Shown here piece after piece: positions 1 to 64,000 of a DNA stretch of 64,000 bases. Made by a program: the position numbers and the translations under genes. Under the pieces are notes generated by a model. It made no database searches. It was not told the origin of the DNA and was given only the letters and a program-made list of their open reading frames with translations. Numbering within the stretch: position 1 is the first letter of the stretch; each line of letters opens with the position of its first letter. The DNA is taken from contig NC_089432.1 in NCBI RefSeq assembly GCF_026210795.1, forward strand, positions 5,766,001 through 5,830,000. Direction: 5' to 3'. The stretch comes from Rhizophagus irregularis. Its lineage: Eukaryota.

Positions 1-453
1 CAAAGGAAAAGTATTTGAAAAGTTCCACTCTATGGTGGACATTTTGGTTTTTTTATTTGTTTATCGTAGAGCCATGTATTTTAATGTAGAGGCTGCCAAG
101 AATATCATCTATTTACAACTAAATTAATTATAATGATCTAAAAATATCTCAATTTCAATTATTTCATTATTTCAATTATACTAATTTCTAAATACGATGC
201 ATATGTATTCGTGCAACCGCCGATCTCAAACACGTACGATAATTACGAAAATTAACTTTGTAGATTAAAATATTATAAATATTATTAAAGTCATCTATGA
301 ATTAGCAATAATCACTTTATACTTTTACAAGAATAACTGTACAACAAAAGGGAGTGTTAAATTACCCTGCAATTATTGATATTCTTAACCTACTAAGTGT
401 GAAAAATTATAATAGTATATATCATTAAAATCTTATAATTGTCCTTATTGTTC

Positions 454-1922
454 TCAGTCTTCTTCGGAATCTGTTGAGTCATCATTTAATTGTGTTAATC
501 CTAAGTTTTCTAAGCGATTTTCTTCATCAAAAGCATTGAATAAAGTCGCATCTCTCGTTCTCATTAAAGAATCGCGTCCTTCTCCCGATATTGATGATCT
601 TAAAATCCCAGTTCCAGTTTGCATTGATCTAAGTCCATCATTTTTTGCTGTATTTAATAAATATACTCCCGCAAATATTGTAAGGAATCCACAAAATAAG
701 CTAACAACATTCATACTCTCTGTATTAAATCCTCGAAAAAGAAGAACTGATGCGAAAATCGTTGATGTTGTAAAAAATACGTAATATATAGGATTTACTC
801 TAACGAGAGAAAAAGAAGAAAAAGTAGATAAATTACTTAATTCCTATGTAAACTTTTTAAAACATTATGAATTATTACTTACATATTAGTTTCAAATTGA
901 TCTAAAGCTTTGTTAAAATAATTCATTTGTATTAATATGCAAAGAGTAGATATGATGATAAACACATACGTTGATGGATGAGTTAATTGATTATTGCCTG
1001 CAAAAGTGAGCTTTAATGCAATGCCAAATCCTTTACAAGACATCACTGATATTGATCCAACTAATGAACAAATTGAAAGATACACCAAGGGATCTTTTCT
1101 GCCATATTTAGGTACAATATGATATATAGCAAAAACCGTATAACAACCGACTATTACAATATAAATTAAAAATCCTATATAGTTTTTTTTAAGAAAAAGA
1201 AAAATTTAATTAAGTTGTCCGAAAAAAAAATATATTTAATTAATTAAAAATAAAAAACAGTCGATATACCAGGTTTAAGGGCAAATTGTAAAATTTGGTC
1301 GACAGTTTTAATTTCTTTATCTTCAGGTGAGTGAAGCACTATCATGATAGATCCGATTAAACATAACCCACAACCAACTGTTCCTATTCGCCCAAGACTC
1401 TCTTTAAGAAAGAATGATGCCAAAACAGCTCTGTTATATAAAATTTTTAATTAAGATATCGATCATATGTATATGAAAGTATTCAACTTTCTACACTTAC
1501 CCAATCAAAACACTAAGAGCACCAAGAGGTGTTACAAGTATGGCAGGCGCAAAGGAGTATGCCGCAAAATTTAACAATTCTCCAAAAACCACTATTTAAT
1601 TAAAATTAATTGTTTCGTTTATATATTATTTCTATTCTTAAATATAATATAGTCAATGAACCTACTTGTTGCCATTCCTAACCACCAAATTGGGTTTTTT
1701 AAATAACTATGATCATCACCAGCGAACCCTACAGGTAAATAAAAAATTTAAAACACTTGTAGCATATAAAACAATTTTTGGAAAGAAAAATATCTTTTAA
1801 AAACTACCATGTCTATCGTTTGCATCTATTAGTCCCTTTTTTGTTATAATAAAAGACGTGCCAATCAGCAGACTGGAGGCGACGGCTAACGTCAACCCAA
1901 TGTATTTATCGTTTATGCTCAT
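454..1922 (-). CDS. NIPA-family (DMT superfamily) magnesium transporter, multi-exon
   Basis: Spliced translation gives MSINDKYIGLTLAVASSLLIGTSFIITKKGL..., WWLGMAT, FAAYSFAPAILVTPLGALSVLI, VYLSICSLVGSISVMSCKGFGIA, QMNYFNKALD and PIYYVFFTTSTIFASVLLF, all NIPA2-like motifs. GT-AG introns. Confidence 0.92.
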
Positions 1923-2576
1923 TCGTTGACACTTATATGTGAAGTTCAAATTGCAAAAAAAAAGAACGATTTGTCTATAGACACGTCGGTTTTTTAGAAA
2001 ATGTCGCCAGGACAAGTAATATGGAAATTGTAGAAAAGCAATTTGAACAGGCTCAAAAAACTATATAGATCAAGTAAGGCGATGTAAAAGAATGTTGTTA
2101 TATTTCCCTATTAGATTAACGGGAATAAATGGTATGACTGCAAGGTAAATAAACCGGGTGCGTAGATACAGCTCCGGTAAATAATCTGATCGTTATAATT
2201 TTTAAGGAAGAGGACTCTTCCTATAACAAGTTTAACGAACTTTTAACAGATTTTGAAAAGGAAAATATCTTGACAAAATTGTTTTTTTTTGATTCGTTGA
2301 AAGGGCCGAAATTGGCTGCATCCGGCGAATTTGTCAATTTCGGAAATTTTGTCATCGATCTTTGATAAAAAGAAACTACTGTAACAATTTGAAACAAGTT
2401 TTTAAACATGTTTGCAATTTATTCATAATATATTTAGAATTTTTAATTAACTGCTAAAATCACATGATTTTGTACTATACATATTTTAACTAGATCTTGT
2501 AACACATGAAATTTGTCTATTAGAAAAAAATCTTTAAACGCGTTGAGATAATTTTAATCGCAAGTTCCTTATAAAA

Positions 2577-5500
2577 ATGAGTCGTTTCACCCCATCTAAA
2601 CCACTCTTTAAAGATAGCAAAGCAATCGATAATTATGTTTTATACAACTTTGGACAAAAGCCAACTTCGGGCCAAATTAAACATTATTGGCTCTCTATTG
2701 CAAAAATGTATTTTAGTGTCGAAAATTACAGTATGACCGCTGAATTTCTCTTTAGACTTATATTAATAAGCCCTCAGAATTACGAGGTGAACTCTTGAAA
2801 CAAGGTCATTTTTATTTTACGTATGAAAATATTCATCGTATATTTACTAACGTATACAGCTGAATAGGCTTTAGAATTACTAGGTACAACATACAGAAAA
2901 CAAGGACAATTGTCAAACGCATTAGAATATTACGAAAGGTATATAAAAGTTATTCAAAATTGCCGCAACCCTATTAAATTCTTTATGTATTAAAATTAAC
3001 AATTTTGTACAGAGCTCTTTCCACCCCAAATGCACCACAAACTCTTGCGCATGATGGTAAAATTTCTGTTATCATTCTGGATATATATATATTTTTATTT
3101 GTATTAAATATACAATTTTTGAGTTTATTTAATCCATAAGCTGCTGAGCTCTGTATCCAACTAGTGAAGAAACAAAAAGAAGAATCTGAAATTAAAAATT
3201 TGATGACAAAAGCTCTATACTGGATAGAAAGGTTCGGCGTCAAACGTAAACTAAAATTCAAAATTAATAATAATTTTTACATGTTTGTTAATTTTTAGGA
3301 AACGTTCATTGAATAATAATAAATATGACCCTCAGGCAGTTCAATTGTTGCAAAAAATATATGTTATTTTGGTTCGCCATGCCGAAAAGCAATTAGATAA
3401 GCGTTCATGTCTGAAACGTCGAGAGGGAATTCCACCAGGTTTTAATATTTAATTATTTAATTATTGAAACTATTTAAATTTATTTTGTTTACTTACAATA
3501 AATATTTCTAATAGTGGTGAACATCAAATGGATTGATGAGTCTGTAAAAGACCTAATCTCATCAGAAGAAACACTTATTGACCCATTATTACATATACTG
3601 TTGACCAAGAGTTTGCTTAAAATTCAAGATTATCAACGGTAGAATTGCTCGGTTTTCGATTTTTAATATTTTAAATATATTCCCGAAATCTATTATTAAT
3701 TATTTAATGATTATTATTCTTATCTTATTATTACTCTTATACTTTGTTAGAGCATGGAAACACGTAATGCAACGGCGGTATAATTTTGTTGATAGTCTAG
3801 AATGGAATACTTTTGTCAAAACAACATTTCCAAAGTATAAATTGGAGGCTACTATCGATAATCAAAAGGAGCCTTTACATGAACCCACCGAATTGATATT
3901 TTTTGCAAATGATAATGTTGTGAGGTTATCCTTGAATATGAGGTAAATCGTTCGCAAATATTCAATTTTTTTTTTGTTTAATACCACATTATTATTTAAT
4001 TTAACATAGGTTACCAGAAGAATCTGATAAACTTGTGAATGAATTTTCGGAATTAGTTAAAACTTGGGAAATTCCAAAATCGCAAAACGCTCAGTTATTG
4101 GAGAAGTGGACGCGTTTTCAACAGGTTTTTATTATCATCATTTATATTATTGAAATTATTGAAAATTATTATTAATATATGAATCATAATTATTGATCAT
4201 TCAATAAAGGAGTATCTTTCAAGAAGTTTACGACATGACGGTTACTTCCAATTATATCTTTCCACCTCTGATTTAATACAATTTCAAAATGCTTCCACAA
4301 TACAAAAAAATCAAGACCACCTAAATGTTGCTTACTTAAAATTCAAGTCATGTTTATATTTCCGGCGTGAAACTTTCCGCGATCCTGCACGTCCGATTAG
4401 CCACTTTATTTATCTAATGTGCCAGCGCATTAGCGATGTTTCTCATCAACTTCTTGTTTTATTGCAATGTTTTGATTATTCGTGGTTAAACAAAAAAGAG
4501 GAAGCGGATAATATCTTTAGGTTGTGTTCTGAAAATGAAGATAATATTACACAAAATTTCGTTTTGCCTGGTCATAAAAAGTTTCTTAAAATCTTGTACA
4601 AAGAAGTTGGCAAAGAAAATCTAACAGAATCGAGTACATTAAAATGGTTATCTAAAATGGCACTCCAAGTGGATAAAATAGCATTTTGTGCCCCATACGA
4701 CTTGGATAGGTACCTTCTATCTATTTTTTTTTGTACATATTTATATTGCCGCTAATTTAATTTGGTTAAATTATCAGATTCTTAATGGCCGCAACTTGGT
4801 ATATAGAAAATGGAGAGATTAGAGATCTTCTAAGACATATTTTCCCTAATTTACAAGATTGTCTCAAGGTTTTTTTATTTTTTTTTTATGCAATATAAAT
4901 TAATATATATAGTTCAATTGTGTTTAAACTTGTTTATTTTAAATAGATAAAAGATCCAGAAAAACCTGCAAATAAGCAAGAGTCGCCTGTAAATGCTTTA
5001 GCTTCCTTATTTGAAAATCTATCTACACGTGATCGACTTTTGACTAATTGGGAGAAGTTTTTATCAGAAAGAAATGTTACTACAATGAAAAATTCTATCG
5101 TTGAAATTCCAACATTGGTGGACATTGAATTTTTCCTCTTGATTTTATTGATACAAAGGCAATATCATTGTATTATCAGGTTAGGAGCCGAAACTTTAGG
5201 TCAAATTTTATATTTGGCATCAAAAGGTTGTTGGAAAGCCAGTACAAACCAGAAAAAGTTTTGGCGAACGTTGCTGTCATTTTACGGGAAGGTATGTAAT
5301 GAAGACATTAAATCATTATTTAATTTTTAGGAAAGATTAATAAATTTTTTTTTATGTGACAGAATGATCCGGATAAGCGTATTTATACTGGGGATCTGAT
5401 GTCTAATGAAGAATTTACACAATGTCTTCGAGAAATTCGTGGAGATATCAATATGCAGGATTATGATTATATTGATGATCAAGTCGTGAATTTGCAAAAA

Positions 5501-6790
5501 GACTTATTTTTAATCATGGCCGTATTATATAAGGTGCGTACATAATATTTCCCTTAAATTAGTATCGATTTGATAAACTAAGATAGCGAATCCCTATATG
5601 ATGGAAATATAGTCGATGATTACTCATCATCGCAAATCACGATCTGCTGAAGGTCTACGTTGTTTAGAAATCCATCAAGATTGGTCGAAAAAAGTATCTG
5701 CTAGCTTTTCGTTATCTGAAAAACTTATTATTTTTGATACCGAAATTGAAGAACCGGGATATCGAATGTGAGCCTATGAATAATTTCTGGGATGATATGA
5801 TTCATTATATTTATATTATATAACCATCAATATTTTTTAGGTTTATTCCTGATAATAAAGATCCAGGAGCAAACGATTTAACCGAACACTTGTCATCAAT
5901 ATTCAGTCAAGATGAGCTTGTAGTGCAACAAGAAGACGTATCGATTGACGATTTTGATACTATTTTAGAGGAGGATTCTGTGATACACCAGACGGTTATC
6001 CCATTCGAAGATAAAAAAGATGGTGATGATGAAAATGTCAAACCTATAATAAAGCGCGTTGTTATTTCAACCGAACCCTTGAAACAAGAAGAGGATATCA
6101 TTCCAAACGAACTTTCAACCGAACTCTTGAAACAAGAAGAGGATATCATTCCAAACGAACTTTCAACCGAACCCTTGAAACAAGAAGAGGATATCATTCC
6201 AAACGAACTTTCAACCGAACCCTTGAAACAAGAAGAGGATATCATTCCAAACGAACTTTCAACCGAACCCTTGAAACAAGAAGAGGATATCATTCCAAAC
6301 GAACTTTCAACCGAACCCTTGAAACAAAATAAGGATATTATTCCAAACGAAATTACTAACGAAGTAGAGTTAGCTGGTTTTGATGATAATTTAGAGCCAA
6401 GTGAGAATTTGGATGAACAATACCCCTCTATGAGTTTCAGTTCAAAGGAAGTTTTTGATATCCAGGATGATGATGATGATGATGATGATGTGGATTTGAG
6501 TCAAGACGAAGATTTAATTCAATCTGGTCAAGATATACCCATACATCTAAAACCTTCAGCTGGTGCCGATACCTCGTTCGTATCTTTTGATAATAATCAA
6601 TTCGAGGAAAATTTGGAAGCAAGTATGATAGAAAATGCAGGTGATGATAATTCTTTCAAAGATAATGCTCCTAAAGTTGACGATGTAAGTTATTTAGAAA
6701 TTTAATTACACAATAATTTGCATTTATGTATTATTCAATATAATATTTTAATATTTTGCAATTTCAAATTAGTCGCTAAATAATAGTTAA
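2577..6790 (+). CDS. Multi-exon TPR/alpha-solenoid protein resembling the Nup358/RanBP2 N-terminal domain, with an acidic repeat-containing C-terminal tail
   Basis: Many GT-AG-joined exons. TPR-like segments (IAKMYFSVENYS, ALELLGTTYRKQGQLSNALEYYERAL), then ALYWIER, SLEWNTFV, CQRISDVSHQLL, VDIEFFLL and QKKFW. These resemble, in order, motifs I recall from the metazoan Nup358 NTD. Last small exon 6773-6790 is inferred. Confidence 0.65.
6067..6351 (+). repeat. Coding tandem repeat, 48-bp unit (STEPLKQEEDIIPNEL), about 6 copies
   Basis: Near-identical units tcaaccgaacccttgaaacaagaagaggatatcattccaaacgaactt start at 6067, 6115, 6163, 6211 and 6259, with a diverged copy at 6307. Confidence 0.95.
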
Positions 6791-8447
6791 TGCACAACAA
6801 TTTGGATATGATTATTCAAATTATTCAAATATCTCTTATATAGAAACAATAAATTTGCTCTTCTAAATACTGTATAAAGCATAATTTTTTATTTTATTTC
6901 TACGGTCTAGCTGCGAAATTAATGATTTTTGGTTTCTATTGCTCTCGATTCTCATAACTTTGTGAAGCTTCCAAGGATTTTTGCATATCCATCCTTTTTT
7001 AACTTTTATTAAATCATGAAAATGTTAGCGAAAACGGAATGTTGGCAGAAATTATTTGTATAGCCGCATGTATAGCGAAATAATTCGGGAAAGAGCCCTG
7101 TTAAGAATCGAAACTTAAAATGTCTGCTATTCCAATTTTCTTCATTTTATTAAGGGTATTTTTATTGATAAAATAAAGATTATACTTTAAAATTTTAAAT
7201 TGTTAATCATACTGGACCGTTGTAACCTAGATTATGATAATTGATGTAATTTATTAATTAAAGAGGAAGGGAATTGATTCAAATGAATTTTGAGGGAGTT
7301 AGGATAATGGATTTTGTTATGAAGTTTTAAGTGATCCGAATTTCGATTATTAATTAACGCTATTTTTTGTGGATTAAGTAAATTTGTTCCACAAATTGAA
7401 CAAAAAATTGAGTGTTATATTTTTAAGATATTAATAGAAATTTTAACTATTATTTCAATATACTTTATTTTTTAAATAAATTTATTTTGTTATAATGTAT
7501 ATTGTATTATTACAAATAGTTAAGAAAAATATTTGTTATCTATTAATTGTAATAAATTATTAGATCAAAGAGATCTTGAAATTTACAAGTCATAACGTGC
7601 TAATTATTTTTTCACTATGATACTTCGTAATAATACATTAAAGTATAATAAACAAACTATTTTAATGTTGCAATAATAACTAAAATTTCTATTAAAATCT
7701 TTTATTTTCAATTTAAATCTCGCAATAATTATACTGAACTAGGAATGGTAAACCACTGGTAAACCATTATCAAGTCCGAAGCGCAGTTACAAACATGATA
7801 ACACGATAATTTTTTTTCGCATAATTAAATTAAACGTCAATCCAATCGAAGGGAATTTTAAAATTTTAATATCAAATTAAATAATGATATAATTGAATAA
7901 TGGAAATTTCTTACGGTATTTTCTCGTTTAATGGTTTTTAACTGATAAAGAAAACGAGCATGTTTGATGCTTATGGCATCTTTCGAAGAATGTAATAAAT
8001 TTTGATAATTTAATTATATACTGTATCAATGCTATTCTCATTTAATATGCATGAAAAAGAAATAACACTATTGAAAAAAAGCTAGCGGTTAAACTACTTA
8101 AACAAGATTTGAATCTTTCATCGTAATTTGACATTTACATTTGATAAAGCAGGTGGTTCGTCTTCTTAAAATTAGAACTATTCGATTCATGGTCATGAGT
8201 TCAATACTCGAATTTTTTTTTTACTATTAACATGCCAATTCTTACTATAATTGTTCTATTGAAATTTTAACTCTACTATATTAAGTCAAATCTGGACCTA
8301 ATATTTAATAACCAAAAAGTCCCACATCCGAGATACAGGCTTGGTGGCTTGTTAAAGTCAGCTGATAATAATGATTACATAAAAGATTTCTGCAAAAATT
8401 TTTTTCTTTTTTGCAACCCGATTCGCGTTTAAAAATTGGTTTTTAAT

Positions 8448-11400
8448 ATGACTTTACCAAGTGAATTACCGTAAGTTTCCTTTCCGTTTGTTTTTTTTTT
8501 ATCACCGTAGAAATTTGTCTGTTTATATAAATTTAATCTCAGGCTATTATCAAATATTTCAACAGTAAAGACGACCTTGTGGAGAAAACGCAAGGTATTC
8601 ATTTTATACCGTTTTATAAATAAATTAGTAAATTATTTTTAATTAAATATTACATACTTTAGTTGCTTTATCAAAATTGAATTTAACTGCTGACCAAACT
8701 GAGGAATACACGGAAAATTCAAATAGTTTTCTACTGCCACAATACAAAGATATTACTAAGTTTTTAGATGAAGCCACCGATGGTACTGTTAATTGCCTTA
8801 ATTCGTCTAGGAATGTTTTTTCATATTTGATCTTTGAAACAGAATCATCATCAATATTTTTATGATCTATTTGTAAAAGAATAGAATTCGAAATTGGACA
8901 GCTTGTACACCTTGAATCATTTGGATTATATGATGCGATGAGTTCAATTGAGGTTTTCTATCTTGTATTTAATAAATTTATTTATTAAAATTTCGATTTT
9001 TAAGAGTTTTGTAATTTATTTAGATAATGGATCCAAAAATGGATAGTGGGATGATATTGGACAGTGATTTAAATAAACCACCATTTAATTTACGTGCCCG
9101 TTTAAAGCCTAAGGAAGTTCTTGGAATTATAGATCATTTGTTCAATTGCGAAGTAATTGACTTCATATATTTGTTATATATATCATTATACATAATTTAA
9201 ACCAATTATATTCGATATATTAGAATAAATAAAGATTATATATATATATTTTTTTTTTTTTTTTTTTGCTACAGATGACATGGCATTCTGGACATTCCCT
9301 ATCTCAAACGCTTTTTACCTGCATGTATTTTCATCATGTCTCGGAACTTAATCCAGAATTATTTATTAATAGCCCAAATGATGATTCTACCGATTCCGAT
9401 TCGCCTATTGAATTTGTGATTTTAGTTTTGAAATCGTATGTTCTTGGCACTATAAAATGTTGTCATTTAGTATGGGATGAGATGACAAAAGGAAATGTAT
9501 ATGAAGTAAGTTATAAATTATCTTAATATGCTTATAAGTAGTTAATTTTATATATTTACTTATTGATTTATCTTTTAAGGAAGAAGATTTTTCTACAAAT
9601 AAATATGGTATCTCGATGTATGAGAATTTTCCAGACTCGCAATGTATAAAATTAATAGAGGATGCTGAGGCTTGGATGGAACAACATGGTTGTAAGTGGA
9701 TTCGCCAGAAAGGTATTGTAAATATATCGACATGATAATATTCACTAGGCTATTTCTTTATAGAATTGCAATTATTTATTAAATAGGGCAGCACGACTGT
9801 GAGAATGTTATCCGAGCAATTCTTTCGCGTCTTCATTTACGAAAAGTATTTATTATTTCTATGTACATACATGATTGTTGGTAATATCTTTGTTCAGATT
9901 TATTCGTTCGGTTTTTTAGGGTTTTTTGTAGCAATATCAGCCCAAAAATTATCAAAGACAATCGATTATTTACGAAATAAAAATAACAATAGAATGCAAA
10001 AAAAAAACGAACGAACGAATTTGAACATGGCCAATATATATTATGAATATCAATTTTATTTGATGAAAAAAATTTATGAATATTTTTTTTCTATTTATAG
10101 TCCTTTCTTTTAGTTCTTTTGCATATGTCGCAGTCACACTGTCAGCAATATTTACAAGCGCAACGGCATCTTAATACGTCAATGCAGTTGTTAAATGGAA
10201 TTAAAGAAGGAGCAAGCATTAACTGCTTGAACTTAGGAGTTGACGTTTCAGGAGGTATGTGTGTATTTTCGATTGTGTGATGGTAATAATGTTTATACGG
10301 TAACTTATTGTTCGAAATGATTAATCTGATTTCTTAATTCCTTAGCTTTTGATCCACTTATTAATAGGAAACTTGTATCTCAAACTCCACCAAGACCAAT
10401 TCGACTATTAACAATGCAAGAGGTGAATTTTCTAGCCAATGATTAACATTTTTGTTCTTAATATCTTTATATTCAATAATTAAACTTTTACAGTCTATTA
10501 ATGAAATGATGAATATGCTTAAAAGTATCAATGCTACATGCGAAATTATTAATTACAAATCGGCAACTAGTTTAATGGTAAGAATGAAAATAGAAATTAT
10601 TTAAAAAGTCTTCTACTGAATAAAGTTTGTATTAGCTAACATTATTTTAGAATTTTTTAGTTTATCATGCTAGTCAGCAACCACCACCTTGTGCGTTTTC
10701 AAGGTCAATATTACAAGTATGTACGGGAAAAATTTTATATAATTTATAATTTTTTATTGATAAAGTATCACTAATTCTTTTCAGTCAACTATATGCACTG
10801 AGAATCGTATTCTTGGTAAAATGTCGATGTTTCAATTGATAAAAGATTCTGTTACAGAATTGACGAATCCGCCATATGTATACTTTGCACCTAAAATAGA
10901 CATAAATGCATCATCAAAAGATGATCGTATTGATGAAAATAGGTCCGAAATATCAAAATTGGTTCATAATTTTGTTGATAGCACAGTTAAGGTACAATAA
11001 TACTTATTGATATTGTATGTTTGTTATAAGATTTGTTTGTATTGATATAAGTTATTACAAAATACTTTAGCCGTTGACAGACCTTTATCGGATTTTGTGT
11101 CATAACCGCTCAAGACAACGCCGAAATATGTGTAAAGTTTTGACAGATTGGGATTTGTTACAAGAAGAAGCAAGTGTTTTATTTACATGTTAATGTCAAT
11201 TTCTTAAAATTTAGCTAAATATTATAATAAATCATTAGGCAGAACATATTGACACAAAACTGCAGTCTTTAACCAACGAGGAGCCTATTATAACAGAAGT
11301 ATTTATAAATTATTTCTTTAATAGCAATATAAAACAACTTTGAATTAACTTTAAAAATATGTAGGAAGGACCTTCATATTCCTTTCATTTGTCTTCTTGG

Positions 11401-12640
11401 GTATATCATCGAAAATTAGTATTACTAGAAGACATATTATTTCTCGGATTTGAACTGGATTTGTATGGAACTCATGAATATGTGATGATTTATTGGTTAG
11501 TAAAATTATTTTAAATCATATTATTAATATATTATTATATCTATTCTAAAATTTCCATTAAATAAATTTTTAATTTTTATAGGTATATCGATTATTTATT
11601 AGGTGTCCATTATCAGCACTTAGAAAGAACTCACATGCATGTTACTGGTAATTTATTTTAAAGATAAGGTTAACTGAATACCAAATAGATATTTACTTCC
11701 TTTTTATATTTAGAAAATAAAAAATCAAAGAGCCAACAAGAAAATCTTCGATCAGCGCCGCCTCCAACGTCCACAGTATCACTATTAACTAGTCAACGAA
11801 TGATGATAATAGCAAAACAAGATATATGTCGGGGAATCCACAGAGTAAGATTTATTATAATTATTTGAATAATTTCAACAAATTAATAAGGTAAATTCTA
11901 TTAAAGACCGTATCGGCACTTCGGAAAACTGGACACGCAATATTTTCATGTCTCGAGTTTGATGACGAAAGCACTAGGTTTTGGCATAGATTTAGAATGT
12001 ATAGGACATTAGGAAGTCCAACAATACTGTCTTATAAGGATTTCAAAGATATGACTCAATTTGATAACATTACGGTATGTAATTAAAGTGTTGAATTTTT
12101 TATCATATATAGAATAGATTAATTTATATTGTATATCTTTCAGGCAATGGATCTTTTCAACGTGTCTTTGCAAAATTTTCAGGCAGCTAGATCTTCAATA
12201 GAGAGATTGTTAGCAATGAAACCTCCAGAACTAAGGACGGATCTTTGTCATGCTGATTTCACAAAGGTAATAATTAATGGAGTTGGGAATTACTTAAATA
12301 TACCACCATTAAAAACTTTACTTCTAACCTAATTTAGGAATTACAAGCTATGCTGCGCGTATGTATTGCAAATATAGTGAGTCTGCATAAAATTATTGAA
12401 GAATGTAAACCTAAGCTTGAGCCAAATACCATTCAAGAAAATGAAATTGTTACAACTAGCCATAAACAACAAAAACAGAAACAACGACAGAAAAATAAGA
12501 AATCATTAACCTCCCCCTCTGTTCCACCATCATCATCATCAATACAAACGCAAAAATTGATTTCATTGCGGAAGGATAATAAAGTAGCAAACTTTGAATT
12601 TAAGTATCATCCTTGGTATCCAGTAATTACATTAAAATAA
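8448..12640 (+). CDS. MAK10: NatC N-acetyltransferase auxiliary subunit (Mak10/NAA35), many exons
   Basis: F-GLYDAMSSIE-IMDPKMDSG, MTWHSGHSLSQTLFTCMY, YEEEDF, AFDPLINRKL, HNRSRQRR, LGFELDLY, RFWHRF and C-terminal YHPWYPVI. Confidence 0.92.
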
Positions 12641-12772
12641 TTAAAATAAAATACGTTATATATTCATAAAGACACACTGAAATAAATATTTAAAGTAGAC
12701 GTGTGAAATTATAAATGCTTATTCGCTTTAATTACTTAAGATAGTCACTTTTTGCTGAAAATAAATTAAAAA

Positions 12773-14334
12773 TTATTTATTTATTTCCTCCTGAGTTGTA
12801 AAGTAATAAAAAATTAAAAAAAATATTAATAAAATAATCCAAATATTTAGTCGATTATGTTTTCTGACAGAAGAATTTCGACGCGACCGACTACGCATTT
12901 GACTATCAACATTAGTGTATCGTAATTTTGTATCATGTAAAAAATCTTTATGATAGTTATGATAGTCTTCAAGATCATCATCATCATCATCATCATCTAA
13001 ACAGTTATACTCATTCTTCAATTTTCCAAATCTTTCACGTAGACCAATAGGCCATTTCCGTGGCAACAAATTCCATGTACGAAATGTTTCCAGATTTACA
13101 AGACGTTGTTCAATAATGTCTAAAGATATTTTTCTATTATTAAGTAAATCACCATCAAAACATAATCTAATAAGTCCCGGAGAATACATAGTTAAACATC
13201 TAATAACAGCATCTGTTATATAACTCGATTCAAGAGCTAATAAATTGTTTTTACAAATTGATATCAAATTCATGAGTTCTTGTTCATGTTTATTTCGGGA
13301 AGGTAAATGATTTAGTACATTTGTTTGTTTTAACCTTTTACAATGAAAAATTAATTAATTAACATAAAATAAATAAATGAATAAATTTTTTTTAAAAAAA
13401 AAACATACCATAAATGTCGAGATGTATAATGATCAGCAATTAAGGGTAATAGATTGGAAGTAAAATACAAATTAAGTCCTGAAATATCTAATTTTTCTAA
13501 ATTAGGAGTACTACATAACATTCGTTTCCAGCCAGCAAGAGTGAAACACTCTGTAACAGGACAATCACATTCCGAAATGAAAGAGAGTGATCTCAAAGTA
13601 TTTGAGAGGGCACACAAACCATCCAAAGTAGCATCAGTTATCTCAATATAATCGTCTACGTATTTTCTTTCTAAAACTAATTCTTGTAAACATGAACAAT
13701 TATTAAATAGTTCTAATACCCAAACATCAGACAAACCTTCAAAAGATAAATGGGCTCTTGTGATCTGAGAACCATATCTTTCGGTATAATGATTTAAACA
13801 GAATACTGATTGAATGACTGCATGTATTAACAATCCCAAATCTGATGAATCCAAATTATTTCCTTTAAATGAAGGAAAATAAATTGGCGCCAAAAAAGTA
13901 ATTAACTGTGCAGAGCAAGTTAATTTCAAAGATTTTGATCGATTTTTACGAAGACTTTGACTGAAACAGGGTGGATTAAATTCTAACAGTCCGGGTGTTT
14001 GTTCTAACACAATAATATTAAAATTTTCGAGTCGATCACAATAATCGTCTAGTATTATCAATAATGCACCAAGCTGATCAATAAACTCTTGAGAAGCTCG
14101 ACCTTGAATATTCAAGGTTCCAAAATATTGTCCATACTTTGGAACTATCGTCTGTAAAAAGAAAGGTGAGATATTGTAAACAATTACAGTTTTGAAAAGA
14201 TAAGTAGGGGTAAGAGAATATAAGGAACGATTAGTAAGGGAAAGTTGTTTAAGATGTGCAGAACCAAGATAAGAAATAATTTGAAAGAGTGTTTCAGTAG
14301 GAAGTGTAAGGAGAGACGCTCTTGGTTTTGTCAT
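12773..14334 (-). CDS. F-box/LRR-like protein with a C-terminal hydrophobic helix (2 exons, intron about 13335-13409)
   Basis: N-terminal F-box LLTLPTETLFQIISYL...LSLTNRSL, LRR-like repeats (LQELVL, LRSLSF, LEKLDIS), and WIILLIFFLIFYYF near the C-terminus. Confidence 0.8.
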
Positions 14335-14533
14335 CGTAAAAAAATTTTTGAGTTGAAAATATTAAGTAAAAATCTAAGTAATAAAAATTCGAGAATGGCT
14401 TTTTTAGTTTTTTCATTGATTCATTGTTTGTTTTCTTGAAACGTAACACCAGCCACCAAATATTTGTATGGCCACAGAAATCGATTCGTTATGATTTCGC
14501 GTCTTTAAAACTTGAACCTAAGCTTCAAAAAAC

Positions 14534-14917
14534 ATGTCTGTTAATAGGTAACACTTTTTCACTTTATCATATACTTTATCGAGCGATTTGTCAATAAAAC
14601 TCGATTGAATTTCCTTTAGTTTGTCAACTTCAAATCCCAAAGAACAAGAACAGAAATTCCTTAATGATCATGAAACTCAAGTGTTATATGAACTTCGTGG
14701 CATTTTGAATGCTATCGAATCAATGTAATAAATTTATGTATATTTATTTATTTGTTTGTTTGTTTATTAAGGACAAAATTTTTTTTTTTATTTATAATTT
14801 AGAAATCGAACAATATTAGATGCGATTCAATTAACTTCATCTGGCGGAAGACTTTATGAAGCACAACAACGTTCAAATACTGGGTTGGATGACTTTAAGA
14901 AATTAATTAGCAAATAA
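14534..14917 (+). CDS. Small (~77 aa) helical protein from three exons (14534-14547, 14620-~14725, ~14803-14917)
   Basis: Two GT-AG introns join an open frame MSVNSLSTSNPKEQEQKFLNDHETQVLYELRGILNAIESINRTILDAIQLTSSGGRLYEAQQRSNTGLDDFKKLISK*. It lies head-to-head with the F-box gene. Confidence 0.6.
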
Positions 14918-15604
14918 ATAAATATATTCATTCAGTTTTCCGGTTAACCGATTTAAACAAAAAGCGAATTGGTTAGTTATAAATTGCAACTCAACCTAAA
15001 AAGAGTTAGCAAAGAAGCGAAAATTCGGTTTCTTTTATAGGTGCTGTTCTTCCAAATATGGAAAATTAACTTATAAATAGTTTGAGCATTATACATAGTA
15101 TGATTTTTTCAAGAAATATCCGAGAGTATTATTTGACAATATAAAAATATAAAAGTGAAATTATTAAAGGCTTATAATAAAAGAATTTTGTTTTGCGAGA
15201 TTATATGTAGAAACTTCATAGTAAATGACTGAAACTAAATACTGACCAACATTTAATATTACAGATAAATATTTAATACTAATTTTTTGTAATTTTTAAT
15301 TTAATAAAATGAAGCAAATTTTTGTCAGAAATATTTCATATTTATAGGTATTATAGGTATAATAAATAACTATTTTAACTTTTCATATTTTGTTACATTT
15401 ATTCAAATTTAAATCATATCAAAACAAATCAAATGGTGGCAATTTTATAGTAACAATAAAAATATTAGGTTCCCAAACATCTCTTATCTATATTAGATAA
15501 AAATATTATATTTCATAAATATTAATGTTAGAAAAATAAAATTATTACTATTAGATCCTTTTTATTAAAATCAGATTATTTAAGAAAATGCATATATAGA
15601 ATAT

Positions 15605-15900
15605 CATAGGACTCAAAAATATATATAGGTGATGAAAACCTTTTTGCATTTCTGAAATCTGTGACAGGTTATTGTCAATCAATAATATAATAGGAAGGAA
15701 ATAGAAAGGAGTGATGTTTACATGTCACCTGATCACATGCAGCCATGAGTTCAAAAACACTAAGTATCTGAGGAACAGAGAATTTTTTTCATGCCAAAAA
15801 TTTATTTGTCACCCATTATCTATCACCATGATCGGCATAACTTGTCACAGATTTCAGAGGTGCAAACTTTTTATATACATATTTTTTCAGGGCCGTAATT
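15605..15900. mobile_element. Degenerate MITE-like inverted-repeat element
   Basis: tttgcatttctgaaatctgtgacaggttat (~15643) is inverted against ataacttgtcacagatttcagaggtgcaaa (~15838). Ends are approximate. Confidence 0.5.
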
Positions 15901-16410
15901 ATGATAATATCAGTTAGTTACTATAATAGAAAATAAAATTCTGACTAGTATTATTAAAAATTATCTAAAAAAGAAAAGATTTTTATGATTTTTTTAGTTC
16001 AAAATATGCAAACTCAAATATGATCTTTTTATATTTCTGGATTTTTATAGAATAAAAGCCTTTAAAAATATTTAGAGCAAATTAAATTAAATAGTGTTTC
16101 AATACTTATTACATTAGTTTATTTATAAACTTTTCAAAAAATTGAGATGAATTCTGATATTTCTATAAATATTTAGAAATGAAAGGAGATTGAAATGAAC
16201 TAAATACATCTTTCATATAAGAATTATTAATTTTCTTTTTCTTTTCTTTCTCTTTTTTTTTCTTTTTTTCACACTTTTCTCTTTTTTTTTCTTTTTCTTT
16301 TTCTTCTTCGGAATCTTTTAATAATAGTGCAAAAAAACTTTATTTAATGTAAAATAAATGTGCAATACTTATGTATTTAATAAATACATTTATATAATTA
16401 TATAATATAT

Positions 16411-17617
16411 AAGGGGAGTTACATATATTATGTAATATTCAGTTTATCGCTATTTTCGATTTAGTTGAAACTGATTAAATTATAAATAAAAATAATAAAA
16501 TACTGAAAACACTTACATCACATATTGATCAACAATGATCAGCCAATGAAATTTAAACACATAATAATTTACTGAATAAAAAAATTATTTTTTGTGTTTA
16601 AACGTTTAAAAAAAAAAATTTTAACATTATGCTTTTTACAACCTTACAATAATTAGAAAATTTCACCAACCATTTAAAAACAATAATTACTACTTTATAA
16701 TATTTTGATTATCTGTAATTTGATTTGAATAATTTTTTATTTAAAAATTTAAAATTTATATAATTATAATGATTTTTTTTAAAAAAAAAAATCAAAATCT
16801 TAGTGTTCTGTTAATTTATAATTTAAATAATTTTTTAATTTTTGAAAAAAACAAATCTTTTTCTAATCATAGTCCAAAAATTGCCCTAACTCAAGTACCC
16901 GCATTTATCTAGCTATAGATATAAATATTTATCTCTAGCTGTATATAAAAATATCTTGTTTATCCAACAAGATCTATAATAAAGTGAATAAAAATAAAAA
17001 ACAGTAATTATTACTTACTAATATTATACAGTATAGCCAATATAATAATAAACTTAGTTTACCTTTAAAATAATATTAAACTTTGCAATCTAAAATACTG
17101 GCAAATACTTTATTATTATTTAATAAGTATTTTCAGTTAAATACTCCAGTTAAATAAAAAAAAATAATAATATTTAGTGTGAAGTTACAGTTTTCAGTGA
17201 GGGACTGCTATTATACTCCCATTTAATATATTCAGTTAGAGTTGAATCGCTAGTAATCTCCCATTAAAACATTACAAAAATAAAAAAAAATAATAAAAAT
17301 AATACAGGAGTGGCTTAGCATGATGCAATCAAATAATCAAAATATTTTATATGTTCATATGTGAAACGTGATGCTTTATTAGTACAGTTTCACAAAATTA
17401 TGAGTTTTCAGTCTTTTTATTATAATTGATCGACAAGCTGCAGTTTCAACCAAATTGAAAATGGTAATAATATAAACTTACTCCTTCCCCCTCTTGTTAG
17501 ATTTAATAATCAATCAAATTATAATATTTATAAATTATATATTTTATTAAATATAACATAAGATTTTGGTTACCTCTTTCCCCCTTTTATAATTACGTAA
17601 TATCTGTAAGCTCCCTA
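16411..17617. mobile_element. Decayed non-autonomous TIR element
   Basis: aggggagttacatatattatgtaat is inverted against attacgtaatatctgtaagctccct. An inner arm, tttagttgaaactg...actgaaaac, is inverted against gttttcagt...cagtttcaaccaaat. Confidence 0.5.
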
Positions 17618-18664
17618 AATTATTAAATTTTTTAAAATTTTTAAAAAAATTATTCTTCAATAAATATTAAGTTTAATTAACAAACAATAGGTAAATCATA
17701 TAATGATTAGTAGTAATTTGCATATTTTTTCCAATTATTTAAAGTAAAAAGGTAATTTTGCATACTGAACTTATAAAAAACTTTTGTGTATTATTAGTAA
17801 AAAGTTTAAAAGTTACCTTACTTTTTTATATATATTTTGAGATCTTATTGTAGATATATGACAGAATATAAACTGCAGTAAAATAATAAGTAATATAATA
17901 TAACATAAAACTACTATTGTTTAAATAAAGTGAAGAATAACAATTTTTTATTCTTTATAATGTAATACTCATCAAATATTTACATAAACAGGTAAATTAT
18001 AGCATAATTAATACTAATCAAAAAACTGCTAACTGCATAAATACAAATTAAACAATAAACAAATAAATACAGGAAGTTAATAATTTATTAATTTATTAAT
18101 AAAAATAATAAACAAATGATACTGGTGGTAAACACTAATGGTTTTTTATAGCCGTAATTTTCTTTTTTGTCAAAAAATAAAAATTCTGTTATGTATTATA
18201 ACTCATCATCTACTGATTGTATAAGAACATAATTTAGCTTATTAGAATTATCTAAATGATGAGATGAGTTAAATAATAATAAGATCATATCTCTAGTATT
18301 GATAAATAAAAAGATAATTCATGCTAAACATTTTTAGAAAATCAGCATTAAAAAAACATGCATCAATCATTATAAAGGTTTAATATTAAGTTTATATTTA
18401 TTGAATACAATTATTTAATTAAGGCCTGACCAATTAGATTCTACGGTTTACATAACCCCCCTGTTTTTTATGATTATCGCCTGATATTATACAATATATG
18501 CAACTAATAATAATACGTAATTTGCTAGTCACATGATATCGTGATTTAAAAATCGTCAGCAGATTAGCAGATTATCAGTTGTCATATTCTGCTTTTTTTC
18601 ACACAAAGTATTTCTATAATAGAATTATTTCTCGTTATTCTTTTAAATTTATATCTTAAAAACA

Positions 18665-19310
18665 TGGCAAAGTATCTAGTAACTGTACTAAAAACCTTTA
18701 TAAATGTACAAACAACATGTTATATCTTGTAGTAATAGTTACTGAAGGTATTATTAAATGTGTAATACCTGAGCGAATAATTACAATTACAGAAAATGAA
18801 CAGTTTTCAGAATTGTATGAAATATTTACTTCTGGACAATTTAATAATCAAAATGTTAAAGTTTATGTTCGTCAAAATAGAGTTAACAAATGGGTAGAAG
18901 TAAGCGATGGGTTAAATAGTGATCTTAAAATTATGGAAGTTTTAGGATATAATCATGTAAATTTTTCGCTTATCACAGAATCTATAAGATAAATAGATCT
19001 GGTTAATTTTTCTGATGCATTTAATATTATGATGAGAAATGCACGACAACTAAAACTCCCATAGCATCATACTGAACATACTAGACGTGATTTATTATAT
19101 AATGAGATTATTGATCTTTTACGTAATCAAAAAGCTGGTTGGAAAGGAGGTGTTCACCAAACTTTAGGAAAGGAGTTTGTAGAGCGTATTGCAAATGCTA
19201 TTTGGTATATTGATCCACATTTAAAATTATTACAATCTCATTTTTGCCATATTCCTGTGCTCTTTAAAGAATTAGCAACATATGCAAATGATGATCCTGA
19301 TATAAATACA
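18665..19310 (+). pseudogene. Truncated pseudogene fragment of a repetitive or TE-associated protein family
   Basis: Coding-like frame (VIVTEGIIKCVIPER...RRDLLYNEIIDLL...FVERIANAIWYIDPH) with in-frame stops near 18990 and 19061, ending abruptly. Confidence 0.5.
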
Positions 19311-20640
19311 TACGGCAGTTTCATCAGTTCTTATTTAAACTGAAAAAAAATTGCATCAAACTAACTTATTCAAAGCTTTAGTATTAGCCAAACTCTTTTC
19401 CATCATCTTTAATGTTTTATCTTTTACCTTCTGTTTCTTGTTACTTAAACCAATCTTCTGTAAATCCTTATAAACTGTATTTTTTACTTCTAGTTATAGC
19501 CATTTCTTAGTAGTTTATTACAACTTTTAGATAGTTATAAAGAAAATATTGCATCCAAATACCTTTATATTCTTGTAAGATGATTTTTATATCAGTAATT
19601 TTATTCAAATCAGCCAAATCAATCTAATTTTTAAAATACATAATTAATTTACAGTACGCATATTCTTTTCTTAAACTACCTTTGAATACTTTACACCTTG
19701 TTGGTACAATTAAAGATTGAAAAGGTTTTTAAAATATAATAATAAAGTAATTATAGTTTCAGTAATATTTTTAACTATAGTTTAAAATCATTTTCATTCC
19801 TTTTATTATTGAAGATTCCAGATAACTGGATACTATCAGACAGAAAGATTATTTAAAGGAGTAATTTAAATTCCTTGATCCTATAGTTTTATTACTATTT
19901 GTTAAAGTTAATAGATACATTGATTGTTATATATTTCTTTTGACTCTTAATCTTTATAGTGATTATGTGATCCTATTTCTTAAGATTCAAAAAAATTTTA
20001 AGTTAAGATTAAGTAAAAAAGACATCATTTAAAATTTTAATTTATGATTGAAAGATTATAGTCAGTTATAATAAAAAATTTATTTTTCTAGAACATACTA
20101 TTATTTCTTTTTAATTAGCTGAATCTTGCTAACTAATACCATATACTTATCTGCATTTTTATTCATTCTTTTATTATTAAAAAAAGTTAGAAAGGTAGGC
20201 TTATTGCTATTGCTATTTATATTTAAATTTCTAAAAGTCATTTCTGCAAAGGTTATAGTTCATTTTTTTTCTTTTGAATATAGGATGTGACTTTGGCATT
20301 AAGTTTTATAAAACTTTTTTTGGAATTTTTTGTTAAAGAAATTAGTTGCACATTATCTGATTGGTGTTCAGTATTATCAATAATTTTCAAATCCATCAGT
20401 ATCACTTCATCTGATACTGGTGTATTATTAGTATATTTGTTGAAGTTGATGCTGCAATTTATTTTAAATTGTTTACTACTATGAGTTTTTCTTTTAAAGT
20501 AGCTTCGTAATCTTTGGTAACTGAAAGACAGAGATAATAAACAACAAATAGTTAAATTGTAATAAATTATTCAAATAGCTAAACAAACTATAATTGTTAA
20601 GAAATGCCAGTTTTGCTAAACTGTTAAAAGTGTTTGAGGC

Positions 20641-22255
20641 TAAGGATGGGTCCGCAAATGATTTTCAAATTCCGCAATATTGCGGAATTTAGTGTTGAAT
20701 TGCGGTTAGTAATCCGTAATTTCGCAATTCTGATTGGCTGCCCGGAACTGTGTTTTTTTGCAATCTTATATAATATATAAAAATGCCGGAACTATTAGTT
20801 TCAGTGGTTTTATTTTTATTTTTTATATAAGATATGCCGGAACTATTAGTTCCGGCGTTTTTTTTTAATTTTTATATAAAATATGCCGGAACTATTAGTT
20901 CGGCGTTTTTTTTGATTTTTTATATAAAGTATGCCGGAACTATTAGTTCCAGCGTTTTTTTTAATTTTTTATATAAAATATGCGAACTATTAGTTCCGGC
21001 GTTTTTTTTAATTTTTTATATAAAATATGCTGGAACTATTAGTTCCGGCGTTTTTTTTTAATTTTTTATATAAAATATGCCGGAACTATTAGTTCCGGCA
21101 TTTTTTTTGATTTTTTATATAAAGTATGCCGGAACTATTAGTTCCGGCGTTTTTTTGATTTTTTATATAAAATATGCCGGAACTATTAGTTCCGGCGTTT
21201 TTTGATTTTTTATATAAAATATGCGAGGAACAATTAGTTCCAGTGTTTTTTTTGATTTTTTATATAAAATATGCGGAACCATTAGTTCGGCATTTTTTTG
21301 ATTTTTTATATAAAATATGCCGGAACTATTAGTTCGGCATTTTTTTGATTTTTTTATATAAAATATGCCGGAACTATTAGTTCCGGCGTTTTTTTAAATT
21401 TTTTTATAAAATGTGCCGGAACTATTAGTTCCGACATTTTTTTTAAATTTTTTAATAAAATGTGCCGGAACTATTAGTTCTGGCATTTTTTTTTAATTTT
21501 TTAATTTTTTTATATAAAATATGCCGGAACTATTAGTTCCGGCATTTTTTTTAATTTTTTTTAATTTTTTTATATAAAATATGCCGGAACTATTAGTTCT
21601 GGCATTTTTTTTAATTTTTTATATATAATATGCCGGAACTATTAGTTCTGGCATTTTCTTTTTATTTTTTTATATAAAATATGCCGGAACTAATAGTTCC
21701 GGCGTTTTCTTTTTATTTTTCCTATATAAATATGCCAGAACTAATTGTTCCGGCATTTTCTTTTTGTTTTTTCTATATAAATATGCCGGAACTAATAGTT
21801 CCAGCGTTTTCTTTTTGTTTTTATAAATTTAATAACCATATCGGCCGGTTAATTTAACGGTGTTGATAAACCGTAATATAATCCGGCCGATCCAATTTTT
21901 TTTAAAAAAATAAATCATTTTTTTTTAATATTATATTAACGAAAAAATGATTTTTTTTTAAATATTTTTATTAATAACGAACTTATTTTTTAGACTAGTA
22001 AGTTTAAAAAAATAGTTAGTTATAAAAAAAAATATTTTTTTCCCCCCGCAATTTTTTCCGCAATTCCGCAATTTTCCGCAATTCCGCAATTAATTACGGA
22101 ATTGCGGATTATTTGCGAATTGCAGAAAAATTGCGGAATTGGGGATAATACATCGATTGCGGAATTGCGGATATGTGTACTTCAAAATCCGCAATGTTCC
22201 GCAATGTCGCAAATCGCAATTATTCCGCAATTGCCTATTTGCGGCACCATCTTTA
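20641..22255. mobile_element. Non-autonomous hAT-type DNA transposon (1.6 kb) with an internal palindromic minisatellite
   Basis: Perfect 8-bp TSD TTTGAGGC (20633-20640 and 22256-22263). TIRs taaggatgggtccgcaaat / reverse complement taaagatggtgccgcaaat. Subterminal ttccgcaa/ttgcggaa repeats. Confidence 0.9.
20775..21815. repeat. Tandem array of about 21 units of ~50 bp, each with the palindrome GCCGGAACTA-T-TAGTTCCGGC
   Basis: Unit tatataaaatatgccggaactattagttccggcgttttttttaattttt repeats directly, with variation in T-tract length. Confidence 0.93.
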
Positions 22256-22900
22256 TTTGAGGCTGTATGAGGATCTTATTTATTTCTAATAGAGGTTTTC
22301 AGAAAAATTTTAAATTTACTAGTAATTTTATCAGCGATCTTATTGGTTAATTAATCTAAAAAGGAAAAAAATCATAACAACTTAGTATAACATTCATATA
22401 GGCTGATTTGTTTACTTTGCATTAAAAAGAGTAATTGATTGATTTTCACAATTTTTGTTACTCAAAATTGTTTTGTAATACCTCTGATTGATGATCACTT
22501 GACTAAATAATAAGTTGAACAAAAATTTACATTTGCAAAACTTAAATTATTAAATGTAAAAGAGCTGTAAAAAAATCCATTTCGCTAATAAAAACGCATT
22601 TATTTAAATATATATAGAATTTTTAATATATATTATTAAAAAGTAAGTATATTTTAATAAAATATAAAGTAAAATAAAAATTTATATAGCCTTAGTAGCT
22701 ATAAATGTTTATAAAAGTATAATAAAAATATCATATAAAAGATGGTATCATAATAGATATTTTCAAACAATAAAAATAATTATTTTATGTTAGAGTTTGT
22801 ATTACCATCTTTAAATGCAAATATATCAAAATTCACTGATCAGTTTTCTATAATTTTAGGCTCATTGGAAAGCCCTTGTTCTGGATTTTATAGGCGAAAA

Positions 22901-25900
22901 TAGGGCTCTGATCGGTTTCGGTAATAACTAAACTGAACTGAACGGTTTCAGTTTCAGAGCGGTTTCGGTTTTCTAATTTACTGAACTGAATCCTTTGGTA
23001 AATTTACCGATCGATTTCGGTAATTGCGGTTTCAGTATCGGTTTTGCGATTTACCGAACTGAATTACCGAATTATCCGAATAAAGTTAGTACGGTAATTC
23101 AGTAATACAAATTGATTTTATCATTTAAATAATCTTTTTTTTTCAGACACTTCTAACACTTTTCTTATATTTTCTCTTCTATCTAATATAATTTTCCCTT
23201 CATTAATAATTTTTTAATATTTCAATTTAATATAATAATGGCGGATTCAGAAACTGACCAGGAAGAAATGGAGGAAGAAATAGACGAAGAAAATAATGGA
23301 GACGAGTCTGAAGTCAGTGAAGTGAAAGAAGACGAAGAAAATGATACTAGGCTGTCTAGTCGTAATACTAATAAGCGAAGTTGGGTTTGAGGACATTTCA
23401 AATACGAAGACTCATTAAAAAAAAGCCAAATGCGATTATTGTAAAAGTTTAATCTGTTGTAATAAAGGCAGCACTAACAAAATTTTTTTTTTAATTGTAT
23501 CTTTCTTCTATTTTTTCTATTTTGTAGGTTTCTTTCAGTTCTTGGGCGTTGGATATATAGGTGGGTTTCGAAGTGAAACTTCAAAACTTTTTTTTAAAAA
23601 AATATTTTAATTTTTTTTCTTCTATTTGTAGGTTTGGCCTTCAGTTCTTGGGTGTTGAATATACGGGTGAGTTACTACTGGACTGTCAAACCATTTTAAG
23701 AGTAAATATAATATAACAAAAAATCAAGAAAAAAACAAACTCACAATACATGAAGTTATTAACAATTCTGAGGCAATTGTAAGTGATCATTTGTGGTATT
23801 AATTATCAAATATGAATATTTTTTAATTTTTCATATATTTTTATTCAATTAGGTGTACAGTAAAGAAACTTTTAGAAAATTCCTTATTGAATGGATCGTA
23901 AAAAATGATCTTCCTTTCATGTGTGTAGAATCTGAAGATTTTAGGAGTATGATTCATCTTTTGCGCAAGGATGCATTTATACCCTCTGCAGATACAATCA
24001 AAAATGATATAATATCAATTTTTGATGAAAGTAAAAAAAAAATTAATTCTATTTTACAGGTATTATAATTGTATTTTGTTAATAATATTTTTATTTAAAT
24101 TCTACTAATTAATTCAATTTTTGTAGAATATATCTAAAAAAATATCCTTTACGATAGATGGCTGGACATCTTCAAACAATGTATCTTTTCTAGGCATAAC
24201 AGCCCATTTGATCACGAATGAATGGGAACTAAAGAGTTTCCTTCTAGATTTTATAAAACTCGATGGTCCTCACTCGGGTGCTAATATAAAGGAAGCTTTC
24301 TTAAAAAGCTTAAGTAGTTATAATATTGAATCAAAGGTTTGTTTTTCTATTTTTAAATTATGTACCTCACTATTTATAAAACTAAGTTAAAAAAAAATTT
24401 TTATATAGATCCTTGGTGTAACTACAGATAACGCTAGTAATAACATTACATTCCTCCAGGCTGTTGAAGACGAATTATCTAAAAAATTTATTCGATTTGA
24501 AAGTAAAGATAAACATGTGCGTTGTTTGGCCCATGTTATGAATTTAGCAGCGCAACAAGTCCTTACTATGCTCAAAGCCATAGAGGATAACGAACCATCA
24601 AATGAAAATAGTGGAGGTAGTCTTATATATAAAGTAAATTTTACTTTGCGTCTTTTCTATTCTTTAATTAATAATTAATTAATTTATTAATTATATTGTT
24701 TTCTTTAGCTTCGAACTCTTATTAAAAAGATAAAAGCATTCCCACAACAACAGGAAAAATTTAAAGCTCAATGCAAAGTTGCAAATATTTCTAATTTAAA
24801 TGTAATACTTGATGTGCGTACAAGATGGAACTCGACTCATGATATGCTTATGAGAGCGAAAACCCTTAAAGAAGTAAGTTTACTTATATTATTGTTTTAA
24901 TTTTATTTTAATTTATTAAAAAATAATTATAATTTTATTTTTCAGCCTATTAATACATTAAGCAATAGTGACCAAAACCTTCGTACTTTATCAATTAATG
25001 AAGAGAAATGGGTTCGTCTTAGTGAAATAGAAGAATTATTAAAGGTTTAATTTAATATTATATATATACATACATATTTTTATGATTTTAATAAAAATAT
25101 ATATATTTTTTTAGTGTTTTGCTAAGGCAACCAAACAGATTTGTGAGGAAACTTATCTGACGCTCTCCTATGCAATTCCAATATATAATATTTTATTAAA
25201 CAAATTGGAAGATTTTCGAGATACCCCAAATCGATTTGAGAATGAAAAGGTGAATTTCTTACTTTTATTAATATTTTTATATTAATTATAATTAATTTCT
25301 CTTTTTTAATAGGAAGCGGCAATCAATGCTATTAATAAGCTCAAAGAGTATTACAATAAAACTGATACAACTTTATATACAGTTTCATTGAGTAAGTTAT
25401 TGACTTATTGTACATTTTATAATATATATATTAATTTAGTTTATTATTATTTTGCTAATTTTTTTTAATATTTTTTATAATAGTTTTAGATCTACGTCTT
25501 AAATTAGAATATATGAAAGATAATGAGTGGGAGAAATGTTGGATCGATAAAACAAAGAATGTCGTATGAACTTACAAATTTTTTAATTTATTTGATTTAT
25601 GATTTTCTTCACCAGGCACATATTATATTAACAATTTGATAGGTATCCGAAATATATAATACGTTATATGCGCTAAAAGAGATTCAAAATACTAGGATTG
25701 AATGTAATTCCTCTGATGAAGATCTAGTTTCCCATATTTCAAAACGACAGCATATAGAATCTATAGGTAAATTGGATCGTTATTTAAAAGCTGATCATGC
25801 GCAACCTCTTACCAATGTTTTAAAGTGGTGGAAAGTAAGTTTTATTTGAAAGATTATTTATTTAATTAGTTATTTGTAAGTTGTAACATTTTTTTTTTTA

Positions 25901-26633
25901 TAAATAGCTACATGAAGAGGAATACCCACATTTAGCAAATATGGCCAAAGATTACCTTGGGGTTCCAGGTTTTTATCTTTATAATTTACAATTTTTAATT
26001 ATTTTCAATTATATTTAAAAATATTCTTATTAAATAGCGACAAGTGCGCCTTCTGAACGAATTTTTTCTAGTGCTGCGGATGTTATTACCTATGATAGAG
26101 CAAGTCTTGCTCCTGAGACGGTACGTTCAGTTATGTGCTTAAAACATTGGTATCACTCAGGTTTATTAGCTTAATTAATATATTAAGAATTTATATAGCA
26201 TGGCAAATGTAAAAAATTCACTTTATTAATTCATTTATGATAGTAGGTGTAGGAATAATGTAGTAATAAAATTACAGATATTATGAATAATATGACTATG
26301 TTAAGATGCACTCATATGTCAGTATATGCTTATTTTTAAATTTTAACTCACTTTATTAATAATACATATGAATTTTTATAACATTGCGAAATAAATAACT
26401 TAATGAAAAAAAAATGTTTAATGTTAATTATTTTAATTAAATAAACCATTTTTTATTAAAAATATTTTGCAGCATCAGTAAATCAGTTCGGTTTTCGGTA
26501 ATTACTGACCGGTATCGATTTTAACTAAAATCGAACTGAATTATTTCAGTTTTTGCTAATACCGATACCGAAATTTTCAGTTCAGTTTCAGTTTTAGCAA
26601 AAACCGTACCGAACCGAACCAATCGGAGCCCTA
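22901..26633 (+). mobile_element. Full-length but decayed hAT transposon
   Basis: TIRs tagggctctgatcggtt / reverse complement tagggctccgattggtt. Degenerate 8-bp TSD GGCGAAAA / AGTGAAAA. Subterminal accgaa/actgaa repeats. It interrupts an older ~165-bp-unit repeat (22810-22900 and 26642-26870). Confidence 0.9.
23238..26174 (+). pseudogene. hAT transposase (BED zinc finger, DDE core, C-terminal dimerisation domain), about 11 introns, inactivated
   Basis: RSWV*GHF..CDYC (BED), FTIDGWTS, TTDNASNN, RCLAHVMNL, DVRTRWNSTHDML, LKWWK, YPHLANMAKDYLGVPATSAPSERIFS. Has stops (e.g. ~23388, ~25144), a frameshift and a ~200-bp insertion at ~23476-23677. Confidence 0.9.
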
Positions 26634-26984
26634 AGTGAAAAATAACTTGCTAATTGAATCATTAGATCTGGAGATATTTACGTTTAAAGTTGAGGTATGA
26701 ACTTTTTAACATGCTTAAATGCAAATATCTTGGGATTCACTGATCCATTTTTTATAAATTTAGGCTCTTTGGAAAGCTTTTGATCTGGTCTATATGAACA
26801 AAAAAAGAGCTTGCCAATTGGATCGCTGGATTTGGAGATATTTACATTTAAGTTGAGATACAAATTTTTAACATATATAGTAAGTGCTAAGAATTATATT
26901 AATTTAAAAGAAATATTTACCAAATTATAGTATAATAACATTAAATAAAAAATTTTTTAATACTCATTTCCAATTTACTGTATA

Positions 26985-28275
26985 AGTAGGACAATCTTGG
27001 GGGTTCTGGGACAGCGGCTATCACATAGGTCTAACCATAATTTAGTGTACGCCGAACACCTACTTGCTTGTTTTCTGATATAATAACACTATACCTGTTT
27101 TTATACGACCACTAACTTGATTCCTGATATGTTATTACTTGATAGCTAAAAAAAACCCTCCAAGCGTTGTAGATAAGATTAACATCATATATTCCTAGGC
27201 ATTATTACCACACATGAATCCATTCCAGGGTATCATAATTTTATGCAATATCAGATTGCCTTTATAAGTGCCAAAGGTATGCCTTACAAAAAAAAATTTT
27301 ACTTAAAATATATTTAAATTATATTTAATTTTCTTTAAAATATACTTAATTTTCTTATTTTATACTTAAAATATACTGAAAATTGAATTTTCGCAAAATT
27401 TGAATTAAATTGTATTTAATATATACTTAAAATATATTTAATTTACACTTAAATTTTGCCTATTTCAGTATATTTTAAGAATATTTAAAATAAGAATATT
27501 TTAAGTATATTATTATGTACTTAAATTATACTTAAATAATACTTAATTTTTACCTATTTCAGTATATTTTAAGTATAAAATAAAATTTTAAATATATTTT
27601 AAGTATAAAATAAAATTTTAAGTTTATTTTAAGTATATTTTGGCAAAAATATTTTTTATAGGGATGAAGGACACGAAGTGTCTGTAATACCAATGGCACG
27701 ATTCAGCAATCCATTGTGGCATACTATTTTTATGATACTCTAAAAGGGATTCATTCGATGATTTAAGCCATTAAATGCTCTAACCAAAAATGTATAGCAG
27801 GAAGGCAACTAGACATATTGTAAAGCTTTCCTGCTATGCAAAAAAATCTGGGACAGTGAAGTCTAACCAAAAATCTGACCCAGGTCTAACCAAAAATGTA
27901 TAGCAGGAAGGCAACTAGATATATTTTAAAGCTTTTTCTCCTATACGAAAAAATCTGGGACAGCAAAGTCTAACCAAAATCCAACTCAGGTTTAACCAAA
28001 AAATGTATAGCAGGAAGGTAACTAGATATATTGTAAAGCTTTCCCTGAAATACGAAAAAATCTGATGGGACAACAGGTCTAACCAAAAGTCTAACCAAAA
28101 ATCCGTCCGAGGTCTAACCAAAAAATATACAGCAGGAAAACAACTAGACATATTGTAAAGCTTCCCCTGCAATACGAAAAATTCTGGGACAATGAAGTCT
28201 AACCAAAATTTAACCCTAATCATAAATTGCTCTGATTCTTTGTCGAAGCCTATTTTTATACCGATTTTGATAGTA
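26985..28275 (+). repeat. Left terminal inverted repeat (includes a 382-bp insertion), with internal ~120-bp tandem units rich in gtctaaccaaaa
   Basis: Reverse complement of ~39000-39919. Near-identical up to ...tctgattctttgtcgaag (28248). Confidence 0.92.
27282..27663. mobile_element. AT-rich MITE inserted in the left TIR only, with 3-bp TSD ATG
   Basis: The right TIR shows the empty site ggt-atg-aagg. The left has atg|ccttacaaaaaa...ttttttataggg|atg. Confidence 0.85.
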
Positions 28276-28346
28276 ATAAGATGGGAAACATTTTAGAATT
28301 TATTAATTGAAGAAAAAAATTTTTAGGTTATTAGTACACAACCAGT

Positions 28347-31300
28347 ATGGCAACAAGCAATCGAACTTGTGATAGATGTGGAAAGACTTTTGCAACTCCA
28401 CAAAAGCTTCGTGGGCATCAAAATAGAAAGTTTCTATGCAAGCCTATAGATAACCCTCAGGATCCCACACCTGAGATTGTACAATTGCAACCACAACCAG
28501 AGCAATTCCAGGATTAGAGCTCCGAATGTCAGGTCAGAGGTAGGGTTAATGATAAACCTGACCTGAAATTTTTTTCAGGTCAGGTCAGGTCAGGTTATAT
28601 CAGGTTGTCTGTTCATCCCGACCTGACCTGAAACCTGAAAATTTTCAGGACTATTTTTATTAAAGTATTGAAAAAAAACAGTACAAAACTTTTTTTTTTT
28701 AATATAATATTATGAAAAAAAAACGTTTTTGCAACGTTTTTTATTAAAATATCGAAAAAAAATATTGCAAAACATTTTTTTAAATATAACATTATGAAAA
28801 AAATGTTTTCGCAACGTTATTATTGAAATATCAAAAAAAAAAACGTTACGAAACATTTTTTTAATATAATATTATGAAAAAACGTTTTCGCAACATTTTT
28901 TCTCAAAATATTGCGATTCAACATTTTTATATTAAAATCATATAAAAAAGTGAATCGCAATACTGCAACTCACTTTTATTATATAAACTCAATATAAAAA
29001 AGTGAATCGCAATACTGCAACTCACTTTTATTATATAAACTCAATATAAAAAAGTGAATCGCAATACTGCAACTCACTTTTATTATATAGTAGAATCAAT
29101 AGTTTCAGGTCAACAGGTCAATCAGGTCAGGTCAATCTTCATACCTGACCTGAATTTTTTTTAAAAATCTCATACCTGACCTGAATTTCAGGTCAGGTCA
29201 GGTCAGGTTACCTGAATTTGGCTGACCTGTTCGGAGCTCTATCCAGGATCCCACACCTGAAATTGTACAATTGCAACCACAACCGGAGCAACTCCAGGAT
29301 CCCACACCTGAAGTTATCCCAGCTCATGCAGAGAAAACTCCTAATTTATCAATTGATGAACTAGCAAAATGGTTAGCAGGACCTGGTGATTACAATCAAT
29401 ATACTCCACGAAAAAGAAGAGTTACAAACAGATAATGAATGGTTTGCTTATATGCAAGGAGATTATAGAGGAAGATGGTGTGATATTCAATTTGTAAAAA
29501 GAGTTCATGATCCTGCACGTTCACATAAATCTCTAAAACATAAGACAGTATGGCAAGCTGATCTTAAACCAAATGTTAGAGATATACCATATTTTCCAAG
29601 TGTAATAGCTGATACCCGTCAGAAAATAACAGAAATTCTTGAGAGTGAACTTGAAAAAAAGGGCAAATCAAATCAGCTATCACTATATTGGCTACATATA
29701 CAGATAATAGTGGAACTTATAAGCAAGTTTATCATAGAGGAGTCATGCGTGTACTTCTTTTAAAGAATGATATAGATGATCATTTAACGAAATCAGCAAT
29801 AGATATCACGGATAAAATTGTCAAATTTATGAAAGGAGGGTCTGGTTGGAAAATTGTTAGTATAGATATATTAACTATTGAGACGTATACTTACCGCCGA
29901 GCAGAAGGAGGCTCATACATTCTTACACCTAAGGCACTTGCAAATAAGAAGTGCACTATCAATCCGGATAACAAAGATCTCATAGATCCGGACACAGGCT
30001 TGCCTTCTGAAAAATGTTTGCAAGGGGCTTTAGGTGCTTGCTTTGCATATAAAGATAGACATACACAAAAACTTGAGCGAATCTTTCGGGCAGAAAAATT
30101 TAAGCCATACTTGGAACAAGTCAATCTCAATGCAATTCCCATGCCCACTCCTGTTTGTCCACGCATATTTAGCAAGATTGAGGACCTCAATCCTGAGATC
30201 TCCATTAATGTATGGGAATGGGAGGAGAAAACTGGTATTCCAAAACCTGTTATTGCAAGTAAGAATTACAACCGTCAACATATCATTCACCTCATGGCCC
30301 TTACAGATATTACAAAATCAGATGAAGGAAAGTATGGTCAGAAGAATCACTTCCTTTGGATTAAGAATCCTGATGCTTTAATATACAAAGATACATCCCA
30401 CAAGGGAAAGAAGCATCTTTGCAATCGGTGCTTCCAAAGCTTTCCATCGTCTAAATCTTTAACTAATCATCAGGAATGGTGTTTTGGATTAGGTGAGTCA
30501 CCACAAAGAGTTGAGTTACCAGTTAAAGGTAAGAATGATTTTGAGGAGTTTAAGAATTTTAACCGAACAATGTATGCCCCATGTGTAATTATTGCAGGAC
30601 TTTGAGGCTGATAACAGAAAGTGTAATGAAAACTATGGTGGAAATATGCATAAGATTATGGAGCAAAAGGCTAACAGCTTCTGCTATATGGTCCACTGGA
30701 TTGAAACTGATGAGACATGGGGGCCATTCTTATACCGAGGACCAAATGCAACAGAAGAGTTTGTCAGCAGACTTGATAAAGAATTAAGAAGGATTAATGA
30801 TGTTTTAGAAGTAAAAGTAGAACGTATTGTAACAGAGGAAGCTAAAAAGGAATTCACTGAAGCAGTTAGTTGTTGGATATGTAATGGGAATTTCAATCAG
30901 GACGTGCAAGACAAAAAAGTTTGGGATCACTGCCACATCACAGGTAAGTTTCGTGGGGCTGCTCATAATGCATGCAATCTTAAGCTTCAAATCGAAGCAT
31001 GGAAGACTCCAATTCCTGTAGTATTTATAACTTCCGTGGCTATGACTCCCATTTAGTTTGTGAATCTGTTGGACGATCAATTGGAGCACATCAAATCAAA
31101 GTTATTGCAGAGACATTTGAACGTTACAAATCCATGAAAGTAGGGCAATTCAAGTACATTGATAGCATGCAGTTCATGGCTTCCAGTCTTGCAAACCTTG
31201 CAAAGAATTTAGGGACAGATAAACCCCTTACAAAGCAACACTTCAACAACTTCTCGTCTGAACATATTGACTTAATCACACGTAAGGGGGTTTATCCTTA

Positions 31301-33198
31301 TGAATATATTGATTCACATGATCGTTTTAAGGAGACAGAACTCCCATCTATTCATGACTTTCATAGTACTCTTGGAGGAAAGATCACTCAGAATAATTAT
31401 AAACATGCACAAAAAGTTTGGAAGGAATTTGGCTGCAAAAACTTGGGCGAGTATCATGACCTTTACCTTAAGACTGATGTTCTTCTCCTAGCAGATGTCT
31501 GGACAAAATTTAGACAAACAGCGATGCATCATTATGGACTTGACCTAAGTCATTATGTCTCTGCTCCTGCACTTTCTTGGGATGGCATGCTTAAGATGAC
31601 TGGAGTTAAAATAGAGCTATTCACTGACATGACCATGCATGATTTTACTGAAAAGGCTAAATGTGGAGGAATAGCTATGGCAGGACACCGTTTCTTAAAA
31701 GCCAATAACCCTAAGATAGGTGACTCCTTTAATCCCTCTAAACCTACTACCTGGATTTCCTATGTAGATGCAAACAATCTGTATGGATGGGCTATGAGCC
31801 AGTATTTACCTATTGGTAATTACAGATGGGAAGCATCTCCAGAATATTTCAAACAGAATCCAGATAAGCAGAAGCAGATACTTAATGTAATTCTTAATAC
31901 AAAACCAGATGCTACCCGTGGTTACTTCCTAAATATCAAAGCGCACTTCCCTCTTAAGACTCATGATTATCTACAAGATTTACCTCCTGCAGTTGATAGT
32001 ATAGCTGTAAAAAAGGATAGGTTAAGTCCATATATAACCAAACTTGTTGATAACTTAGATGGAGGGCGATTCCCTGAAACAGAGAAGTTAGTTCCACATC
32101 TTGGTAAACATGAAGATTATGTCATACATTACCAAGAGCTCCAGTATTACATTAAGTTAGGCATGGTTGTAGATGAGATTACACAAGTCCTATCATTTGA
32201 TCAGGATAACTGGTTAGCTCCTTATATTGCAAAAAATACAAATTTACGTCAACAATCCAAGAATTCATTTGAGAAAGACTTCTTTAAACTCATGAATAAC
32301 TCAGTCTATGGCAAGACTATGGAGAATGTACGTAAGTATCAGGATGTCAAGCTTATGAGAATGATCAATGAAAATGATGAAAAGAAATTCCTTAAGAAAG
32401 TTCGCAAGCCCTCCTTCAAGTATGCTCGTCAACTTGGCAACACACTTGTAGGAGCACATATGGGTAAGGCTAGTGTTATTCTCAATAAACCTATCATTGT
32501 CAGTGCATCTGTCCTTGGTCTCAGTAAACTCTTAATGTACCGCTTCTGGTATGGTTTTGTCAAGGAGAAGTATGGAGATAAGACACAACTTGGATATATG
32601 GATACTGACTCCTTTATCTACCATGTCGAGACAGAAGATATTTACAAGGATATGGCAGAGCGTCCAGATCTCTTTGACCTTAATGATACCAAGACTATCG
32701 GGCTTTTCAAGGATGAGACTCCTGGAAATGTAATTACTGAATCCTACCACATCCGTGCAAAATCCTACCACTATGTCTTGGCAGACAAGTCTACAAAGTC
32801 CAAACATAAAGGAGTAAGCAAGAAGGGTATGAGTGATATGGCTAAGGACACATATTTCCCATCTTTAGGTGGAACTTTATTAGATGATACAGTAGAAAAA
32901 GATGAAATCTTCGATCCTATGACTCAAGTATATCGGGACTGTCTGTTTGAAAATGGTGTCTTCTATGCTAAGAATGTGGGAATGCGTACAAAAAATCATG
33001 TAATATCACTAATCGAACTTGGAGAAGAAGGCATTATCTCCAATCGATACAAAACGCTGGATTTGGTCAGATGGTATATCCTCCTTACCATTCGGACACT
33101 GGCGTATTCAAGTATATAAGAAACTTCTTGAGCGTGGTATAAGTCATGAGGCAGCAGAAAAAATAGCTATAGGGACCAGATTACCAGAGAAATATTAG
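28347..33198 (+). pseudogene. Protein-primed family B DNA polymerase (Polinton type) with N-terminal C2H2 finger and endonuclease VII-like insert; interrupted by a MITE and several frameshifts
   Basis: MATSNRTCDRCGKTF..LRGH; ExoI VIIA-DFEA; CWIC...DHCHITGKFRGAAHNACNL; ExoII NFRGYDSHL; RKGVYPYEY; ExoIII YLKTDVLLL; motif A YVDANNLYGWAM; motif B KLMNNSVYGKT; motif C YMDTDSF; KHKGV. Confidence 0.95.
28515..29241. mobile_element. hAT-type MITE (727 bp) inserted in the 5' part of pPolB
   Basis: Perfect 12-bp TIR TAGAGCTCCGAA and perfect 8-bp TSD TCCAGGAT (28507-28514, 29242-29249). Subterminal tcaggtcagg repeats and an internal ~50-bp triple repeat at ~28940-29090. Confidence 0.93.
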
Positions 33199-33270
33199 AA
33201 TGATATAGAATAGTTTAGTGATATTTAGGCATATATTAATAATAAATTATATTTTTTCTCAGTAGTTAAA

Positions 33271-33540
33271 ATGGAAGACGATCCAATCTATAATATACAT
33301 AGTAAAGAATATATCGATGACCTAGTGCATGTTACAATTCGGAGAGGTCTCTTTAAAGATGTAGAGGATGCAAAAAAAAGTATAAAGGCATTAGCTAAAA
33401 TGGTCATAAGTTCTAAGACTAGTATTGATGCATTTATGAAATGCCCTGTACCAAACATTCCAAATGCCTTTTATGACTTAGTAGAGGCATTTTATTATTC
33501 AATACTAAGAGAAAGACAATCATTAGCACATGACATCTAA
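33271..33540 (+). CDS. Element ORF of unknown function (89 aa)
   Basis: Intact ATG-to-stop ORF just downstream of pPolB, inside the TIRs. Confidence 0.55.
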   Translation: MEDDPIYNIHSKEYIDDLVHVTIRRGLFKDVEDAKKSIKALAKMVISSKTSIDAFMKCPVPNIPNAFYDLVEAFYYSILRERQSLAHDI

Positions 33541-33632
33541 CAGATTTCTGGGAGGTGTCATATGATAAGATATTCTATGGAATTCTTCAGAATTCTTTGG
33601 AATTCCAAATTTTTTTTTCGTAATAAGAACTA

Positions 33633-34069
33633 ATGTCTTTCAACCAGGTATACACTGAGCTACTAGTTATATTACCAGCTTCTGTAATACATGAGGCATG
33701 GATTCGTCTCACAACAAGGAAGCGTGAAGTCACTATCTGCCTGATGCCAGTGGAGTAAATTCCATGGTAGAGTTATTTTTGAAACATGAAGTAGAAAGAT
33801 ACCAGAAAAAATTAGCACGTCAGAGACTAACTGTTAAACAGACATATATGCCAAGAAACAGAATGATACAAGACATGATTAGTGAAGAGGTTTCCATACT
33901 TCAGAAGCACTTGCTTGAATATAATAAGGTTACTTTTGGCCGATTCATGCAGAACCTTACTAAAGAACATGAGAAATTGATCAAGACAAATCATCAGATA
34001 CGACATGAAATTGATACCATGAAGAAGCAAGTACGAGAAATAGAAAAAAAACTTGCTTCCATGTCGTAG
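33633..34069 (+). CDS. Element ORF, coiled-coil rich, probably frameshifted in its 5' part
   Basis: ATG at 33633 (MSFNQVYTEL..). The 33764-34069 frame has a heptad-rich C-terminus (EHEKLIKTNHQIRHEIDTMKKQVREIEKKL). Confidence 0.5.
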
Positions 34070-34074
34070 TTCCC

Positions 34075-35245
34075 ATTATTCATCAAGAAATAGACGAATG
34101 GGTACTGTTGCTTTACTCAAATTTTGTGTGGACTACGCATGGGATTTTTTTACTGTGCATAGACTTTGCATGGACTTTGCATGGGAAATTTTAACTGCAC
34201 ATGGGCTTTGCATGGGCTTTGCATGGGACTTTTTTACTGCACATGGATTTTTTCGTAAAAAATGTTGTCTAAGATTAGAAGGATATGGGAATTCCTTCCC
34301 ACAATGCTGATAGGTACGATCAGCTAGTTTTTTTTTTATAGGTGGCTGGCTATCTACTGCAAAAACATTACGTTGTGCCTTATGTACAGAGAGAGGAATT
34401 GAGACAACCTGTCCATTTACATTTGCTTTGAACTCACCCTTTACTACAGGTTCCCAACCTGCACGATACTGCCACTATGTACCAAGTATTAGCAATGATT
34501 TGTCCTTACCATTTCGATCCTTCTCGGTAGGTATAACAGGAGAATTCGTCTGATATAGTGACTGTATTTGTACCTTCACCGATAGTTATGGGAATTTCAT
34601 TGATAGTGCCAAGAGTTTTGGTTGATCCAGCTACACCATTAAGTGCATGTATATTCTTTCGATCTATTTTGAGACCTAGATGCTTAGCTACATTCTCAGA
34701 GATTACTGAAGAGTCAGGACCCTGTATCGATCATAGCATAGGGTATGCATACATTTTTGATTTTACAGGAAATGGTCACTACATCATTGGGATCATCTAA
34801 CTGGAGAAAGTTGATTTAACTGGGTAACTGGCCAGTATAGGTTTTCTGCTGATAGGCACGTATTGATGGTTCAGTGTTTTGTCTTCTTTCTGTTCTACTT
34901 CAGATGGTACATCTGCAGGAGGAGTTGGTAATAGTGGAGTTGCTGTATTTACAGCATGAGCTAGAAGGAGATAAAATGTCTTGCATATTTGCTGAAAGAA
35001 CATCCCAGAGTTTCTTTCTTTCACTAACTGGATAGTCACTAACAAAATGGTTTAAAAGCGGGTCTTTCAGATTCTCATATGCTTGATTGGTCTAAGCATT
35101 AATCTGTAAGAGGATTTCTTTAGGACATTGTGCTGCTAGTGAAGCAATTATTATGACTTCAGTGCTGCATGAAAGACTTCATCAGTTTTCTTGAGAATAG
35201 GTTCTCTTTTAGATTTGGAAGTACGGGATTTTTTTCCCTTTGGTT
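34075..35245 (-). pseudogene. Retropepsin-like aspartic protease region plus C-terminal zinc-finger-like motif, downstream of the Gag-like ORF
   Basis: Reconstructed across indels: VTISCKIKNVCIPYAMIDTG.DSSVISENVAKHLGLKIDR..ALNGVAGSTKTLGTINEIPITIG...LLILGT*WQYRAG. DTG is at ~34720-34728. Followed by RTYQHCGKEFPYPSNLRQHFLRKNPC. Confidence 0.82.
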
Positions 35246-35246
35246 T

Positions 35247-37317
35247 TTACTGAAACTCCACGTCGACGAGTTTTTTTTTTACACTAAAGCAATTCTGAGG
35301 TTCATCCTCCTCCTCTTCTTCTTCAGTTAACTCTTCCTCAGTTTCTTCATCAGTTTCCTCATCACTTTCAGATTCTTCATAGTCAACTATGTGAGTATTG
35401 TTAACTTTCTTAGTACGTCTACTCCGTGAACACTTGTTTTTGGAATGACCTGTTCTACCACAGTTTGAGCAATGACGTTTAGAAGAAGATTTGGTTGTCT
35501 TTGTCACCTTTTTAACCTGGCCAGTTCCAAAGTGATCTTTTCTTAGATGTTGTGTTTGTCCACCTAACTTTCTGGTAAGATCACTCTCAATGAAAGTATG
35601 TATTGCTACAGGATTTGTTATGTCACCAGTATGGCCAAGACGTACTGCTATATCTGCAAGCTTTTCTAATGCAGTTCTATTCTGTGGTTGTTCTACTATA
35701 GTGGTTGGATTTTTTTCGCCCTCCACTTTCATACCATTTATTACGTAACTCATTAAAGAAAGCATCAAGATCAGCAGGAGCAGCAATTCTAACTCTCATT
35801 TCTAAAACATCAGGCAAATGATTATATAGATAAGGTAAAATTTCAGCATATACTTGTCCTTATGCTAATGATCGAATCCTTTTTGCATATGTATCTGGTG
35901 TATCTATAGGAGAAAATGATTCATTCATGAGTGCTATTATAGCACCTTGATTTGTTCCAACCATCACATCTCTATATTTTCCTTGCAGCCAGTTTAGAAA
36001 CTCTGGTTCTGTATTAATAGCAGCATTGGCATTATATGGATTATTTGCTGGAACAGGAATAAATCTACCAGACATTTTATTTTTCATAACACTACACCTC
36101 ATAGCAGCATTAAAACCAGCAAAAGCTAGTGGACGAGCCATCTCATTGACAGCTCTAAGCTTTTGATAATAAGAGTCTGGCAGCTCTTGTCCATCATAAA
36201 ATGGTAACTGTGCAAGACCTGGTGATATAGTATGCATGACATTTTGTATTGTAGCCATGTTTGGAGGATTGTTTTGTAACGCTAATATTTGTTGTTGTAA
36301 ATTTAAAATATTTTGGGCCTGTGCTTGTACTTGGGTCTGTGAAATCCTATATTGTCTTTGCCAGTTTTGTGCCTGACGTATACAACCTGCATGCCTTCTT
36401 CTCCAACGTTCTGTATCAGCATTATAACGTAACATCAGCCTGTGTGCATTCCTTCTATGCTCAGCTATCTGATTCTGTTGGTTTACCAGCTGATTCTCGG
36501 GCTTGGTTTGCCGGTTGTCGCATCTTTACGTCTATTCAGAAAACGTATACCTAGATTGGCTATTTGTATTCCTGCAATACGTGCTTGATTCTGTTGTGCA
36601 ACAGTTTTCCAGTGTCTACGAGCATTTGTCTCATATGTAAAATCATCACGTACTCTTATTAAGTCTTTGATTAAGAGCATTTGTACGATCTAAAGATTCT
36701 CCAAGTAATGTCTGCAATCCTTCTATTTGATTTAGTTGGTCTACACCAATTTCTTGCATTAGAGCAGCTTGACGAATAATTTCATCAAGACTTTGAGTGG
36801 TAGCATTAAAGACATCATCTATGTCTTGTGGAATTAGAATCCTATTCCGATCAAAAAATAGTCAAATTTCAGACACACAATCTGCAACTGCCCGTCGGCG
36901 GTCTAGTATTCTTAGAATAGGATTGAATAATTCATTATCTTCATCCATTTCTATCTTTCCTTTACATAAAAATAATTCTTGAATGCATTTTTTGAGTTTA
37001 TCTACTGTGTCTTCAAGCTGAATAATATGTTCATCCTGGGCAACAAGTGCTTCTTCCTTTAACTCTAAGTGATCTCGATACTTTCCAAGTTCAACTAAAG
37101 TGGACTGACACTCTGCTTTTAACTGATCGATCTCATCCTCACGTGAAACAAGATTTTTTTCAAGATAGAAGATATATCGTTCACATGCCTCTATCTCCTT
37201 TGTGAGTTTACGGATTTTCTCCTTATTGGAAATATTATTTGTTTCCTCTAATATCAGCTCTTTACGTAAAGCAAAGTTGCTATTTAGCAGATCAAGATAT
37301 GCCGATTCAATACCCAT
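35247..37317 (-). pseudogene. Gag-like protein: N-terminal coiled coil, capsid-like region, CCHC zinc knuckle, acidic tract (broken by stops and indels)
   Basis: ORFs 36862-37320, 36483-36680, 35860-36435 and 35247-35786 are collinear. LPFYDGQELPDSYYQKL...EFLNWLQGKY...ESFSPIDTPDTYAKRIRSL is MHR-like. CSNCGRTGHSKNKC (CX2CX4HX4C) is at 35430-35471. Confidence 0.72.
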
Positions 37318-38414
37318 CAATTCCTATTATTAAAATAGATTCTGATGAAGCACGAAATGTAGAGGTGACTTCGACTTTATGCAGAATATTTTATCAACCA
37401 TCTGGATATCAGAGGACTGCCAAAAAATTGTATGAGACATCACAAAATGCTGGATATGATTTCACCTTAGATGAAGTGCAGGATTGGCTTGGAAAGACAG
37501 GCAGTACATCAAGTCCACAAACCTCGTCCCCGATTTATCCTTTGTGTAAGTTTTAGTTCTATACAAGTCTGTTAATGAAGTTCATCGAAGCTGACATTTT
37601 GTATATGCCATATGACGAGGTTGGACATGTGACTTATCTTTTCTGTCTCAATATAGTTGATATAGCATCGAGGTATAAAGAAAGTGTCCCTATAGGTTCA
37701 ACCAGTGTTAAAGATCGACAGGGAATCCTAACTTCTCATACTATTGCTCGAGGCTTTTGAAAAGGTATATGATGATACGAACATGTCCGCTCAACTTGCT
37801 TGAAAATTATTGATTACAGATAGGGGTTCGAGTTTAAAGGTGAGTGTGAAAAGTAGATGACTTCCCATGGTGTAAAGATTCAGAAGGCCAAGTCTAAGCG
37901 TACTGTTGGCATTGTGGAGCGATATAACCGTACCTGGGTTGAAAAACTATTTCCCTCTCAAGATGCATCTGATTTACTAACTTTAGGTAAAACGAGATCT
38001 CAGTACGGGTAAAAAACTTACCTATTGCTGTAGAAAGTATAAATAACTCAGTGACCCAACAACTTGGTATATCTCCTGCTGTAGCTATAAAAAAATCACG
38101 AGTGTCTTTCAGATCTTCTTATCCTCGTGATGGACCTGTTGGGTATGAAGAGGAGAAACTACCACCTGATATAAGTGTAAGGTACTTACTTGAACCAAAT
38201 GATCTGAAAGGTGGAAGACGTCGAGCAGGAGATATGAATTGGTCATGCAAGATTTATCATAATACGTATGCCTTTAACTTAGAAAAATCAACCAGTTTTG
38301 TACTGGCTTATTGATGATGATGGTAAAGAATCAGAGAGATCCTTTGTGAGGGAAGAACTTTTGGTTATACCAGATGATACAGAACTTCCACCACAATGGG
38401 TACTTATGAATTAA
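37299..38414 (+). pseudogene. Polinton-type retroviral-like (rve, DDE) integrase, frameshifted
   Basis: IFYQPSGYQRTAKKLY..EVQDWL..QVHKPRP, EADILYMPYD, IVDIASRYKESVPI, ITDRG-EFKG, GIVERYNRT, DMNWS and SFVREELLVIPDDTELPP. Confidence 0.9.
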
Positions 38415-38452
38415 GATAGTCTTCTACCTCATCATCTGCTTGTATGCGGAAG

Positions 38453-38772
38453 TTAGTCTTTCGTCAATTCATAGTATAACCTGTATAGCTTATTAATAGC
38501 AGACAAAAGTTTTGGCTCTCTGCTATACCAGGTCTTATAATTTTCCAAGATTTGCTGATACTTTGTCTCATTAGGTAGAATAGATTGTGCTGTTTCGAAA
38601 CAAAATTTTCTGGTTCTTCTCAGGCGCAATTTGATTATCCTTTGTTGTAAGCATAACATGAATTTACCATCCTTTGGTTTCTTGTAAAGGATGCCTGCTT
38701 TAATTACAGCAATTAGAGCTGATTCAATTTCACGGAATGTTGGCTTAGCTGGTATAGCTTGGGTAGACATCA
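38453..38772 (-). CDS. Element ORF of unknown function (~106 aa)
   Basis: MSTQAIPAKPTFREIESALIAVIKAGILYKKPKDGKFM..., convergent with the integrase inside the TIRs. Confidence 0.5.
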
Positions 38773-38999
38773 TTTTTTATATCATGTAAAGTTTTTTTTA
38801 ATTTAACTTATTTATACTTAATAAAAATGATTGGAGAATATACTTGTGAATATTTACATAACGCAGAAAGCGCGTGGTCGTCGCCTGTGTGAGCCAGAAG
38901 GTTGTCGCATTTATTGGAAGACAAAATCACGCTTTCCTTGTGCTGTATGTGGTAAACCTACAGGTTCATCTATAGTCGACGTCAATCTCATATTGGGAG

Positions 39000-39919
39000 T
39001 TATTATCGAAATCGGTATGAAAATGGAGAACTTCGACAAAGAATCAGAGCAATTTATGATTAGGGTTAAATTTTGGTTAGACTTCATTGTCCCAGAATTT
39101 TTCGTATTGCAGGACAAGCTTTACAATATGTCTAGTTGTTTTCCTGCTGTATATTTTTTGGTTAGACCTCGGACGGATTTTTGGTTAGACTTTTGGTTAG
39201 ACCTGTTGTCCCAGATTTTTTCGTATTTCAGGGAAAGCTTTACAATATATCTAGTTACCTTCCTGCTATACATTTTTTGGTTAGCAGGGTTGGATTTTGG
39301 ATTTGAGACTTAGCTGTCCCAGATTTTTTCGTATAGGAGAAAAAGCTTTAAAACGTATATAGTTGCTTATGCTATACATTTTTGGTTAGACTGGGCAGAT
39401 TTTTGGTTAGAGGCAAAACACTGTCCCAGATTTTTTCGCATAGCAGGGTGCTTTACAATATGTCTAGTTGCCTTCCTGCTATACATTTTTGGTTGAGCAT
39501 TTAATGGCTTAAATCATCGAATTTAATCCTTTTAGAAAGATCATAAAAATAGTATAGCCGCCACAATGATTGCAATGATCACGCATTGGTATTACAGACA
39601 CTTCGTGTCCTTCATACCTTTGGCACTTATAAAGGCAATCTGATATAGCATAAAATTATGATATCCTGGAATGGATTCATGCGTAATAATGCCTAGGTAA
39701 TATACGATGTTAATCTTATCTACAACAAGCTTTGGAGAGTTCTTTTAAAGTATCAGTAATATATATCGGGATGGAATCAAGTTAGGTGGCCTCAGGGATA
39801 AAAAAACAGGTATAGTGTTATCATATCAGAAAACAAGGCTAGGTGGTCTGGGGGTACACTAAATTATGGTTAGACCTATGTGATAGCCGCTGTCCCAAAA
39901 CCCCCAAGATTGTCCTACT
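39000..39919 (-). repeat. Right terminal inverted repeat of the Polinton-like element
   Basis: Reverse complement of the left TIR, without the 27282-27663 insertion. Confidence 0.92.
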
Positions 39920-41157
39920 GTATATTATATAGTATTTTGTATAATAAAAATGTAATAAAATTAATATTCTAATTAAAGGTAGACAAATCAGCCTATATGT
40001 TCTTTTTTAGGTATAATTTATCTATATATAGTAAGATCTTTAAAAATAAATTTTACCTTAGATTTCCAGTAACCTATCTTATAAGTAAACGGGATTCTGC
40101 TATATGTAGCAATATATAAACAAGAATCTTTCCATTCTTTTTTATATTAATAGCCTGCTGGAAAGCCAAATAGTTCATATTTATATTATTAAAAAACATT
40201 TTTTATATATAAAATTATAAAAATAAAATTATTTTTTTCACAAAAAAATTGTTATAATGATCATCAAAAAAAATTCCATTTACTAATTGATTTATTTACT
40301 ATTAATATTTAGTAATTATCAAATATTCAAATTATTTAGATATTCAATCTATTTATTAATCTAAATTTATTCAAATAATAAATTTCAATTTTATAAAATT
40401 TTATTTTTTAAATTTAAAAATTTTTAATTATCACAATTTATTGACAAATATAGATTTTTTTTTTATATATTTTTATATTTTTTTACAAACTTTTCCTATT
40501 ATCTTTTACATTAATATTTTTTATTATTTGAATTATTTGAATATATTTATTACATTTTTTTGAGATTTTAGAGGAAGTAAATCAAGATGGAATCCCAAAT
40601 TACGACTTTTTTCTTTTTAAATACCAGCCATCAAACTTTGTTTTACAAAATGCATAACTTTTAATTTATAATTATATTAATTGGTTAATTTACTGCATTT
40701 TTTAGTAAAAATTTTAAATGTTAAAAAGTATTAAGTCCAAAATATAATGTGAATATTTATATAATATATACATATAAATTTTTTACTAAGATACAATGTA
40801 TATAACTTTTGCTATATTTTTATAGCTCTTGTTCTAATTTATTAAAATATATAAGCATTTAAATTAATATTTCTTCAAGTTATATAGCCATTTAAAAATG
40901 GGATTTAAAACTTAAAGTAATTAGGGTGATTGAACCATGAGTGGTTGAGTTATCCACTGTAAGTGCATGCAAATTGTTTATATTGTTTGAATACCAAAAA
41001 ATGACCCTGAGCGTATTATGGAAACAGGGGGTAGTAAGTGCAAGTAGTATCACACTATGGAAAATCCCGGGTCATGATTAATGCACGTAATGGATCAAAG
41101 ATTCATATTTTAAACCTCTGGAACAGTATTCCGGAAAAATAAATATCTAATATTATA

Positions 41158-42831
41158 ATGACTGATAAAACACCAGTTGGACCACAAATAGGCAATAGTG
41201 CTGATCATTTTTTTCAGTCTGATAGTGATCTGGTAACCCAAGAGCGTCGAACCGCAAAAAGAGAAAATAAAGCTGGTGATCCAATAGAGTGTACTTCTAA
41301 AGTCTTATGCTTGGTACTGTCCGAAAAAGCTGAAGAATCAGAGTATGCTTATATTGGAGAATCAGGTTTCATTGCGAAAAGGATAAACTTATTGGTATGA
41401 TAAGAAACATATTATATAAAACTGCTGACAACAATGCTAATCCACTTTTTATTAGACTGGAAAAACTACTAAAGTTTTTAAGGGACATACTGGACCCGTT
41501 ACTTGTCTTGGTTTATGGTATAAAGATAATGATGAATATCTTATAACAGGATCATGGGATAAGACTCTCATCAAATGGAATACAAAGGTGAATAAATTGA
41601 TTTTTATAAGAACATTATTTAGAATTCCAATCTGTTATCTCGGATAGTTACATTTTGGTAATTACATTTTAGTAATTACATTTTAATATTTATATTTATA
41701 TAAATAATTTAAGAAAACATTTTTTTGAGATATCCTATAATAAATACCAAAATTTAAATGAAGAATCAGATGACGGATTGATTAACTAATTTAGTTTTAT
41801 GATCAATTATAGACTAAAGAGTCCATTCATACTTTTGTTGCGCATACTGATTTTGTAAAATCATTAGCAATTTCTCATTTTGCATCAATTCTTTATTCGG
41901 GTTCCTCAGATAATTTTATTTATTCATGGAATCTTGTAACCGGCGAACAATTACAAAAATTCAAAGGACATTCTCGTGGTATAGAAGATCTTGCTCTCGA
42001 TGAAACAGAAACTTTTTTATTTTCTGCTTCATCAGATGGGTATATTAGAAAATGGAATGCAAATACAGGTGAATGTTCACATGTATTTAAAGGACATTTA
42101 ACAAGTGTATATGCGTTGAAAATATTTAATGAAGAAATGTGGACGGGTAAGTATTCAGGCTTTTTATGTTACAATAGAATTTTTATTTAAGCTAATATTA
42201 TAATTATAATGGTACCTTAGCATCTGCTGATAAAACAGTAAAAAGATGGGATTTAGAAGTAATATGCTTTATAAATATCGTTTCCTATTTTATCATCTAA
42301 TAAATGTTAAAGGGTAATTTATTATTTAGACTGGTGAACCAGATACAACTTTAGCACATCCAGATTTCGTTAAATGTCTTGTGGTTATCGGGCCATATGT
42401 TATCACTGGATCACGTGACGAGAATATTAGAATTTTTGAGATCGGGGTTTGTATGAAAGTTTCCTACATTTTAATATATATACATATATTAATCAATTCT
42501 TTTATTAGAATGGAGATATGATCAATAAATTTGAAGGTCATTTTGATGAAGTTGCCTGCATGGCTGTCAGAGGAATTACATTATATACAGGTTCTTTGGA
42601 TTGTACTATAAGAAAATGGTCCATTGCAGGTATTATCCTTTGGTAACTGAAGATATATTTTTTAATCATATATTAAAATCTATTTTAATATTTAATTTTT
42701 AAGAAGAAGATATTCGTACTAAAACAGAAAATAAAAAGTCCTTACAAAAATCAATTCCAATTAAAAAAGAAGTCAACTCTTCATTGTTAACTGAAGAGGA
42801 AGAACGTGAATTGGCTGAATTAATGGAATGA
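41158..42831 (+). CDS. WD40-repeat protein (multi-exon)
   Basis: FKGHTGPVTCL, ITGSWDKTLIKWN, AHTDFVKSL, KGHSRGIEDL, SASSDGYIRKWN, HPDFVKCL, GHFDEVACM and C-terminal LTEEEERELAELME*. Confidence 0.88.
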
Positions 42832-43073
42832 AAAGTTAATTCGTGATCCCGTCTCGGAATCAGTAAAAGATACTAATATTAGCTAAAAATGTTTAAAATA
42901 AAAAAAAATCAATAAATGCTAATATAATTTCTGCAACTATTGTATTTCTAAACAAATTTATTTTTAAGGGTTAAGGGCTGGAACCTGGAATTGTTAAAAG
43001 AAAAAAAATTTTTAATTATTAGTACTATAGCAAAAATATTGTCATCTCTAAATTTTCTTAATTTTGAGCCATC

Positions 43074-43481
43074 ATTTACATTACTTTCTAACTATAAATT
43101 ATTAAATAAATTCAGCTAAATTCTAATCTTAAATTTAGTTTATAAATTTATTGGATTTTTTAAAATAAATTTACTCACTACCTATAAAGATAAATTATAG
43201 CTCTTTGGAATTCTCTTATCATGATGCATTAAATGGTAGTAAATCTAACATTGATATATGATTGGTTAACAATATGTAATTATTGAATAATTTATATATT
43301 AATGATAGGGATATGAATTTACTACTATTTGATGCATTATGATAAGAAGATTTCAAAGAGATATGATTCATTTTTATAGGATTGTTAAATGGTAAATAAG
43401 TGCATTTTAAAATCTGATAAATTATATAATTAAATTTGTGATTAGAATTTAGCTAAATTTATTTTAAAAAGTAATGTAAAT
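43074..43481. mobile_element. Fold-back, MITE-like long imperfect palindrome
   Basis: Inverted pairs atttacattacttt / aaagtaatgtaaat, aaattcagctaaattctaatc / gattagaatttagctaaattt and cttatcatgatgcattaaatggtagtaaat / atttactactatttgatgcattatgataag. Confidence 0.65.
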
Positions 43482-45657
43482 AATAAAGTTCCAAATGAAT
43501 AGCATAGCAGAAATCTTTACTTTATCACAATTTTGTTGATTATTTATCAATTATTCATTCAATTTTATTACTTTGCTATAATTATTTCAATTAAAAATCC
43601 TATATAATAATAATTTTATAAACAGTTTATTAATATTCATTTAAATTTACTGCATATTAAATTTTATTAAAAAAAAATCTTTAAACAATTCATAAAGTTT
43701 TGCCAAATTTTATCTATATGTTGTAACCAAAAATATGGGATAAATTACGCAGAAATTGATGTTAGTTAAAAATATTTATTTATTTAATATAGGAATTAAT
43801 ATTGTTATATTTTAGATAGTTTTATAGTTTAGTTTGTTAACATATGATTAGCATGTGACTTAACACATAATTTATAATAATGCAAATATTATAGAACATT
43901 ATAAAATATTGTAGAATATTGTAGAATAATTTATAATATCACAAAAGTTTAGTATTACAATAGTTTAGTGAAACATTAAAATATATAAAAAGGCTGGATT
44001 TTAACTTTTATCAGAATTTTTAGCTTTTAACTCATTATTAATAAAAATATTATTAATTATTAAAAGTTATTTTGAATATGCTCATGATATGCCTAAAATT
44101 TAATTAATATTAAATGATAAATCCAGAGAAACGAAGTATGGAAAATTATTCCAGTTTAATTAATTGATGTAAAGTTTATTTAATAATGTAAGGAAAACTG
44201 ATTATCGAAATTTGAAAGTTAAATTTAAAGTTATAAAAGAAATAAAGAAATGTTAAAATCTAAATTAAGCATAATATTAAACTAAGTGTCTACTGATATA
44301 TGGCAAGTATCAGTGACAATGTGTATTTTAATAATATTTATAAACATTTGCTTAATGATAATTTTTTAATTATTTAAAATTCTATATGATTATTTTAGCC
44401 ATTAATTCTTGAATATTTAAATAATATATTTTGAAAATTTGAAGTTTTACCTGTAAATCTGTGATTTTTCTGAAACTTTAAAGTCAAATTAGAAGATAAT
44501 TAGCAAATATTAGCAAATATTTACTAATTATTGAAAATTTCAGTTTAAGGTTAACTTTGATAATTAACAATATAATTTTTTTACCATAAAATTTTTTTAA
44601 TATATTTTTCATAAATTATACTATAAAAAACATTTAGTATAATTTGTTCAAGTATTTTTATGGCTTTAAATTTCAAAATTAATATAATCTATACTATATA
44701 ATAATTGTTTTTATGTATAACCATAACATTTAGACTACCCTGTATAAATAAATTTTAATTGTGTAATATTGTTTCTATTGGCATTTTATCATATGATATT
44801 ACACTAACTTCCAAAAAAAAATATTTTGCTTTTCATAAAAATAGGGATTTTAGTTTTACAAATATTTCAAAAAAAAAAATTTTTTACATACACTAATCAT
44901 ATAATTCTGACCAGAATTAATTTTTTTCTCCTTTTTATTGTGAAGTAATAGAAAACTAATCTGTACAAATATTTTTATATTGTGTTGCCTGCATTACCTG
45001 TTACATACAGATCATGTTTAAGGTTGCTGGAGAAACTAGAGGGTTTTGACAAATTGGTAAAATACCAAAATGGCAAAACTTTACCAAAACTATATAAAAG
45101 TCTTATTAAAAATTGGCAAAACTCTAGAGAAAAGCGAAACCTGATAAAACTTATTATAAATGCTGAAACTACCAAAACTTTGCCGAAACTATAATAAAAC
45201 TATAGTAAAATTTTGGAGAAACTAATCATAGAATTTTGGAGAGGTTTAGGCAGGCAATTTTAGTCATACTTTTTTATATGTATGTATATTGTTGCAAAAT
45301 AACGGGTTAATGGCTAGTATAATATATTATATAATCAATAAATAATTAGTAAAATAATATACTTAAATAGGTCAGATTAGATCAGATTAGATCAGATTAC
45401 CGTATATCGTAGACCATAATATTCAAGGTTGCTTGGCTAAACTCATTTTAACTTTTGACAAAAGTCTAAACTTTAATTAGTAATAGTTTAAACTATGACA
45501 AAAGGTTTTGACAATGGCTAAATATTTAAACTATATATAAACTTTCTAATTAATAAAATTTAAAATAAATAATTATTAATAATACATTATTGTATATATT
45601 TAAATAAATTTTTTATAAAATAATTATTATATATTAATTAACAATTATTAATAAATA

Positions 45658-45831
45658 CAGTCGAACCTCCATATAGTAACATTTCATATAGTCACATCAT
45701 ATAAAATTTCTCCATATACTCATACTTTTAGAAAAAATCAATTTATATAATTATTATATAAAAAACCTTTATATAATTACATCATAGTAAAAGCCTCTAA
45801 CCAATTAGATAACTATATAGAGGTCTGACTA
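45658..45831. mobile_element. Tc1/pogo-type MITE
   Basis: ta|CAGTCGAACCTCcatatagt ... actatataGAGGTCTGACTa|ta, with TA flanks. Confidence 0.6.
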
Positions 45832-46224
45832 TACTAGTAATAATATATAAAAAGTAAAATTATAAAACTAGTTATTAATTAAACTTATTATATATTTTAA
45901 TATATATAATGATTTAAATAATTAATATAATATATATTAAATTTTATAATTGCAATTTAATATATATTCTAGTATAATAGTTTAAATAATTTAATATAAT
46001 ATATATTTAAATCATATAATTTATTATAATAAATGGTAAACTTTATTAATTACTATGTAAAAATATATTTAAACCTTTCACAGTTTTACCAGTTTCATCA
46101 GTTTCGCAGTTTTGCAAATTTTTAATTTTTTAATAAAATGTTTCAATTAGTTTCAATTTTAACAATTGTTTAAATTACTTAGTTTTGCCTAACAATCTTA
46201 ACAATAATCCTCCTATACATAGTA

Positions 46225-46361
46225 CAGTCAACTCTTTATAAATGCATTCTCTATAAATGCACATCCTCTATAAATGCACCTTTTATCTAGTCCCAACTTG
46301 GGCTTTAATGCTAAATGCACAGTTTTTATATATATGTATTCTGTAAATACCGTATTGACTG
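46225..46361. mobile_element. Tc1/pogo-type MITE remnant
   Basis: ta|cagtcaa...ttgactg|ta with internal ctctataaatgcac repeats, related to 47420-47585. Confidence 0.5.
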
Positions 46362-47419
46362 TATAATTTAGATTTTTGATTATATTATTATTATATTATT
46401 ATTATAAATTAATACAATAATATATAGGCTGATTATTGGTAATTAAGTGTAATATAAAATTACTATTTTTAGTAAATTGTAATTAATAGTACTGAGCCAT
46501 CGAGCCATTGTAAAAAATTGGTACCAATCAGCCATCAATCAGATATTTTAATCAATTATCAATAGGTTATCAATTAGCCTTAAAAAATAATGTCAGTGGG
46601 TTGCCAACCTGTTATTAATCGTTAATCAATTGGCTATCAATCATATTGTCAAATTGGATACTAATAAGCTATCAATCATCTATCCAACTTGTGACAGATT
46701 TTGGCAGAAATTGACTCAATCAGCCATCCAGTTGAATCAATCGATTATCAGTCAAACATTCAATTGATGACTTATTGGTAGCCAATTTGACATCATTTGA
46801 CCTGTGTTAAGTTGTGGTTTAAAAAAGATTTGAAAAATTATATAATATAATTATATTGAAAAATCTGGCTGAAATTATTATCATAGCTTAATTTCAGCCT
46901 AATTTACAATGGCAAAATTCTTTGATTTTATATAAAATAAAACAATTTTAAAAATAATAGATCTTTTGATCAAATTATCCAATTGGAAAAAACTTTCTAT
47001 TATTATAATTACAAAGTAATATTCTATTAAATAAGTAAGTTTAAAATTTTTTTATTTAATATAAAAAGTTTTTTCTATTCATTTCAAGCTTCCCTTTAAA
47101 ATTACCTGACTTTAAACTATATGCACTATATTATAATTACAATCATTTATATAATTACTTTAGTTAAGTATTGAGATCATATTAAAATTATATTTGAAAA
47201 CTTGTAAAAATGTAGAAATTGTAAAAATTAATTTTAGCATTTCTACAAATACTTGTATATAATTTTAATATAATTTTGAGTTTTTGACATTCTTACAGTA
47301 TTTTATACAATTTCTACAATTTCATATACTTCAAAATATTAAAATTAATTTCAGTAGGCAACTTTAGTTCTGTAACTGATATAACTATATTCCATTCAAT
47401 AATATATATGTATTTAATA

Positions 47420-47585
47420 CAGTCAACTTTCTCTAAATGCACTCTCTTTAAGTATACATATTATATATTTATTTCCTAAATACACCACCCTCTTATAGAA
47501 AACATAAAATTTCTCTCTCTAAATGCACATCCTCTTTAAATGCACACTTTCATTATATTTTCAAGAGGGTGGAGAAAGTTGATTA
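47420..47585. mobile_element. Tc1/pogo-type MITE remnant
   Basis: ta|cagtcaactttctc ... gagaaagttgatt with internal ctctaaatgcac repeats. Confidence 0.5.
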
Positions 47586-47853
47586 TTCAATAAATTTCTT
47601 TTTTGATTACTCACCAATGTCTTGAAATTTGCCAATAACTTATTTGATAATTTAGGTATAAACTTACCAGTTTACAATCCTGCCTCACTGCTCATAAAAT
47701 ATTATTTGATGGATATATAATTATGTGAAGTTATACAGTTATGTGATTGTATATTCCACAACACGTTAGGTAATGCCGCCAAAAAGTCACATTAAAGTAA
47801 TATTATTGCTCAAAAGGTCTCTCGGAAACCATTTATTTTAAACATATATGTCG

Positions 47854-50800
47854 TTAATATCCTCCTCCCATGCCACTACCATTTGATCCTTCATGATTAG
47901 CATAATACAAATTATAATCCAATCTAACTACTAAACATAGAAATTGAACTGTTTCAGTAGCTGAATAAAAATTTAAAGCTTCAATTAATAATTTTATATG
48001 ATAAAAAAAATTATCTTCAAATTTATGTAATGTCCTATCTATAGAGTCCATTTGTGAAGGAGTAGACGTGGATTCCACTTGTGATAATTGTGATTCAAGT
48101 GCAATAAGGGACCTCGTGAATTTATCATAATAAAGACAGAATAATACTATTGTATGTACCATTTTTGCATAAATCTAAAATTAAATAAATGAAGTATTTA
48201 GAACAATTAATTTAATTCTAATATAATGAAATCTTTTATTGTACATAACTTACTCTCAATAATTTAGCATTAGTTAACATGCATTCTTTAAGACAAGTAT
48301 CCAGAAAATCGGAATGATATTGCAACACTTGATCAACTGTTGAAACCTGCATAGAAAGAAGAATTTATATATCTATTCTCTTAAAAGTAATAATTATAAA
48401 GGGATTGATTACCTTAACTAAATTTGCTTCCAAATTTCTCCATTGAGGCTCTAAAACTTCACTTGTTACGTAATACGAAAACTGTTGCACGAAAACTAAC
48501 ATCCTCTGCCTGAGAGCAAAAGCACGGCTTTTCCATGCTTCTAGAGCTGGATGTCCTGAACCACGACGCCAATGGAATGATTTAGTATGCTCAGTCCACG
48601 TATTACATAGTAATTGTTCGATATATTTAAGATAAAGTAAATGTCGAAACAATAGTTGATATTTGGTAAGTGCTTTACGAGAAATAACTAAGGATAACGG
48701 AAAGGTAACGATATAATCCAAAGTAAGTGCTTCAATTCCTATAATAAACAAACTATCATTAAATGGGACTAACACAAGTTAGAAAACAAGATATTGTCCA
48801 AATGGTCATAGAAAGCTAACCTGTCAATGGTTGTTTGTTACTTCCACCCATGATACTCCCAGATATACTTCCAGCCAAACTGCTAACAATACTTCCAGTG
48901 ACGCTACCTGCCACACTAGAAGCATAGCCTGGTTTTTCCGTACCACTTCCTACGCCATCTTCTGAACCTTCATTTTCGCTTTCAACATCTCCCATCTTTA
49001 CATTTTCCTTTCTGAAAGCAAAGCTTTCAGCCAAACGATTTGCCCGACTAAATGCAGGAGTCGGTTCCATCATTCCGGCAACATTGATAATGCGTAGCAA
49101 TTGGTCTACTAGACCAACGGTACTCATTTCAACTTTCACATCTTCCTTAAATGGATCAGTGTAAGCAACTGAAGAAGGATTACGAAGGACTAAATCAAGT
49201 AGAGACTGAAGCTTTGTAAGAGAAACATCTTTGGAGGGTTTTTTCAATTCAGCTGAGGCAAGGTCAAGGAAGTGCGTAAAAAAGTCAGATTGGTCTAGGA
49301 AGAAATAACGTTTGATCGATCTATACATAGGAATCACATTTCTTGCCTGTTAGTTAAATTTTTAAAAATTTTTAAAGCAACAATAAATTAAATTTTGTAT
49401 ACCGTAGACGAGCGATAAGTTGCTGATCTTTCAATAATAGATCTAATAGAGTTCTATTTGCGCATTTATAAGCAATCTCAATATTATCTACGAACCTAAT
49501 GATAGATCGTTTATAAAAGGTTACCAATATATTTAATATCATTATAATTAATAATTAATAAGTATTTTGAAGACCACTAACCTTCCACCATCCATAGCTA
49601 CCAAAATATCACTGTTCACATTTACATCAGTTCTATCTACACCATCCTTTCCCACAACTTCTTCGGTTGATTGTTGTTGTGGTTCTTGAATTGCAATTCC
49701 ACATTCGCGAATCACATTAAGATATTTACCAGCTAATAATATCTTATTCTTGAATGGAATCAAAAATGGAGGTAAAGTTTTATCGCGAATTGTGTAACGG
49801 GCCTCCCAGTACGCATCGTTGAAATCTTCTTTTAAATTTTCCTTTTTAACATTTTTACGTTCCTGTATCATGAACTCTTCATATGGATCTCGAATTTCGC
49901 CATGGTGTATCCAGGAGTGTAACATTGATACATAAGGCTGCGAGGCTTTTGATAGTAAATGCACATAAAGCTTTTTCGTTGCTAAATCGCTATTCGGAGA
50001 CGACATTTTATTATTAATAAATGGTAGAGTAAATAATATTTTATGTGATATCTGTCTATTTACCCGCTCATTGTAGTCATTCTATCAACCAATATAGTTA
50101 GTATGCCACCACCTTTGATCTGTTGCGGTATTTCATCTTTTTTATTATTAAAACCCTCAACTATTAATATATCGTCTTCATCTTCACTTGCATCCTGTGC
50201 CGCATCTAGAATATCCATTACCAGTGAATGAAGATTCGACATTGTATGTAAAGTCGGATGCACATAGAACCAAAACTTTTGAAGAGTAAAAGAAGGTGAC
50301 GTTCTGAACTGATGCTCTAATTGAGTAATTAGAATGAGATATTCCTGAGGATAAATAAGAAAAAGTCGATTTTATTTTTAAACTATCGAGTTCTGCCGAA
50401 TATAAGATCAGATATATATTAATACCTTTAATAACCCGCGCATGGCTGCACATAAAGCATGGCTGACAAATCCATATTCAAACTTAGAATGCTTTTCAAT
50501 AAAAGCATCGATTGAAGTAAAATACGTTGCAAGGGGTAAAATGCGTTCGGTCAAGTCCTTAAAAGAAGGATCTGAGAACAATGATAAAACAAATATATAA
50601 TTATTAAATGTTAACTATACTAATGAGGAAAAATTAATACCTAGTGATTCATCTACATAATAGTTGAATCTTTCTGTCTGTTCTTCAGATTTGCCCATTA
50701 AGATACATTTGCCTTCTATCCCCTTTAGTAGTATTGAAGGTGTCAATATTACTATAGTGAAATAAATATCCTTAAGTAATTTATTTCATACCATCATCAC

Positions 50801-51408
50801 GAATAATAAATCCTCGATAATTGCATATTCTTGTAATTGCAGTGGTAATAAACCTATTTTCAAATCTTTTTCATTGATGTCCCGCTGCTCTTATAATAAT
50901 TAAAATATACGATTAATTTAGTGTTTATGATCCCCCTTTTTATAAAAATGCACTACGTACCGTCGGTGAATAACGAACTCTAGAATTTAATGGCGCGCTA
51001 ATGAACTCACGTTCATCATAAAATGACTTTGAGGTATAACCTTATTGAGAATAATGGTTAATTCTAAAGTTAGTTAACTACAAAATGTATATACCAGTGT
51101 CCTCATTCTAAAAAAGTTACCTTCAGGGGTTAATTTATATTGAGAAACGCGTGATTTATTTGTTGACGATTCGAAACTTTTCCCATTGGTGCTTTGACGA
51201 ATGTTCGCTAGCTGTGCAGTAAGCTTTATTTTACGAAATAACGCGTTGAATACAAGATATTTATCATTGGCTAGTCAGGTAAATATCAAAGTACCTTGTT
51301 AACTTGTTGCTCGGTAAGTAACCCCTTAGCGGATGCTGTTATAACATTTTTACTGGTCTGCTCAGCTGAAGGAGTTGCAGAAAATGATCTAGGCCTTGGT
51401 TTACTCAT
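47854..51408 (-). CDS. SPC97: Gamma-tubulin complex component 2 (Spc97/Alp4/GCP2)
   Basis: [120 protein letters not shown] and [13 protein letters not shown]. Confidence 0.93.
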
Positions 51409-51577
51409 TTATATTAACGTCGGGTGCCAAAAATAAATTTTGACGAAAACTTTTATTTATTATTTGTTATAATGTCCATCTTTTGATGGATATCATGTGA
51501 TTTTCCAGATCTGTGGTACAAATCTCAAAAAATTTTTTTTTACAGTTCTTCCTTTTCTCCTCTCGTCATTAATAACG

Positions 51578-53069
51578 ATGGTGAGTTTTTTATCAATCCA
51601 TTGTTTTTATAAATAATTTCATTGAATCTTCTTATACTTCATAATCAATTTTGATTTTAAATTTCAGTCTGCAGCTATAAGACCCCAGATCAATATTTAC
51701 TCTGAGTCAGGAGATAGTACTATTGGAAAGCATGTACTTCCAGCTGTTTTTAAAGCTCCAATTCGTCCTGATATTGTGAGGGTTGTTCATACAAACATCT
51801 CAAAGAGTAATCGTCAGCCTTATGCGGTTTCTTCAAAAGCTGGACATCAAACTTCAGCTGAATCTTGGGGTACTGGTCGTGCAGTTGCCCGTATTCCTCG
51901 TGTGTCTGGGGGCGGTACTCACCGTGCTGGACAGGTTGATATAAATTATTAAGATACTGGTCATAATTAGTGTAAAAATTTATTTATTTTTATTAATTAA
52001 TTATTTATTTGTTTTCTTGGTATTAATTAGGGTGCTTTTGGTAATATGTGTCGAGGTGGTCGTATGTTTGCACCTACCAAAATTTGGCGTAAATGGCATG
52101 TTAAAACTAATTTGAATCAAAAAAGATTTGCCACAGCATCAGCTTTAGCAGCATCATCAATTCCATCGCTCGTATTAGCAAGAGGACATCGTATTGAAGA
52201 AATTCAGGAAGTACCGCTTGTAATTGGTAGTGGCATTGAGTCTTTAACTAAAACTAAAGCAGCAGTGGCACTTCTTAAAACTGTTCATGCTTATAGAGAT
52301 GTAGTAAAGGTTTCAAATTCTCGTAAATTAAGAGCTGGTAAAGGCAAATTGCGTAATCGTAGACATCGTCAACGTAGAGGTCCACTTATTGTTTATAATG
52401 AAGATAATGGCGTCGTTAAAGCTTTTCGTAATATTCCTGGTGTTGAATTAGTTAATGTTAGAAGATTAAATTTATTACAGTTAGCTCCTGGTGGCCACGT
52501 TGGTAGATTTATTATTTGGTCTCAGGGTGCTTTTGCTTTATTGGATAGTTTGTTTGGAACTTATAGGAAATCCGCTGCTCTTAAAAGAGATTATCAGTAT
52601 GTGTATTTTTTTTATTTTTATTTTTAGAAAAAAATACAATTTAAACTATTATTTTATATTCATTCTCTGAATTTATCACAGTCTTCCATCACACATTATT
52701 ACCAATTCAGATGTTACCAGTATTATCAATTCTAAAGAAATTCAATCGGTTCTTCGACCTGCCGGCGAAAAACATGAAAAACGCCCATTTACTCAAAAGA
52801 AGAATCCCTTGCGTAATAATGGTGTTAAGATTCGTCTTAACCCTTATGCTAAAATATTACAAAGAGCTGAAATTATTGCAGCTGAAAAACGTAAGGCTGG
52901 TAAAATTATAAAGAAGAAGCGTCAATTTAAAGAATCTACTAGGACTTCCGTTAGGTAGGCATATAGTAAAATTTAACATTTTTTTTTTGTTTATAAATTT
53001 TATAAATTAACGATTAATTTTTTTTTTAAAAAAAAAATTAGAACTCTTAAAATTTTGACTGATAAATAA
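51578..53069 (+). CDS. RPL4: 60S ribosomal protein L4 (uL4); first coding exon is only ATG
   Basis: [59 protein letters not shown] and [15 protein letters not shown]. Confidence 0.97.
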
Positions 53070-53320
53070 TATATAGTGATATTTTATTCTGTAGTTATAT
53101 TTTAGTCAGTTTTTTTTACTAAAAGCATTAAAAGCAAGATTGATTTATAAATTGATTTCAACTTTTTATTAAAAAAAAACCTAACTTAAATTCAAAAATA
53201 TTGATTATAATACCGTATAAATTAAATTGGCACGTGACTTATAAAGATGAGATTTTCCTAGTAAATTTTTTTTTTGATAAATTTCTTATTGTTTCGAAAA
53301 AAAAACAAACTTTAGAAAAT

Positions 53321-56300
53321 ATGAGAGTAACCAAACCGAAAAGTGGTAGAAGTTCGGCCTTAAAACGTTTAAATGCTACTTTAAAGGATGTTGGGCTAGT
53401 AGGACCAAAATCACGCTCAGCTAGCAAAAAAAGAACACACCCAAGAGATGGGAATGCTAATATTTCTAAGTTGAATAGTTTAGCGCCAAACCAAATCAAT
53501 CCTTTTGAATTGAAAGTTAATAAAGTTAAACATGACGTATTAGGAAAGAAAATTAAAGGTGTTCAAGGTAAACCTGGATTAAAAAGGCAAATTGGAATTG
53601 AAAAGGCTTGTATATAAATTTTTTTTTTGTTTTTAAGCGAATTGTTCTAAATAAATTTTAATAATAACAGAGAATGAAAACGTTACTTGTTGAAATGGAG
53701 AACAAAAATAAAGTTGGAGGAATAGTCGATCACCGGTTTGGTGAAAATAATTCAAATATTTCACCTGAAGAAAAATTTTTAGAAAGATTTACTAAAGAAC
53801 GACAAGTATTTTTACAATTTATTTAAAGTAAATTCTTAATTCAATAATTCAATTAATCAATTAATTTATAAAACATCTCAATAATAGAAGCGATCGAAAT
53901 CATTATTTAATCTTGAAGAGGATGATGATGATTTGACTCATTATGGTCAATCTTTGGCTGAAATAGACGATTTTGATGAACCAGATTTGGTTTTAAGCGA
54001 AGATGATGAAAAGGGTATTATTTTAATCGAGACTATTTTGTAATTACATTTTTGTATATAAAATTTAAATTATCCTGTAATTAATTTTTAATTTTATATG
54101 ATTAGGCGTTATTGATATGGAGACTGTATCTAGAAGCCACTTTGGTGGGTTCGAAATTACGAATGACAATGTAATTTACTACAATATATTTAATAATTAT
54201 AGAATATTATAGTCTTTATTAACACATTATAAATTTTGTAAATTTAGGATGTTGGACGCAAGAAATACAAAAATGAAGTTATGAAAGAAATTATTGCTAA
54301 GAGTAAAATGCACAAAGTATTTTTTATTTATTTGAATTCTATCAAATTATTATATTCATCATATAAACTAAACTTATTTATTATTTAAGTACAAGTGTCA
54401 ATTGGAGAAAGATGAAGATGAAAAAGTTCGACAAGAATTAGATATTGAATTAGATTCAATCCGTAATTTACTTATTATACCTCATGGTGAACCTTTTCAA
54501 GAATCTGGTTTTCTGAAGGTATTCTATGAAATGCAGCTTCATATTAATTGTTATATATTCTCTAAACAGTAATTCTTTTTTTCAGCAATCTGGTTCAATA
54601 GAAGTTGACAGGTCTGATGAAAAATATGAAGAATATGATAAAATTGTTCGTGAATTAGCTTTTGAAAAACGAGCAAGACCTACAAATAGAACCAAATCCG
54701 AAGAAGAAATTGCATTAGAAGAGAAAGAAAAATTAGAAAGATTAGAGGTATAAAAATTATCACAAATATTTATTTTAAATTAGTGTAATAAAGAATAATT
54801 TTTTTTTGGTTCATAGAATGCAAGAAAAAGACGCATGGAAGGCTTGAGTTCAGGATCAGAAGATGATGATAATAAAAGTAAACATAAAAAACAAAGACGT
54901 TTTCCAATAGCTGATGATTTAGGTGAAGATTATTTGACGGATAAGAATGATAATGATGATTTTGGATTAGGGAAAGGAATTACTTTAAGAAATTTTGGTA
55001 CTATTGGAAGAACACAATATGGAGAATCAGACGAAATAGATATAGATGATGAAAAAAAAAGCCAAGATGAAGAGGAGGGCGAGGACGAAGAGAATGATGA
55101 GAGTGATGAAGACAATGAAGGGGAAGACAACTATATTGATAACGAATGTCATCTCTTAGAAGACATTAATGATTTTTCATTTAAAAAAGTTAAGATACTC
55201 CAGACTAAGAATCGTGTAGATTCTCAGGCTACTAAAAAGGAAAAGAACAAAGAAGAAAATAATAAAAGTGAATCTGTATTAGCATACATTTTCCCTTGTC
55301 CTTCAACTATGGAAAATTTTTTGGAAATTTTAGAGGATGTTGAGGATAAAGATGTGCCAGTAGTTGTACATCGTATTCGAATCCTTCATCATATAAAACT
55401 TTCTCCCGATAACCAAGAAAAATTAGAGGTATGATATATACGATGCTCAGTTTAATACGATTTAAATAATTATAATTATAATACTTTTCCAATTTAGAAT
55501 TTTTTTAATATCTTGATGGACTACATTTATATTCGGATACAAGAAATTCCATGTCAAATGCATTTGATAAATCGATTATCATTACAAATATACGATTTAG
55601 TACAACAAATACCAGAATATACTATTAAATATTTTAAAGAAAAAATCGATTATCAAAAAAATAGTTTAGTGAGAAATAATAAGTTTCCAGGAATTACCGA
55701 TCTTTTTTTATTTAAGCTATTCGGGAAAGTATTTTCTACGTCAGATTTTCATCATAACATTATTACTCCAACTTTATTATTAATTGGACAATATTTGTCT
55801 CAATGTCAAGTTATTAATGGAAAAGATTTAATATCTGGATTGTTTTTGTGTAATTTATTATATGAGGTGAGTAATATGAAGAAATTAACTTTTTGTTTGC
55901 AAGTTGTTGTTAAGAAGAATATTCCTTTTTAGTATCAAGCCTTATCACAACGTATCATTCCTGAAGCGATTAATTTTTTATTTACGACACTCGTATATCT
56001 TGCACCGAAAAATACATTCAATAATACACCATCAATCCCTGGAACATTTCCATTTCCTAATAGTATTAATTCCATACCTTCTATACTTCAAATAAAAGAT
56101 GGAAAGAATATCGAAATTAAATTATTAAAATTTTCCGAAATATTAAATAAAAACGTTGATAATTTAGATACTGATGATTTTAGGTAAAATAAGCTTTATT
56201 ATTATGTATTCGAATTAAGTATAAAATATATGAAAATTCAAAAGTTATATTTTTTTTTTCCTTTTCCTGTAGAGTATCGGTATTATTAGCTACTTTACAT

Positions 56301-56950
56301 ATCATAGAATTATATGCAAAATTATATAATTCTACTTCTGCTTTCATAGAATTATTTAATCCTGTATCGGAATTATTGTCTAGTTACCCATTAAATAAAT
56401 TTGAGGAGTTAGTTAAGGTATTATTATGGTGGTTCATTTTTTTTTGAATATAGCATTAACACTTTTTTTTTTATGTAGAACAAGATAGAGACTATTCAGG
56501 AAACATTACGACGATTTCAAAAGTTTTCTAAACAAAATCGGAAACCACTTGAACTACAATTGCATAAACCAATTCCGATCCCCACATATATTCCTAAATT
56601 CCAAGAAAAGTACATAATTATTTCTATATATTATACGTTCAGTTTTTCACATTTAACTGATAATTTTTTCCTATTTGTCTTTTTATAGCTTCTCTATTGA
56701 CAAATATTATGATACGAATAAAGATCGCGCAAAGATAAATAAACTTAAATCACAATATAAGAGAGAACATAAAGGAGCAATAAGAGAGTTACGTAAAGAT
56801 AGTCAATTTATTGCTAAACAGCATATTATTGAGATCAAAGAAAAAGATGTTGTTTATAAAAAGAAAATTAATAGAATCAGGGGCACACTTGAAAATGAAC
56901 AAAGTGAAAAAAAAGCTTACGAAAAAGCTAAAAAATACGGTAAATTATAA
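53321..56950 (+). CDS. NOP14: Nucleolar protein 14 (40S biogenesis)
   Basis: NPFELKVNKVKHDVLGKK, DHRFGE, LTHYGQSL, EVMKEIIAKSK, YDKIVRELAFEKRARPTNRTKSEEE, FSTSDFHH and KREHKGAIRELRKD. Confidence 0.95.
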
Positions 56951-57001
56951 ATCAATTAGGAATATCAAAATATTAATACTAGACTTGGTGATAAACCTTT
57001 A

Positions 57002-58692
57002 TTATACGAAATTCCAATGTTGACAATCTTTACAATTTTCCTCATTAATACAACTAGCAACATCATCTTTACCGTTAGTTATATCATTCCAATTATCAAT
57101 AACTTCAATAAAAGGTACTATACCATGACTTCTTATATCAGATTTCCAACCCAACTTTGATTTTGTATTATACACACATGACAAACCTGTATGACATTTG
57201 GTTTCCATCTTTTAGTTAAACATTAGATGTAAAAAAAAGAATTTTTTAATTAGTAAATGCTGTCTGTTAACGAAAAGTGTAATAAAAAACTAATATTATT
57301 ACTTACAGCAAACCCCCAATGATAACAAATACTTGACCTGCCATTACATACACCCATAAATATAGGATCAGCTGTATGACCAAAATGATAAATGGGTAAT
57401 TTATGAGAATCATGTGTAATTAATCCTAGTCTTTTTGCATATAATAATTCACCCGGTGTTTGATATGTAAATGCTGGTAAACTATTATTTAATGCTAATA
57501 ATGATGCTAAAGATCCACCTATGTTATAGATAAGAGAAATAACGATGTCATGAAAAAGAAAACAAAAACTCTTTCTACTAAAGATTAAAGGGATTAATTG
57601 TTAAATATTACCTAGAGAATGGCCTGTTAACCAAATATCAGAATCTGGAAAATCTTTTTTAACCTTTTCGTATATTATCTATATTTTCCAAAAATCAATT
57701 ATAATTACATATTTTTTAATACAGTATATAATAAATAAAAGCATACCTTGGCGCTAATAAAATAAGAACCCTCAACATTAGATTCCTTATGTAAACAGGT
57801 ATTATCACAATTCCAACCACTTTTATAACATCCACATACACCTTTCCAAGTTATATCAATTTTTGCACAACAACAAGAAAACATTAAATTATCCTGCGAG
57901 ATTTTTTTTATATATATGTTAATATTTTAAATGCCGATTACAAATTACAAATACCGAACATTAGAAAAAGAAAAAATCATACATTAAATTTATCGTTTTT
58001 CGATATTGGTCCACCACCGTATGGTAAATAAGATAAACTTGTTCCTTTAATAGCAACAATAATAGTTTTATTTTCACTATCAGAAAAAACATATCCTCGA
58101 ACACCATCTTTTTCCCAACCGAATGGTATTGTCTGTAATCGAAATTAAATTATTAAATTTAATTTTTAAAAATATATATTAAAGTCATATGTACACTTAC
58201 ATCCCAATCTTCTAAATCAATCCAATGATCTTTTAATGGTTCCAATTCAATATAAGCATCATAAGACATTTTAGCCATTGATAATACAGTTGTTTTGTCT
58301 TTAGCATTAGGTACTTCTTTAACTTGAAGATTCTTTACATTCATTTCACCAGTTCCTTCTGAACCGTCAACATTTATGCTATTGATTACGTGTTCATTAA
58401 AATTTATAGCGGTGGGGTGCAATGGGTCCTTTTCTATATCATTAATATTAAGTTGTCTAAAAAGATGTCTGTTGGAAGGAGTTGTACCGTGATGTAATAT
58501 ATGTTTTAATTTAAATACTTTAGTGTTCGTTTGCGTGTGTTGACATTGTGTTGATGGAGGAGGAGAAAAGTCGAGAATACCCTGTCGTTGATAATAATTA
58601 CTATTCGACACAAAAGGAATTTGCTGAGTGAATGAAATAAGGATATAATGTGAAATTATGAAATAATATATAAATAATATTTTTTCACGCAT
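57002..58692 (-). CDS. ATG15: ATG15-like class 3 lipase
   Basis: N-terminal hydrophobic segment, LKHILHHG, MAKMSYDAY, FGWEKDGVRGYVF, VAIKGTS, DNLMFSCCCAK, WLTGHSLGG (intron-split), FGHTADPIFMG and METKCHTG. Confidence 0.88.
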
Positions 58693-59151
58693 TGCTATCA
58701 GAAAATTTTCATTACAATCAATTTTGTAGCCTGTTCATTTCTGGATTGACCGAAAAATGTATAACCAATCAGATCATAGTTACAATTGATTATTATAAAA
58801 TCGATCACCAAGTTGAACGGTCAGTTGATCATTCTACAGTTAAAATTTATTGGTCATAATTTTTAGTGTAACCGACCAAATATCAATTATGAACTATGGT
58901 ATGATATGATCCGATCGAGCTATACAAATTGTGCTCAATTGTAACTGCGGTTTGACCGGTTAATTTTTTTTCCGATCTGAGCGATACGTCTAACTCTAAT
59001 AATAATATTGTATAGATGAGTACACGTGAGTCATATACTCATATAGTACTTGACGCAATAACGATACGCAAAAGCCAATCATATTTAATTATTTTTCTAA
59101 TCATTTAGATACAAAATTAGGGACTTGCAATAATTCTGATAAGTGAACCCA

Positions 59152-60430
59152 ATGTCAAATTTAATAAAGTCAAGTTTAACAAGTGGACCGACAAAAAAAT
59201 CTTCATACAAAGTTCCACTTCCACTGTCACTTTCTCCCTCTATTTTATCACGTTTTCTCTCCTATTTCACCCCTTTTACTCTTTTTACTACTTCGACGAG
59301 AAAAATTAAAGGTAAGTATGACGAGAAAACTCAGGCGGTTATAATATGTAACAGAGAAGACATGGAAAAATTATGGAAAGAAGGATTTTTCGGTAAAGGT
59401 AATTTAAGTAGAAGTGAACCTACCTGGTTTTGGAGAAATAGTAATAATGATAATGGAAAAGGAAAAAGAAAAGAAAAACAAAAGTTGGCAGCAGAACAAA
59501 TTACAGAGCAACGGAGAATTGTTAGAAAGCGAAATAAGAAGGGTCGAGTTAATCAGGTTCAAAATATGAGTAAAGTTCAACAGATAACTAAAGAGGAAGT
59601 ACAGGAAAAGGAACAAGACGAAGAACAAACAATAGAACAGACTTTAACACAAGAGGAAGAGAATGTATTATTGGAGGATATAGAGACATTGATGTTAACA
59701 ACACAAGAAGCGTTCTTTTTATGTTATGGTTTGGGAATACTTGATATATATGATTTGCAAGATGTGGGTAAATTTATTTTTATATATAAAAATGATATAC
59801 ATAATATTAATTGATTATGTGAATAATAGAATCTATTGAGTGCAGAAGAAAGTTGGAAATCATTTCAGATTACATCTAGTGGATTTATAATTAGATATAT
59901 TGTGTATCATTATTTTCGTAGTTTGGGATGGGTTGTTAGGTGTGGTATGAAATTTGGAGTAGATTATGTACTATACGAGAAAGGACCCGTATTTAAACAT
60001 GCAGAGTAAGTAATTTGTAATAATGTTCTGGGGAGTGAAAAGGGACACAGGAAGTAAACATTAATATTCCAATTGTGTATTTCGTCATTAGGTACGCTGT
60101 AATAATATTACCGATTCACACTTCTCAGAATTTTGATAATTCACAGGTTGATGTTGATTTTAGAAATAATTGCATGACATCATGGAGCTGGATGATGAAT
60201 TTAAATAGAGTTTGCGTACAAGTTAAAAAGGTATGTTTTTAATTAATTAATCTTAAAATCATTAAGAACACAATTATATTAATGATTATTTTGATATATG
60301 TTAGTCATTGGTTTTATGTTATGTAATAATTCCATCAACCACAACTTATCTTACTATTACAGAGTGTATAAAGGAATATAAAGTACGACACGTATTAGTT
60401 AAAAGATGCATTCCATCAAAACTCAAATAA
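59152..60430 (+). CDS. SEN2: tRNA-splicing endonuclease catalytic subunit Sen2
   Basis: [71 protein letters not shown] and [10 protein letters not shown]. Confidence 0.93.
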
Positions 60431-60437
60431 AAAGAAA

Positions 60438-61698
60438 CTATTTTTCACCCGCTTCTATTTGTTCATGTTTTGATAATGAATGCTCTATGAAAGAAGATAA
60501 TAATGTTTCCAAAGCACCTTCACTCCATATGTCATAAATTACATGATCAGTATATTCTTCTTTTAATCTGTTGATTTCCTCAAGATCTTCGATTGATGGC
60601 CAATAGAATTCACCATGCAATTTATCATAATAATAAATATTTCGAGCACATTGGTCATCCATGTGAGTTTTCAAGCCAAAAAATGATTTATGGTAATTAC
60701 ACAATCTATTATCATTTATTACTAAATAAGTGAGTATTGCTTGATCTTGTCTATGATTTTCTCTGCTGCTGTCTTCGGGAGCTATACATTCTTTCACAAG
60801 AGCACATTCATACCATTGATCAATTAAATATTGAGTCTTATTTGTATCAAATATTATTGCAGCTCCGTTACAATTATCATGATTTTTATTTATGTAGTCC
60901 TTAATGTCTTGTTTAAAATATTTAAAAACACCGGGATGTGTCCATTCTAATAATTTTCCACTTGATTTAGGACTAATGAATCCATTATATTGTATAAGTA
61001 ATTCTTCTATCATAGCAAAAAATCCTTTTGATAAAAAACTTCCACTATCTAACCAAATTATTATTCCGGGATATTTCATTGAAACTTCTTTGATTATACC
61101 AGGTTTCCATGCATATTCTCCTCTATTTTCATTGACGTCCCAAAATTTCGGATATTTATCAAAATTAAATTCATGAATTTCATTAAAATATCCTCCCTTA
61201 TTTTCTAGCAAATTTAATATTTTCTTTTGATATTCCACCATACCTAAATCATACACTATTATTCTTGGTTTATATTCCTTCCGAAGTTCTTTTGATGTTT
61301 CTGACATATAATATAACCAACTTTGCAATTCGCAGAAATGATTTGCACTTGCTCCTGTTACTATAGTAAATGACAGCGTTGTATTCTCGCTCTTCTTGCC
61401 AGACTTCGTTGTCTTTTCCGGAGGTTTAAAATGTTTGCCATTCTCTATATTATCTATTTGTTTATTACACGATTCACTTTTACACTCGACTAACAATCAG
61501 TCGGAATGAAAAAGTTAGTAACTATAACAATTGAAACTCATAACAAAATATTTTGTTTATAAAGATCTCACCAATTTGCGAAAAATCGTCATTTGGCGGA
61601 ATAATATTGTCACTAAATTTTATCGTTAAAAAAAAGAATAAGATAAAAAAAAATACCAATAACTTTATATAATTTCTTCTTAATATTGAATTATTCAT
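60438..61698 (-). CDS. DUF1647-like (glycosyltransferase-like) type II membrane protein, 2 exons
   Basis: First exon with an N-terminal hydrophobic helix (start inferred), then VTGASANHF, IVYDLGM, YAWKPGII, WLDSG and NHRQDQA. Confidence 0.75.
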
Positions 61699-62544
61699 TT
61701 TATTAAAGAGATAGAAAATTTATGGAAAACTGGCTAGCAGTTCCCTATTATCTATTAACTTTAGCAAAAGAAAGAAAAAGTAAGTGGGAGGAATGGATGG
61801 AATGGTGGGAATGGGGGAATGGGGGAAGTAACCTTTTTACCAACTAAAACACGAATTTTATTATAAGTAGAAGTCGCTTTATCGGTGTTTTTTTTATTAA
61901 CTAGAATCCTGCATATTGATTAATTTATGTCCTTTAAACGAATCACAAATAAATTTGTAGCCGCATTTGTCGCATTTGTTTGGATTTATACGCATATATG
62001 CAATGTGTGACAGTTATGTCGATCATTACTATAATAGGATGGGTGATGTTTTACGACCCATAAGAAAATGATGGCCGGATTTGTTGCCAGGTTACACATG
62101 GCCTAAGATAAGGTCGTTAAGGTCTGGTCTTTGCCGAAATAATCAAGTGGCAACAAATCCGGCTACCGCTTTTTTCTATGGTAAGTCATTTTTACCATAT
62201 TTGTCACCGTTATTTGTCACTTTCACGTGAGCTACCTTGTCAGGTGTGCGATTTCGTAATTCTTGATGTGCAAAATTTTATTAAGTTATGAAAGTTATGA
62301 AAATCATCACTAGCAAATTTTGTATAGTACTGCATAAAAATTTTAATTTACATGCTACATGATCTAAATGCACCGTTATTTTAAACCTGAATTTAATTTA
62401 GATTTATTTATATTAGTAGTGTAAAATACAAGATAAATTAGAATAGGTATTTGCTCTATTTCCATTTTGTTTTAATTAAATTATAAATCAAACCAATCAA
62501 ACAAGTCGGAAGATAACTGAAAATGATTATGACCAACAAAATAA

Positions 62545-63801
<1,257 letters not shown>

Positions 63802-64000
63802 CTATTAATTAAGTGAAATATTAAACATTAAACAATAAACAATAAAATAAATAATTAGTAAATATAATTATATTATATCTAATGTTTTCGAAGTTGGTTA
63901 AACTTCTATCACGAAATAGCATCGTAATAACTTAATTAACTTAAAATAATCCTTCTCCTCTTTGCTACTGACAAAATTCCATAGAAATGATTGCCAAATT

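What the first reader, a model, noticed from the sequence alone, without database searches (positions are those of the whole stretch)
26985..39919. Polinton-like element whose structural module appears to be retroviral-type Gag plus aspartic protease instead of a jelly-roll capsid
Seen in sequence: ~0.9-kb TIRs, AGT...ACT termini, a GTATA duplication, a complete set of pPolB motifs, a Polinton-style DDE integrase, and a ~3.2-kb opposite-strand unit ordered coiled coil, capsid-like region, CCHC knuckle, DTG protease. Established: canonical Polintons/Mavericks pair pPolB and INT with a double-jelly-roll major capsid, a penton, an A32-like packaging ATPase and an adenain cysteine protease. Gag/retropepsin modules belong to RT-encoding retroelements. 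Here nearly all internal sequence is accounted for; the leftover ORFs are under ~150 aa. I see no Walker A motif, no capsid-sized spare ORF, and no RT, RNase H or LTRs. Inference: a chimeric self-synthesising DNA element that replicates with pPolB, integrates with INT and may be packaged in a protease-matured Gag particle. I do not know of this architecture being described, although Polintons themselves are known from fungi.
Basis: partly seen in the sequence, partly recalled or inferred. Interest (0 to 1): 0.95.

Follow-up and report, generated by a model that had tools for sequence, protein, structure and literature searches.

The report
Fungal Polinton carrying retroviral-type Gag capsid
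A DNA-copying jumping element in a root-symbiotic fungus carries retrovirus-type capsid and protease genes, but no reverse transcriptase, where its relatives carry an ordinary DNA-virus capsid, so it likely moves its own DNA in a retrovirus-like particle, which nobody has tested.

Summary
This is a 12,935-bp Rhizophagus-type Polinton with ~0.92-kb TIRs, a 5-bp TSD, pPolB and a DDE integrase. The opposite-strand unit is a real Gag: its predicted capsid (pLDDT 91) has the two-lobed retroviral CA fold, and the top 28 structural hits are all CA proteins.

It is not a nested retrotransposon. An intact relative shows the same order with nothing between the genes (L012). The integrase sits head-to-head with Gag in 7 of 7 informative loci (6 families). 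dN/dS is 0.06-0.37, and no LTR or RT is linked.

New here: Gag, protease and a zinc finger lie in successive -1 frames, joined at A8-13 runs (12 of 14 and 7 of 9 loci).

Prior art lowers novelty. The element is probably Polinton-1_GI (11,954 bp, listed as capsid-less). A 2021 figure legend labels Gag/retropepsin on some PolB element (figure unseen). Particle formation and DNA packaging are inferred. Linkage to pPolB is shown for only two close families.

The parts
26980..26984 (.). Left target-site duplication GTATA
   Evidence: empty-site joint
26985..28276 (+). Left TIR (~0.92 kb plus a nested insertion), with ~106-nt subterminal repeats
27279..27663 (.). 385-nt AT-rich nested insertion (MITE-like), absent from the right TIR and from other copies
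   Evidence: joint skipping 385 nt in 2 of 4 runs
28347..33198 (+). Protein-primed family B DNA polymerase gene: N-terminal C2HC finger, endonuclease VII domain, exonuclease and polymerase motifs. Broken here by one insertion and several frameshifts; one 1,413-codon frame in L012
28515..29241 (.). 727-nt non-autonomous insertion with 12-nt TIRs and an 8-bp TSD (hAT-like; label recalled)
33271..33540 (+). Small ORF (89 aa), no family hit, absent from L012: variable cargo slot
33764..34069 (+). Small coiled-coil-like ORF (101 aa), absent from L012: variable cargo slot
34133..34337 (-). Third-frame zinc-finger ORF plus short repeats; finger of the same type as the PolB N-terminal finger; damaged here
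34328..34337 (-). A10 run at the protease / zinc-finger junction (predicted -1 shift site 2)
34331..35280 (-). Protease frame: basic linker, helical region, retropepsin-type aspartic protease (IDTGS at 34717-34731); frameshifted here
35271..35280 (-). A10 run at the Gag / protease junction (predicted -1 shift site 1)
35247..37317 (-). Gag: long coiled coil (about 36259-37317), two-lobed CA (about 35720-36258), small helical domain, CCHC knuckle (35430-35471), acidic tail; frameshifted here, 697-codon frame in L012
37299..38414 (+). rve-type DDE integrase, head-to-head with Gag; frameshifted here
38453..38770 (-). Conserved small ORF (orfZ), function unassigned; also beside the integrase in L001, L008 and L019
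38827..39040 (+). Conserved Cys-rich ~70-aa ORF (orfW), frameshifted here, intact in L001 and L019
39000..39919 (-). Right TIR, 920 nt
39920..39924 (.). Right target-site duplication GTATA

Best explanation
This is a Polinton of an arbuscular mycorrhizal fungus that has no jelly-roll capsid genes and instead stably carries a retrovirus-type Gag, protease and zinc finger, and it likely packages its own DNA in an intracellular Gag particle. Shown: TIRs, TSD, pPolB, integrase, CA fold, CCHC knuckle, DTG protease, conserved gene order, purifying selection, and successive -1 frames at A-runs. Inferred from the family: pPolB copies the excised linear element from its TIRs, and the integrase inserts the copy. 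Inferred from the layout: slippage on the A-runs (ribosomal -1 shift or transcriptional stutter) would give much Gag, less Gag-PR and little Gag-PR-ZnF, as in gag-pro-pol. Most speculative: with no packaging ATPase, the shell would co-assemble around the nucleic acid. The CCHC knuckle would bind a displaced single strand and the rare zinc-finger product would select TIR DNA. The protease would then mature the shell, and with no envelope gene the particle would move between nuclei of the shared hyphal cytoplasm. Separate odds: stable architecture 0.95, particles form 0.75, particles carry the element's DNA about 0.5.
For: Fold: AF2 model of L012 CA, pLDDT 90.7. VIA-align ranks 1-28 of 48,161 chains are all retroviral, retrotransposon or derived CA proteins: PEG10 Z 11.0, rmsd 2.2, 81 aa; copia Z 9.7, rmsd 8.1, 152 aa; RSV Z 7.9, rmsd 5.0, 154 aa; MLV Z 7.8, rmsd 4.0, 164 aa. 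The first unrelated row has Z 5.5. Foldseek on a second model: 38 of 39 shown rows are CA, though E >= 0.26. Atlas features point to Retrotrans_gag at 0.93. Order: L012 has INT | Gag | PR | ZnF | PolB, with Gag, PR, ZnF and PolB intact, the integrase open up to the contig edge, and nothing between. The integrase is head-to-head with Gag in 7 of 7 loci with upstream sequence, 6 families at <90% DNA identity. Contigs bridge PolB to CA (X3, 32959-36586) and Gag to integrase (X3, 37133-37519). Selection: dN/dS 0.15-0.37 for CA and 0.06-0.31 for protease, 9 of 10 pairs each, 1 saturated. Frames: junction 1 is -1 in 12 of 14 loci and all 14 have an A8-13 run; junction 2 is -1 in 7 of 9. No RT domain: 0 of 38 long protease-bearing proteins by precomputed Pfam, 0 of 11 rescanned, 0 of 48 scanned out of 150 Gag representatives. 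No LTR-like repeats in 5 of 5 regions. Precedent for Polinton PolB paired with a foreign capsid: bidnaviruses (PMC4061559, abstract).
Against: No particle, RNA or extrachromosomal DNA was observed, and no RNA run was laid. pPolB linkage is shown only for this family and L012/L023 (86-88% DNA identity). L004, whose family has the integrase link, has three other ORFs and no PolB in about 3.3 kb past the zinc finger. Only 3 loci extend more than 700 nt past the protease. Integrase and CA identities do not correlate (rho 0.31, p 0.38, 10 pairs, unequal lengths), so modules may shuffle. No conserved stimulatory structure follows the A-runs (z below -2 in 1 of 13). NCBI models bridge junction 1 by skipping the stop-containing stretch, apparently as an intron, so splicing is an alternative. 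L015 and L006 (junction 1) and L007 and L010 (junction 2) do not show -1. A second R. irregularis Polinton has an ATPase (P_Gi1.2), so helper packaging is possible. CA shells are known to assemble on RNA (established, recalled).
Confidence: 0.55

Rival explanations
1. The Gag unit forms particles or condensates that hold the element's RNA or proteins, or chaperone replication, while the DNA transposes unpackaged as a capsid-less Polinton.
For: CCHC knuckles and CA shells normally take RNA (recalled). No ATPase or portal motif is present. Capsid-less Polintons are on record: nine elements lacked MCP, protease and ATPase (PMC4028283, passage). All sequence evidence fits this reading equally well.
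Against: A kept protease and a stepped Gag:PR:ZnF layout fit a maturing particle. The third-frame finger resembles the PolB N-terminal finger (46% over 28 aa, E 1e-4), a DNA-binding type. Without RT, packaged RNA has no route back to DNA in cis.
Confidence: 0.25
2. Gag-PR is cargo that benefits the element or the host, for example a dominant-negative restriction factor against LTR retrotransposons, and plays no part in the element's own movement.
For: Domesticated or restriction-type CA proteins are among the closest folds (PEG10, Drt2, Arc, PNMA2). The slot past the zinc finger holds variable cargo, including an F-box gene in L004.
Against: It holds a fixed head-to-head position against the integrase in 6 families. 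The protease and two shift sites are conserved under purifying selection. It sits in every element examined that lacks jelly-roll genes.
Confidence: 0.1
3. The element, or its Gag-INT part, travels through RNA in its own Gag particle and borrows reverse transcriptase from host LTR retrotransposons; PolB is secondary.
For: Gag, protease and an rve integrase are the retroelement set minus RT. L004 shows no PolB nearby. Gypsy elements expanded recently in R. irregularis (PMC8647823, passage).
Against: The ends are long TIRs, not LTRs. The integrase is on the opposite strand to Gag. PolB is intact in L012 and forms a Glomeromycotina clade nearest to Polinton PolB.
Confidence: 0.06
4. The Gag-PR unit is a decayed LTR retrotransposon that once jumped into a Polinton and lost its RT.
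For: This copy is frameshifted throughout, and it carries two other nested insertions.
Against: Intact frames and the same position occur in relatives at 49-89% protein identity. There are no LTRs, dN/dS is far below 1, and no RT fusion was found.
Confidence: 0.03

Closest known systems
Polinton-1_GI / P_Gi1.1 of Rhizophagus (Glomus) intraradices (PMC4028283 Table S1, read whole)
   Same: Host genus; size (11,954 bp against 11,815 bp here after removing two nested insertions); no MCP, penton, ATPase or cysteine protease. Probably the same family.
   Different: The table and the passages seen treat it as lacking a capsid (also PMC7805220); none names Gag.
Unnamed PolB element labelled 'Matrix/Capsid/NC/Pro' in Starrett et al. 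2021 Fig. 5 (PMC8502044; legend and section 3.4 read, figure not held)
   Same: PolB element with genes similar to retroviral Gag and retropepsin; the paper names Rhizophagus PolB. I put about 0.75 on its being this family.
   Different: A legend label only: section 3.4 gives no discussion, distribution, fold test, frameshift layout or mechanism.
Canonical Polintons / adintoviruses (Polintoviricetes)
   Same: TIRs, short TSD, pPolB (40-43% to animal Polinton and adintovirus PolB), rve integrase.
   Different: No double-jelly-roll MCP, penton, A32 ATPase or adenain; a Gag-PR-ZnF unit lies between PolB and integrase.
LTR retrotransposons and retroviruses (Ortervirales; Ty3/gypsy, Ty1/copia)
   Same: Two-lobed CA fold, CCHC knuckle, DTG protease, successive -1 frames like gag-pro-pol (last comparison recalled).
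   Different: No RT, RNase H or LTRs; integrase on the opposite strand; the third frame is a zinc finger, not Pol; the replicase is pPolB.
Bidnaviridae (PMC4061559, abstract)
   Same: Polinton-derived PolB and TIRs combined with a capsid from an unrelated virus group.
   Different: Parvovirus jelly-roll capsid, not Gag; the abstract lists no integrase or protease.

Membership tests
Polinton/Maverick element | Protein-primed family B DNA polymerase | tested here: met
   Motifs located; relatives carry PF03175 and the nearest outside hits are Polinton/adintovirus PolB. PF03175 did not hit this copy or L012 directly.
Polinton/Maverick element | Retrovirus-like (rve) DDE integrase | tested here: met
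   rve E 1.5e-10 (L019) and 6e-6 (L001); D, D, E located
Polinton/Maverick element | Long TIRs with AG...CT ends and a 5-6-bp TSD (definition recalled) | tested here: met
Polintovirus/adintovirus | Double-jelly-roll major capsid protein and penton | tested here: not met
   All element sequence is assigned; leftover ORFs are at most 160 codons; L012 has no gene between integrase and PolB other than Gag-PR-ZnF. orfZ and orfW were not folded but are too short.
Polintovirus/adintovirus | A32/FtsK packaging ATPase | tested here: not met
   No Walker A in six frames; no spare ORF
Polintovirus/adintovirus | Adenain cysteine protease | tested here: not met
   No such Pfam hit among 23 frames; the only protease is aspartic
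LTR retrotransposon / Ortervirales | Gag with CA fold and CCHC nucleocapsid | tested here: met
LTR retrotransposon / Ortervirales | Retropepsin aspartic protease | tested here: met
   PF13650 above its cut-off in P0030, P0005 and L012
LTR retrotransposon / Ortervirales | Reverse transcriptase and RNase H | tested here: not met
   None in the element or in L012; 0 of 38 long protease-bearing proteins
LTR retrotransposon / Ortervirales | Long terminal direct repeats | tested here: not met
   None in 5 of 5 regions
LTR retrotransposon / Ortervirales | Primer-binding site and polypurine tract | not tested
   No LTR to anchor the search
LTR retrotransposon / Ortervirales | Frameshift-set Gag:enzyme ratio | tested here: inconclusive
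   The layout is conserved, but no stimulator was found and splicing is not excluded
LTR retrotransposon / Ortervirales | Particle formation | not testable with these tools
   Needs expression or purification
Polinton-1_GI family | Host, size and absence of morphogenesis genes | tested here: met
Polinton-1_GI family | Sequence identity to the Repbase entry | not testable with these tools
   Sequence not held; original paper not held

The most novel reading that the evidence does not exclude
A Glomeromycotina-wide class of DNA-only mobile elements or intracellular viruses replicates by protein priming and packages its DNA in a protease-matured retroviral-type Gag shell, with no reverse transcription at any step. 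A double -1 shift would set the Gag : protease : DNA-binding finger ratio. It would bridge Polintons and reverse-transcribing viruses and explain why fungal Polintons looked capsid-less.
Probability: 0.45. Interest if true: 0.93.

Novelty: new variant of a known kind. Interest (0 to 1): 0.74.

Why it matters
To my knowledge (recalled), CA-fold capsids occur only in reverse-transcribing elements and in host genes derived from them. A stable pairing with a protein-primed DNA polymerase breaks that link. It offers an answer to the noted lack of an MCP in the Glomus Polinton, and it makes a concrete question testable: can a Gag shell package a DNA replicon? Mavericks are expanded in Glomerales and among the most recently active elements in R. 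irregularis, so the mechanism bears on genome change in a major plant symbiont. A DNA-selecting Gag particle would also be of interest as a delivery scaffold. The score is held down because the element is probably long catalogued, the Gag label probably already appears in one figure, and packaging is untested.

Tried and rejected
No whole genome is held for this window, so copies with separate TSDs could not be listed. Indirect sign only: near-identical NCBI Gag models lie on 17 different contig lengths.

Locus scans that found nothing: single-protein scan of metagenomes and three scans of viral contigs.

Sequence searches of the PDB did not detect the capsid. Pfam Retrotrans_gag hit only one relative (P0351, E 4e-4). 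A weak RT_RNaseH hit (E 0.054) on the Gag coiled coil of L012 was rejected as chance. PHROGs gave only endonuclease VII, a weak transposase hit and one weak unknown-function hit.

Contig depth was roughly level over PolB, Gag and integrase in 3 of 4 runs but is not used, since it is no copy number. Run X1 may be the window's own source, so it is not independent. Only 15 of 53 joints were shown, and none of the 15 skips the Gag unit.

In-frame read-through at junction 1, suggested by this copy, was rejected: relatives are -1 and this copy has a further indel. No co-divergence of integrase and CA was found (one search stopped on a script error). No frameshift stimulator was found.

Not obtained because the machines were busy: the viral fold library, a Foldseek run on the second model, and an Atlas look-up of orfZ. 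No complex prediction was run.

Literature: ten searches found no paper that discusses a Gag-bearing Polinton; only the Starrett legend names it. Kapitonov and Jurka 2006 was not held, Pritham 2007 was not seen, and Repbase was not seen. The Starrett supplement was cut before Table S1, and it may name the element. Look-ups of earlier scan findings gave nothing relevant.


Full report
Boundaries. The element runs from 26985 to 39919 (12,935 bp), begins AGT, ends ACT, and has GTATA on both sides. The TIRs match in two blocks at 86% and 90%. The right TIR is 920 nt; the left carries an extra 385 nt that other copies lack. One contig of run X1 joins the two flanks and skips 12,940 nt, the element plus one TSD. 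The flanks look repetitive, so this may be another copy of the target repeat, but it still fixes the ends and the 5-bp duplication. A 727-nt insertion with an 8-bp TSD interrupts the 5' part of PolB. Without the two insertions the element is 11,815 bp.

Host and core genes. The nearest proteins (94-100% identical) carry Rhizophagus irregularis names. PolB has exonuclease and polymerase motifs and an endonuclease VII domain. Its 21 closest relatives used in the tree, named ones from Rhizophagus, Glomus, Paraglomus, Entrophospora, Cetraspora and Scutellospora, form one clade (FastTree support 0.87, midpoint root; 39 of 120 listed proteins used). The next hits are animal Polinton and adintovirus polymerases at 40-43%. 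Intact integrases of relatives hit rve. No Walker A occurs in any frame, and the leftover ORFs are short. This copy is frameshifted in all its large genes. The X1 contig over most of PolB differs by 1 base and 4 gaps, as many gaps as there are frameshifts in that stretch, so some breaks may be assembly errors or private to this copy (inference).

The Gag unit is real. Sequence searches barely see the capsid, but language-model features point to Retrotrans_gag. An AlphaFold model of the 182-residue region of L012, from a 43-sequence alignment, has pLDDT 90.7 and two helical lobes. Against 48,161 PDB representatives, ranks 1-28 are all CA proteins or their derivatives. These include whole two-lobe alignments to RSV (Z 7.9, 154 residues, rmsd 5.0) and MLV (Z 7.8, 164, 4.0), and C-lobe matches to PEG10 (Z 11.0, 81, 2.2). 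The Z values are moderate for a helical protein; the weight comes from the uniform identity of the hits. An earlier model gave 38 CA rows among the 39 shown, at weak E-values. A CCHC knuckle and a DTG protease follow.

It is a fixed part of the element. A profile scan of metagenomes gave 23 loci in 15 clusters. L012 (8,481 nt, 86-88% DNA identity) reads integrase (cut by the contig end), Gag, protease, zinc finger, PolB, with open frames and no other gene between them. L023, of the same cluster, also has PolB after the finger. The integrase lies head-to-head with Gag in 7 of 7 loci that reach upstream of Gag (6 clusters; the L015 match is short, E 1e-5). orfZ and orfW follow it in L001 and L019. 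Contigs of run X3 (a different organism label from X1) bridge PolB to CA and Gag to integrase. dN/dS among integrase-linked families is 0.15-0.37 for CA, and 0.06-0.31 for the protease among protease-bearing loci; dS is near saturation, so these are rough. No LTR-like repeat was found in 5 regions. No RT domain appears on 38 long protease-bearing proteins or on 48 of 150 Gag representatives scanned. Against: L004 has three other ORFs and no PolB within about 3.3 kb after the finger. Most loci end too soon to test PolB linkage, and integrase and CA divergences do not correlate.

Expression layout. Gag ends shortly after a run of A's, and the protease frame opens across that run in the -1 frame in 12 of 14 loci that span the junction. 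The exceptions are L015 and the decayed L006, and all 14 have an A8-13 run. The protease ends on a second A-run, and a zinc-finger frame follows at -1 in 7 of 9 loci (exceptions L007 and L010). The window keeps both A10 runs. No conserved downstream structure was found, so transcriptional stutter is as plausible as a classical -1 shift. NCBI models skip the first junction, apparently as an intron, and splicing is not excluded. The third-frame finger is of the same C2HC type as the finger at the PolB N-terminus.

Mechanism. The most likely reading (0.55) is that Gag has replaced the jelly-roll morphogenesis module. pPolB would copy the excised element and the integrase would reinsert it, as proposed for Polintons (recalled). 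With no ATPase, a shell would have to co-assemble on the nucleic acid. The knuckle could take a displaced single strand, and the rare finger-bearing product could select TIR DNA. The protease would mature the particle, and without an envelope it would stay inside the multinucleate hypha. All of these steps are inferred. Rivals: Gag handles RNA or proteins only (0.25); Gag is cargo such as a restriction factor (0.10); RT is borrowed in trans (0.06); a nested dead retrotransposon (0.03).

Comparison with what is known. It meets the PolB-plus-integrase definition of a Polinton and fails the virion-gene tests of polintoviruses. It meets the Gag and protease tests of LTR elements and fails RT and LTRs. 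Krupovic et al. 2014 Table S1 lists Polinton-1_GI from Rhizophagus at 11,954 bp with no MCP, penton, ATPase or protease, and a second element, P_Gi1.2, with an ATPase (table read whole). Bellas and Sommaruga 2021 note that no MCP has been found for the Glomus Polinton (passages). Starrett et al. 2021 Fig. [quoted passage not shown] I could not see which element is meant, and the supplement was cut. AMF transposon papers mention Mavericks without gene content in the passages seen. Passages or term counts only were seen for PMC11296320, PMC5751038, PMC3671162, PMC4405056, PMC11071296 and bioRxiv 2026.06.19.733378. Ten searches found no discussion of this architecture (listed under Tried and rejected); subscription papers and Repbase were not covered.

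Verdict. The feature is real and conserved. It is a new variant of a known kind, probably labelled once before and not analysed in anything I could read. The fold test, the conservation across families and the double -1 layout are what this work adds. If DNA packaging is shown, it would be a categorically new replicator. Interest 0.74.

Noticed in passing
window 28515-29241: 727-nt insertion with 12-nt TIRs and an 8-bp TSD; contigs pile up here in all four runs, suggesting an abundant non-autonomous family.
   Followed up: partly
window 27279-27663: 385-nt AT-rich insertion in the left TIR, with internal repeats.
   Followed up: partly
window 30829-30984: Recombination endonuclease VII domain inside PolB (E 2.8e-7), shared with many Polinton polymerases.
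   Followed up: no
L001:1858-1861; L003:760-763; window 37299-37317: The likely start codons of integrase and Gag abut or overlap head-to-head (worked out from ORF coordinates), leaving no intergenic promoter space.
   Followed up: no
L004:2409-5527: After the zinc finger come a 301-aa coiled-coil ORF, a 269-aa ORF with no family hit and an F-box ORF, but no PolB.
   Followed up: partly
L001:4382, L003:3230, L004:1617, L007:1513, L018:1379: A third A9-10 run lies inside the protease frame in five loci; its meaning is unknown.
   Followed up: no
L019:350-602: 47-nt tandem repeats beyond orfW, resembling the subterminal TIR repeats of a distant family.
   Followed up: no
window 20780-21827: Tandem array of ~49-nt units with a short palindromic core.
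   Followed up: no
window 6017-6400: 48-nt tandem repeat, 96-99% alike in its core, inside an acidic ORF.
   Followed up: no
window 22802-22907 and 26706-26811: Two copies of a 106-nt repeat (76%), one just left of the element; the flanks look like a host repeat.
   Followed up: no
window 454-843, 41813-42190, 48365-50081, 52031-52627, 53156-55932, 59143-59814: Exon-like ORFs of ordinary host genes: NIPA-like transporter, WD40 protein, gamma-tubulin complex subunit, ribosomal protein L4, Nop14-like, Sen2-like (labels recalled from the translations, not tested).
   Followed up: no
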